A DNA stretch of 64,000 nucleotides from Squalus acanthias (taxonomy: Eukaryota), in the NCBI GenBank assembly GCA_030390025.1, contig CM059452.1, positions 10,168,001-10,232,000 of the forward strand, given 5' to 3'. Every line of letters begins with the position of its first letter. Within the stretch, counting starts at the first letter, position 1. The notes under the pieces are model-generated. The model was not told where the DNA came from, did not search any database, and was given only the letters and a program-made list of their open reading frames with translations. Below are positions 1-64,000 of this stretch, piece after piece. Position numbers and translations under genes: made by a program.

Positions 1-303
1 CTATCCCTCCTTTCCTAATGTGCTGTCCTCTTACTCTCATTATTACACCGCTTTTTCTCTTTCTCTCTCTCGTTCTCTGCTTTCTCTTTCTTTTCCTCTG
101 TCTCTGTTTCCAACTCTCTTCATTTCTCACTTTCTTTAAATCTCTCTCTTCTATATATCATCATTGATTCTCTGCTCAGTCCCTCTGCCCTCCGATTATT
201 ATAACCGGGCCCCTCCCAATCCCGTTGCTCCAAACACAGCAGAGCGGCGCTCCCCCTCGGGGCAGGTTTCTGTGCGGACTCTCCGCCTGTTGGTTACAGT
301 GTG

Positions 304-637
304 GGCTCACGGCGCAGAGATAGGTGGCGCTGTCTGTCACTCGCGCGTCTCTCACAGTCAGGGCACTGAGTTTATTGCCTCCCCCGATTGAAGCAGTGAT
401 CCTCCCGTGTTGATCGGTCCCGCTTGTGGCCATCACCAGATGCTGGAGGGTCTGATCCGGGTGCTGTGTGTACCAGTGCAGGACGGTAAAGGCAGCGGTA
501 GCGGAGCAGTTGATGGACACGATTCTCTCTTCACTAACAACCACCCGCCGAGGGAGCTGCTCCACCTCAACTTCACCGCTCACATCCGTGCAGATCAGTG
601 TGTAAATCAGCAGGGAATCTCTGTAAATCAGGAGCAT
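304..637 (-). CDS. TCR alpha/delta-type V segment, intronless leader+V (copy 1), open frame
   Basis: ATG at 637, MLLIYRDSLLIYTLICT-DVSG-EVEVEQ...INC...LHWY...DSATYLCAVS in one frame. RSS on minus strand: heptamer CACACTG 297-303, 23-nt spacer, nonamer ACAGAAACC 265-273. Confidence 0.9.
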
Positions 638-804
638 TAACCGATCAGATGATGAAGATGCTGAAAGAGCTCGGGTTCGAACTAGGACACGGATATTATA
701 TTCAGGGTAATTAACAAAGAGACAGACTCTCGCTTCTTGTCCAAAGCAGATGTTACTTTCTGTGAAACTAACGAAACAAGCTATATCTCTGGGTTTACCC
801 ACCC

Positions 805-950
805 CGGGCTGCCCACACTCTGTTTCTCACTGACACCAGCTCACACTGTCTCTGAGCTCACACCGGGCCGCCCACACTCAGTGTTTCTCACTGACACCAG
901 CTCACACTGTCTCTGAGCTCACACCGGGCCGCTCACACTCAGTGTTTCGC
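805..950. repeat. 61-bp minisatellite, ~2.3 copies
   Basis: Unit ccgggccgcccacactcagtgtttctcactgacaccagctcacactgtctctgagctcaca; ~6 inverted copies at 32169-32560. Confidence 0.85.
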
Positions 951-1975
951 ACAAATGTATCTATCTGTCTCTGTTGGTGTCTTTTTATCACTGTATTCAG
1001 TCACACCTTTGTCTATCTACCTCTGTTGGTGTCTCTCTGTATCACTGTGCTCAGTCACACCTTTATCTCTCTCCCTCTGTTGGTGTCTCTGTATCAGTGT
1101 GCTCAGTCACACCTTTATCTATCTCCCTCTGTTGTTGTCTCTCAGTTGCACTATATTCTGTCACACCTTTATCTATCTGTCTCTGTTGGTGTCTCTGTAT
1201 CACTGTGCTCAATCTCACCTTTATCTATCTCCCTCTGTTGTTGTCTCTCAGTTGCACTATATTCTGTCACACCTTTATCCATCTCCCTCTGTTGGTGTCT
1301 CTCTGTATCACTGTGCTCAGTCACACCTTTATCTCTCTCCCTCTGTTGGTGTCTCTGTATCACTGTGCTCAATCTCACCTTTATCTATCTCCCTCTGTTG
1401 TTGTCTCTCAGTTGCACTATATTCTGTCACACCTTTATCCATCTCCCTCTGTTGGTGTCTCTGTATCACTGTGCTCAGTCACACCTTTATCTATCTCCCT
1501 CTGTTGGTGTCTCTCTGTATCACTGTGCTCAGTCACACCTTTATCTATCTCCCTCTGTTGGTGTCTCTCTGTATCACTGTGCTCAGTCACACCTTTATCT
1601 ATCTCCCTCTGTTGGATCTCTCTGTATCACTGTGCTCAGTCACACCTTTATCTCTCTCCCTCTGTTGGTGTCTCTGTATCACTGTGCTCAGTCACACCTT
1701 TATCTATCTCCCTCTGTTGGTGTCTCTGTATCACTGTGCTCAGTCACACCTTTATCTATCTCCCTCTGTTGGAGTCTCTCTGTATCACTGTGCTCAGTCA
1801 CACCTTTATCTATCTCCCTCTGTTGTTGTCTCTCAATTGCACTATATTCTGTCACACCTTTATCTATCTCCCTCTGTTGGTGTCTCTGTATCAGTGTGCT
1901 CAGTTACACCTTTATCTATCTCTCTCTGCTGGTGTATCGCTGTATTACTGTACTCAGTGCTACGATCCCTACCAT
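951..1975. repeat. ~52-54-bp minisatellite containing CACTGTG (RSS heptamer)
   Basis: Unit ctgtatcactgtgctcagtcacacctttatctatctccctctgttggtgtct(ct); explains the three overlapping low-complexity ORFs. Confidence 0.9.
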
Positions 1976-2495
1976 GAGAACGAAGGTTCTTTTTTTGACT
2001 CAGAGGATTGTTGGGACATAAAATTCCCAACCAAAAGCCGGGAGGAAGCTGAATCCATAATACCGTTTAAAATGTTAATAGGTTAATATTTGAAAAAGAA
2101 ACTCACGTGTGTAGTGAAAGAGGAGAAGAATTGGACTGAGTGAACAGTTTCCTCGGAGAACTGTCACAGGTCCAATGTGCTCCTTCTGATTACGGGAGCC
2201 AGCTGGGCAAAGTAATCGATATATTGATGACCGATTGAGTTTCAGCTGAAGCAGAAGATGTGAGACTGTCACTGACATTAACTCTAGCAGATCCCGTATG
2301 ACTGACAGCGAAACTGAGATGAGAAACCGTGGCCTTCTATCGTGATGTCTCCTGGCTCCTGAACTATTGCAGGGAAGTTATGCAGAAGCAGAGAGCGCGG
2401 TCTCATGGAGTCTGGGCAAGTTGCAGCCTTCAATAATCACCGCCAGCTTTAATACAGAGTGAGACGGAGCTTTGAGTAAACAGTATAAATCAGTC

Positions 2496-2980
2496 ATGGG
2501 GGATATTCACCTCTTCCTGCTCTAATTATCATGTGAGTATTACCTAACTGGTTTTAATGATTCTGCTCTATAAACTGCTGTTTTTCAATGTCAGTGGAGT
2601 TGGGAGGAGACTCGTGTGGAGCATAAAGACAGGTATAGACTAGTTGGGACGAATGACCTGTTTCTTTGCTGTACATTCTGTGTAATTCTTAAATTGTGTC
2701 CAAAGATGCTCCGAGTTTGGCCCAGATTTCTCAACCTGCCCGAGAGTTCGCAGTGGAAGGAAACCCCGTCAGGATCCAGTGCGGGTTCAGCAACACTGAC
2801 AACACCTGTTGGTACAGCCGACTGGTGAGCGATGCCCCGGGATACATCCATTGTAGATTCAAAGGAGAGCGCCACCAAGGCCAGTTTAAGATCCACACCG
2901 ACCGGGATCAAAGTCTGAGCACACTCGGCATCGACCAGGCAGAGTTGGCAGATACCGGAATCTATTACTGTGCCGTGGGC
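2496..2980 (+). pseudogene. TCR-type V with extra Cys (TCWY...IHC); leader has in-frame stop
   Basis: Leader 2496-2532 has TAA at 2523-2525 (TTA in the paralog at 31.2 kb). V exon 2706-2980 is open (IQC, CWY, YYCAVG). RSS CACAGTG 2981-2987 / 23 / ACAATATCT 3011-3019. Confidence 0.85.
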
Positions 2981-3636
2981 CACAGTGTGGGGGAAAGGCC
3001 CCGCTCTCCTACAATATCTCCTCTCTGAGCAAAGCCTGGGTAGATTGGTTGACAGTCAAATCGGTCCCGAAATCGACCAGTTCAGGCAAAGGGCGGTGGT
3101 CAATCCGCAGTTATATTTCTCAATATAAATTAAGGTGAAATTCCTTTTTATTTCACATTTCTGCTCATTAATTTTATAATTTCCTTACAGTTTTTTTTCT
3201 ACTTCCCACCGCTAGTTTCAGCCCCTGGTTTTAACCCACTTCACTGTTGAAGACTTTGGCAACTATCGAATAATATAATAAGTCTGAAATTCCTGTCGCC
3301 AATCTGCTTGACCCGAATTTGTAACGAATGTGAAAGTGACGCAGCCCTTATATAAAGGCAGAGTTGTATAATTTCCGATGGGGTCATTATTATTGAATTC
3401 AGTTCCTCACAGGTGGATCCTGCGTGTGACAACACTGCCCGCGGCAGCCCCGCCCACAGCTTCCGTTTGCTGCTCTCGCTCTGACCCGCCTTGCCTGCCC
3501 TGTGTTATTGGAGAGATTGCTGCCGCTGTTCCCTGTTTGGCATTGATTGGATCAGCAGTGCAGTGGGGCGGGGATCTGTATTTCTGCTCCGACAGAGGAT
3601 TTCCAGGACTGCAGAGTTACAGACTCAGGGAGCGTC

Positions 3637-4104
3637 ATGTGGAACCGTCTCGCACCGCTCCTCATCATTATCTCACTTCTCAGTAAGTATTTCCTTCCCA
3701 GTAAACATCCATTTTCCCCCTGACTGCTGTAACCCAGATATTATATTGGTGAAATGATGATGAAGATGATAATGTGATAATGACTATTACTATTATTTAA
3801 ACTTAGAATGGAGCCACCAAGACACAGTGGAACAGCCGATTCCCGAAATGACGGTTGAAGAGGACAGGAATGTCACACTAACCTGCACCTTGAAAACCAG
3901 CGATCCTCACCCTTCTGTATTCTGGTACAGTCAGCACCCCGGGCAGACTCCACAGTACGTGCTCTATGGAGCGATAGTAAACCGGAACCCCGACTTCACT
4001 GACCGATTCTCTCCTACGTTCAATCGAACTACCAAGATTACCGAGCTAACGATCGGCAAAGCCCTGATCTCCGACACCGCCGTGTATTTCTGTGCCATGA
4101 GCCC
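3637..4104 (+). CDS. TCR alpha/delta V segment (family B), apparently intact
   Basis: Leader MWNRLAPLLIIISLL 3637-3682 with gtaagt donor; V exon 3807-4104 (LTC, FWY, YFCAMSP); RSS CACACTG 4105-4111 / 24 / CCAAAAACC 4136-4144. Confidence 0.92.
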
Positions 4105-4168
4105 CACACTGCTGTAGAGATATAGCGGATCCCGCCCAAAAACCCACACCGAGAGATCCAGATAGTGC

Positions 4169-4182
4169 TCACCAGAGGGCGC
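4169..4182 (+). promoter_or_regulatory. CTCF-like motif ~25 bp 3' of V RSS
   Basis: TCACCAGAGGGCGC; same motif and offset at 34490-34503 (+) and 20086-20099 (-). Confidence 0.6.
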
Positions 4183-5974
4183 TCTCACCCCGATAAACAG
4201 AATTCAGCCTCCACAGTGAGAGTCACAGGGACCTTCTTAATAGGGCAATAAAACACAACTCTCAACAAGAACCAGTGACGTCCACCGGCGGAATTATATT
4301 AGTTGGTGATTTTAACTCGCATTTATAACAAAAATACATTGCGCAAAGGCATCTGCGGCGCCTTTTGTCTTTCGATGCTCTTTCCGTGCCTCCCTGTCCC
4401 TTCTCATACCCTGTCTCCACTCTTTACCCATAATGATATGAATTGCCTTCTTCCAGTGTTTAGTTTAACGATGCAAATCCTTTGCTGCTGCTCGGCATAT
4501 TCATTCAGAACCGCTCCAACCCAGCTTCCCAAAAACAGGAACTGCAGACAGGGCAGTCAATAAACGCAATGGCCCAGAAATTCGTCTCGGCCCATGGAAC
4601 CGAATATCAGGCGCTGCGTATAACCGGCGGCCGATCCGATACCGCCCGTCTTGCGCCACTGCCCGGGACGAATTTCTGGGCCGAAATTTCTCACACCCTG
4701 TGCACCGGCATCTGAACAGTTCTAAGATTATCCACCAGAGGGCGTCAGGTCACAATATTCCTTTTGTGGCTCAGACCCCGGGGCTTTGAGTTAAATGTTG
4801 TTTCTCGAATTGTTGTGCAAATGTTGGAATTAACATTTGAAACCACGTGCCACAATGGTCTGGGTCGGTACGTCGGGCAATAATCATCGCAAAGGTCATC
4901 CATCATATCGAAGGATATAATTCTGAAACTAACCAATGGGCAGGACAAGTAAGTGGAAGTATGTGGAAGATGGGGAAAGGAATATTAAAATGTGAGTGAA
5001 AGACACATCCTGAGATCTGATTTCTGAAGCCATTAACTGCACCGATGGTGGAGATCGATGTTAAAGGAGCGAAAGACAAACCGAAACCGCCTGTAGTTTG
5101 TTTCTTTTCCGGCGCCACATCCTTTTCTAATATGAGTGAAAGTTGAAAGGACAGTTTTTCATGTCCTGCTGGTGTTGAGCTCTTGTTAACGAGATCCCGC
5201 CCGACACCTCACCCTGGGGGTTTGACCCCGGTCCCGCCGCTCTGCTCCCGGGCACTTTAAGCAGATGAGCGGTAAGTTGCTGAAAAGCGCCGCTCCCTCC
5301 ATTCTCTCTCATTGCAAATCCAAAATCTGAAAATTAGGGATCCTAAAATTAATCATTACAGGCACAAAGATGGCCCCAATTCACCAGATATAACTGAAAA
5401 TATTTTGAATGCAAACCACAGAAGGGGACGGTGCTTGAAACACTGCTTAAATTACAGGGAGAGCTTATTCTTCATGTCCCTTCAATAGTTTGTTCAGTAA
5501 CAGCAGATATCATCGTTCTAATATCACGGATCTATAAATCACTCCGATAAAATGCCGAGTCATTGATAGTTCACCAGTTAATGGACCCGTGAGGGAAAGC
5601 TCACTAGAGTCACGGTTATCGGTGTCCCGACGGTCAAACTAACGGAATTCTGGAGAAAGAATTGACCTCGGAATAAACCATAATTCATCAACAATCCCTG
5701 AGCTTCCCGGTTACAATAACCTGACCAGGGTTTCATTCCCACCCCCGGTCTCGTAAAGCGGAACCATTCCATATAAGGACACTGACTGTAGCCCAGCTCG
5801 GGGTGTTTCCATTCACTGACAGCCAACTCACCACCTACCGGTCTCACAGCACCACTGGGGACACCAGGAAGTGAGGTCAGAGCATCCTGAGACACGACAG
5901 CAGATTATTGAGGGCGGGGATTAGAACGGGTGTCTTCAAATATCCAATCCCCTTTTACAGAGCGGACAGCGACA

Positions 5975-6438
5975 ATGCGGCTACTCAGTATCTGGGCTGT
6001 GTGGGGGGCATTTCTGACAGGTAATTGTGGAGCAAACACATTTCATCTTTTCTCTCATTTCTCATATGTTTTGATTCTGAATTTTAAACACACGCCGGTC
6101 TGATCTTTTCCTGTTTGAACATGTTTTTCAGATCTGAGTCTTGGAGATTCTCTCACTCAGCCGCTGTCCCCGGGAGTTAAGACAGAAGGAGAAGCGGTGA
6201 CTTTAAGCTGTACCTATGATACTGCACTGAGCTACTATCATATATACTGGTACCGGCAACACCCAGACACACAGCCCGAGTTTATACTGAGGAAAGGCTC
6301 GAGCACTGGTGAAGACAAAGCAGATTTTGCTAAAACCCGTTTCTCTGTAGAGCTCAAGACCTCGACTAAATTCACCAGTTTAACCATCTCGGGGCTGCAG
6401 CTGACTGACGCTGCCGTGTATTACTGCGCCCTGAGACT
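5975..6438 (+). CDS. TCR alpha/delta V segment (family D), apparently intact
   Basis: Leader MRLLSIWAVWGAFLT 5975-6020; V exon 6132-6438 (LSC, YWYRQ, YYCALR); RSS CACAGTG 6439-6445 / 22 / ACAAAAACT 6468-6476. Confidence 0.93.
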
Positions 6439-6779
6439 CACAGTGATGGAAAGCAGTCTCACCCCGTACAAAAACTGCCATTGGACTGTAGGGCGGAGCT
6501 CCTGTCTGTTGTGGTTGTGTGGAATCGCGGGCAGATGCAGCCACAATGAGCAGCGCGCTGTCAGGCGCTCAAACACACACCGAGAGGAAACCAAATTAAC
6601 CTCGGATCAAACTGTCACCCAACTGCTTCCAGGAGCGGCCGAGAAAACAAACTGCAGAATCCAATCGGCCCGAAAGATCAATCACAGAATGAATCCTCTT
6701 TTCTGTTTCTGATCAGCTGTTTTCCCTTAAAGTCATGGATCGATATTCAGAACAGCTCTGAGAAGGAGGTTGCTGACAT

Positions 6780-7150
6780 TCAAACGTCACCCAAATATCG
6801 CCTAAATCACCGACGTCACATCACTCAAACATGGCCGACTCTACCTTCCTCAAACAAGGCCGGCTATACCTCACTCAAACAAGGCCGACTGTACGTCAAT
6901 CAAACAAGTCCGCCTGTACGTCACTCAAATATGGACGAAGGCACGTCACTCAAATGTGGCCCACGCCACGTCACTCAACCACAGAGCGCGAGAGGCTGAC
7001 ACACAAAATGCAGACTGACGTCACACACATAGAATGCAGACTGACGTCATACAGACTGCAGATAAACGTCACACAGACGTAGACCACGTCACACAGATTG
7101 ACGTCACACACAGACTGCATACTGACGTCACACAGACTGCACAGTGTCAC
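6780..7150. repeat. degenerate short repeat rich in TGACGTCA/ACGTCA
   Basis: Full TGACGTCA at 7016, 7042, 7099, 7123 plus several half-sites. Confidence 0.65.
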
Positions 7151-7559
7151 CAGAGTACATGGGAAAGGGGGAATCTGGGTGTTTTGCAGTGAATGGGGCG
7201 AACCGAGCATTAGGAAAAGCAGAACACATAGGGATAAATAGAGATATAAAACAGACAAGGAACAGAAAAACAAACAGCAGATTAAAATTAAGAAATAGAA
7301 CAATGGAAGTGATTAAATGAAAGGAAGATCTCAGCAATGTACCTGTGCAGCTGAGTGAGGCCCCCCACGGTGTATCAGCCCTATCCCTTTCTGCTCTGGA
7401 TGCTTAAAGATCTGAGCAATGTATCTGTGCAGGTGATTGAGGACTGATACGTAGAGCAGCTCAAGGCCTGTCTGGTCTCAAAGGTTAAAGATCTGAGCAA
7501 TGTATCTGTGCAGGTGAGTGAGGCTTCCCTCGATGTATCAGCTCAGTGCCTGTCTGTAC

Positions 7560-8150
7560 TCAATGGTTGAAGATCTGAGCAATGTCTCAATTATTACTGC
7601 ACTAGACACTGTCTCTGTGAATATTATACCTCGGCCCTGTCTCATTTATTACTGCAATAGAAAATGCCTCTGTTTATATTACATTAGGCCATATATTATT
7701 TATTACTGCACTAGACCATGCCCCTGTTTATATTACACGAGACTATGTCTCAGTTACACAGTGCTGGACTATGTCTGTGTTAATAGCACACTCGGCCCTG
7801 TCTCAGTTATTACTGCACTAGACCCTATCTCTATTTATATTACACACGGCCCTGTCTCAGTTATTACTGCACTAGACCTTGTCTCTATTTATATTACACA
7901 AGGCCCTGTCTCAGTTATTACTGCACTAGGTACTTTCTCTGCTTATATAAGAATAGACCCCGTATGAGCTATCAATGCACTATAACTTGTCACTGTTTAT
8001 TTTTCACAAGGCCCTGTCTCAGTTGCTACTGCATTAGACAATGTCTCTGTTTTATTACACTAGGCCCTTTCTCAGTTAATACTGCATTGGATAATGTTTC
8101 TGTTTATATTAAATTAAATCCTGCCTCTGTGTACGTTGCAGGAGACCATG
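7560..8150. repeat. degenerate ~55-60-bp tandem repeat
   Basis: Recurrent ggccctgtctcagttattactgcactagac. Confidence 0.7.
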
Positions 8151-8499
8151 TTTGAGTGATAAAAGCACCACACTTTATCGCCTGTTTATCGCTCTATCCA
8201 CCTCATCAATTCATTTCAACATTTTCAACACCTCAATTATATCACCCCGTAATCTTCTATATTCAAGGGAATACAAACCCAGCCTCTGCGCTCTGTCCTC
8301 ATAATTTAACCCTGGCGAATCAGCGCTGCACCCCCTCCGAGGTCAATGTATCTTCCTGAGGAGCGGTGCCCAGTGCTAAAAGCAGTCCTCTAAACGAGTC
8401 TAACCAGTGATGTATATTAATGTAAGATAACTTCTACCCCTTTTTTGTTCCAGCCCCCTACAGATAAAGGCCAACATTCCATTAGCCTTTTAATTAATT

Positions 8500-8745
8500 A
8501 CCTCCAAGTTCCCCTCCAAGTCACACGCCATCCTGACTTGGAAATATATCGCCGATCATTCATTGTCGCTGGGTCAAAATCCTGGAACTCCCTCCCTAAC
8601 AGCGCTGTGGGAGTACCTTCACCACACGGACTGCAGCGGTTCAAGGAGGCGACTCACCACCACCTTCTCAAGAACAACTTGGGATGGTCAATAAATGCTG
8701 GCGTTGCCAGCGACGCCCACATCCCAGGTAGGAATAAAAACAAAA
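8500..8745 (+). mobile_element. 3' end fragment of CR1/L2-group LINE
   Basis: Matches the 3' ends of the elements at 30775-31030 and 52360-52610. Confidence 0.75.
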
Positions 8746-11399
8746 TTGCGTACCTGTCCTGTCCACTATCTTTTAGTGATTTCTGTACTCGGACAACTAA
8801 ATCTCCAGGGGTTATATTTGCCCATCACTAGGCGCCCTGATGGTATTAGGAGTCAAGCACGATAAGTGTGGAGCTGATTCCTTACAATGAAGGACATTAA
8901 GCAACCAATTGTGGTTTTTAACAACGTTAAGTCTGGAGCAGATTCCCTACAATGAAGGACATTATTCAACCAATTGTGGTTTTTAACAACGTTAAGGGTG
9001 GAGCAGTTTTCCTACAATGAAGGACATTATTCAACCAATTGTGGTTTTTAACAACAATCCGACAGCTTTCATCCCCATTTCCTGTTGTCAGCTAACATAT
9101 TATTAGTTGTATTCGACTTCAGTTTCACGCCATGACGAGATTCGAACTTACGTACTCTGAGTCACGGGTCTAGTACTCTAACCGCTGGGCTGGTTGGTCC
9201 ACTGTAAGAGTGATGTCTGCAGTGCAACACGTCTCATTATAGGAATAGCTTTAAAGGTATAGGAACTTCAACAGCTTAGATTGACCGGGACGACCCTAGG
9301 AATGGTAGCTACAGATATGATGGGAGACTTGAGATTTCCATTGAAGCAAAAAAGACTAAGCGATCTAATCGAGTTTTTATTGTAAACTGGATTTATTGGA
9401 GGGGAGATGGAAAGACTGATTCCTCTGCTTGAGGAGTCAGTAACGAAAGGTCATTAAATTATAATTGAGGGTGACATAAGTTGGCAAAAATATCTGTATG
9501 GACGCGGGGCTGGGGAGCGCGGAGTTGCTGGAGCATGGGGTACTTTGCCACATGGAGTGTTTGAGGCAGAGAACATGACCTCTTATAAGTGTTGCAGATG
9601 TGTTGTCGTTATGTTACTCGATTTGTAATCCTGGGCTAATAATTTGATTGCACGAGTTCAAATGGTACCAGAGTGGTTTTGGAAATTGAATTCAGATTTT
9701 TTTTAAATAAATAAGAAGCTGGTATCAGCAAAAGTGACCATGATATTGGATTGTGGTTAAAAAAACAAACTGGTTAACTAACGTCTCTTCAGGGAAGGAA
9801 ACCCGCCGTCCTTACCCCGTCAGGCCTATATGTGACTCCAGTCCCATACTCAACGTGGTTTAACTGACTTTTGAGGTGGCCTTGCAAGTCCCTCAGTTGT
9901 ATCAAACCTTGAAAGAGCAGAACTGCAGTGGCTCGGGAAGAAGACGAACTTCTCAAGGGGCAACCAAGGGATGGGCAATAAATGCTGGCCTTGCCAGTGA
10001 AGTCCGCATCCCGAGAATTAATATTAAAGGGAAAGGTTAAAGATGCAGTTGCATTAACTTCAGATTGTTGTCCCGACAGCCCGCCGAGATATTTCCGCTC
10101 CTCCAATTCTAGCCTCTTGTGCATTCCCTATTTTAATCGCTCCACCATCGGCGGCTGTGCCTTCAGTTGCCTAGGCCCCAAGCTCTCGAATTCCCTCCCT
10201 AAACATCAGTCCTTATATCTCCTTATGTAGCTCGCTGATAAATTTTGTTTGATAACGCTCCTATGAAGCACCTTGGACGTTTTTCTACGTTAAAGGCGCT
10301 GAATAAATGCAAGTTGTTGTTGGGATTGATTGATAGTTTTCCGATTAGGAAAGGATAAGAAGGAATACGGAAGCAAGGCTGGTAGATGGAGTTAAGATAC
10401 AGATCAGCCATGATCTAATTGAACGGCCTAACAAGCTAGAAGGGTTGCATGGCCGACTCCTGTATTCCTACTTCTTTACTAAATTAGGATACAGAAATAA
10501 ACGAGATCGGGATTGTCTGTATTAGCAAATAAAATTAATTAAATAATATGTTCTCTTTTAAAATTACTGATCCTATTTTACAATATTGCTTGTAGGAAAT
10601 TATCTTTAGTTATTAGTCAATATAAACACTTGCTGTTTAAAAACATTGCTGAATTAATTAATTTAATTTTCTTCCAATCCTTATTCAAAATCCTACTGAC
10701 TCCAGCTAAGTAATAAAATTCAGAAACAACTCGGGCGGTGCAGAGCGCATTTAAGAGGCCCGGTCTGAGCCCACCCCACCCCCGTCATCCACGGCAGCGC
10801 AAACGTGAATTTGTGTGACGTTCAATGGGCTATGTTTGTGTGACGTAACACGCTGCGCATGTCTACCGTTTATTTAAGGAAAGGTGACTTCCGTTTCCAC
10901 AAAAATAAGCGCTCGATCTTAATCAATAAATCTGCAAGTTTGGCGCCCGTGAGAATAAAAACGTTGTCGTTGAAGCGGTTTGTGAGGTGCGCATGTGTGA
11001 ATAGCTATCCCAGAGGGCAGAGCGGCTCCTGTCACAGATGGGGGTTTTTCTCTGCCGCTGTGAATTGTGGGAGTCGCAGCCCTCCATGGCCGAGTCCTTA
11101 CCTGAGTGAAACTACACCCAACCTCCTTCCAGCCCGGTTATTGGTCCGGACAGACTGCGGTGTCCTGTTGAGCGAAGAGAATCTCTGAGTAGATTGGCCA
11201 CCGAATCCGGGAAATCCAGTAGGTGGTGATCGCTCATCAACCCAATCGGTGAAAGAGGAATTGAACCAAAGAAAAGGAGAGAATAAACTCTACTGGTCCC
11301 TGTGGAAACAGGCGGAAAATAAATTTAACCTCCAGGGTGAAATATGACTAGGCAAATGATACATTTTTATCGTTAGAAAACGTTATTTGGACAGATAGT

Positions 11400-11865
11400 G
11401 TCAGCCGTGGCTCAGTTGGTAGCACCCTCGCCTCTGAGCCATGAAGGTTGTGGATTCAAGTCCCACTCCAGAGACTCGAGCACAAACATCTAAGCTAACA
11501 CTCCAGTGCAGTACCGAAGGAGTGCTGCACTGTCGGAGGTGCCGTCTTTCGGATGAGATATTAAACTCAGGCGTCGTCAGCTCCCTCAGGTGGACGTAAA
11601 AGATCCCAAGGCATTATTTTGAAGAAGAGCAGGGGAGTTCTCCCCGGTGTCTTGCCCAATATTTAGCCATCAATCCACATCACTAAAACAGATTATCTGG
11701 TCATTCTCACATTGCTGTTTGTGGGAGCTTGCTGTGCACAAATTGGCTGCGCGTTTCCTACATTACAACAGTGACTACACTTCAAAAAGAACTGCATTGT
11801 CTGTAAAGCGGTTTGGGACGTCCGGTGGTCGTGAAAGACGCAATAGAAATACAAATCTTTCTTTC
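11400..11865 (+). mobile_element. tRNA-derived SINE (elasmobranch HE1-like)
   Basis: A box tggctcagttgg, B-box-like ggattcaagtccc, LINE-like 3' tail ending ctttctttc; related copies near 25.8 kb and 56.5/60.6-60.9 kb. Confidence 0.75.
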
Positions 11866-12165
11866 GTTCAAAGGGAGGTGAGAATGTGGAATTTTCTGTC
11901 GATAGTGTTGTTGACTCAGATTCCTGTGGAGGATCAAAGGGATTTGGGATTCCAGGGACTTTCCAGATATTTTCAATCTGTGGTCTGTCTGTTTATGACA
12001 CGTTGACGAAACTTTTTGGATGGAAGAATTGTTGTCCTTCTCCGTCAGACTACACAGTGACATTGGACCATGAGATACAATAAACCAAAGAGTTTACTGT
12101 CACAGTCTGCCGCGCCGGAGCACCTGTAGTTTATTGTCGGCTCTTGCTCTAAATACAGCACCGTG

Positions 12166-12472
12166 TGCGGTGTTATGACCCAGAACTATTTCCTGGAATC
12201 CGCAGCTGTCAGCTGTGAAACCCTTAAACTGACGGTTCTGTTAGTTTTGGCCAAAGATGTGGTGAAGCGCCGTCTTGCAAAGTTCGCATCGTCACTGAAC
12301 CGGTCGGTGCAGCGGATGAGGATATTCTCCGGGCCCACGGACCGACCCTCCCGGAACCGGGACAGGCAAACTCTCGTCACCTCTGTATAGGAACAGGTTA
12401 TTGTCGCGATCTCTCCCTCCTGAGCGGTCACCTCTTCCATTGGCCAATGAGCGATCCATCCAATGACGCTGT
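12166..12472 (-). pseudogene. degenerate TCR V pseudogene with extra Cys (VCLS...ILIRC)
   Basis: Acceptor at 12473-12474; ITC retained, Trp replaced by Arg, YYC region reads K*FW; heptamer CACGGTG 12159-12165 with degenerate nonamer; no leader seen (CR1 fragment 12590-12870 upstream). Confidence 0.8.
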
Positions 12473-13032
12473 CTAAAGGACAGAGAGGGAAACGTTTAGA
12501 TAAAGTTCCAATAACTGTGAGTAATAAATCCCAACAGGCGGTGAGATTGTCGCTCACACAACAAAAGCGGGATAGCATTTCGGAATAGGAGTTCTCAGAG
12601 TGACTGTATCCAAACAGAAATATATGAAGAGTTTTGATGAAGTAAATAAGGAGAAACTGTTTCCACTGGCAGGAGGGTCGGTACCCAGAGGACAAACACA
12701 TTGAAGATACTTGGCAAAAGAACCAGAGAGGAGATGAGGAGATTTGATTTTTTACTCAGCGAGTTGTTGTGATCTGGAATTCACTGCCTGAAAGGGCGGT
12801 GGAAGCAGATTCAATAATAACTTCCAAAGGGTAATTGGATAAATACTTAAAAAGAGACAAATTGCAGGAATAAAGATACCTATATATTAGAATTAACAGC
12901 ACAATGTCTAATCACAAATACAGGGACCAGCTGAGACTCGCCCCTGATCACAATGTTCCCCTGACGCGCTGATATGTTGAGCGACGCTCTGACAGTTTTT
13001 GTACAGGTCCAGCCCAGCTCCGTGTCTCTGTG

Positions 13033-13480
13033 GGGCTCAGTGCGCAGTAATACACCGCGGAGTCTGTCAGTTGTGTTTCAGACACATTCAGCGGGACGGT
13101 TCGGCTCGAATCATTGAGCTTCGCTGAAAAACGGTCCCCTGGAAATCTCCCTCCATTCTCGCTAAATCTGTTTCTCTTCAGCAGATACTCTATGGATCCG
13201 CTGGGATCCTGACGGTACCAGAATAGTTCAGGAGTGCTGGTGCTTGTAGCTGTATAATTACAGTGCAACTGAACATCGTCTCCTTCACTGACTGTGGTTG
13301 CAGCCGGTGTCTGTGAAACGGAATCTCCTCGACAATATCCTGCAAGAGCCCAGAGCGATATTACATTAAAAAATGTCACTTCTCTGTGTTTACCCCCCAG
13401 AATCAATCTGTCACCCCCCAACACTTACCTGAAAAGCAAGTCAGGGCAGTTAAACATAAATATATATCCCCGCAGCTCAG
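13033..13480 (-). CDS. TCR alpha/delta V: intact V exon and RSS, own leader lacks ATG (CTG at 13478-13480)
   Basis: V exon 13339-13033 (LHC, FWYRQ, YYCALSP); RSS CACAGAG 13026-13032 / 23 / ACAAAAACT 12994-13002. Leader frame (L)SCGDIYLCLTALTCFS ends in a gtaagt donor; an upstream in-frame TAA comes before any ATG. Confidence 0.8.
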
Positions 13481-13896
13481 GGGTTGCAACGGGAACGTGC
13501 TTGGATGGACTGAATAAAAGTTCCTTTAATGAACATTCAGCACCTTCCAACGGGATCAGTTCCTCACCTTCACCTCTTGTGATGTGAAAAGAAAACTCCA
13601 ACCTGTCTGTAGGTTTAAGACTCATGTGTCTGTCAATGTCCGTCATTGGCTCCGGCAGGGCGGATGGGTCTGTCTGCCATTCGCCTTTAATCTCACCTCA
13701 ACTGATCCGCTTTCATTCACTGAGAGAGATTGTCGAGTTTCCCCAAACAGTGTTCAGTGTTGAGTCAAATGGGATCCAGATAATTTTCTTCACTTCGGAT
13801 CAACCTATTGATATTCATGTGTTCAGGGAACTGGCCGATTAAATATAATGTATGATACAGATGTGAAACACAATGCTGTGTAACTTGTGAACTTAC

Positions 13897-13948
13897 CAAT
13901 TACGAAAGCTGCAGCTGTGACGATTAAATAAAAAGTAACACCCAACAT
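13897..13948 (-). other. orphan family-C leader exon with its promoter (14000-14250), no cognate V exon
   Basis: ATG...MLGVTFYLIVTAAAFVI+G|gtaagt, 52 nt, phase 1; homologous to leader 41468-41519. Confidence 0.8.
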
Positions 13949-14329
13949 ATTTGCAGAGAGTTGATGGTGGATTTGAACAGAACGGTTTGAAGCTGAAATT
14001 GCCTTGCAGTCAAGAATTGGGAAGATGTTGAGTAATATCCGGTCTCTCTGCCGTTTGGTCCGTTCCCGACAGAGTCAGCAGATCACATTCAATCAGCTCT
14101 CGGTCCTTTGTTCTCCAATTCATCCAATCAGTTTGTAGCTCCTTTGTTTTCCAATTCAACCAATCAGCTCACAGCTCCTTTGTTCGCAAATTCATGGCGT
14201 CAGAGCGGGGATCAGAGAACGGAGTGAAAATGTTCGCCCTTTAGCAGCGTCAGTCTGTGAGGGGGGAGCAGTGAAGGACAATAGTTAATGTTGTTCTGGT
14301 GCCGGAGACTCCCATCTAAACCAGACACC

Positions 14330-14665
14330 ATGTGCTCCCCATGTTCCTCACTGATATTAGTGGTCGTGCTGCCCGGTGAGTCCATGTTTAAAGGAACCTA
14401 TATATTTCATGGGTTATATTTACTCCCAGACTTTTGACAGATTCTGTATTTTGTTACACTGGCGAAGCCTCATTAACACATGATCCACCTGATTTAAGGG
14501 TTCAGGAAGGACAGATCTTAATACTGAAGACTAGTTACTCCACAGCCGATAGATTTCCCTGCCTCTTCTGGTACAACCAGTAGCCCCGGGGATGATCCGA
14601 GATATTTAATGAGGGGATACATCTCGGTGCAGGGAGACAAGTCTCCAGATTTCCCAGAGCGGTTC
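14330..14665 (+). pseudogene. family-A V pseudogene, 3'-truncated, no RSS
   Basis: Leader MCSPCSSLILVVVLP 14330-14375; acceptor lost, first Cys lost, TAG at 14581, homology ends after DFPERF. Confidence 0.8.
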
Positions 14666-14836
14666 AAAGGCACAGACACGAATACAACTGTTTGATATAT
14701 AAACCTGATAGTCTATTGTCTCCGTGGGTTTGTGATCAAATTAACCCCACAGATAACAGCACAGAAGAACACATAATGGAGCTGTAAATTCTCGCTGAGG
14801 TTTTTGTCCGGGGCCTTTGCTTTTTCTGACGCTGTG

Positions 14837-15356
14837 CCTCACTGCACAGTAATAGACCGCCCCGTCCTCCACACTCAGGCTGCTTATATTGAGATAACCG
14901 TACTTTCTAGACGTGTTAGCAGCCGCCAGATATTGCCTTGCGATTTCGACACCCTTCAGTGCTACTGTTTTGCTAATTATCCAGCTTGGAGGCTGTGACG
15001 GTTTTTGCCGATACCATTGCATGTAGACAATATCCGGGCTTTTATATTCGCAATCTAACTGCACCGAACCCCCTGTTGACACGGCGATTGTCACCGGAGA
15101 CTGAGTTACTGGATCTACACACAGCCCGCCTGTGAAGATAGGGGAACAGAAGAGCAGAAGATTAAATCGAAACGTGTGTCTATCTGTATGAGAGTGTGTA
15201 ACCCTCCATCTACGCAACTGTCCATCATGTGGATATTTCTGATCGGTAATTGCACTAAATCCCTGCACACGCTCTTTGCAACAACCAGCTAACCTGTGTT
15301 TTTAATATAATCCAATACTTACTGTTCAACACAGCCGCCAGTATTATTAGAAACAT
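14837..15356 (-). CDS. TCR alpha/delta V segment, apparently intact
   Basis: Leader MFLIILAAVLN 15356-15323; V exon 15129-14837 (LDC, QWYRQ, YYCAVR); RSS CACAGCG 14830-14836 / 22 / ACAAAAACC 14799-14807. Confidence 0.92.
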
Positions 15357-16038
15357 GTCTGACTGAATCTCTCACAGTGACTTGGAATTGAATGAGGCAG
15401 AGATTGAGTAGGAGAGCGGTAACCCGGGCTGTTCAGCTGATTGTTCCACTCACACACTGCAGGGGGCGTCCCCATTGTGACCTCACTCAGGCTTCGATCG
15501 CTATTAGCTTTGGCGTTTGCATCACGTGACTTTCTAATTACTATTCATGGGTTTGGCGCCTTCTGCTTGTGCATTGTGGAACATCGGGCTTAGAATGAGG
15601 TCATTGAGGGGATTTAGGGTTTTTGGTCATATATAAAAACACGATTGCCAGCTATTGACTCTTAAAGAGCAAGATTATAGCTGATCAAAGCCACTCATTA
15701 TTTCTGATGCGGTGTAATCGCTTAATTACGCTCTCACTCTATTTCTTCCCAGTCGCTTGCTCAGCAAGCAAGAGCAGTTTGACCACAGACGTCATGAAGT
15801 GGCGAACAAAGGAGCTGTGTGCTGAGTGGGTGAATTGGAGAACAAAGCAGCTGTGAGATGTTTGGAAGAATTAGAGTAAAATGGAACTGTGAGCTGCTTG
15901 GATCTCACCTGTTGTCTCTGTCAGGAATGAACCAATCGGCAGAGACGCCGGATATCATTCAACACCTTCCCAAGTCTTGACTAAAATATTTCAGGTTGAA
16001 CTCGTTCTCTTCAAATCTGTCATCAACTCTCTGCAAAC

Positions 16039-16566
16039 ATGTTAGGACTTACTTTTTATTCTTTTCCTCACAGCTGCGGCTTTCTCAACTGGTAAAGTTT
16101 AAAAGCTACAAAATCTTCTCTCTTGTGACTGCCGTAGAGAATCTTTCTTTTACCTGTATTTTCTCTCTATTTCCTGTATATTCCGTCACCTTGATTCTAT
16201 TAGTCATTCAAAAAAATGATAATAAAAGTTTAAAGTTGTGTATTTGTAAATTTCTGCAGGTGTTAGTGGTGCGGACTCGGTATCACAGGGGCCGCTTGCA
16301 GTGATGCAGTTTGAAGGAGACTCGGTGACCATTAATTACAGCTATTCGACCACTGCTCCTTCACATTCCTTACAACTGTACCGTCAGGACCGCGACAAAG
16401 GGCCCACATTGCTGATCTACAGTCCTTCTTACGGAGATGTTTTCAAAGCAGAGGGCACGGGGGCTCGAATTTCCGCATTTCTCGACATTTCAGAAAGTAT
16501 GGGGAATTTCACCATCCGCGGACTACGACTGTCTGACAGCGTGGTGTATCACTGCGGGCGGAGAGA
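16039..16566 (+). pseudogene. family-C V pseudogene
   Basis: Leader 16039-16091 is 53 nt (+1 frameshift vs the 52-nt paralogs); V exon 16260-16566 has first Cys changed to Tyr; RSS CACAGTG 16567-16573 / 23 / ACAAACAAA. Confidence 0.85.
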
Positions 16567-17356
16567 CACAGTGACTGGAACCAGAGGGAGCCTCGTACAA
16601 ACAAACTGCCGGAATGTGACAGGGACAAGTGGGGAGCGGGCAGTGTGGGGAGAAACGGGGACTGTCAGTACTTCTCACAGGACAGTGTCCGTGTAAAAAC
16701 TGACAAATCAATCGCTATCCAACTAACAGTACAGAACAGGAAACATCATGTTTATTATTCATAAAAATAATCGTGTTGCTAATTTGATAATAAGGTATTC
16801 GATGGGACGGTGCTTCCAAACACTTTTCATGTAATGGGCACCTCAACTTTCAAACTTAGTGAAACAAATATAAACCAGTTCTCGTTCAGTGTCAGAATCG
16901 CACTCAGACCTGGCGCTCCAGTCGGCAGGAAAGGAATTGAACGGAGGGACCACATTCGGTGACGATGTAATAAACCATTGAGGAGTCAAAAATCCTTCAG
17001 AACAAAGAAGTCTCGGCTGAACTGTAACCCCGCGAGACTCCCATTCCCCAGCTGGTGCGCAAACTCGGAGAAAACTGTCCAGAAAACAGGCAAAAGAGCA
17101 ACAGTCAATAGTCTGAGGATGAAGGTGGCAGTGATTCAGGAGAGACAGTTCCCAGTGAGTAACAGGGAAAACAACGCGGAAACTGCACAGACTGAACCCA
17201 ACCGACAAATGAGAGACTTTGGGAACAGTTCTCATGATGGCCGGAACCGCAAACAGCACAAAGTGAGCCTTATATCCGGCTTCAGCAGGCGGAGCCTCTG
17301 ATCTACAAAGCGGCGAAAGTTTCTGTACCAGGCTTTAACTGGTTTCCATCAGTGTG

Positions 17357-17832
17357 GTCTCAGGGCGCAGTAATAAACTGCAGTGTCGGTCAGCTGCAGC
17401 CCCGAGATGGTTAAACTGGTGAATTTAGTCGAGGTCTGGATTTCTGCAGAGAAACGGGTTTTATCAAAATCTGATTTATGCTCAACTCCATCAACACCAT
17501 CATGATCCTTCCACAGTATAAACTCGGGCTGTGTGTCTGGGTGGTTCCGGTACCAATATAAATAATAAAAGGTGCTCCATTTAGTGTCATAGGTACAGTT
17601 TAAAGTCACCGCTTCCCATTCTGTCTAAACTCCTGAGGACAGCGTCTGAGTGACAGAATCTCCAAGACTCAGATCTGAAAAACATGTTCAAACAGGAAAA
17701 TATCAGACCAGTGGGTGTTTAAAATTCAGATTCAAACCATGTTTGGAAATGAGAGAAAAGATGAGATGTGTTTGGTCCATAATTACCTGTCAGAAATGCC
17801 CCCCACACAGCCCAGATGCTGAGTAGCCGCAT
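17357..17832 (-). pseudogene. family-D V pseudogene (TAG in FR1)
   Basis: Leader 17832-17787; V exon from 17674; in-frame TAG at 17625-17627 (AAG in the 6-kb paralog); RSS CACACTG 17350-17356 / 23 / ACAGAAACT 17318-17326. Confidence 0.88.
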
Positions 17833-18384
17833 TGTCGCTGTTCGCTCTGTAAAAGCGGGGTTGGATATTTGAAGATACCCGTTCTAATCCCCGCCCTCAA
17901 TAATCTGCTGTCTTGTCTCAGGATGCTCTCACCTCACTTCCTTGTCTCCCCAGTGGTGCTGTGAGACCGGTAGGTGGTGAGTTGGCTTCCAGTGAATGGA
18001 AACTCCCCGAGCTGGGCTACAGTCAGTGTCCTTATACGGGAATGGTTCCGCTTTTTGAGGCTGGGGCTCGGAACGAAACCTTTGTCTGAGTAATGGAACC
18101 CGGAAACTCAGGATTGCAGATGGTGACAGAAAATATTCCGGTATTAAAGAGACATTCTGAAGGACAATCGACATTGGGAGAACTCTGTGCTTGGGGCTTG
18201 TTTTAAAAGCACAATCACCACCTTGTGAAATATGTTCATTGTGTATAAACTGTCTCTGACCCAGCAACATACTCTGATCAAATAAACCCTGTGTACAGGC
18301 CGCGATCAAAGGGTCCGGGACTCTGACAGGGGAGATGTGTAAAGGGCTGCACAATATTGCAGGCAGGCACGGAAGGGCCACAAT

Positions 18385-19365
18385 ATGTATCAATGATTTG
18401 GATGAGGGAACCAAATGTAATATTTCTAAATTTGTTGACGACACGAAACTAGGTTGGACTGTGAGTTGTGAGGAGGATGCAAAGAGGCTTCAAAGCGATT
18501 TCGACAAGTTCAGTGAGTGGGCAAATACATGGCAGGGGTAGTATAACGTGGATAAATGTGAAGTTATCCACTTTGGTAGGAAAAACAGAAAGACAGAATA
18601 TTATTTAACTGGTGATAGATTGGGAAATGCTGATGTACAAAGGGACCTGGGTGTCCTGTACACCAGTCACTGAAAGCAAACATGCAGGTGCAGCAAGCAG
18701 TTAGGAAGACAAATGGTATGTTGGCCTTCATTGCAAGAGGATTTGAGTACAGGAGCAAGGATGTCTTCCTATAGTTATACAGGGCCTTGGTGAGACCACA
18801 CCTGAAGTAATATGTGCAGTTTTGGTCACCTTACCTAAGAAAGGATATACTTGCCATAGAGGGAGTGCAGCGAAGGTTCACCAGACTGATTCCTGGGATG
18901 GCAGGACTGTCGTATGAGGAGAGATTGGGTCGACTAGGCCTGTATTCACTAGAGTTTAGAAGAATGAGAGGGGATCTCACTGAAACGTATAAAATTCTGA
19001 TAGGGCTCGACAGACTGGATGCAGGGAGGATGTTTCCCTTGGCTGGGGGGCGGTCGAGAACGAGGGGTCTCAGTCTCAGGATACGGGGTAGGACATTTAG
19101 GACTGAGATGAGGAGATATTTCTTCACTCAGAGGGTGGTGAACCTGTGGAATTCTCTACAACAGAAGGCTGTGAAGGCCAAGTCACTCAATATAGTTAAG
19201 AAGGAGATTGATAGATTTCTAGACACAAAACGCATCAAGGGGCATGGGGAGCGAGCGAGAATATGGTATTGAGATAGAGGATCAGCCATGATCATATTGA
19301 ATGGCGGAGCAGGCTCGAAGGGCCGAATGATCTATTCATGCTCCTATTTTTCTATGTTTCTATCA
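18385..19365 (+). mobile_element. CR1 LINE 3' fragment
   Basis: ORF2 C-terminal motifs (INDLDEG, QFWSPYLRKDI, RRMRGDL, FFTQRVVNLWNSL), with stops. Confidence 0.9.
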
Positions 19366-19870
19366 TAGATTCAGAGAATCTTACAGCACAGAAGGGGCTT
19401 CGGCCCGTCGTGCCTGTTTAGTCCCATATCCCAGTTTTTTCTCTAGAACTCTGCAAATCAGTCCTCTTCAAGTACGTGTCCAATTGCCTTTTGAAAGTTC
19501 CCATGAAATCTGATTCCACCATCCTTTAATGTATTGCCTTGCAGATCTTAACAAACGTCTTTGTGAAGAAATGTCTTCTCATTTCCCCTCTAGTTCTTTT
19601 GTCAATTATTTTAAATCTATTCCCTCTTGTTACCAACCCACTTGCCAAAGGAAATACTTTCTCCCTATTTGCTCCGTCAAAACCTCTCATAATTTTGAAT
19701 AATTCTATTAGGTCTCCCCTTAACCTTCTCTGCTCTAAGAAGAACAATCCCGGCTTCTACAATCTCTCCACATAACTGAAGTCCCTCATCCCTGGTATCA
19801 TCCTGGTAAACCTCCTCTGTTCCCTCTCCAGGGCCTTGACATCATCCTAACGTGTGGTGCCCAGAAATGT
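19366..19870 (-). mobile_element. CR1 LINE 3' fragment
   Basis: LEQRRLRGDLIELFKIM motif on minus strand. Confidence 0.85.
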
Positions 19871-20163
19871 ACACAACAGAGAAAGGACAAATGGGGAGTT
19901 ATGGCGCCACAGACATGATTTGTGAAGTTCATTTTTATTCTAAATACGAGTTGAAATCACCTAAAAAATCCTCAAGTGGACCTGACCTGTTCTTGCTGAG
20001 TGTTGTGACTTGTCGCTCTTTTAAAAATCTCCCTGTGACTCTCGCTGTGGAGACTGAATTATCGCTGCTGGTTATCGGTGTGAGAGCGCCCTCTGGTGAG
20101 CACTAACCGGAACTCTCAGTGTGGGTTTTTGTACGGGATCCGCTATATCTCTGCAGCAGTGTG

Positions 20164-20595
20164 GGGCTCATGGCACAGAAATACGCGGCGCTGTCGGAGA
20201 CAAGAACTGCGGTGATATTTAAAGGAACCGTTTTGCTGTCTCTGTGCAAAACAGCAGAGAACAGGCCTGGGAAATCAGGAGACTGGTCTACCGTCCCCGA
20301 GCTATATATCCTCAGTAAATATCTCGGAGCTTCCCCGGGATACTGGATGTACCAGAACAGAGTTAGAGCAGCTGCCGAGTAACTGCAGTTCAATATTATG
20401 GTCTGTCCCTCCTGAACCGTTAATTCAGGCGGATCCTGGGACACTGATTCTTTGCCATTCGTTCCTGTAACAAAACACAGAATGTGTCAAAAGTCTGGGA
20501 GTAAGGAAAATCCGTGAAACACACAATGACCATTTACGCATGTACTCACTGGACAGCACGACCATTATTATCAGTAAGGAACACGGGGAGCACAT
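20164..20595 (-). CDS. TCR alpha/delta V (family-A body, family-B 3' end/RSS), apparently intact
   Basis: Leader MCSPCSLLIIMVVLS 20595-20550; V exon 20464-20164 (LNC, FWY, YFCAMSP); RSS CACACTG 20157-20163 / 24 / ACAAAAACC 20124-20132. Confidence 0.92.
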
Positions 20596-21644
20596 GGTGC
20601 CTGGTTTAGAATTAGACAGAAAACAGCAGATCGTTTTAAATATGTTGGCCCGTCTAGTCTGAAATTAAAGAATAAACTCAGATCAGGGGCAGTCTTCACT
20701 TATTAGGAGACTGAGGGACGTTTCCCAAGGACAGGATTGGCTGATCTCTCAGAACTGACACCAGCTGTGCACCAATCAGTCTTAGTTGTGGACCAATTAC
20801 TGATGTCTCCCTACAAACCCTTTCCTTCCCTAGCTCTGTGAGTGAGTCTCTCGCTCCCTCTGTCTCTCTCACTATCTGTCGCTCTCTGCCTCTCTCTCTC
20901 TCTCTCTCTCTATCGCTCTCTGCCTCTCTCTCTATCTCTCTCTCTCTATCGCTCTCTGCCTCTCTCTATATTTGTGTCTCGCTGTCGCTCACTCTATTTA
21001 ACTCGGTGTCTTTTTCTCTCCTTTTCTCTCTCTCTCTCCATCTCTCTCTCCCTGTCTTTGTTTCGGTGTCACTTACTTTGTTTAACTCTGTGACTTTCTC
21101 ACTCCCTCTCTCTCGTTTCTTCTCTCTCTCAGTAAGGTGAAAAGCGAAAAATAATATAAATCAATTCAATCCCCGGTATCACTTATTTCCCACCACAGCA
21201 AATGAGCTCCATTAACTTGTCGAAGCCCCAAGACTACGAGGGACATGACAAGTGGACAGCCCTCTGCACCGGTGAGATAGCTTTTAAAAATAGGACCTGA
21301 CGGATCTTCACCACACCCAGGACACCTGCTTGTAGAGATTTAACCCGTTATTCGTCCCAGAGATCTGAAGATCTGTGCGAACAGTGTGGTGGAAATGTCT
21401 GAATTTCACACTGGAATAAAATGGTTGAGAAATTTCTCTTATCCCAACACTGACAGCACTGACATAACTGGAGAAACCCGATCGGATCAGGCTGTATTTT
21501 CCGACTCATTTTCTGTATAACCCCTCGGGGAGTCAATCCCTGGTATTTTCCTGAGGTGAAGCACGAGAACCCATCCCATCTCACCCTCCTTCCCCTATGC
21601 CGACCTGTTTTTGTATGAGGGCCGAGGGATCCTTGTTCACTGTG

Positions 21645-22116
21645 GGTCTCAGGGCACAGTAATACACGGCGCTGTCTGTGACCTTCAAGCCTTTCATGGA
21701 TAAGTGTAAAGTGCCTTGTGTCAGGTTGGGATTCCCCCTGAAGTGTTCAAAGCCCGGAGCTGTCTCGTTATTCCCATAACTATCGGTTCTGCTCAGATAC
21801 TGAGGGGTTTTGTGGGGACACTGGCGATACCAAAACAGGTTATAGCTTGTAGCTGAACCCGATACAGAGTAACTGCAGGTTATTGTTGAATCTGAACCCT
21901 CTTCTGATCTGACTCCTTGTTCTGACTGGGACACCGAGTCTCCGTTACACACCTCTAAAAATAAACAGCGGACACACACCGGGTTAGACGGAGTAACAGA
22001 AAGAGAATAATCACCCGGAGATGGAGATGGGGATTGGAGAATGTTACAGGAAGGTTCCAATATCACCGACCTGTGATCAGGACAATAACCAGAGTCAGGC
22101 AGAGTTTCACCTCCAT
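21645..22116 (-). CDS. TCR alpha/delta V segment, apparently intact, extra Cys in FR2
   Basis: Leader MEVKLCLTLVIVLIT 22116-22071; V exon 21954-21645 (ITC, FWYRQCP, YYCALRP); RSS CACAGTG 21638-21644 / 23 / ACAAAAACA 21606-21614. Confidence 0.92.
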
Positions 22117-22349
22117 GGTTTCAGCCTGATCTCCAGAAACAAGAGATTGTGATCACTGCCTGTACCGGGTCTGGAATTGGAGAAACTGGAAGAGCGCAGG
22201 GATCTCATCAGATCGGCTGGGCTTTCCTCTCCCCGCTCATTTGCACCTCTCGAAACAGTCACTTCCTGCAGATGCGGATCAGGATCTTTGTAAAGTGATC
22301 AGAGAGCGCCCTCCTGCGGACAGTACAAGCTTGACGTAGTGCATTGGAA

Positions 22350-24050
22350 ACACGCACGTACACTGACATATACACAGACACACAGGCATATACAGACACA
22401 CTAATATATACACACACTGACAGATACACACGCATAAATACACACGCAGACATTTATACGCACACATACGTATACACACAGAGAAACATATACATACACG
22501 CAGACATATATATACACGCAGACATAGATATATATATATATATACACACACACGCACACAGACGTATATATACTCACAGACATATACACACCTGCAGAAA
22601 CATAGCCATAAGTACGCCAACATAAACCCAGAAACACACAATGGTTTTTATATTGTGGAGTTTACCGACACACAGACATGACACACAGACAAATAAACAC
22701 ACACATAGACACACAGACAAATACACACACACATAGACACACAGCCAGATAAACGCACACATAGACACACAGACAGATAGGCACACATATAGACACACAG
22801 ACAGATAAACACACACATAGACACACAGAGAGATAAACACACACATAGATACACAGACAGATAAACACAGTCATAGACACAGGCAAAATAGTTCGAGTGT
22901 AAACTGACGTTAACGGATTACTCTGAGGTAGTGACATTGCGACAATATCGTGTCAGGTTTTCATTGCTGTAAAATTGATTATTTTTTATCCGCAAGAACA
23001 CCCTAAAATCGATTCCTCATTAACCGTGAGCATCGGTTTCAAAACACGGTTAAACTGGGAATCCTTTTGAAGAATAACCTTCAATCGAAGGGTTTATTTC
23101 TGTCCTTCACATTGTGGGTGAGGCCGGTAACAGTCAGATAGAATCCGCAGCCATTCCCGGGATCGGATGATCAGATGTCCGGGAGCCTGTGTCCCGGGGC
23201 CGCGGGCAGTGATGATAAACACAGACAGCGACAATGATCATTGGCAGCTCATTGAAACCAGGCTCTTGGTTTGATTCAGGAAATGACGGGACTCCGTGTG
23301 CTGACAGAAACACTTCAAATTCTCCCCTTCAGTCCGAAAGCTGCAACTGAGAGGAGGCACCGGGTGAAGTGCGGGCTCCCAGTGTGGGGAGACTGCGGCC
23401 ATTATGGAGTTTGGGCTTTTAGTTATTTGGGTCCTTCCAACGTTGTTATTTGTCAGACCCAGTTATTGGTAATCTCTGAAACTTTGAACAGTACCGGAAA
23501 TACACACGCGCACACCCTTAAACAAAGCACACACAAACACATGCATTAACATACACACACTTACACACGCATAAACTCAAACATGAACACAAACACACAC
23601 ACATACAAACACACACACTTACAAACACACACACTTACATGCAAACACACACATGTACACATAAACACACACACGCTTACACCTGAACATACACAATCAC
23701 TTACACATAACCATAAACATACACATAAACACACACATGGACGCACATACACAAAAAACAAACACACAATTAAACATAAACACAATTACAAATAAACACA
23801 CACACTTATACAAAGACTTACACATAAACATACACAAACTGACAAAAATACACGCACACTTACACATAATCACACACTTACACATAAATACACATATATA
23901 GAATTATGCAAACACACACACTGACACAGCAACACACACACAATTACACAAACACACACGCACACACTTACACAGCAACACACACATTAACACACAAACA
24001 CAGACTAAAACAAAACAAGAGATTGTCATACACACATACGCAAACACGAA
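22350..24050. repeat. two (CA/TA)-rich microsatellite blocks (22350-22885, 23500-24050)
   Basis: Low-complexity acac/atac/agac runs. Confidence 0.85.
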
Positions 24051-24691
24051 TGCGCGAAAAAACCTCAGGCTATAGACGATTGTAGAATGAAAATGCACTT
24101 TTTGAACGAACACAGTTTCCAACGATTGTTCTGAATGAATAATTCCTGATACCATAACATCTCACATTTCTCTATTCTGGTCCTACACATACACTGTATC
24201 ATTGTTCTTGTTGGAAACTGATACAAGTTAATTATGTTCAGATCATTGCCATAACAAATAAATAAACAAGATTATAAATCACATCTGGTCTCTTACCCAG
24301 CCCCCTTGACAGTCTCCAAATAAGTAGCTATCTAAACCTATCGTTACAATAATCGATATCAATCAGTAAACCTCCCTCGATATTTCATCATATTATTCCC
24401 GAATGATAGATTGTACGAAATTGATGCAAAATCAATTAGCGTGTGACATTGAAGAAAAAACTGTCGTTTTTTCCAACACGGACTACAGGAGGATCCAAAA
24501 GAAAGAGCGACTGTGGAGTTAGGAACAGAGATAGATTGCTGAGACAGATTAACTTAACACAAGATATACATTGAAAATTAAATTAGGGAACAAACTTATA
24601 CCTTAAGGAAAAGAAGAGAATATATAATAATATTATGATATCTTGGATTAATAAAGGATCTGAATATATTTCCGCCTCTACATCCCCGTAG

Positions 24692-24819
24692 ATTCCTCAG
24701 ACCAAATCTTGATTGAAGACTATGAGGAAGAGAGCGGCAACATCTGGACAACCGCTTCCACATTCATCATCCTGTTCTTCCTGAGCATGTCCTACAGCGC
24801 TGCCGTCACTCTAGTGAAG
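24692..24819 (+). CDS. immunoglobulin heavy-chain membrane exon TM1 (IgM-like), orphan
   Basis: ccccgtag acceptor, phase 1, (D)SSDQILIEDYEEESGNIWTTASTFIILFFLSMSYSAAVTLVK, then gtgaga donor: acidic spacer plus the canonical IgH TM motif W-TASTFI-LF-LS--YS--VTL-K. Confidence 0.93.
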
Positions 24820-24959
24820 GTGAGAAGATTCAATCCACTCACACTTCGATCTGACTGAAGCGGTTTAACAAATCTCTAAAAGTTTCATTGATAAAAACCC
24901 TGAGATAAATGCCCCAAACCACTAAATCTCTGCTTCATTCTTTTATCCCTCTTTTACAG

Positions 24960-24968
24960 ATCAAGTGA
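24960..24968 (+). CDS. IgH membrane exon TM2 (IK*) followed by AATAAA
   Basis: Polypyrimidine tract + ttttacag|ATC AAG TGA; AATAAA at 25032-25037 and 25425-25430; equivalent to the VK* exon of membrane IgM. Confidence 0.85.
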   Translation: MK

Positions 24969-26619
24969 TCGGTTGAATTTCGGACGCCGTGGATTTTCCT
25001 GACCTGTTTATTAACATCTCTGTGTCATGAAAATAAAATATATCCTCTTAGTGATTCTCAGAGTCAAATGCCTTCAGTTAATAGATCCGAATCTGTAGCT
25101 GAGAAAATCATAACCGGGATTTCCGTCTCTCTGTTTGGAATGTGTGAGATAATCGTGGCTATAATGTGTATATATCTTAGAGTTACACCGTTGTTTGAAT
25201 ATTTCATGTGTAAATAAGTCACTTTTCTCATTCGTAATTGACAATTGTTCCCTTCCCTTTATGTAGAGCCCCTGTTTTCTCTCCCTGGTGTCTGTTACAG
25301 TTGTACAGATAACTGGCAGCTCAGACCGCCTGTGATCTGGTCTCAATGTGACGCTCTGTTGTTATATTCACTTTGTGTTAACTTTTTTAAAACTTCACTG
25401 TAAATTGTTCTCTGTGAAATTGTTAATAAATCTGGAATGACAAATTGACTAATTTGGACTTTGCTGAATTACTTTCTCCAAGGCTGCTCCATACCGCTCA
25501 ATTTTCCCTATCACACTTTGTTTTATTTCCCTGACAGGTATTTTTCACCCGTCCTGTCTGGGTTGTGTTTGAACCCAAGTTCCCTTCGGTTAAGGAGCCA
25601 CTGCGCCACCCAGTGTCGCATCAGAGTAACGACACCTTTACTGCTGCCTTTTCATGTCAAGACCCAGAGGCGGAATGACTGCATAGCGACCAGGCGCACC
25701 TTGAAGTCCATTCTCACATTATGGTCTGTCACAGTCATATGCCAGGTTCCATTAAAGAGCAGGGTTCTGCTCCATCACAGCCTAATACAGTACAGTACAT
25801 GGCAGAGTAAAGCTCCCTCTAAACTGTCCCTACATTACAACAGTGACTACAATTCAGAAAGTCCTTCATTGGTTGTGAAGCGCTTTGGGAATTTCGGTGG
25901 TCGTGAAAGGCGCTATATAAATGCAAGACTTGCTTTCTTCTTTATTTCCCAACAAACACGCCCAGGGCAGGTGTTAGATATCTGACACAGGCACACCAGC
26001 GAGCACAAACCCTGGGAATAATTCCCGAAGACTGGGCCTATCTGACGCACAGACTCTATCGCCATCTGTTCTCTTTAAACACACTCAGACACCCAAGGCA
26101 GAGAGGAAAGAAGGAGAGGTTGTATTTGAGGGACAGGAGATGAGGGATCACGCGGTGTCCACAGGCAGTGGGCTCTGCTGGATACAGTTTGTGTGATAGA
26201 CCAACACAATCAAATTCTGATGGAATATCATTCCAGTTTGGTTCAGGCCAAATATGCGAGTGGAACCATTCACTATAGAATGTATCTTTGTTTTGGATTC
26301 GCCCCTTTAAAGGAGACCCGAATCAAATGGTCCACACAGACCAAGGAGAAAATTGGGCGTGACTGGGGTAACCACTTCCAACCCTTTTCCAATCTGAGCA
26401 ACACCCATTTACCCTGACCCTCGGTCTCCTGTTTCATAAGCACATAAAAACATAAGAAATAGGAGCAGGAGTGGGCCATTTGGCCCTTCGAGCCTGCTCC
26501 GCCATTCAATGAGATCCTGGCTGATCTTCTACCTCAACTCCACTTTCCTGCACTATCCCCATATCCCTTGATGCCCTTAATATTCAAAAATCTATCAATC
26601 TCTGTCTTGAATATACTCA

Positions 26620-28440
26620 TGATGCGGAGATGCCGGCGTTGGACTGGTGTGGACAAAAATGAGAAGTCGCACAACACCAGGTTATAGTCCAACAGATTTA
26701 TTTAAAATTACAAGCTTTCGGAGCTATCGCCCCTTCTTCAGGTAAAGATACAATGAGTGAATCTACAAAAGTTCACAGAATATAAACACAGAAAATGCAG
26801 AGATACAATCTTTCCTTACGTCAAAGACACACCAAGAGCACAGCCAAGACAATGAGATGTGTCCCAGGGGGTCCAACGTGTCAAATCCTGCTGTCTGCAG
26901 CAGATCTCTCTCCATATCCCTTCCTCTCTCTCCGTCTTTTTTGGGGCAAGACTTCTTCGCTGCACAGGACCTCCAACCAATGCTGTACACCAGATACATC
27001 GACGACATCTTCTTCCTTTGGACCCACGGTGAAGGATCACTGAAAGGACTACACGATAGCATCAACAGGTTCCATCCCACCATCAAACTCACCATGGACT
27101 ACTCCTCAGAATCGGTTTCATTCTTGGACGCACGAATCTCCATCAAAGACGGACACCTCAGCACTTCACTCTACCGCAAGCCCACGGACAACCTCACGAT
27201 GCTCCACTTCTCCAGCTTCCACCCTAACCACGTTAAAGAAGCCATCCCCTATGGACAAGCCCTGCGAATACACAGGATCTGCTCAGACGAGGAGGAACGC
27301 GATGGACACCTACGGACACTGAAAGACGCCCTCGTAAGAACGGGATATGACGCTCGACTCGTCGATCGACAGTTCCGACGGGCCACAGCGAAAAACCGCA
27401 TAGACCTCCTCAGAAGGCGAACACGGGACACAACCAACAGAGTACCCTACGTCGTCCAGTACTTCCCCGGAGCGGAGAAACTACGCCATGTTCTTCGCAG
27501 CCTTCAACATGTCATCGATGACGATGAACACCTTGCTAAGGCCATCCCCACGCCTCCACTACTCGCCTTCAAGCAGCCGCCTAACCTCAAAAGTACCATA
27601 GTTCGCAGCAAATTACCCAGCTGTCAGGAGAACAGCGACCACGACACCACACAACTCTGCCATGGCAACCTCTGCAAGACATGCCAGTTCATGGACACAG
27701 ATACCGTCATCACACGTGAGGACACTACCCACCAGGTACATGGTACATACTCATGTGACTCGGCCAACGTTGTCTACCTGATACGTTGCAGGAAAGGATG
27801 CCCCAGAGCATGGTACATCGGCGAGATCATGCAGACACTGAGACAACGTATGAACGGACACCGCGCAACAATCGCCAGGCAGGATGGTTGCCTCCCAGTC
27901 GGTGAACACTTTAGCAGTCAAGAGCATTCAGCCTCGGATCAGCGGGTTAGCATTCTCCAAGGCGGCCTTCGAGACACACGACAACGCAAAATCATCGATC
28001 AGAAACTGATAGCCAAGTTCCGCACTCATGAGGACGGCCTCAATAGGGATATCGGGTTCATGTCACGCTACAGATCGTGACTTGACATCGTTGTCTGTCT
28101 TTCCAGTTTTTAAAAAACAAACTCAAAAAAACAAAGCCATAAAAAAAAACACAAAAAAGACGGAGAGAGAGGAAGGGATATGGAGAGAGATCTGCTGCAG
28201 ACAGCAGGATTTGACACGTTGTACCCCCTGGGACACATCTCCTTGTCTTGGATGTGCTCTTGGTGTGTCTTTGATGTAAGGAAAGATTGTATCTCTGCAT
28301 TTTCTGTGTTTATATTCTGTGAACTTTTGTAGATTCACTCATTGTAACTTTACCTGAAGAAGGGGCGATAGCTCCGAAAGCTTGTAATTTTAAATAATCT
28401 GTTGGACTATAACCTGGTGTTGTGCGAGTTCTCATTTTTG
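26620..28440 (+). mobile_element. 5'-truncated Penelope-like element (RT C-terminus + GIY-YIG) with inverted pseudo-LTR
   Basis: ORF 26857-28080: RYIDDIF, LYRKPT, NVVYLIRC...WYIGE. 26654-26943 is an inverted copy of 28150-28440. Flanking duplication aatatactca (26610-26619 / 28441-28450). Confidence 0.9.
28350..28387 (+). ncRNA. minimal hammerhead ribozyme motif (Penelope pLTR); inverted copy 26708-26745
   Basis: ttac-CTGAAGA-a-ggggc gata gctcc-GAAA-gctt-gtaa: conserved core, stem II, palindromic stem III, stem I ttac/gtaa. Confidence 0.7.
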
Positions 28441-29575
28441 AATATACTCAACCACTGAGCCTCCACAGCCCTCTGGGGTAGAGAATTCCAAAGATGCATC
28501 ACCCTCTGAGTGAAGAAATTTCTCCTCATCTCAGTCCTAAATGGCCGACCCCTTATTCTGAGACAGTGACTCCTGGTTCTAGATTTCCCAGTCAGGGGAA
28601 ACATCCTCCCTACAGCTACCCTGTCAAGCCCTGTAAGTATTTTGTATGTTGCAATGAGATCACCTCTCATTCTTCTAAACTCTAGGGAATATAGGCCTAG
28701 TCTACTCAATCTGTCCTCATAGGACCATCCCCCCATCCCAGGAACCAGTCTGGTGAACCTTCGTTGCACTCCCTCTATGGCAAGTATATCCTTCCTTCGG
28801 TAAGGAGACCAAAACTGTACACAATACTCCAGGTGTGGTCTCACCAGGGCCCTATATAATTGCAGTAAGACGTCTTTACTCTTATACTCAAATTCTCCTG
28901 TAATAAAGGCCAACATACCATTTTCCCTGACGACATTTCTCCCTGCTCTCCTCCATTCCCTCTTGTACGATCTACCTGAACTCACTAAACATCACCCCAG
29001 AGATCATTTCGCGCTGCTCTCCTCCATTCCCTCTGATACCAACTCCCTGAACTCACTGAACATCACTCCAGGGATCCACCAGTGACCTTCAGACCTTCGC
29101 TCCCGGTTTCAGTGAAGTTTCGCTCCTCCTCCTTCACCGACTTATCGGATTCTTTCGGAGCCTCCCGGCCACCTGAACATCTCCACCTAATTCTGGTCAA
29201 CCCCGAGTATCTTCTAATCTAGAATGTTCCTTCTACTGGGGCGCTGCTTTTCCACGAAACTCCCCAAGTTTAGGCGTGAGGTCTCTTGTGGTTGGATAGC
29301 ACATCGTGTTAAGGGAGGGAAGAATTAGCGGCCCTTCTGTAGGGCTCGGAAGTAAGTTTGGGAATGGATGGAGTTGGTGTTTAAACTGTCTCTGCCGCAG
29401 TGAAATAAAAAGGAATTTCACCTTAATTTATATTGAGAAATATAATGGCGGATTGACCACCGCCCTTTGCCTGAACTGGTCGTTTTCGGAACCGATTTGA
29501 GTGTCACCCAATCTACCCAGGCTTTGCTCAGAGTGGAGATATTGTAGGAGAGCGGGGCCTTTCCCCCACACTGTG

Positions 29576-31201
29576 GCCCACGGCACAGTAATAGATTCCG
29601 GTATCCGCCAACTCTGCCTGGTCGATACCGAGTGTGCTCAGACTTTGATCCCGGTCGGTGTGGATCTTAAACCGGCCTTGCTGGCGCTCTCCTTTGAACC
29701 CACAATGGATGTATCCCGGGGCCTCGCTCACCAGTCGGCTGCAGCAACAGATGTTGCCGGTCGTGCTGAAACCGCACTGGATCCTGACGGGGTTTCCTTC
29801 CACTGCGAACTCTCGGGCAGGTTGAGAATTCTGGGATAAACTCGGAGCATATTTGGAAGCAATTTAAGAATTACACAGAATTTACAGCACTAGGATCCCT
29901 AGTAAAACTGAAGTCAATGGGAATCAGGGGTAAAACGCTCCACTGGCTGGAGTCATACCTAGCACAAAGGAAGATGGTTGTGGTGGTTGAAGGTCAATCA
30001 TTTCAGCCCCAGGACATCGCTGCAGGAGTTCCTCAGGGCAGTGTCCTAGACCCAACCATCTTCAGCTGCTTCATCAATGACCTCCCCTCCAACATAAGGT
30101 CAAAAATGGGGATTTATTCTGATGACTTCACCGTGTTCAGCGCCATTCGCAACTCCTCAGATAATGAAGCAGTCCATGCCCGCATGCAACAAGACCTGGA
30201 CGACATTTAGGCTTGGGCTGATAAGTGGCAGGTAACATTTGCGCCACAGAAGTGCCAGGCAATGATTATCTCCAACAAGCGAGAGTCTAACCACCTCCCC
30301 TTGACATTCGACTGCATTACTATCATCGAATCCCCCAACATCAACATCCTAGGGGTCACCATTAACCAGAAACTTAACTGGACCAGCCACATAAATACTG
30401 TGGCAACAAAAGCAGGTTAGAGCCTAAGTATTCTGCGGTGAGTGTCTCACCTCCTGACTCCCCAAATCCTTTCCAGCATCTACAAGGCACAAGTAAGGAG
30501 TGTGATGGAATGCTCTCCATTTGCCTGGATAAGTGCAGCTCTAACAACACTCAAGAAGCTCGACACCATCCAGGACAAAGCAGCCCGCTTGATTGTCACC
30601 CCATCCACCACCTTAAACATTCACTCCCTTCACCACCGTCGTACCGTGGCTGCAGTGTGTACCATCTGCAAGATGCACTGCAGCAACTCGCCAAGTCTTC
30701 TTCGGCAGCACCTCCCAAACCAGCTACCTCTTTCACCTAGAAGGACAAGGGCAGCAGGTGCATGGGAACACCACCACCTCCAAGTTCCCCTCCAAGTCAC
30801 ACACACCATCCTGACTTGGAAGTATATCGCCGATCCTTCATCGTCGCTGGATCAAAATCCTGGAACTCCGTCCGGAACAGCACAGTGGGAGTACCTTCAC
30901 CACACGGACTGCAGCGGTTGAAGAAGGCGGCTCACCACCTCCTTCTCTCAAGGGCAATTAGGGATGGGCAATAAATGCTGGACTTGCAAGCGACGCCCAA
31001 ATCCCATAAACGAATAAAAATAAAATATAAAAGAAACAGGCCATTCGTCCCAACTGGTCTATACCTGTCTTTATGCTCAACACGAGCCTCCTCCCAACCC
31101 CATTGACATTGAAACACAGCAGTTTATGGAGCAAAATGATTAAAAACAGATGAGTAATACTCACAGGGTAATAAGAGCAGGAAGAGGTGAATATCCCCCA
31201 T
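29576..31201 (-). pseudogene. inverted paralog of the 2.5-kb extra-Cys V; pseudogene with LINE in intron
   Basis: Leader MGDIHLFLLLLP 31201-31165 intact; acceptor AG mutated to AT (29851-29852); WY changed to CC; RSS CACAGTG 29569-29575 / 23 / ACAATATCT 29537-29545. Confidence 0.87.
29890..31030 (+). mobile_element. CR1/L2-group LINE 3' fragment inserted in V intron
   Basis: GVPQGSVL..IFSCFINDLP RT motifs, A-rich tail; absent from the paralogous intron near 2670. Confidence 0.9.
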
Positions 31202-31739
31202 GGCTGATGTATACTCTTTACTCAAGGCTCCGTCTCACTCTGTATTGAAACTGGCGGAGATTATTGGAGGCTGTAACTTGCCTAGTCTCAATGAGACCAC
31301 GCTCTCTGCTTCTGTATAACTTCACAGCGACCCCTGCAATAGTACAGGAGACAGGAGACATCGCGATAGAAGGCCACGGTTTCTCACCTCAGTTTCACTG
31401 TCAGTCATACGGGATCTGCTAGAGTTAATGTCAGTGACAGTCTCACATCTTCTGCTTCAGGTGAAACTCAATCGGTCATCAATATATCGATTACTTTGCC
31501 CAGCTGGCTCCCGTAATCAGAAGGACCACATTGGACCTGTGACAGTTCTCTGAGCAAACTGTTCACTCAGTCCAATTCTTCTCCTCTTTCACTACACACG
31601 TGAGTTTCTTTTTCAAATATTAGCCCATTTACATTTTAAAAGTTATTATAAATTCGGCTTCCTCGCTGCTTTTGTTGGGAATTTCATGTCCCAACAATCC
31701 TCTGAGTCAAAAAAAAACCTTCGTTCTCATGGTAGGGAT

Positions 31740-32560
31740 CGTAGCACTGAGTACTATAATACAGGGAGACACCAGCAGAGGGAGATAGATAAAGGTGTGA
31801 CAGAATACAGTGCTACAGAGAGACACCAGCTGAGGGAGATAAAGGTGTGACTGAGCACAGTGATACAGAGAGACACCAGCAGAGGGAGATAGATAAAGGT
31901 GTGACAGAATACAGTGATACATAGACCACAGCAGAGGGAGATAGATAAACGTTTGACTGAGTACAGTGAGTAATACAGAGAGACAGCAACAGAAGGAGTT
32001 AAATAAATGTGTAAAAGGGTATTGTGATACAGAGAGACACCAACAGAGGGAGATAGATAAATGTGTCACTGAGTATAGCGAGCAATAAGAGAGGGAGACA
32101 GATAAAGTTGTGACTGCGTACAGTCAGTGATACACAGAGACACCAACAGAAGGAGATAGATAAAGTTGTGAGAAACACTGAGAGTGGGCGGCCCGGTGTG
32201 AGCTCAGAGACAGTGTGAGCTGGTGTCAGTGAGAAACACTGAGTGTGGGTGGCCCGGTGTGAGCTCTGAGACTGTGTGAGCTGGTGTCAGTGAGAAACAC
32301 TGAGTGTGGGCGGCCCGGTGTGAGCTCAGAGACAGTGTGAGCTGGTGTCAGTGAGAAACACTGAGTGTGGGCGGCCCGGTGTGAGCTCAGAGACAGTGTG
32401 AGCTGGTGTCAGTGAGAAACACTGAGTGTGGGCGGCCCGGTGTGAGCTCAGAGACAGTGTGAGCTGGTGTCCGTGAAACACAGAGTGTGGGCGGCCCGGT
32501 GTGAGCTCAGAGACAGTGTGAGCTGGTGTCAGTGAGACACTGAATGTGAGTGGTCCGGGG
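31740..32560. repeat. inverted paralogs of the two minisatellites at 805-1975
   Basis: Degenerate ~52-bp units 31740-32165; ~6 x 61-bp units 32169-32560. Confidence 0.85.
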
Positions 32561-32736
32561 TTGGTAAACCCTGATACGCAGATTATTTCGTTAGTTCGAC
32601 AAAAAGAAGCATCTGAGTTGCACATGAAGCGGGAGTCAGTCTCCTTGTGAAATCTCCTTAATAAAATATCTTTGTCCTGGTTCTAACCCGAACGCTGTGT
32701 ACAATTCTTTCAGCCTCCTTATCATCTGATCGGACA

Positions 32737-33070
32737 ATGCTCCAGATTTACAGAGTTTCCCTGCTGATTTACACTCTGATCTGCACGGATGTGAGCGGTG
32801 AAGATGGGGTGAAGCAGCTCCCTCGGCGGGTGGTTGTTCCTGAAGAGCGAACCGTGTCCATCAACTGCTCCGCTACCGCTGCGTTTACCGTCCTGCACTG
32901 GTACAGACAGCACCCGGATCAGACACCCCAGCACCTGGTGATGGCCACAAGCGGGACCGATCAACACGGGAGGATCACTGCTTCAATCGGGGGAGGCAAT
33001 AAACTCAGTGCCCTGACTGTGAGAGACGCGCGAGTGACAGACAGCGCCACCTATCTCTGCGCCGTGAGCC
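32737..33070 (+). CDS. TCR alpha/delta-type V segment, intronless leader+V (copy 2), open frame
   Basis: MLQIYRVSLLIYTLICT-DVSG-EDGVKQ...WYRQ...YLCAVS; RSS CACAGTG 33071-33077 / 23 / ACAGAAACC 33101-33109. Confidence 0.92.
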
Positions 33071-33918
33071 CACAGTGTAACAAACAGGCGGAGAGTCCGC
33101 ACAGAAACCTGCCCCGAGGGGGAGCGCCGCTCTGCTGTGTTTGGAGTAACGGGATTGGGAGGGGCTCGGTTATAATAATCGGAGGGCAGAGGGAATGAGC
33201 ACAGAACAATGATGATATATTGAAGAGAGAGATTTGAAGAAAGTGAGAAATGAAGAGAGTTGGAAACATGACAGAGGAAAGAAAGAGAAAACACCAAAGA
33301 CAGAATGAGAGAGAGAAAGAGAAAAAGCGGTGAAATAATGAGAGTGTAGAGGACAGCAAATTAGTAAAGGCGGGAAAGAGAAATGAAAGAAAGTGAGAAA
33401 TAACGAGTGAGAAACACAAAGCAAAAGGTGAGAGAAAGCGATAAAGAAAGAGATTCAGAAATAAAGTAAAATGTACTTTCCTTTAAATTAATTCACATTT
33501 CCCTTCGCCCTATTTACAAAGCTGAATTGTCTGAAACAATACACATTGTCTCCCAATAACAGGCCTCTGGAAACTGCCCCATCGATAAACTCACACTTTA
33601 CTCTGCCGATTTTCCCGACAGTGTAAAATTCTCAGAGTCACCGGCAGAGGGCGCCGTGGTCACATGTTTCTCGCCGTCATCAACTGGAAATTATAGAGAC
33701 AAATCTTGCGGTGACACTGCCCGCGGCAGCCCCGCCCACAGCTTCCGTTTGCTGCTCTCGCTCTGACCCGCCTTGCCTGCCCGGTGTTATTGGAGAGATT
33801 GCTGCCGCTGTTCCCTGTTTGGCATTGCTTGGATCAGCAGTGCAGTGGGGCGCGGATCTGTATTTCTGCTCCGACAGAGGATTTCCCGGACTGCAGAGTT
33901 ACAGACGGAGGGAGGATC

Positions 33919-34425
33919 ATGTGGAACCGTCTCGCACCGCTCCTCATCATTATATCACTTCTCAGTAAGTATTTCCTTCACATTCTCCCCTGACTGCTGT
34001 AAACCAGGTGTTATTGTTGCTAAAATGATGCTGATTATGTTGCTTAAGATGACATTAATGGTGATGGATGGTGATGATGATGGTGATGGTGATGATGACT
34101 ATTACTGTTATTTTATTTTAGAATGGAGCCACCAAGACGCAGCCGAACAGCCGGTCCCTGAGATGACGGTTGAAGAAGAAAGTAATGTCACACTAACCTG
34201 CACCTTGAAAACAAGCGATTCTAACCCTTATTTGTACTGGTACAGTCAGCGCCCCGGGCAGCCTCCACAGTACGTGCTTCGTCTTATCGGAGGGAATGTG
34301 AACCGGAACCCCGACGTTACTGACCGATTCAATTCTACGTTTAATAAAACTACCAAGATTACCGAGCTAACGATCGGCAAAGCCCTGATCTCCGACACCG
34401 CCGTATATTTCTGTGCCATGGAGCC
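33919..34425 (+). CDS. TCR alpha/delta V segment (family B), apparently intact
   Basis: Leader 33919-33964; V exon 34122-34425 (LTC, YWY, YFCAMEP); RSS CACACTG 34426-34432 / 24 / ACAAAAACC 34457-34465. Confidence 0.93.
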
Positions 34426-34593
34426 CACACTGCTGCAGAGATATAGCGGATCCCGTACAAAAACCCACACTGAGAGTTCCAGTTAGTGCTCACCAGAGGG
34501 CGCTCTCACACCGACAAACAGAAGCGATAATTCAGCCTCCACAGTGAAGTCACAGGGACCTTCTGAAAAGGGCGAAAAAACAGAACACTCCAC

Positions 34594-34903
34594 AAGTCAC
34601 GGATTTTCCTTCTGTCTTAACTCTTGAAGACAACGTCTGAGTGACAGAATCACAATAATTCAGATCTGAAAAAAACGTTCAAACAGGAAAAGGACAGACC
34701 AGCGAGTGTTTAAAATTCAGATTCAAACCATGTTGGAAATTAGAGAAAAGTTGAAATGTGTTTGATCCGCCATCATCATCACCATTTCACCAACAATAAC
34801 ACCTGGGTTACAGCAGTCAGGGGGAGAATGGATGTTTACTGGGGAGCAAATACTTACTGAGAAGTGATATAATGATGAGGAGCGGTGCGAGACGGTTCCG
34901 CAT
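34594..34903 (-). pseudogene. chimeric V fragment: family-B leader + family-D intron end/FR1, truncated
   Basis: Leader MRNRLAPLLIIISLL 34903-34858; intron switches to family-D sequence near 34765; exon from 34665 reads DSVTQTLSSRVKTEGKSVT and homology then ends. Confidence 0.8.
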
Positions 34904-36504
34904 GATGCTCCCTGAGTCTGTAACTCTGCAGTCCGGGAAATCCACTTTCGGAGCAGAAATACAGATCCCCGCCCCACTGCACTGCTGATCCAACCAATGC
35001 CAAAGAGGGAGCAGCGGCAGCAATCTCTCCAATAACACAGGGCAGGCAAGGCGGGTCAGAGCGAGAGCAGCAAACGGAAGCTGTGGGCGGGGCTGATGAA
35101 GAGGGAGTGAGAAGAAGGAAATAGTCGCCTGGTGCTCACTTTCTCTCGCAATGAGCCTTTCTCTGAAGCGGAATGATGAAGGGATGGGCACAGGAGCTGT
35201 TTTAAGTAGCAGCGTGTCCCAGTGCCCGACTGGAATGACCCCAAGAGGAGTATCAGCATTAAAACCGAACCCGCAATATCCATTTAAACTGAGCTGTGGA
35301 AGTAGAAGCTGGGGACACGGGTTCAATGTATCAAAGCTCATTTTACGGCTGGTACCAGGAAATTCTTCACACACACAGAGTGATTAATGTGTCGAATATA
35401 CTTCTGGATAGAGTAGCGGAGGGAAATATCATGGAGCCGTTTAAGGAAAAGTTTGAGGCTGCAGTGAGGGGCGGGAGTGAGGATCTCTCTGGATGGATGA
35501 GACAAGACAAGGCGAATGGCCTCCCTCATTCTCAGTGATCTGGTGAACGGCAACACGGCGGGATTTGTACCTTGTAGTTACAGGTAGTCGCCACCAGAGG
35601 GCAGTGGGCGGATGTGTTCACTGTTGGTTTCAGTGTGAGGGCGAGTTACAGACGGACAACACCGTTCAGTTCCTTTATTTAATAAAGGGATTCGGAAATA
35701 AAGGCATTAATTTCAAATGGAAGCATTTTTTTATTTTTAATGTCATTGTGATTTATTAAAGTATTATTAATGACATGTTGTAAATATTTTAATGCCCAGC
35801 TCACCCTAGTATCACTGAGCCTATCAGCTTTTCGCATCCTCCCATTCTGCTGAAACATGTCAGTCATTCCCCATTTCATTCATATAACAGGTGGCGTTTG
35901 TACAATTTACCGTATCGTTGTGTTCAAGTCCCTCAGGACCCGCTGGCCGTCTATATTCCCCTTTATATCAGCAGTGTGTAGATCGAATGGTTAGTGAGCA
36001 GCTCTTTAATCGGAGCCTCCGGCACTGATACCAGAACAACATTAACTATTTCCCTTTACTGCCCCCACCGCACAGATTGCACCTGTTTAGTGAATTTAGA
36101 TCCCACTGCATCTGAAAACAGAATGTGGACGAGTTGCTGCCCAAACAATGTGAGATTAATGTTTTTATCCGTTCAGGGACCTGCACTCATCAGTTAAAGA
36201 CAGCAGCAAGTAGATCGCACCGGGGGAACGGGGCTGTGCTGATTGTGTCCAGGAAGAGAAGCGAGAAAGGACAAATATACAACCCGTGACTCAGGGATGA
36301 GCGGGTGCAGCTTCGCACATGATCCTCAGGAATTGTCTGATTGGTTGGGAAAACTTTAGCACATTGCTGAGAGACGGAATGAATCCAATTCTAGAATAGT
36401 TTGCATCGAGTCTGTTCCTCATTCATCTCAAATAATTTACGACTAAATATACATCAATAACCTCCACAAGATAGCAATCGTTGTGTGCCCGTCTGTGTTT
36501 ATTC

Positions 36505-39500
36505 TGGTATGTGTGTCTGTGTATGTTTGACTGTGNNNNNNNNNNNNNNNNNNNNNNNNNNNNNNNNNNNNNNNNNNNNNNNNNNNNNNNNNNNNNNNNN
36601 NNNNNNNNNNNNNNNNNNNNNNNNNNNNNNNNNNNNNNNNNNNNNNNNNNNNNNNNNNNNNNNNNNNNNNNNNNNNNNNNNNNNNNNNNNNNNNNNNNNN
36701 NNNNNNNNNNNNNNNNNNNNNNNNNNNNNNNNNNNNNNNNNNNNNNNNNTATGAATGTGTGTGTGTCTGTGTCTGTGTTTGAGTGTGTCTGTGTCTGTAT
36801 GTGTGCTTTGAGTGTGTGTGTTTGTGTTTGAGTGTGTGTGTGTCTGTGTGTGTGGTTTGAGTGTGTGCGTGTGTTTGAGTGTGTCTGTGTCTGTATGTGT
36901 GCTTTGAGTGTGTGTGTGTGTCTGTGTGTGTGCTTTGAGTGTGTGTGTGGTTTGAGTGTGTGCATGTGTTTAACTGTGTCTGTGTCTGTATGTGTGCTTT
37001 GAGTGTGTGTGTGGTTTGAGTGTGTGCGTGTGTTTGAGTGTGTCTGTGTCTGTATGTGTGCTTTGAGTGTGTGTGTGTGTGTTTGAGTGTGTGTGTGTCT
37101 GTGTGTGTGCTTTGAGTGTGTGTGTGTGTTTGAGTGTGTGTGTGTCTGTGTGTGGTTTGAGTGTGTGCGTGTGTTTGAGTGTGTCTGTGTCTGTATGTGT
37201 GCTTTGAGTGTGTGTGTTTGTGTTTGAGTGTGTGTGTGTCTGTATGTGTGCTTTGAGTGTGTGCGTGTGTTTGAGTGTGTGTGTGTCTGTATGTGTGGTT
37301 TGAGTGTGTGTGTTTGTGTTTGAGTGTGTGTGTGTTTGAGTGTGTGTGTGTGTCTGTGTGTGTGGTTTGAGTGTGTGCGTGTGTTTGAGTGTGTGTGTGT
37401 CTGTATGTGTGCTTTGAGTGTGTGCGTGTGTTTGAGTGTGTGTGTGTCTGTATGTGTGGTTTGAGTGTGTGTGTTTGTGTTTGAGTGTGTCTGTGTCTGT
37501 ATGTGTGCTTTGCGTGTGTGTGTTTGTGTTTGAGTGTTTGTGTGTGTTTGAGTGAGTGTGTGTTTGTGTGTGTGGTTTGAGTGTGTGTTTGTGTTTGAGT
37601 GTGTCTGTGTCTGTGTGTGTGGTTTGAGTGTGTGTCGTGTGTTTGAGTGTGTTGTGTCTGTGTGTGTGGTTTGAGTGTGTGTGTGTGTTTGAGTGTGTGT
37701 GTTTGTGTGTGTGGTTTGAGTGTGTGCGTGTGTTTGAGTGTGTCTGTGTCTGTATGTGTGGTTTGAGTGTGTGGCTGTGTTTGAGTGTGTGTGTCTGTGT
37801 GTGTGGTTTGAGTGTGTGCGTGTGTTTGAGTGTGTGTGTGTCTGTGTGTGTGGTTTGAGTGTGTGCGTGTGTTTGAGTGTGTGTGTGTCTGTGTGTGTGG
37901 TTTGAGTGTGTGCTGTGTGTTTGAGTGTGTCTGTGTCTGTGTGTGTGGTTTGAGTGTGTGCGTGTGTTTGAGTGTGTGTGTGTCTGTGTGTGTGGTTTGA
38001 GTGTGNNNNNNNNNNNNNNNNNNNNNNNNNNNNNNNNNNNNNNNNNNNNNNNNNNNNNNNNNNNNNNNNNNNNNNNNNNNNNNNNNNNNNNNNNNNNNNN
38101 NNNNNNNNNNNNNNNNNNNNNNNNNNNNNNNNNNNNNNNNNNNNNNNNNNNNNNNNNNNNNNNNNNNNNNNNNNNNNNNNNNNNNNNNNNNNNNNNNNNN
38201 NNNTGTGTTTGAGTGTGTCTGTGTCTGTATGTTTGGTTTGAGTGTGTGTGTGTGTTTGAGTGTGTCTGTGTCTGTATGTGTGCTTTGAGTGTGTGTGTGT
38301 GTGTTTGAGTGTGTGTGTGTCTGTGTGTGTGGTTTGAGNNNNNNNNNNNNNNNNNNNNNNNNNNNNNNNNNNNNNNNNNNNNNNNNNNNNNNNNNNNNNN
38401 NNNNNNNNNNNNNNNNNNNNNNNNNNNNNNNNNNNNNNNNNNNNNNNNNNNNNNNNNNNNNNNNNNNNNNNNNNNNNNNNNNNNNNNNNNNNNNNNNNNN
38501 NNNNNNNNNNNNNNNNNNNNNNNNNNNNNNNNNNNNNNNNNNNNNNNNNNNNNNNNNNNNNNNNNNNNNNNNNNNNNNNNNNNNNNNNNNNNNNNNNNNN
38601 NNNNNNNNNNNNNNNNNNNNNNNNNNNNNNNNNNNNNNNNNNNNNNNNNNNNTGTTTGAGTGTGCGTGTGNNNNNNNNNNNNNNNNNNNNNNNNNNNNNN
38701 NNNNNNNNNNNNNNNNNNNNNNNNNNNNNNNNNNNNNNNNNNNNNNNNNNNNNNNNNNNNNNNNNNNNNNNNNNNNNNNNNNNNNNNNNNNNNNNNNNNN
38801 NNNNNNNNNNNNNNNNNNNNNNNNNNNNNNNNNNNNNNNNNNNNNNNNNNNNNNNNNNNNNNNNNNNNNNNNNNNNNNNNNNNNNNNNNNNNNNNNNNNN
38901 NNNNNNNNNNNNNNNNNNNNNNNNNNNNNNNNNNNNNNNNNNNNNNNNNNNNNNNNNNNNNNNNNNNNNNNNNNNNNNNNNNNNNNNNNNNNNNNNNNNN
39001 NNNNNNNNNNNNNNNNNNNNNNNNNNNNNNNNNNNNNNNNNNNNNNNNNNNNNNNNNNNNNNNNNNNNNNNNNNNNNNNNTGTGTTTGAGTGTGTCTGTG
39101 TCTGTATGTGTGGTTTGAGTGTGTGTGTGTGTTTGAGTGTGTCTGTGTCTGTATGTGTGCTTTGAGTGTGTGTGTTGTGTGTGTTTGAGTGTGTCTGTGT
39201 CTGTGTGTGTGTTTGTGTGTGTTTGAGTGTGTCTGTGTCTGTGTGTGTGGTTTGAGTGTGTGTGTGTGTTTGAGTGTGTCTGTGTCTGTATGTGTGGTTT
39301 GAGTGTGTGTGTGTGTTTGAGTGTGTCTGTGTCTNNNNNNNNNNNNNNNNNNNNNNNNNNNNNNNNNNNNNNNNNNNNNNNNNNNNNNNNNNNNNNNNNN
39401 NNNNNNNNNNNNNNNNNNNNNNNNNNNNNNNNNNNNNNNNNNNNNNNNNNNNNNNNNNNNNNNNNNNNNNNNNNNNNNNNNNNNNNNNNNNNNNNNNNNN

Positions 39501-39823
39501 NNNNNNNNNNNNNNNNNNNNNNNNNNNNNNNNNNNNNNNNNNNNNNNNNNNNNNNNNNNNNNNNNNNNNNNNNNNNNNNNNNNNNNNNNNNNNNNNNNNN
39601 NNNNNNNNNNNNNNNNNNNNNNNNNNNNNNNNNNNNNNNNNNNNNNNNNNNNNNNNNNNNNNNNNNNNNNNNNNNNNNNNNNNNNNNNNNNNNNNNNNNN
39701 NNNNNNNNNNNNNNNNNNNNNNNNNNNNNNNNNNNNNNNNNNNNNNNNNNNNNNNNNNNNNNNNNNNNNNNNNNNNNNNNNNNNNNNNNNNNNNNNNNNN
39801 NNNNNNNNNNNNNNNNNNNNNNN
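36505..39823. repeat. (TG)-rich tttgagtgtgtg satellite with five N gaps
   Basis: N runs 36536-36749, 38006-38203, 38339-38652, 38671-39080, 39335-39823. Confidence 0.95.
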
Positions 39824-40415
39824 TTTCCAACGCTCTGTCTGCGGCTTGTACCTGACACAGGAGTGCGCTCTCTGATCACTTGTTAAAGAGTTTGCATTTC
39901 AAGCAAAGTACAACCGAATATACGTCATTAACCTTCAAAGATATCAAACATTCTGTGTATTTTTGTTAATGTTGGTGTGTGTGTATGTCATGTAATTCAT
40001 ATTCTTAAGATTACAACTATTAATGGGACACATTGACTTCAGGAATTTCTTCACGATTCACCTTAATGAGAGAGTGACAGAGTTGAATGAGAGGAAAAGT
40101 CAGAGAGAGAGAGAGAGAGAGAGAGACCGTGACACAGATAGAGACACCGAGTTAAATAGACATATATATAGAGAGAGACAATGACACACACAGACAGGCA
40201 AGGAAAGAGTTTGGAGAGATCCTGCAGTAATTGGACACAACTAACACTCATTGGTGGATTGCTGAAGACAGTTCTGAGAGACCAGCCAATCCTGTCCCTG
40301 GAAACGCCCCTCGGTTTCTCAATAAGTGAAGCCTGCCCCTGATCTGGGTTTAATCTTTATATCACAGATGTTTAGAACATTCTGTTATTTTCTGTCGAAC
40401 TCTAAACCAGACATC

Positions 40416-40854
40416 ATGTGCTCCCCATGTTCTTTACTGATAATAATGGTCGTGCTGCCCGGTGAGTCGATGTTTAAATGGTCAGTATGTGTTCCAAGGG
40501 GTTGTATTATCTCCCAGACTTTTCACACATTCTGTATTTTGTTACAGGAACGAGTGGCGAAGATTCAGTGTCTCAGGATCCGTCAGAATTAAAGGCGCAG
40601 GAAGGACAGACCATAATACTGAACTGTAGTTACTCGGCAGAGTACGGTGGCTCAACTCTCTTCTGGTACATCCAGTATCCCGGGGAAGCTCCCAGATATT
40701 TACTGAAGCGATATAGCTCGGTGTCCGGAGACAAGTCTCCAGATTTCCCAGACCGGTTCTCTGCTGATTTGGACCAAGACAAGAAAACGGTTCCTTTAAA
40801 TGTCTCCGGGGCGCTTGTCTCTGACTCTGCCGTGTATCACTGTGCGCTAATCCC
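40416..40854 (+). CDS. TCR alpha/delta V segment (family A), open frame, weak nonamer
   Basis: Leader 40416-40461; V exon 40548-40854 (LNC, FWY, YHCALIP); RSS CACACTG 40855-40861 / 23 / AGACAAACA. Confidence 0.88.
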
Positions 40855-41250
40855 CACACTGTTACAGGGGCGAAGTCAGTCAGTAGACAAACAGGCAAAG
40901 GACTCCCACCTCCTCTCATTGAATCAGATCTTGGACCTGGATTATGATCAGATAATAGAACGGAAATCAAATTATAAGGACGAGTTTGGCCGAATGGCCT
41001 GTTTCTGTGCTGTACTCTCTGTAATTCTATGTAATATCCCCATTTATATCGGCTGTGGGTAGTTCTCACGGTCAGTGAGCAGCTCTTTTAATGGGACTTT
41101 CCTGCACTTATACCAAACAACATGAACTATTTCCCTTCACTGCCTCCACCTCACAGATTGACCCTGTTAAAGGGCTAACATTGGGTTTAATCCCACTCCA
41201 CTTCTCTGTTGTGAGGAGAACAATTTCGCTCCGTTCCCCGCTCCCCGCTC

Positions 41251-41370
41251 TGACGTCATAAATTGGATAACAAAGGAGCTGTGAGATGATTGGATGACTT
41301 GGCGAACAAAGAAGCTGTGAGCTGATTGGATGTCACCTATTGACTCTGTCAGGAATGAACCAATCGGCAG
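41251..41370 (+). promoter_or_regulatory. family-C V promoter: CRE + 36-bp repeats with TCF/LEF-like (AACAAAG) and CCAAT motifs
   Basis: TGACGTCA 41251-41258 then 2 units; paralogs at 14.1 kb (-), 15.8 kb (+), 48.8 kb (-). Confidence 0.6.
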
Positions 41371-41467
41371 AGAGACAGGATATTACTCAATATCATCCCA
41401 ACTCTTGACTAAAACAATTAGAGGTTCAACCCGTTCTGTTCAAATCCGCCATCAACTCTCTGCAAAC

Positions 41468-41954
41468 ATGTTGGGTGTGACATTTCACTCAGTCGTCACA
41501 GCTGCAGCTCTATTAACCGGTAACATTGAGAATCTTCCTTTTAACTGTGCTTCTCTGTACTTGCCATGTATTCCGTCAACATTATTATATTAGTTATAAT
41601 TAAATGACAGTGAGAGCTTACAGTTCTGTATTTCTAAATTTCTGCAGGTGTCAGTGGTGCGGACTCGGTCTCACAGGGGCCGGTTACAGCGATGCAGTTT
41701 GAAGGAGACTCGGTGACCATCAATTGCAATTATTCGATCACTGCTGCTTACTATTCCTTACAATTGTACCGTCAGGACCGGGACAAAGGCCCCACATTCT
41801 TGATCTACATCCCTTCTGCTGGGGATGTTTCCAAAGCAGAGGGTGTGGGGTCTCGATTTTCTGCATCTCTCGACACTTCGAAAAGTGAGGGGAAATTCAC
41901 CATCGGCGGCCTGCGGCTGTCTGACAGCGCGGTGTATCACTGCGGGCTGAGAGA
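41468..41954 (+). CDS. TCR alpha/delta V segment (family C), open, Leu replaces conserved Trp
   Basis: Leader MLGVTFHSVVTAAALLT 41468-41519; V exon 41648-41954 (INC, LQLYRQ, YHCGLR); RSS CACAGTG 41955-41961 / 23 / ACAAAAACA 41985-41993. Confidence 0.88.
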
Positions 41955-42499
41955 CACAGTGACAGGAACCAGAGGGAGCCCCGTACAAAAACACTGCCGG
42001 AACATGACAAGGTCAGCGGGATAGCGGGCAGTGTGGGGAGAAACGGGGACTTTCTAAACTTGTCACCAGCAGGTGCTGATTTAAAATACATCCAAATAAA
42101 CAGCAAACCGAGAGCAACAGACAGGCATCGGGGAAAGTTTCCTCTGGTCCTTCTGGGTTGAATACATCCTGAACATAGTGAAAAGATGTGTTTAGAGAAT
42201 TTATACCAGTTCATAAATTAAAGATATTGCGGCAGAAACACTGCCCAAACAATTTGACATTGTGTTCCAGCCGTTCAAGGAGCTGTACACACCAGGCAAA
42301 CCCAGCGGCAGGTCTATAACACCGAGGAACGCGCTGATTGTGTGCTGCAAATATGATCAGAAACTATGTCTTTACATAAAGCCTTATTCAGTGTGTTCAG
42401 ATTCCCCAAAGCGCTTCTGGTGTGTGGTCAAGTAATCATTGAGTTACATATTTAGGCTGATTTATATCTGAATAAACCATCTACCATGGTTATTTGGAT

Positions 42500-43268
42500 T
42501 CATAGAATCATAGAAAGTTACAGCACGGAAGGAGGCCATTTCGGCCCATCGTGTCCGCGCCGGCCAACAAAGAGCTATCCAGCCTAATCCCACTTCCCAG
42601 CTCTTGGTCCGTAGCCCTGCAGGTTAGAGCATCCCAAGTGCACATCCAAGTACTTTTTAAATGTGGTTAGGGTTCCTGCCTCTACCACCCTTTCAGGCAG
42701 TGAGTTCCAGACCCTCACAACCCTCTGGGTGAAGAAGTTTCCCCTCAAATCCCCTCTAAACCTTCCCCCAATTACTTTAAAACTGTGCCCCCTGGTTTTT
42801 GACCCCTCTGCTAAGGGAAATAGGTCCTTTCTATCCACTTTATCTGTGCCCCTCATAATTTTATACAGCTCAATAAGGTCTCCCCTCAGCCTCCTCTGTT
42901 CCAAGGAAAACAGACCCAGCCTATCCAGTCTTTCCTCATAGCTAAGATTCTCTACTCCCGGCAACATCCTTGTAAATCTCCTCTGTACCCTCTCTAGTGC
43001 AATCACATCTTTCCTGTAATGTGGTGACCAGAACTGCACGCAGTACTCTAGCTGAGGCCTAACTAGTGTTTTATACAGTTGAAGCATAACCCCCTGCTCT
43101 TGTATTCTATGCCATTGCTAATAAAGGCAAGCATTCCGTATGCCTTCTTAACCACCTTATCTACCTGGCCTGCTACCTTCAGGGATCTGTGGACATGCAC
43201 TCCAAGGTCCCTTTGTTCCTCTACACTACTCAGTGTCCTACCATTTAATGTGTATTCCCTTTCCTTGT
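42500..43268 (-). mobile_element. CR1 LINE 3' fragment
   Basis: ORF 42584-43087 LVRPQLEYCVQFWSP...; catagaat tail repeats near 42500. Confidence 0.92.
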
Positions 43269-44174
43269 TACTAGCATCACCTTTTCTATCAAGCGCAGTT
43301 TATTTCATTTTTAAGTTCCAATTGTCAGGATACGGCAAAATTCACATTTTTCTTCTTGTTATCTGGCTTTTTCTTCAAAGTCTGTCCCGGAGCACCGCGT
43401 GCAATGTTTGGGCCAGCCACCAGGGGGCGGCGGGACTCCACCCTTCCGCTCAGTGAAGTCCCCGCCTTAGTTTCAGATGGAGTTTGTCAATTGGATATGA
43501 GGAACCAGTTGGCTGCGCGAAATTATTGCAATTGAAAGGGGTGCGATCTAAACCAAACTCCTGATGCGAAGATCTGAAACACAGAGGACCCGACAAATCA
43601 CCAAATTGGCACAATATTTGTTTAAAAAGCAAGATGGTGACACCGAGAATTCTGTATACCTTTAATGAACGACCACTGACGATGAAGGAAGGGGAGCGGA
43701 TACAATGATCAGTGTGAGCTGATGTCGGTCACGTGTTGAATTCCTTCAGGAACATATTTTAATTCATTTATTTTAATTCATGTGGACGTCGCTGGCAAGA
43801 CCAGCATTTACTTTCCACCCCTACTTGCACTGATACAACATTGGTGTGGGACTGGACTGCGTCACCATTTCAGGACAACGGGGGACCGGCAAATAGGCGG
43901 CCTCGCCAGCGACACCTGCAGCCCGAGAATGAATTAACATCCCACTTCTGTTTATCCAATCAGACTGGGTCTCTCTCTCTCATATGTCCAGTTATCGCAA
44001 GGACCGTTAACGGACGGTCCCGATTGGTTTAACCTGGAGCACGTGATTTGTCATTGAAGAATATTGCCGCGAGCTGCTCAGTGCAAAGACTGGATCAGCT
44101 TCCCAGCAAAGGAGAGAGTATTGGAAATCAGCTCGACCCGGAGAGGCCCACACTGGCTGGGATTGTCGGAGATC

Positions 44175-44629
44175 ATGCATTTCAAATTCACCCTTTTGAC
44201 TACACTCACCTGCTCAGCATTTAGTAAATCTTTAAAGGATGTTACAGAACAAAGCCACGGTAAACCAAGTTTCATATTAAGCCCACAATTAACCTCCAAT
44301 CAATACTTTCAGTCTTTCCACCAGATCTGAGTCTGTCTCAGGATTGGTCGGCTGTAGTCCGGAAAATGGGACAGACTTTCAGGACGCAATGTAGCTATTC
44401 AACAACAGCAGGCTGGTACGACCTGTACTAGTACCGACATTATCCCGATACACCCCCGGAGATGATCATGTGGAGACGTTCCAGCAACAGTCGGGGAAAA
44501 GCAAAAAATATTGGGAATCGCTTCACTTCTGAATTAAACACATCCTCAAAATTGTCTATTTTAACCGTCACTGATCTCCAGCTGAGTGACACGGCGCTGT
44601 ACATCTGTGGATTCGCCCCATCGCTCCGA
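44175..44629 (+). pseudogene. TCR V pseudogene
   Basis: Leader MHFKFTLLTTLTCSAF 44175-44223; frameshift in FR1; conserved Trp is TAG at 44429-44431; DTALYICG; RSS CACAGTG 44630-44636 / 23 / ACAAAAGCT 44660-44668. Confidence 0.85.
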
Positions 44630-44749
44630 CACAGTGATATGACCTAGTTCTCCTCTCGTACAAAAGCTGCCTGCGGTCTGTTTTGGCGGAGGATGAGTTT
44701 CAGTGCGGTCAGAGAGAGCTGCAGCACCGAGTGCAATTCCTGTGGGCTG

Positions 44750-45420
44750 AATCATTGAATCATACAGCACAGAAGGAGGCCATTCGGCCATGGTGCCTGT
44801 GCCGGCTCTTTGAAAGAGCTATCCAATTAGTCCAGTCCCTGTTTTTTTACCCATAGCTCTGCACATTTTTGCTTTTCAAGTATTTATCCAATTCTCTTTT
44901 GAAAGTTATTATTGAATCTGCTTCCACCACCCTCCCAGGCAGTGCGTTACAGATCATAACGACTGAGTGCCTCAACAACGTTTTCCTCCTCTTCCTTATG
45001 TGTTTTTTTGCAAATTATCTTCAATCTGTGTCTTCCAGTTACCGACCATTGTGGCAGTGGAAACAATTTCTCGCTATCTACTCTGTCAAAATCCTCATAA
45101 TTTTGAACACTTCTATTAAATCTCCTCTCAACTTTCTCTGCTCTAATGAGAACAACCCCTGTTTCTCTAGTCTATCTACGTAACTGAAGTCTTTCATCCC
45201 TGGTATAATTCTAGTAAATCTCCTCTGCACCCTCTCTAATGCCTTGACATCCTTCCTAAAGTGTGGTGCACATAATTGCACACAATACTCCAGCTGAGGC
45301 CTAAGCAATGATTTATAAAGGTTTAGTATAACTTCGTTGCTTTTGTACTCTATGCCTCTATTTATAAAGCCCACAATGCCATATGTTTGGTTTTAACACC
45401 ATCATCACCTTCAAAGACCT
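44750..45420 (-). mobile_element. CR1 LINE 3' fragment
   Basis: GFINRGIEYKS...RPQLEYCVQ...RGDLIEVFKIM. Confidence 0.9.
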
Positions 45421-47064
45421 GTGGATGAAATAGCCAGAGGACACCGCTAGATGGCGGGCGAACAGCTGAGTACAAATTCTTCCCATGGGTCATCTCACCA
45501 AGTGGAGCTGGAGATTTTGGAGAACAGGAAATTAAATGATCCGCGCCAGGGAAGGTGGCTGACAGGTAGGACTTAAGAGGGAAGGACTTGCTTTCCTGTT
45601 CAATTTATATCGAGCTACCTGCAGTTTTTCAGTCAGACTCCATGGAGGTACAGATACAACGGCGGCAAACCAGTGCCAACAAATACCCAGGCTGCAGGGT
45701 GCCATCTCTCATGTTGCATTCAAGAGAACATAAAAATAAACCAAAAATACAGAAGCGAAGTTAAACGTTGATAACATTCTGTTCGCCTCTTCCACCAGGC
45801 TTGTTGACAAGCCCCACATCTTTCTCACACAAAGGGTAACCCGCAATCTGGGATTTTCAACATCAAAAGGCTGTGGATGCTGTGGGACAATTGGAGCTTC
45901 CAAGGCTGAGATAGATAGAGTTTTTTTGGGTAAGGGTACCGAGGGATATGGAGCAAAGGCGGGTAAATGGGGTTGAGATACAGATCAGTTTGGTGCAATT
46001 AAATGGCGGAACAGGCTCAAGGGGCTGAATTACCTCCTCATATTCCTATGTAAGGATATCGAGGAATCTAGACTAAAGCGAGTAGACTGAGTTGAGGTGG
46101 AGAATAACTTTGATCTGATTGAATAGCGGAACTGGCCCGAGGGGCTGAATTGCCTCCTCCTATTCCTATCTGCCAGCTGTGGCGGGTCGGGGGGACACGA
46201 TCGGTCCCAGGGCGGGGGTTGGCAGCGGACGGCACTCGCCCAGTGAGCACCGCTCATCCTTCAGCTGGGTTTCATTTTCAAAACTGAGGCCGGGCGCTCC
46301 TCAGGGAAAGAATCTCCGTGAGTGAGACTACGGGAGCTAAAAGAGAAAAGGAGAATTCGGAACAAACACGTAGAAAGGCGGTTCGATTATATATATATAT
46401 CATGACGTATACAAATTCACTGCTCCAAGCGGCCGATTTGACTCTTATTCCCCCACCGCCCCCCCCCCCCACAGATGGGGGAAGAGATGAATCTCCCGCT
46501 CCCAGGCCGTGCCCGCCTCCACCGTGGAAAGGCTCCAGATAATAACTGGTTGGGCTTTGATGGGAATGTTCTTTTTAAATCAGTTGGCTTCACGACATTA
46601 AATATCCGCGGGTTAATGTAACGGGTAGAAATAAAATCACAAACACAGGCAGAATATGGGAACCAGATCCTGTCCTATAAACGGAGCGACCAGCCGGATG
46701 TTCCTGGCGCTGTCAGCAACCTCTTTCTCGGAGCTGATCTGAACATCGACCCATGACTTTAAGGGAAAACAGCTGATCAGAAGCAGAAAGGACAGTTTAA
46801 CCGGTCGATTCATTCTGTGATCGATCTTTCGGGCCGATTGGATTCTGCAGTTTGTTTTCTCGGCCGCTCCTGGAAACAGTTGGGTGACAGTTTGATCCGA
46901 GGTTAATTTGGTTTCCTCTCGGTGTGTGTTTGAGCGCCTGACAGCGCGCTGCACATTGTGGCTGCATCTGCCCGCGATTCCACACAACCCCAACAGACAG
47001 GAGCTCCGCCCTACAGTCCAATGGCAGTTTTTGTACAGGGGTGAGACTGCTTTCCATCACTGTG

Positions 47065-47520
47065 AGTCCCAGAGGCGCAGTAATACACGGCAGCGTCAGT
47101 CAGCTGCAGCCCGAAAATGGTTAAACTGGTGAATTTAGTCGCGGTCTGGAGCTCAGCAGAGAAACGGATTCCGAAACCTTCTCCTTTCAGTTCCTGTGCA
47201 TCGAAAGACCGTCTCCTGATTACAAACTGGGGCTGCTTCTCTGGTTGGTGCCGGTACCAATATAAATAATAGCTGCTGGCTGTGGTACTGTAGGTACATC
47301 TTATAGTCAGCGCTTCACCTTCTCTCCTGCTGACTGAAGTCTGGGACTGAGTAACAGAATCTCCATCACTCTGATCTGTAACATGTGTTCAGGAACAAGA
47401 TAAGACCGAGTATTAAAAGCTGAAATAATATTAACACTTTGGTTTGAAAACGAATTGATTCGATTCATCCTTACCGACAATAAACACCATAAACACAACC
47501 CAGGCGCTGAATAGCCGCAT
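47065..47520 (-). CDS. TCR alpha/delta V segment, apparently intact (not in ORF track)
   Basis: Leader MRLFSAWVVFMVFIV 47520-47475. V exon 47375-47065: DQSDGDSVTQSQTSVSRREGEALTIRCTYSTTASSYYLYWYRHQPEKQPQFVIRRRSFDAQELKGEGFGIRFSAELQTATKFTSLTIFGLQLTDAAVYYCASGT. RSS CACAGTG 47058-47064 / 23 / ACAAAAACT 47026-47034. Confidence 0.92.
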
Positions 47521-48562
47521 GGCCGCTGACGAGCCCGAACCTGTCGGTCCGGTTAAAAGTCCAAACCCGAACCGGAATAGACACCGTCAGAGGCGTCTAC
47601 TGGTTCACCGTCACTTCCTGGTCTCATTGTTTCCCTCCAATGCCGCAATCTCCAATCCACCCGCCGATATATTCAGTTGAGATTCAAATGAGGGCCATGG
47701 GTCACCTGAAGGCCTTTGAGCCACAGCTTAAACTATCTGAGGTTGGAATTCGTCACTCAGTGAGCCGAATCTGTGGTGTGAAGAAAGCTTCAGCTTTGCT
47801 GACGTTTAGGGATTTATTTACTGGGCCCGAATCGGTCACACTGAGTGTTTGTTTAATTTCTGTCGATGTGTGACGGCTCACCGAGAGCATTAGCTTCATT
47901 CTCCTGTTTCATTCGTGTTCACACTGAACTATCCACTCTGGGTGGTAGATTTCCTCTGCTCGCTATTTCTACCCAAACAGTTAACGCATTTACGATTTCG
48001 CTAAAGCAGCTATCCGAGAGAATCTTCCGCTTGTGTGCCTCCAGGAGAAGGTTATTCAAACCCGACCCCCGCCCCCCCCCCCCCCACCCCCGTCAACCAC
48101 CTCGGTCTGATTAGTGACAGTAAGTGAAATCAATTGAACATCTTCATCTACATTGAAACCGATATTTTGTCACCGAGATAATAACTTACCGCCATCAAAT
48201 GACTCAGACAGACCGCTGTCCATCTGTTTGCCAGTCATCAGCCTTGAAACCTCCATAAAGGACTCTCACTCATCTGCCTGGATTTTGTACATACACATTA
48301 CATATTTATTTTTAACAAAGATAAATATGTATTAAAATAAACAGTTTAAGCTCCAATCTACAAGTACTAGCTGTCAGCCGTGGCTCAGTTGTGTTTATCT
48401 AGTTTCCCCCAAACACTGTTCAGTGTTGCGTCAAGGATGTTCCAGATGGTTTTCTTCACTTCGTATCAACCTATTGATATTCTTGTGTTCAGGCAACTGA
48501 CCGATTAAATATAATGTATGATACAGATGTGAAATACAGTATTGTGTAACTTGTAAACTTAC

Positions 48563-48614
48563 CAGTTAAGAGAGCTGCAGCTGTGACGAATGAATACAAA
48601 GTAACAGCCAACAT
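48563..48614 (-). other. second orphan family-C leader exon with promoter (48750-48905)
   Basis: MLAVTLYSFVTAAALLT+G|gtaagt; downstream 48405-48560 matches 13740-13895; no family-C V exon follows. Confidence 0.8.
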
Positions 48615-50534
48615 GTTTGCAGGGAGTTGCTGGCGGATTTGAACAAAACGGGTTGAACCTGAAATTGCTTTAGTCAAGAGCTGGGAAGATGTTGAGTAAT
48701 ATCCGGCCTCTCGGCCGATTGGTTTATTCCTGACAGAGGCAGCAGATGTCATCCAATCAGCTCACAGCTCCTTTGTTCCCCAATTCATCGAATCAGCTCA
48801 CCGCTCCTTTTCCCCCCAATTGATCGAATCAGCTCACAGCTCCTTTATTCTCCAATTGATCGAATCAGCTCACAGCTCCTTTGTTCTCCAATTCATGACG
48901 TCAGAGCGGGCAGCGGGGAACGGAGTGAAATTGTTCTCCTCGCAACAGGGAACTGGACCGGAATTGAACCCAATGTTGGCCCATTAACAGGGTCAATCTG
49001 GGAGGTGGACGCAGTGAAGTGTAATAGTTAATGTTGTTCTGTTATCAGTGCCGGAGGTTCGCGTTAAAAGAGCTGCTCACTGACCATTAGAACCACCCAC
49101 AGTTATAAAGGCGGATGTAGAGGTCCCGGGAGGATTTAAACACAGCGATGCGGTAAATGAGACAGACGCCGCCTTTGACATGAATGAAATGGGGAGTGAC
49201 TGACAGGTTTGAATAGGAGGGCACGAACAGCCAATGGACTCAGTGATACTGGGAAGAGCTGCTTATTAAAAAATATATGCAGCATATTTTCATTAATAAT
49301 ATTTTAATACTTCATAATAACATTGAGAATAAAGCACAGCTTCCGTTTGAAATTAATACTTCTATTTCTGGAACTATTTCTTTACTCCGTTTCTTCAATA
49401 AAGTCATTGAATAATGTTCTCAGTTTGTAACTCGCCCCATACGCTGAAACCAACAGTGAACACTTACGGGAACGGTAGCATAGTGGTTCTGTTACTGGAC
49501 TAATAATCCTGGATTAATAATCTGCAGACGTGAATTCAAATCCCGACAGCAGCGGAATTTAAATTCAGTTAATTAAATAAATGTAGTGCCCGTAATGTTA
49601 ATCATGAAACTACTGGATTGTCGTAAAAACCCATCTAATTCACTAATGTCCTTTAGGGAAGGGAAACCTGCTGTCTGACCTGTAAGTGACTCCAAACCCA
49701 CATCCCATGAACGAAGAAAAAACACATTTAGTTGCCACTGCCCTCTGGTGGCAACTAAATGTCCGATTCCAAGTCCTGCCTTCGCACAGTTCACAAGATT
49801 ATAGGATAATTCCGCATGGGAGAAGGAATTCTGCCACTACTTAGTTTATCCACCCAGCGAGATCCTAACACCACAGCCCCTTCTCCTTCCCCGTTGGAAT
49901 ATCCATTATTCCCAGGTTTAACGCTCGTTGATCGATCTAGAATCTGATTCCACACAGTTATCGCTCTGTGTCTGAAGAATTTCCTGATATCAGGCCTAAA
50001 ATGACCTTTCATATTTTGAACCCGTGTCCCCAAGTTTTACTTCCGAATGTTAATTTAAGTTATATTCCGAGGTAACTGTTTTAGCCTCTTCACAATCTGA
50101 TCTACCTCTTGGCTTCACTGTAGTCGGTAACTCGGGATGATTGAAGCGCCAGTGTCCAACTATCTCAACATTCAGCTCCCAAACTGTCGAGAACAAACCC
50201 GTCACTGAGCCGTGAAACACACCGCGTTTTACACTCGCAGAACCTGCTGCCGGAATCGACATGGGCTGGGTTTTGTCTGCATGGGCTGGATACTTTCAGA
50301 CAGAGGAAAAAGGGAGCATTGAGAGAGAAAGTGAGGATAGGGAGACTGTATTTATCTCCCTGTCTGTCTATCTACTTAGATATCCATCCAGCTATATATA
50401 TTGATCTATCTTTTTATTTTTATGGGTTGGTTCTGTTGTATTATCATAATTCAAGTCCCAGATCTGATTCATTGAGAGGAGGTGAAAGTCCTTTGCTGGT
50501 TTTGAACGGACTGACTGCGCCCTGTAACAGTGTG

Positions 50535-50971
50535 AGGTTCAGCGCACAGAAATACACGGTAGAGACAGAGACAAGCGCCCCGGAGACATTTAAAGGAATC
50601 GTTTTCTTGTCTGCGTCCAAGTCAGCAGAGAACCGGTCTGGGAAATCTGGAGACTTGTCTCCCGACACCGAGCTATATCGCTTCAGTAAATATCTAGGAG
50701 CTTCCCCGGGATACTGGATGTTCCAGAAGAGAGTTGAACCAGTGTACTCTGCCGAATAACTACAGTTCAGTATTATGGTCTGTCCTTCCTGAGCCGTTAA
50801 TTCAGGCGGATCCTGGGACACTGAGTCTTTGCCACGCTTTCCTGCAAAAAATACAGAATGTGTGATAAGTCTGGGAGTAAATAAAACCCATGGAACACAC
50901 ACTGGCCCTTTAAACATGTACTCACCGGACAGCACGACAATTATTATCAGTAAAGAACATGGGGAGCACAT
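50535..50971 (-). CDS. TCR alpha/delta V (family A), open frame but atypical residues and weak RSS
   Basis: Leader 50971-50926; V exon 50841-50535 (LNC, FWNIQ, VSTVYFCALN); heptamer CACACTG 50528-50534, 21-22-nt spacer, degenerate nonamer. Confidence 0.8.
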
Positions 50972-51639
50972 GTTGTCTGGTTTAGAATTCGACAGAAAAT
51001 AGCAGCTCGCGTTAAATATGTTGACCTTCTAGTCTGATATTAACGAGTAAACTCAGATCAGGGGCAAGCTTCACTGATTAGGAAACTGAGGGGCGTTTCC
51101 CAGGGACAGGATTGGCTGGTCTCTCAGAACTGATACCAGCTGTGCACCAATCAGTGTTAGTTGTGGACCAATTACTGATGTCTCCCTACAAATTCTTTCC
51201 ATGCCGAGCTATGTGAGTGAGTGTCCCTCTCTCTGTCCCTCTCTCTCTCCTCTCTGTCGCTCTCTCTCTCTCTGTCTCTATCACTTTGTCCCTCTCTCTC
51301 TCTCTGTCCCTCTCTCTCTGGCGCTCTCGCTCTCCCTTTTTGTGTCTCTATCACTTTATCTCTCTATCTGTCTCTCTGTATGTGTGTCTCTGTCTCTCCA
51401 TCTATCTATCTATCTGTTATCTGTTTTCATTCTGTTTCCATGGGTAACCAGGAATGTTTTCTGCAGGACTGAGTTCTGGAGACTCCGTTGAGCAGTGGCC
51501 AATCGAAGCCCAATCTCTGGAAGAAACCTCAATGAGCATTAATTGTAATTATTCAACATCCCTAGCAAGCTATTACCTGGAGCTTTACCTCAGAGCCAGA
51601 ACAAGGCTCCCACTTTCGTAATTCAGACACATTCCTTTG

Positions 51640-52355
51640 GAAAGGGTGAGGGACCTGGGAGTTAATGTGCAAAGGTCCCTGAAGGTGGCGGGACATATTG
51701 AGAGAGTGGTGAGCAAAGCATATGGGATCTTGGGTTTCATAAATAGAGGTATTGAGTATAAAAGTAGAGAAGTTATGCTGAATCTTTATAAAGCGCTGGT
51801 TAGGCCACAACTGGTGTATTGCGTCCAGTTCTGGTCACCACACTTTAGGAAGGATGTGAAGGCCCTTGAGAGGGTGCAGAGGAGATTTACCAGAATGGTT
51901 CCAGGGATGGGGGATCTTAGCTACAAGGACAGGTTAAAGAAGCTGGATTTGTTTTCATTAGAGCAAAGGAGGTGGAGGGGTGATTTGATTGAGGTGTACA
52001 AGATTATGACGGGTTTGGATAGGCTAGACGGGGAACGGCTGTTCCCACTAGTTGATGATACAAGGATTAGGGGACACAGATTTAAGCTTTTGGGCAAGAG
52101 ATTCAGGGGGATGTGACGGAAAACTTTTTTACACAGCGAGTGATGAGGACCTGGAACTCGCTGCCGATGGAAGTGGAGGAAGCGGACATATTCAATGTTT
52201 TCATGGGGAGACTGGGTAGGCACTTGAGGGAAATAAACTTGCAGGGTTACGGGGATAGAGCGGGGGAATTGGACTGACTGGATTGCTCTGGAGGGCCCCG
52301 GCACGGACTCGATGGGACGAATGTCCTCCGTCTGTGCGGTTATGACTCTATGACA
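51640..52355 (+). mobile_element. CR1 LINE 3' fragment
   Basis: ORF 51637-52116 RDLGV...GFINRGIEYKS... Confidence 0.9.
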
Positions 52356-52359
52356 CTAA

Positions 52360-54212
52360 GTTTTTTTTATTCGTTTATGAGATGTGGGCGTCGCTGGCAA
52401 GTCCAGCTTTTATTGACCATCCCTCATTGCCCTTGAGAAGGTGGTGGTGAGCCGCCTTCTTGAAGCGCTGCAGTCCTTGTGGTGAAGGTACTCCCACAGT
52501 GCTGTTAGGTAGGGAGTTCCAGGATTTTGACCCAGCGACGATGAAGGATCGGCGATATACTTCTAAGTCAGGATGGTGTGTGACTTGGAGGGGAACTTGG
52601 AGGTGGTGGTGTTCCCATGCGCCTGCTGTCCTTCTCCTTCTAGGTGCAAGAGGTCGCGGGTTTGGGAGGTGCTGCCGAAGAAGCTTTGGCGAGTTGCTAC
52701 AGTGCATCTTGTAGCTGGTGCACACTGCAGCCACGGTACGCCGGTGGTGGAGGGAGTGAATGTTTAAGGTGGTAGATGGGCTGCCAATCAAGCGGGCTGC
52801 TTTGTCCTGGATGGTATCGAGCTTCTTGTGTCTTGTTGGAGCTGCACTCATCCAGGCAAGTTGAGAGTATTCCATCACACTCCTTACTTGTGCCTTGTAG
52901 ATGGTAGAAAGGCTTTGGGGAGTCAGGAGGTGAGACACTCGCCGCAGAATATCCAGCCTCTGACCTGCTCTTGCTGCCACAGTATTTATGTGGCTGGTCC
53001 AGTTAAGTTTCTGGTCAATGGTGACACCCAGGATGTTGATAGTGGGGGATTCGGCGATGGTAATGCCGTTGAATGTCAAGGGGCGATGGTTAGACTCTCG
53101 CTTGTTAGAGATAGTCATTGCCTGGCACTTCTGCTGCGCGAATGTTACCTGCCACTTATCAGCCCAAGCCTGAACGTGGTCCAGGTCTTGTTGCATGCGG
53201 GCATGGACTGCTTCATTAGCTGAGGAGTTGTGAATGGCACTCAACACAGTGCAGTCATCAGCGAACATCCCCATTTCTGACCTTATGTTGGAGGGAAGGT
53301 CATTGATGAAGCAGCTGAAGATGGTTGGGCCTTGGACACTGCCCTGAGGAACTCCTGCAGCGATGTCCTGGGACTCTGATGATTGACCTTCAATCGCCAC
53401 AACCATCTTCCTTTGTGCTAGTTATGACACCAGCCAGTGGAGCGTTTTCCCCCTGATTCCCAATATCTTCAGTTTTACTAGGGCTCCTTGATGCCACACT
53501 CGGTCAAATGCTGCCTTGATGTCAAGGGCAGTCACTCTCACCTCACCTCTGAATTCAGCTCCTTTGTCCATGTTTGGACCAAGGCTGTAATGAGATCGGG
53601 AGCTGAGTGGTCTTGGCGATACCCAAACTGAGCATCAGTGAGCAGGTTATTGGTGAGTAAGTGCCGCTTGATAGCACTGTCGATGACTCCTTCCATCACT
53701 TTGCTGATGATTGAGAGTCGACTGATGGGGCGGTAATTGGCCAGATTGGATTTGTCCTGCTTTTTGTGGATAGGACATACCTGGGCAGTTTTCCACATTG
53801 TCGGAAAAATCCAGTGTGGTAGCTGTACTGGAACAGCTTGGCTAGAGGCGTGGCTAGTTCTGGAGCACAAGTCTTCTGCACGATAACCGGTATGTTGTCA
53901 GGGCCCATAGCCTTTGCTGTATCCAGTGCGCTCAGCCGTTTCTTGATATCACGTGGAGTGAATAGAATTGGCTGAAGACTGGCTTCTGTGATGGTGGGGA
54001 CCTCAGGAGGAGGCCGATATGGATCATCCACTCGGCACTTCTGGCTGAAGATGTTTGCAAACGCTTCAGCCTTGTCTTTTGCACTCACCTGATGGGCTCC
54101 ACCATGATTGAAGATGGGGATATTCATGGAGCCTCCTCCCCCCGTTAGTTGTTTAATGGTCCACCACCATTCACGACTGGATGTGGCAGGACTGCCGAGC
54201 TTTGATCTGAGG
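52360..54212 (-). mobile_element. CR1/L2-group LINE (RT region to 3' end), replaces 5' half of a V
   Basis: KAMGPDNIP, NYRPIS, QFGYR, GVPQGSV, FADD motifs across frameshifted ORFs. Confidence 0.9.
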
Positions 54213-54214
54213 GA

Positions 54215-54343
54215 TAGAAACCAGAACCCCGACTTCACGGATCGATTTAATTCTACGTTTAATGAAACTGCTAAGGTTACCGAGCTAACGATCGGCAAAG
54301 CCCTGATCTCCGACACCGCCGTGTATTTCTGTGCCATGAGCCC
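54215..54343 (+). pseudogene. 3' half of family-B V with intact RSS
   Basis: NPDFTDRFNSTFNETAKVTELTIGKALISDTAVYFCAMSP; RSS CACACTG 54344-54350 / 24 / ACAAAAACC 54375-54383. Confidence 0.88.
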
Positions 54344-54425
54344 CACACTGCTGCAGAGAAAAAGCGGCTCCTGTACAAAAACCCACACTGAGAGTTCCAG
54401 TTAGTGCTCACCAGAGCGCGCTCTC

Positions 54426-55405
54426 CCTTCTTCTTCTTAGGCAGTCCCTCGGAACCGAGGATGACTTGCTTCCACATTAAAAATGAGTTCTCAGGTGACT
54501 GATGAGTCAAATGCGGGACCTACAGTTTCTGTCACAGGTGAGGCAGACGGTGGTTGAAGGGGCGGGTGGGTGGGGTGCTTGGGTTGACGTGCGCTCCTTG
54601 CGCTGCCTGCGCTTGGCTTCTGCTTGCTCCTGGTGAAGAGACTCGAGGTGTTCGGCGCCTTCCCGGATGCTTCTCCTCAACTTTGTGCGGTCTTGGGCCA
54701 AGGATTCCCAGGTGTCGGTGGGGATGTTACACTTTTTAAGGAGGCTTTGAGGGTGTGCTTGAAGCGTTTCCTCTGCCCACCTGGGGCTCTCTTGCCGTGT
54801 CGGAGCTCCGAGTAGAGCGCTTGTTTTGGGAGTCTCGTGTCGGGCATGAGGACAATGTGACCCGTCCATCGGAGCTGATCGAGCGTGGTCAATGCTTCGA
54901 TGCTGGGTATGTTGGCCTGAGCGAGAACACTGACGTTGGTGCGCCTATCATGCCAATGGACTTGCAGGATCTTGCGGTGGTACCTCTCCAGTCCTTTGAG
55001 GTGCCTGCTGTACATGGTCCATGTCTCTGAAGCAGACAGGAGGGTGGGTATCAATACTGCTCTGCAGACCATGAGCTTAGTGCCGGGTTTGAGATCCTGG
55101 TCTTCAAACACTCTCTTCCTCAGGTGACCGAAGCCTGCACTGGCACACTGAAGGCGGTGTTGGACTTCGTCATCGACGTCTGCCCTTGTTGACAGTAGGC
55201 TGCCGAGGTATGGAAAGTCGTCCACGTTGTCCAAGGCCTTGTCGTGGATTTTGATAATCGGGGGGCAGTATTGTGTGGCGGGGGCAGGTTGGTAGAGGAC
55301 CTTTGTCTGACGGATGTTTAGTGTAAGGCCCATGCTCTCGTACGCTTCGGTGAAGATGTTGACGATGGTTTGGAGTTCGACCTCTGACTGAGCGCAGACG
55401 CAAGC
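54426..55405 (-). mobile_element. RTE-clade LINE 3' fragment
   Basis: GLTLNIRQTKVL, FPYLGS, SASETWT, RLPKQALYSEL motifs; (AAG)n tail; interrupts the family-B V 3' flank, which resumes near 55408. Confidence 0.85.
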
Positions 55406-57221
55406 GCGTCTCACACCAATAAACAGAAGCGATAACTCAGCCTCCACAGTGAGAGTCACAGAGAGATTCTTAAAAGGGCAAAAACACAATACTCATCATC
55501 AACAGGTGAACGCCACTGGCGGAATTATATTAGTTGGTGATTTGTACTCCTATTTATAATTTTAAAAATAACTTCACAAATCCATCTGTGGCGCCTTACC
55601 TCCCCTTTTGGCTTTCGATGCCCTTTCCGTGCCTGCCTGTCCCTTCTCATATCTTGTCTCTACTCTTCACCCATAATCCTGCGAACTTCCTTCTTCCAGT
55701 CTTAAGTTTAACGATGAAAAACCTTTGCTGCTTCTCTGTACATTTATTCAGAACCGCTCCAACCCAGCTTCCCATAAACAGGAACTGCAGACAGGGCAGT
55801 GAATAAAAACAGGATTTCTCACACTGTCCACCGACATCTGAACAGTTCTCAGAATATCCACCAGAGGGCGTCAGGTCTCAATATTCCTTTTGTGCATCAT
55901 ACCCCGGGGCTTTGAGTTAAATGCTGATTCTCCAATAGTTGTGCAAATGTTGGAATGAATTGAAGATTAATATTTGAAATCCACTTGCCACAATGGGCTG
56001 GGTTGGTACATCGGGCAATAATCATCACAAAAAGACATCCATGATATCAAAGGATTGATTTCTGGTACTAACCAGTGGGCAGGACCAGTGAGTGGAAGAG
56101 TGTGGAAGATGGGGAAAGGAATATTAAAATGTGGATGAAAGACACACCCCGTGATCTGATTTCTGAAGCCATTAACTGTACCGATGGGGAGATCGATGTT
56201 AATGGGGCGAAAAACAAACCGGAACCGCCTGTATTTTGTTTGTTTTTCTGCGCCACATCCTTTTCTGATATGAGTGAAAGTTGTGAGGAGTTTTTCACGC
56301 CCTGCTGATGTTGAGCTCTTGTTATCGAGGACCCGTCCTACACCTCACCCTGGAGGTTTGAACCCGCTTCCGCGCTCTGCTCCCGGGAACTTAAAGCAGA
56401 TGAGTGGTAATTAGCTGGAAAGCGCCGATGCGCCACTCTCTCGATTCTCTCATTGAAAATCCAAAATTTGAAGATTATGGATCCCTAAGTTAATCATTAC
56501 AGGCCCTAAGCAGGTGACACTCACCAGATATAAAGAAAGTAAGCCTTGCACATATATTGCGCCTTTCACGACCTCGGGACGTCCCACAGCGCTTTACAGC
56601 TAATGAAGTACTTTTGAAGTGTAGTCACTTATTTAATCCTGCAATTTAGTATACTGTATTCGCTGCTCACGATGTGGTCTCCTCTACATTGGGGAGACCA
56701 AACGCAGATTGGGTGACCGCTTTGCGGAACACCTCCGTTCAGTCCGTAAGGGGGACCCCGAGCTCCCGGTGGCCTGTCACTTTAATTCACCGCTTCACTC
56801 CCACTTTGACCTCACCATCCTCGGTCTATTACACTGTTCCACGGAAGCGCAGCGTAAGCTCGAGGAACAGCACCTCATCTTTCGTTTAGGCACGCTACAG
56901 CCCTCTGGACTCAATATCGAGTTCAACAATTTTAGATCATAACCTCAGCTCCAATCACATTTATATTTTATTTTTTCCACCTTTTTATTTGCCCCCCCCC
57001 CCACCTTTTTTTTCCTCCTAGAAGCTGGCAGCTGTCCTTCATTCTGCCAGTGGATTTCACACTTCTTTCAGCCTTAATGTGTCACATTAACACCACCTCT
57101 AGCCTTGCATATCTCTTAATGTCTCTTAATGTCTCTTCATCTCCCCCTTTGTTCTTTTATCCCCTCCCCCTTTTCCCAGCTTTACTCTGGCCTTAAATCT
57201 ATTTGATTTCCGGCTCTTCAC

Positions 57222-57258
57222 AGTTCTGACGAAAGGTCATCGACCTGAAACGTTAACT
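57222..57258 (+). ncRNA. minimal hammerhead ribozyme motif; second copy 60423-60459
   Basis: agtt-CTGACGA-a-aggtc atc gacct-GAAA-cgtt-aact. Confidence 0.7.
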
Positions 57259-57276
57259 CTCTTTCTCTCTCCACGG

Positions 57277-60141
57277 ATGCTGCCTGGCCTGCTGAGTTTT
57301 TCCAGCGTTTTCTGTTGTTATTTCAGATTTCCAGCATCCGCAGTATTTTGCTATCGTATTAGTGATTGGTTCACTGCCACCTCTCTTCTAGGAATGCCTA
57401 TCTTGAAGAAGTTCTGCTCTTCTCTTCGACGGGATTTCCGTTTGGCTCTTCAACCTTATTCATCTTCATTGATTTCAGTTTCCCTTCTCGTGTTTGATCA
57501 GGTATCTTCCAAGACTCGGTTTCACAGCCACATTACTTTCCTCAGCAACTGTCTCCGGTTCCGACTTATCCCACGTGGATTCCAACTAAACTTCCACCCT
57601 TCGTGTTTCGGATCAACCCAGGATTACAAATATCTCCAAGATATTCATCGTTCCTCGAACTGCTGCTCTCGCCGCATCTTGAGATCCACGCTCAACGCCA
57701 TGCGGCGCCACATGAACACTCTCGACCTCTCTCTTCAGCAGCACCGACGCACTCTATCTCAAAGCTGTCCGGGTCCACAGTTCCATTTCATCCTTAGACT
57801 CATCCGACGCTTCAACAAAAAACTTTTCTTCTTCCTTTCCGATGTCAAGGATCGCAAGCTTCAACAACTCTCGGACACTAACGCCCCTCCGGAACCTTCT
57901 TCCCCTTCACTTTCCTCTGACCCCCCTTCTCCCAATCTCACCCCCTGCCGCGTTTTCACTATCCCCTCTGACCTTCCCCTCTCTGACTCCGAACGATCAG
58001 TCCTCAGCAAAGGCCTGACCTTCATCCCCTTACGCCCCCATCTCAATGAATTTCGAGCTCGGCACGATGCTGAGCTCTTTTTCCGCCGCCTCCGTCTCCG
58101 TGCCCACTTCTCTGGCCAGGAGTCTTCCCGCCGCACGGCAGACCCTTTCTCCCGCTTTCAGAATTCTCGTTCCACCTGGACCCCTCCCTCTGGCCTCTTA
58201 CCCTCTCTAGATCTTTTCATTGCTAACTGCCGCCGTGACATCGGCCAGCTCAATTTCTCTGCTCCCCTCACTCACTCCAACCTACCTCCCTCTGAATTTG
58301 CAGCACTCCATTCTCTCCGATCCAACCCTGACATTGTCATTAAACCTGCTGACAAGGGTGGCGCTGTTGTTTGGCGAACCGACCTCGACCTAGGGGAAGT
58401 TGAACGCCAACTCTCTGACACCTCCTCCTACCTCCACCTGGACCATGACCCCACTACTGAACATCAAGCCACCGTGTCCAAGACCGTCACTGACCTCATC
58501 TCCTCTGGAGATCTTCCCCCCACGGCCGCCAACCTCATAGTTCCCCAACCGCGCACAGCCCGCTTCTACCTCCTTCCCAAGATCCACAAACAGGACTGCC
58601 CCGGTAGACCCATCGTTTCAGCCTGTTCTTGCCCCACGGAACTTATCTCTTCCTATCTCGACTCTATTTTTTCTCCCCTTGTCCAGTCTCTTCCCACCTA
58701 CATCCGCGACTCTTCCGATGCCCTCCGCCATTTTAACAGTTTCCAGTTTCCCGGCCCCAACCGTCTCCTCTTCACTATGGACGTACAATCCCTCTACACC
58801 TCCATTCCCCACCAGGATGGCCTGAGGGCGCTCCGCTTCTTCCTTGAAAAGAGGCCCAACCAGTCCCCATCCACCACCACCCTCCTCCGCCTGGTTGAAC
58901 TTGTTCTCACATTGAACAACTTCTCCTTTGACTCTACCCATTTCCTCCAAATTAAAGGTGTTGCTATGGGTACCCGCATGGGTCCTAGCTATGCCTGCCT
59001 TTTCGTGGGATATGTGGAACACTCTTTGTTCCAGTCCTACTCGGGTCCCCTCCCTCACCTCTTTTTCCGGTACATTGATGACTGTATCGGTGCCGTCTCC
59101 TGCTCTCGCCCTGAACTAGAACATTTCATTCACTATGCTTCCAATTTCCACCCTTCCCTCACCTTCACATGGTCCATCTCCGACTCTTCCCTTCCCTTCC
59201 TCGACTTCTCCATCTCCATCTCTGGGGATAGGTTTTTGACTAACATTCACTACAAGCCCACTGACTCCCACAGCTACCTGGACTACACTTCCTCCCACCC
59301 CGCCTCCTGTAAGGACTCTATTCCATTCTCCCAGTTTCTCCGTCTCCGCCGCATCTGCTCTGATGATGCCACCTTCCATACCAGTGCTTCCGACATGTCT
59401 TCCTTTTTCCTCAACCGAGGATTCCCCTCTACCATGGTCGACACGGCCCTCGACCGTGTCTGTTCTATCTCCCGCACTTCTGCCCTCACCCCTGCCCCTC
59501 CCTCCCGGAACCACGATAGGGTTCCCCTTGTCCTCACCTTTCACCCCACCAGCCTCCACATTCAACGGATCATCCTCCGCCATTTCCGCCACCTCCAGCG
59601 TGATCCCACCACCAAACATATCTTCCCCTCACCTCCCCTTTCAGCATTCCGCAGGGATCGCTCCCTCCACGACACCCTAGTCCACTCCTCTACCACCCCC
59701 AGCACCCCTTCCCCTTCGCCCGGCACCTTCCCGTGCACGCGCAGGAGATGCAACACATGCCCTTACACCTCCCCTCTTCCCACTGTCCAGGGCCCCAAAC
59801 ACCCCTTCCAGGTGAAACAGCGATTTACTTGTACTTCCTGCAATTTAGTGTACTGTATTCACTGCTCACGATGTGGTCTCCTCTACATTGGGGAGACCAA
59901 ACGCAGATTGGGTGACCGCTTTGCGGAACACCTCCGTTCAGTCCGTAAGGGGGACCCCGAGCTCCCGGTGGCCTGTCACTTTAATTCACCGCTTCACTGC
60001 CACTCTGACCTCACCGTCCTCGGTCTATTACACTGTTCCACGGAAGCGCAGCGTAAGCTCGAGGAACAGCACCTCATCTTTCGTTTAGGCACGCTACAGC
60101 CCTCTGGACTCAATATCGAGTTCAACAATTTTAGATCATAA
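57277..60141 (+). CDS. Penelope RT + GIY-YIG endonuclease ORF (954 aa, uninterrupted; true start may be ATG 57394)
   Basis: KPADKGG, LPKIHK, MDVQSLYTSIP, GVAMGT, RYIDD, NLVYCIHC...LYIGET, PSGLN. Confidence 0.9.
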   Translation: MLPGLLSFSSVFCCYFRFPASAVFCYRISDWFTATSLLGMPILKKFCSSLRRDFRLALQPYSSSLISVSLLVFDQVSSKTRFHSHITFLSNCLRFRLIPRGFQLNFHPSCFGSTQDYKYLQDIHRSSNCCSRRILRSTLNAMRRHMNTLDLSLQQHRRTLSQSCPGPQFHFILRLIRRFNKKLFFFLSDVKDRKLQQLSDTNAPPEPSSPSLSSDPPSPNLTPCRVFTIPSDLPLSDSERSVLSKGLTFIPLRPHLNEFRARHDAELFFRRLRLRAHFSGQESSRRTADPFSRFQNSRSTWTPPSGLLPSLDLFIANCRRDIGQLNFSAPLTHSNLPPSEFAALHSLRSNPDIVIKPADKGGAVVWRTDLDLGEVERQLSDTSSYLHLDHDPTTEHQATVSKTVTDLISSGDLPPTAANLIVPQPRTARFYLLPKIHKQDCPGRPIVSACSCPTELISSYLDSIFSPLVQSLPTYIRDSSDALRHFNSFQFPGPNRLLFTMDVQSLYTSIPHQDGLRALRFFLEKRPNQSPSTTTLLRLVELVLTLNNFSFDSTHFLQIKGVAMGTRMGPSYACLFVGYVEHSLFQSYSGPLPHLFFRYIDDCIGAVSCSRPELEHFIHYASNFHPSLTFTWSISDSSLPFLDFSISISGDRFLTNIHYKPTDSHSYLDYTSSHPASCKDSIPFSQFLRLRRICSDDATFHTSASDMSSFFLNRGFPSTMVDTALDRVCSISRTSALTPAPPSRNHDRVPLVLTFHPTSLHIQRIILRHFRHLQRDPTTKHIFPSPPLSAFRRDRSLHDTLVHSSTTPSTPSPSPGTFPCTRRRCNTCPYTSPLPTVQGPKHPFQVKQRFTCTSCNLVYCIHCSRCGLLYIGETKRRLGDRFAEHLRSVRKGDPELPVACHFNSPLHCHSDLTVLGLLHCSTEAQRKLEEQHLIFRLGTLQPSGLNIEFNNFRS

Positions 60142-62478
60142 CCTCAGCTCCAATCACATTTATATTTTATTTTTTCCACCCTTTTATTTGCCCCCTCCCC
60201 CCCACCTTTTTTTTCCTCCTAGAAGCTGGCAGCTGTCCTTCATTCTGCCAGTGGATTTCACACTTCTTTCAGCCTTAATCTGTCACATTAACACCACCTC
60301 TAGCCTTGCATATCTCTTAATGTCTCTTAATGTCTCTTCATCTCCCCCTTTGTTCTTTTATCCCCTCCCCCTTTTCCCAGCTTTACTCTGGCCTTAAATC
60401 TATTTGATTTCCGGCTCTTCACAGTTCTGACGAAAGGTCATCGACCTGAAACGTTAACTCTCTTTCTCTCTCCACGGATGCTGCCTGGCCTGCTGAGCTT
60501 TTCCAGCGTTTTCTGTTGTTATTTCAGATTTCCAGCATCCGCAGTATTTTGCTATCGTCACTTATTTAATGTCGTATTCGCGGCAACCAGTTGCGTACAG
60601 CAACCTCCCACAAACAGCAATGTAATAATGACCAGATAAGCTGTTTTAGTGATGTTGATTGAGGGATAAATGTTCGCCGAGACACCGGGGATAACTCCCC
60701 TACTCTTCTTTGAAATAGTGACACGGGATTTTTTACGTCCAGTTGAGAGAGCAGACTGGGCATCGATTTAACGTCTCATCCAACAGCCAGCACCTCGGAC
60801 AGTGCAGCACTCCCTCAGTACTGCACTGGGGTGTCAGTCTGGACTTGATCTCACAACCTTCTGTCTCACTGGCGCGAGTGCCAGCACTGAGCCACACAAG
60901 ACACAAGATAAGAAGGTAAGACATTTTCCACGCTCATTTACCATTCTAAAAGCAGGATTTTTTATCAATTGATATTTGCATCAACTGATGCTTACAGCGT
61001 AACTGCGGCATTGTCGTGTTTCAGCATAGCTCCCACAATATCATCATGTTGATGTTAATTATACTTCTCTTCAAGGAGTTAATGGAATATACTGTGAGGC
61101 TAAACACAAAGATCAATAACTTCAATATTAGCAGCAAATCCAATTCTCAAAATAACCATTGCTCTGAGTGGGCCATCTTCGGTGCCCCATATGTCATTGC
61201 AAGTCCCATGACACAGTTCAGTGTTCTGAGCAAAAGGTGGCTAAAGGGTGTTATCGTTTCGGGTCAGCTCCCTGCTGAACTGTGCATCGGTCGGAAGCAA
61301 AGGGTATTTGAAATGTGAGATAGGCAGTTGTCTTACGCAGAGCAGAACCAATGACCAGTTTGTTAATAAACCTGGTGGATATTCGGAACCTGCGGCAGCC
61401 CATCCGGGATGCAGAGGTCACGGTTCCAGGCTCCGTCAAACACCGCCATCTTTGTGTGACGTACAATCGGCCATGATTCTGAGGCCCTTTACCCGCCATT
61501 TGTCCTTTGATGCCCTTTCGGTGCCTGCGTGCAATATTGTGTAGCCCTTTACACATCTCCCCTGAAAGTTTTCCGGACCCTTTGATCGCGGCGTGTACAC
61601 TAGGTTTAGTTTATCAGTGTATGTTGCTGGGTCAGAGACTGTTTTTACACAATGAACAGATATCACAAAGTAGTGATTGTGTTCTTTAAAACAAGCCACA
61701 AGCACAGAGTTCCCCCAATGTCGATTCGCCTTCCGAGTGTCGCTTCATTCTCTGTCACTGCACCTGGAAACGCTGGATATTAGAGACCTTGAAAGCAATC
61801 ATTACTTAATTGAAACATAACTTTACAAGCAAATCACAGAAGGGGACGGTGCATGAAGCATTTATTTAAATTACAGAGAGAGTTTATTATTTATGTATAT
61901 TGTGTGTATCTGACTGTATATTGAAATTGGCCCTGGACTGTCTCATATTGTAACCTGACACTCAGTTGCGGGACTGAGGGAGTGCTGCAGGGTCTGAGGC
62001 GCCGTCCTTCGATCAGAGGTTTAACCGAGTCCCGCCAGCCAGTTCAGGGAGATGTTAAAGAATCCCCGGCACTACTGGAATAAGAGCGGGAGATTCTTCC
62101 GGTGTCTTGGGCCCACATTCCACCCTCAATAAACACCACCCAATAAAAACACATGAGCCGACCTCCCAGCTTATTAATGTGGGGCAAAGGACAGCGGCAG
62201 CCTTCGCCGACAGAACAACTCCCCCCTGTACAATGTGGGAGGGGCTTTCACATCGGGCTCAGAGACCCAATGAAGCGCCAGAAAACTGCAGGTTATTCTT
62301 TAAACCTGTCGCTTATTCACACAACTCACAGCCAGAGATCCGGGAACCGTGCGGCCCATCAGTGATCTCCGGGGCACCGCCCTGTGGAAATCAACTCGAC
62401 CCCCTAAAGTATTTCAGTCCAGCTCTGAGGTACAGTCTCCCAGAACAGTCCAGGGCTGCAGTTTCCAGCTCCCCGTCA

Positions 62479-62484
62479 TATAAA
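62479..62484 (+). promoter_or_regulatory. TATA-like box of NAR-TCR V
   Basis: TATAAA 30 nt upstream of leader ATG 62509. Confidence 0.45.
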
Positions 62485-62508
62485 CCATCCGCTCCAGGCA
62501 GCAGAACG

Positions 62509-62989
62509 ATGGGAATCCTCCTTGTTTTCACCCTGTGTGTCTGTTTACCCCGTGAGTACCGATCAAACAAACCGACATTGTGTGGATTTAATATAAAGCT
62601 GCCCGGGTCCATCAAATTGCGGACACTGTCTGGGTTTTAGCCCTGTTGTGTGGTTCGGCTCTGATGGTCCATTAAACTCTCTCTGTTTAATTTCCAGGCT
62701 CTTTCAGTAATTCAGTGGTACAGACCCCGCCAGCGGTGACCAGGGAGGAGTGTCAGTCTCTCACCGTCACCTGTGTTTTCTATGGTGTTTTTTTTGCTAA
62801 TCCTTTAACGAGTGGGAATTTCTTCAGACAAACCCAGACCGGGACAGAGCGGGAGCCGATCTCGAGTGAGGAGCGATTTGTTGTGAGGACGAATAAGGCA
62901 GACAAGACATTTTCGTTGGAAATTCGGGATGTGCGAGTTGAAGACAGCGCCACCTATTACTGTAAAGCTGAGTACCAGTACGGTAACTA
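62509..62989 (+). CDS. NAR-TCR (IgNAR-like) V segment, apparently intact
   Basis: Leader MGILLVFTLCVCLP 62509-62551. V exon 62698-62989: VVQTPPAVTREECQSLTVTCVF...FFRQTQTGTEREPISSEERFVVRTNKADKTFSLEIRDVRVEDSATYYCKA, with NAR-type CDR2 deletion and extra Cys in the A-B loop. RSS CACAGTG 62990-62996 / 22 / ACAAAAACT 63019-63027. Confidence 0.9.
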
Positions 62990-63379
62990 CACAGTGATGG
63001 GCCTCGGCTTCCCGCGATACAAAAACTCTCATTGCAGATTGTGACAGAAACAAGTGAAAAAGCGGAGTTAATCTGCTGTTAAACCCACAGTTCCGCCTCG
63101 CGCCGTCTGCCCCACAGTCTAGTTTATAATCAGATTGGATTATTGCAGTTAACACCTTGAGTTTTGTAAATGCTGAGTGTGTGCGGGCGGTGACGTCTTT
63201 CCCGGGATTGGTATCAATGAATGGCGTATTGGAATGACTGATCCCAGTTACAAGTCCCGAACACCAGAGTGGATCCTGTTCTAACAGCTGGAACCGGGAA
63301 CCGCGGTCCCCGCCGTGTAACTAATGTCCCCGCGTCTCACCGAGTCCCGGGGGATTTGATGCTGACTTGAAACACTGTG

Positions 63380-63392
63380 TTTCCTGGAACCT
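63380..63392 (+). other. D segment flanked by two 12-RSS
   Basis: GGATTTGAT 63352-63360 / 12 / CACTGTG 63373-63379 - TTTCCTGGAACCT - CACAGTG 63393-63399 / 12 / GCAAATACC 63412-63420; all three frames open. Confidence 0.9.
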
Positions 63393-63774
63393 CACAGTGG
63401 CTGAGACCTGAGCAAATACCTGTGTACAATTAAAATATAAATTCCCGGGCCCGGAACCTGAATTGTAGGTTTGATCTTATTATCGCTGTAATCTGGTTTA
63501 ATTTCATTGTAATTTCCTGCTTTCAGTTATCTTTATTTGCTATTTTCTCCGTTTCTATGCAGCGCCCATCTCTGGTCCGTGTTCCTGGGCCATTTTACTG
63601 AGAGCTCAGAGTCTCACAAAGAACAGTTTGAACCGACGGGGACTGTGGAACACGGAATATTGTTTATTGATCCCTGGAATAATTGGGCAGCGCCGACTGT
63701 CTGGTGATGTGTGTCCGGCAGATTGAGGTGTCGGTGGTTCTTGTACCGGGGTGACTGAGAGCGGTGTCACTGTG

Positions 63775-63828
63775 ATTATAAATATGATACTGTGGATGGA
63801 TCCGGGACGGTGGTGACTGTCACAGCCG
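63775..63828 (+). other. NAR-type J segment with 23-RSS
   Basis: GGTTCTTGT 63736-63744 / 23 / CACTGTG 63768-63774; YKYDTVDGSGTVVTVTA+G|gtaagt (DGxG motif as in IgNAR J, phase-1 donor). Confidence 0.92.
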
Positions 63829-64000
63829 GTAAGTGACTCCAAACCCCGCCGTGTTACAGACTGTCCCGGTTAATGTTCACCGTCAGTTTATTATTGTGAT
63901 CACTATCACCTCAAATCCCTTCAAAATCAAAAAGAGCGTTTTCTAATGGGGTGGGGGGGGGTGGAGTTCATTGCAGTTTTAGATTGGGAAGCAGAATATG

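What the first reader, a model, noticed from the sequence alone, without database searches (positions are those of the whole stretch)
24692..25037. Intact Ig heavy-chain membrane exons (TM1+TM2+polyA) stranded among TCR V genes, with no CH exons
Seen: open TM1 exon (SSDQILIEDYEEESGNIWTTASTFIILFFLSMSYSAAVTLVK), canonical splice sites, a 140-nt intron, TM2 IK* and AATAAA. I found no CH, VH or JH in the 24 kb upstream, only TCR Vs and repeats. Known: this is the membrane-IgM-type TM motif, and shark TCRalpha/delta loci are reported to use IgH-type V segments. Inference: either a recent relic of an IgH cluster once embedded here, or a retained B-cell-receptor anchor whose phase-1 acceptor could take a J or Ig-domain donor and yield a hybrid receptor. 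The absence of disabling changes is notable but also fits recent origin.
Basis: partly seen in the sequence, partly recalled or inferred. Interest (0 to 1): 0.88.

Follow-up and report, generated by a model that had tools for sequence, protein, structure and literature searches.

The report
Stranded tail of a shark IgM gene
This is the intact-looking last piece (membrane-anchor exons and 3' end) of a shark IgM antibody gene left on its own among T-cell-receptor V segments, most likely an ordinary leftover of gene-cluster reshuffling rather than a new kind of receptor.

Summary
Window 24692-24968 carries an open TM1 exon, a 140-nt GT..AG intron and a TM2 exon (IK, stop). TM1 matches membrane IgM anchors: human mu chain in PDB at E 2e-7, and shark IgM at 73-75% identity. 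No constant-domain exon and no J-like motif was found in the 64 kb. The neighbours are V exons followed by 23-spacer RSS, and the nearest resembles TCR alpha V.

New here: in one public run, probably RNA, a contig skips exactly this intron. Coverage runs from 24046 to 25443, just past a second AATAAA at 25425-25430. So near-identical copies (96-99%) are spliced at these sites. That contig differs from the window at 25001 and 25003, so expression of this locus itself is not shown.

Intactness carries little weight: at 1-4% divergence a neutral copy stays intact with P 0.67-0.87.

Best reading: the 3' end of an incomplete IgM cluster. IgH clusters mixed with TCR alpha/delta V exons are published (PMC12227049), as are incomplete shark Ig clusters (PMC8692893). 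The hybrid-receptor idea has no support. The scan noted a similar lone TM pair 1.74 Mb away in this genome (unchecked).

The parts
23520..24010 (.). AC-rich low-complexity tract bounding the IgM-derived block upstream (a second tract lies at 22340-22880). The homology breakpoint probably lies in or at this tract.
   Evidence: TRF rows and sequence. Contigs of X1 and X2 that are specific to the block start at 24046 and 24159; upstream there is only repeat-type coverage.
24046..24691 (+). Flank upstream of TM1, homologous to the intron that precedes TM1 in expressed IgM genes of related organisms. It ends in a pyrimidine-rich tract and AG.
   Evidence: X1 record 1: a 726-nt contig lies colinear on 24046-24771 with 26 differences. 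X2 record 27 lies on 24384-24801 with 12 differences in 418. Acceptor read.
24692..24819 (+). TM1 exon: phase-1 acceptor, 42 full codons, acidic membrane-proximal stretch and the mu-type membrane helix.
   Evidence: (tblastn E 2e-16 to P0003).
24820..24959 (+). 140-nt GT..AG intron between TM1 and TM2.
   Evidence: Joint 24817->24958 'skips 140, GT..AG (cut +2)' in one X1 contig, depth 116.9, side 58.
24960..24968 (+). TM2 exon coding part: Ile-Lys-stop (other sharks and most contigs: Val-Lys).
   Evidence: At 24960 A>G in nearly all X17 and all X18 contigs and in the two contigs counted there in X1; X2 has A like the window.
24969..25443 (+). 3' untranslated region as used by expressed relatives. 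Holds AATAAA at 25032-25037 and at 25425-25430.
   Evidence: X1 depth by bin: 296.6 (25000-25199), 159.1 (25200-25399), 18.1 (25400-25599), 0 (25600-25799). X1 records 6 and 7 end at 25439 and 25443. Signals read.
21584..22120 (-). Nearest upstream neighbour: a V exon on the opposite strand with a 23-spacer RSS at 21644, TCR alpha-like.
   Evidence: Pfam V-set E 2.3e-12. Of 49 homologues, the only specific names are TCR alpha V.

Best explanation
The block from about 24.0 to 25.44 kb is the solitary 3' end of an IgM heavy-chain minicluster. It comprises the last part of the Cmu4-TM1 intron, TM1, the 140-nt intron, TM2 and a roughly 475-nt 3' UTR with its poly(A) signal. It lies between TCR alpha/delta-type V segments in the region where elasmobranch IgH clusters and TCR alpha/delta V exons are interspersed. 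It most likely arose at the DNA level, since its introns are kept. Either the V-D-J-Cmu1-4 part of a resident cluster was deleted, or a partial duplication or inversion carried only the cluster's tail, with the upstream break at the AC-rich tract. It diverged only a few percent from expressed copies and so still looks intact. It has no upstream exon to splice from and is probably not used. Shown: identity as mu-type TM exons, absence of C and J exons in the window, and use of exactly these splice sites in near-identical transcripts elsewhere. Inferred: the origin by deletion or partial duplication, and the lack of function.
For: The membrane anchor is mu-type. No C-domain exon in 64 kb with 22 Ig heavy-chain queries at E<=0.05, although TM1 alone scores E 2e-16. 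0 C1-like frames and 0 J motifs. The block is unique in the window. It sits inside a mosaic of duplications, including an inverted pair 4-3156 / 33375-29400 at 78-94%, where V orientation switches from mostly minus (RSS 303..21644) to mostly plus (33071..62990). Both introns are retained, so it is not a retrocopy. Contigs of relatives lie colinear from 24046 to 25443 at 96-99%. Expected survival of the frame and splice dinucleotides under neutrality is 0.87 at 1.2% and 0.67 at 3.6% divergence. [quoted passage not shown] Three of 7 IgNAR clusters are incomplete in bamboo shark (PMC8692893, passages). No assembly gap lies nearer than 36536.
Against: Nothing shows the locus is silent. The one read-laying run used contigs of other organisms or individuals, and none matches the window at 25001, 25003 or 25050. 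In the coding part no difference private to the window was listed, against 18 such sites in about 1260 nt of flanks, intron and UTR. About 1.9 would be expected in 137 nt, so P is about 0.15 (my arithmetic table 3). That table shows only 40 of 992 rows, so weak purifying selection cannot be excluded. The upstream breakpoint is not mapped, because I could not fetch an intact IgM cluster for comparison (look-up of encoding contigs closed). DNA before the window start was not seen. Scan notes about 30 kb before the start mention only V genes (unchecked).
Confidence: 0.7

Rival explanations
1. Assembly artefact: the two long AC-rich tracts (22340-22880, 23520-24010) caused a collapse or misjoin. 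In the real chromosome the TM exons then follow Cmu4 of an ordinary IgM cluster.
For: Long low-complexity tracts lie immediately upstream of the block. Scan notes place a complete IgM gene 21.6 kb beyond the window's end (unchecked). The short contigs laid (at most 726 nt on the block) cannot bridge the tracts.
Against: No N run lies nearer than 36536. About 640 nt of unique sequence (22880-23520) sits between the two tracts, next to a V exon. The scan noted a second lone TM pair 1.74 Mb away (unchecked), which would need a second artefact.
Confidence: 0.1
2. The block is transcribed on its own or by read-through in lymphocytes. It then acts as a splice-and-poly(A) trap or terminator for germline transcription in the V array, without making a receptor.
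For: Both splice sites, two AATAAA signals and the UTR are intact. X1 holds an unspliced contig across the TM1 acceptor (24046-24771, depth 21.8), which is what a copy lacking an upstream donor would give.
Against: The same contig is equally explained by pre-mRNA of normal IgM genes. It differs from the window at 26 of 726 places. No promoter evidence exists.
Confidence: 0.1
3. A working anchor: TM1's phase-1 acceptor receives a donor from a far upstream IgM cluster, or from a TCR leader, J or NAR-type cassette. This would give a membrane Ig or a hybrid TCR-V/Ig-TM chain.
For: The acceptor is phase 1, as for Ig-domain and J donors (plus general knowledge, recalled). Frame and sites are intact. 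A NAR-TCR cassette is noted at 62.5-63.8 kb (unchecked; RSS-like sites at 62990, 63393 and 63774).
Against: No J-like motif anywhere in the window and no C exon. The V segments within 18 kb upstream are on the opposite strand. V-to-J joining would delete the block or leave it outside the transcript (inference). No joint into 24692 from elsewhere in 20000-24691 was listed in any of 4 runs, though only 15 of 61 joint rows were shown.
Confidence: 0.04

Closest known systems
Membrane exons (TM1/TM2) of shark IgM heavy-chain clusters, e.g. Chiloscyllium punctatum GCC19654.1 and Heterodontus peptide AAB20992.1
   Same: Same two-part layout ending in a two-residue last exon. Same acidic stretch followed by a NIWTTASTFI.LFFLS..YSAAVTLVK helix. 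73-75% identity over 41-42 residues.
   Different: No Cmu1-4, V, D or J in front of it. Met-Ser where 6 of 6 compared sequences have Ile/Leu-Phe. Ile-Lys rather than Val-Lys in TM2. A membrane-proximal part three residues shorter than in Chiloscyllium.
Human and mouse membrane IgM in solved B-cell receptor structures (8e4c, 8ema, 7xq8, 7xt6, 7wsp)
   Same: The helix aligns without gaps over 32-33 residues, E 2.3e-7 to 1.9e-5.
   Different: Only the anchor is present here. Pairing with CD79 was not tested.
Incomplete Ig clusters in shark genomes (3 of 7 IgNAR clusters in white-spotted bamboo shark, PMC8692893)
   Same: A minicluster lacking part of its segments, in a multi-copy, duplicating family (passages read).
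   Different: Those were described as lacking variable-domain genes. Here only the extreme 3' end remains, the isotype is IgM, and it sits among TCR V segments.
Antigen-receptor complex of elasmobranchs: IgM/IgW/IgNAR clusters linked to TCR alpha/delta (Flajnik et al. 2025, PMC12227049)
   Same: Ig heavy-chain material and TCR alpha/delta-type V exons intermingled on one chromosome (section 6 read).
   Different: The main text has 0 occurrences of 'pseudogene' and 'orphan' and does not describe lone TM exons. Its table S1 with coordinates was not open to me.

Membership tests
Ig mu heavy-chain membrane exons (TM1/TM2) | Membrane helix with the conserved mu pattern (W-TTASTF-I-LF-LS--YS--VTL-K) | tested here: met
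   PDB phmmer E 2.3e-7 to membrane mu. 13 invariant columns among 7 aligned sequences. One deviation, Ser33 where the other 6 have Phe.
Ig mu heavy-chain membrane exons (TM1/TM2) | Two exons: TM1 entered in phase 1 and left in phase 0, then a last exon of two codons plus stop, canonical AG/GT/AG | tested here: met
   Read. The same intron is removed in a contig of run X1. That the mouse last exon codes Val-Lys is recalled, not from a call.
Ig mu heavy-chain membrane exons (TM1/TM2) | Lies downstream of a CH4 exon of the same gene, whose internal donor splices to TM1 | tested here: not met
   No C-domain match in the whole window at E<=0.05 with 22 heavy-chain queries. 0 C1-like frames.
Ig mu heavy-chain membrane exons (TM1/TM2) | This copy is transcribed and joined to Cmu4 in B cells | tested here: inconclusive
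   A spliced TM1-TM2 contig exists in X1, but it carries other letters than the window at 25001 and 25003. What precedes TM1 in it was not among the rows shown.
Complete shark IgM minicluster (VH-D-D-JH-Cmu1-4-Sec-TM) | VH with RSS, D, JH, four Cmu exons and a secretory tail within about 18-20 kb (cluster size from the abstract of PMC2191167, search listing) | tested here: not met
   Only the TM exons are present. The 24.7 kb upstream holds V exons with 23-spacer RSS (one tested, TCR alpha-like) and repeats.
TCR alpha/delta V array with interspersed IgH material (elasmobranch antigen-receptor complex) | V exons followed by 23-spacer RSS, TCR alpha/delta-like in sequence, near Ig heavy-chain genes | tested here: met
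   24 RSS-like rows (23 heptamer positions), most 22-24 spacers standing behind V-like exons. The nearest V is V-set; the only specific names among its 49 homologues are TCR alpha V. Only that one V was tested this way. Complete IgM genes nearby are known only from unchecked scan notes.

The most novel reading that the evidence does not exclude
The lone TM/poly(A) cassette is kept by selection and used. In lymphocytes a transcript starting at an upstream V leader, a rearranged cassette or a distant IgM cluster would splice into TM1's phase-1 acceptor, giving a membrane chain that couples a TCR-locus V domain to the B-cell-receptor anchor. The scan's note of a second lone TM pair 1.74 Mb away would then mark a recurrent, retained module rather than debris.
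Probability: 0.04. Interest if true: 0.85.

Novelty: new member of a known kind. Interest (0 to 1): 0.2.

Why it matters
It adds little beyond a concrete example of how unstable the shark region is in which antibody heavy-chain clusters and T-cell-receptor V segments are mixed. Clusters there are broken as well as duplicated, and fragments can keep perfect splice and poly(A) signals. For annotators it is a warning: such fragments can be glued to neighbouring V exons by gene predictors and yield false Ig/TCR hybrid models. The refined 3' end (distal AATAAA at 25425-25430) and the exact intron use seen in transcripts help annotate membrane IgM in this group. Only locus-specific transcripts joining TM1 to another exon would make it important.

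Tried and rejected
1. Looked for hidden constant-region remains: regex for C1-set frames (none) and tblastn with all 22 retrieved heavy chains. The two weak Cmu4-like hits (E 0.016) turned out to be the YYC ends of V-like exons.

2. Looked for J segments as possible donors (none). The regex is simple and could miss unusual J segments.

4. Tried the ESM Atlas to name the neighbouring V (error) and used the search for homologous proteins instead. The PDB search of that V was useless for Ig-versus-TCR typing, because multi-domain scFv entries top the list.

5. Pfam gave nothing for TM1, for the 407-aa ORF at 26857-28077 or for the 174-aa ORF at 25461-25982.

6. Considered a retrocopy and rejected it, since both introns are present.

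7. Considered that Met32/Ser33 mark decay. The main spliced X1 contig shares G at 24789 (Met), and no row for 24791 was among those shown, so these residues are probably lineage features. This is an inference from which rows were listed, not a direct reading.

8. Literature: six searches found no description of lone Ig TM exons in a TCR locus. Subscription papers and supplements (for example table S1 of PMC12227049) were not visible and may list such fragments.

9. The joined TM1+TM2 peptide was not searched. TM1 was searched alone, and TM2 at two codons is too short to search.

Full report
**What is there.**

The coordinates are exact.
- A pyrimidine-rich tract ends in AG at 24690-24691.
- TM1 runs 24692-24819. 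It is entered in phase 1 and has 42 full codons: SSDQILIEDYEEESGNIWTTASTFIILFFLSMSYSAAVTLVK.
- GT follows at 24820, and the intron is 140 nt, ending in AG at 24958-24959.
- TM2 at 24960-24968 reads Ile-Lys-stop.
- AATAAA stands at 25032-25037 and again at 25425-25430.

**Identity.**

- Against all PDB chains, the only hits at E<=1e-3 are Ig heavy chains. Six distinct membrane mu sequences score E 2.3e-7 to 1.9e-5 and one gamma-1 scores 1.1e-3. The helix aligns without gaps over 32-33 residues.
- Against 1.84 billion cluster representatives, 22 proteins reach E<=1e-3 and none reaches 1e-10, as expected for 42 residues.
- I looked up 10 of these 22. The cartilaginous-fish ones are three Chiloscyllium punctatum proteins, one of them a Cmu1-4+TM chain at 73% identity. 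The others are a 43-residue Heterodontus heavy-chain peptide (75%) and a Callorhinchus protein.
- In an alignment of 7 sequences, 13 columns are invariant. The window departs from all six others at Met32-Ser33, where they have Ile/Leu-Phe.
- The isotype is therefore IgM. IgW and IgNAR anchors were not compared directly.

**Is it alone?**

- tblastn of all 22 proteins against the window at E<=0.05 gives 16 places. Several queries are full IgM, or IgM+IgD-like, chains.
- One place is the TM block, with 26 HSPs and a best E of 2e-16.
- Thirteen places are matched only by the V domains of the queries.
- Two places (2918-2983 plus strand, 29638-29573 minus strand, E 0.016) are matched by a Cmu4 stretch of P0003. 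They lie in V-like exons ending DTGIYYCAVGH.
- A pattern scan of all open frames of 45 residues or more gave 7 V-like and 0 C1-like frames. A J-motif scan gave 0.
- TM1 at 73% identity scores E 1e-14 in the same search, so an intact or moderately decayed Cmu exon would have been seen.
- The block is unique in the window.
- The nearest assembly gap is at 36536.

**Surroundings.**

- 24 RSS-like rows were found, at 23 heptamer positions. Most have 22-24-nt spacers and stand behind V-like exons.
- They are mostly on the minus strand from 303 to 21644 and mostly on the plus strand from 33071 to 62990. The TM block lies in the gap where the orientation turns.
- The V exon 2.6 kb upstream (21584-22120, minus strand) is a V-set domain. 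Of its 49 homologues, the only two with specific names are TCR alpha V regions; the rest carry generic Ig-like or V-set-domain labels, 'hypothetical protein' or no name. Only this one V was typed in this way.
- The window is a mosaic of duplications. 4-3156 is an inverted copy of 33375-29400 at 78-94%, and many V-bearing pieces recur.
- Two long AC-rich tracts (22340-22880, 23520-24010) lie directly upstream of the block.

**Reads.**

One run search on 24692-25037 listed 22 runs with coded names. None is on record as RNA, and the best share of words was 0.53.

I laid four runs on 20000-25999 at 80% likeness. All are Logan contigs.

- **X1** (organism A, 102 M letters) covers 24046-25443, simple repeats and a very high-copy element at 25800-25999. 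It covers none of the V exons at 20000-22200.
  - One contig (depth 116.9, at least 58 letters on each side) joins 24817 to 24958, 'skips 140, GT..AG'. This is the predicted intron, so X1 is most probably RNA.
  - Unspliced pieces are also present: 24046-24771 (726 nt, 26 differences, depth 21.8) and 24805-24967 (163 nt, 2 differences).
- Depth stays high through 25000-25399 (296.6, then 159.1). Contigs end at 25439 and 25443, about 10 nt after the distal AATAAA.
- **X2** (organism B) gives the same footprint at low depth, for example 24384-24801 with 12 differences in 418.
- **X17 and X18** (organisms H and I) cover all 30 bins with many contigs that are 85-90% alike. They look like genomic DNA of species with many copies.

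**Does the RNA come from this locus?**

- All six X1 contigs at 25001, 25003 and 25050 carry other letters than the window.
- The spliced contig must cover 25001 and 25003, because its shorter side is 58 letters.
- It therefore comes from a paralogue, or from another individual or species.
- Expression of the window's own copy is neither shown nor excluded.
- What precedes TM1 in that contig was not among the rows shown (1190 loose-end rows were hidden).

**Decay or constraint?**

- At 24789 (third base of Met32), the main X1 contig and X2 agree with the window. X17 and X18 have T, which gives Ile.
- At 24960, X2 agrees with the window (Ile). Nearly all the others have G, which gives Val.
- Among the 40 of 992 rows shown, 18 sites between 24046 and 25443 have a window letter found in none of the runs that cover the site, all outside the coding part. 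None of the 137 coding bases is such a site.
- At the flank rate about 1.9 would be expected, so P is about 0.15 (my arithmetic). This is not informative.
- A count of possible disabling changes covered 16 of 396 coding substitutions that create stops plus 6 splice bases. It gives a neutral survival probability of 0.87 at 1.2% divergence and 0.67 at 3.6%. Indels were ignored.
- Intactness therefore says little.

**Explanation.**

- The block is the tail of an IgM minicluster that has lost, or never received, its V-D-J-Cmu part.
- It arose at the DNA level, because both introns are kept.
- The upstream break is at or in the AC-rich tract.
- It is young enough to look intact.
- Without an upstream donor it is most probably unused.
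- I give this reading 0.7.

| Rival | Confidence |
|---|---|
| Misjoin at the AC-rich tracts | 0.1 |
| Transcribed but non-coding splice/poly(A) trap | 0.1 |
| Working anchor or hybrid receptor | 0.04 |

**Comparison with what is known.**

- Flajnik et al. 2025 (PMC12227049; outline, section 6 and term passages read) report that IgM, IgW and IgNAR clusters lie close to TCR alpha/delta in four elasmobranchs. They also report TCR alpha/delta-type V exons between IgH clusters.
- The words 'pseudogene' and 'orphan' do not occur in that main text.
- Wei et al. 2021 (PMC8692893; passages only) report 37 IgM clusters on seven chromosomes in bamboo shark, and 3 of 7 IgNAR clusters incomplete.
- Heterodontus clusters are 18-20 kb (abstract of PMC2191167, search listing).
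- Six literature searches found no description of lone TM exons in a TCR V array.
- Such a fragment is nonetheless an expected by-product of a known arrangement, so I class it as a new member of a known kind.

**Scan notes** (unchecked AI notes).

- The same genome is noted to hold several complete IgM clusters within the TCR alpha/delta V array, one of them 21.6 kb beyond the window's end.
- Another lone IgM-type TM pair is noted 1.74 Mb before the window.
- Notes about 30 kb before the window's start mention only V genes.
- These notes shaped the context but were not tested here.

**Limits.**

- No shark genomic DNA outside the window could be read.
- The organisms in the runs are coded.
- Contigs cannot show strand, ends or rare variants.

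Noticed in passing
window 4-3156 and 29400-33375: A large inverted duplication (78-94% identical) carrying V-like exons that end ...DTGIYYCAVGH (2696-3028 plus, 29528-29803 minus) and a roughly 54-nt tandem array (800-1958, 31746-32560). It brackets the 26 kb that holds the TM block.
   Followed up: partly
window 303-21644 versus 33071-62990: V/RSS orientation switches from mostly minus strand to mostly plus strand across the interval that contains the TM block. Exceptions are at 4105+, 6439+, 47064- and 63774-.
   Followed up: partly
window 25800-25999: Very high-copy element (...GCGCTTTGGGA..GTGAAAGGCGCTATATAAATGCAAG...) with summed contig depth of 67,000 to 1.8 million in all four runs. Other copies lie at 11757-11865 and 56533-56637. 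It looks like a SINE-type repeat.
   Followed up: no
window 26654-28440: An element bounded by 290-nt inverted ends (26654-26943 vs 28440-28152, 97.6%). It encloses a 407-aa ORF with a YIDD-type motif and a Cys/His-rich tail. No Pfam hit at E<=0.01. Possibly a retroelement fragment.
   Followed up: partly
window 22340-22880 and 23520-24010: Two long AC/ACAT-rich low-complexity tracts that produce many spurious Cys/Val-rich and His/Thr-rich ORFs. They are possible hot spots for breakage or for assembly error.
   Followed up: partly
window 36536-39823: Five N runs (198-489 nt) in a region whose 4-kb GC content drops to 0.27.
   Followed up: no
window 25425-25443: The distal AATAAA, followed about 10 nt later by the ends of RNA-like contigs, suggests that the membrane-IgM 3' UTR in this shark group is about 475 nt. 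This is longer than the proximal signal implies.
   Followed up: partly
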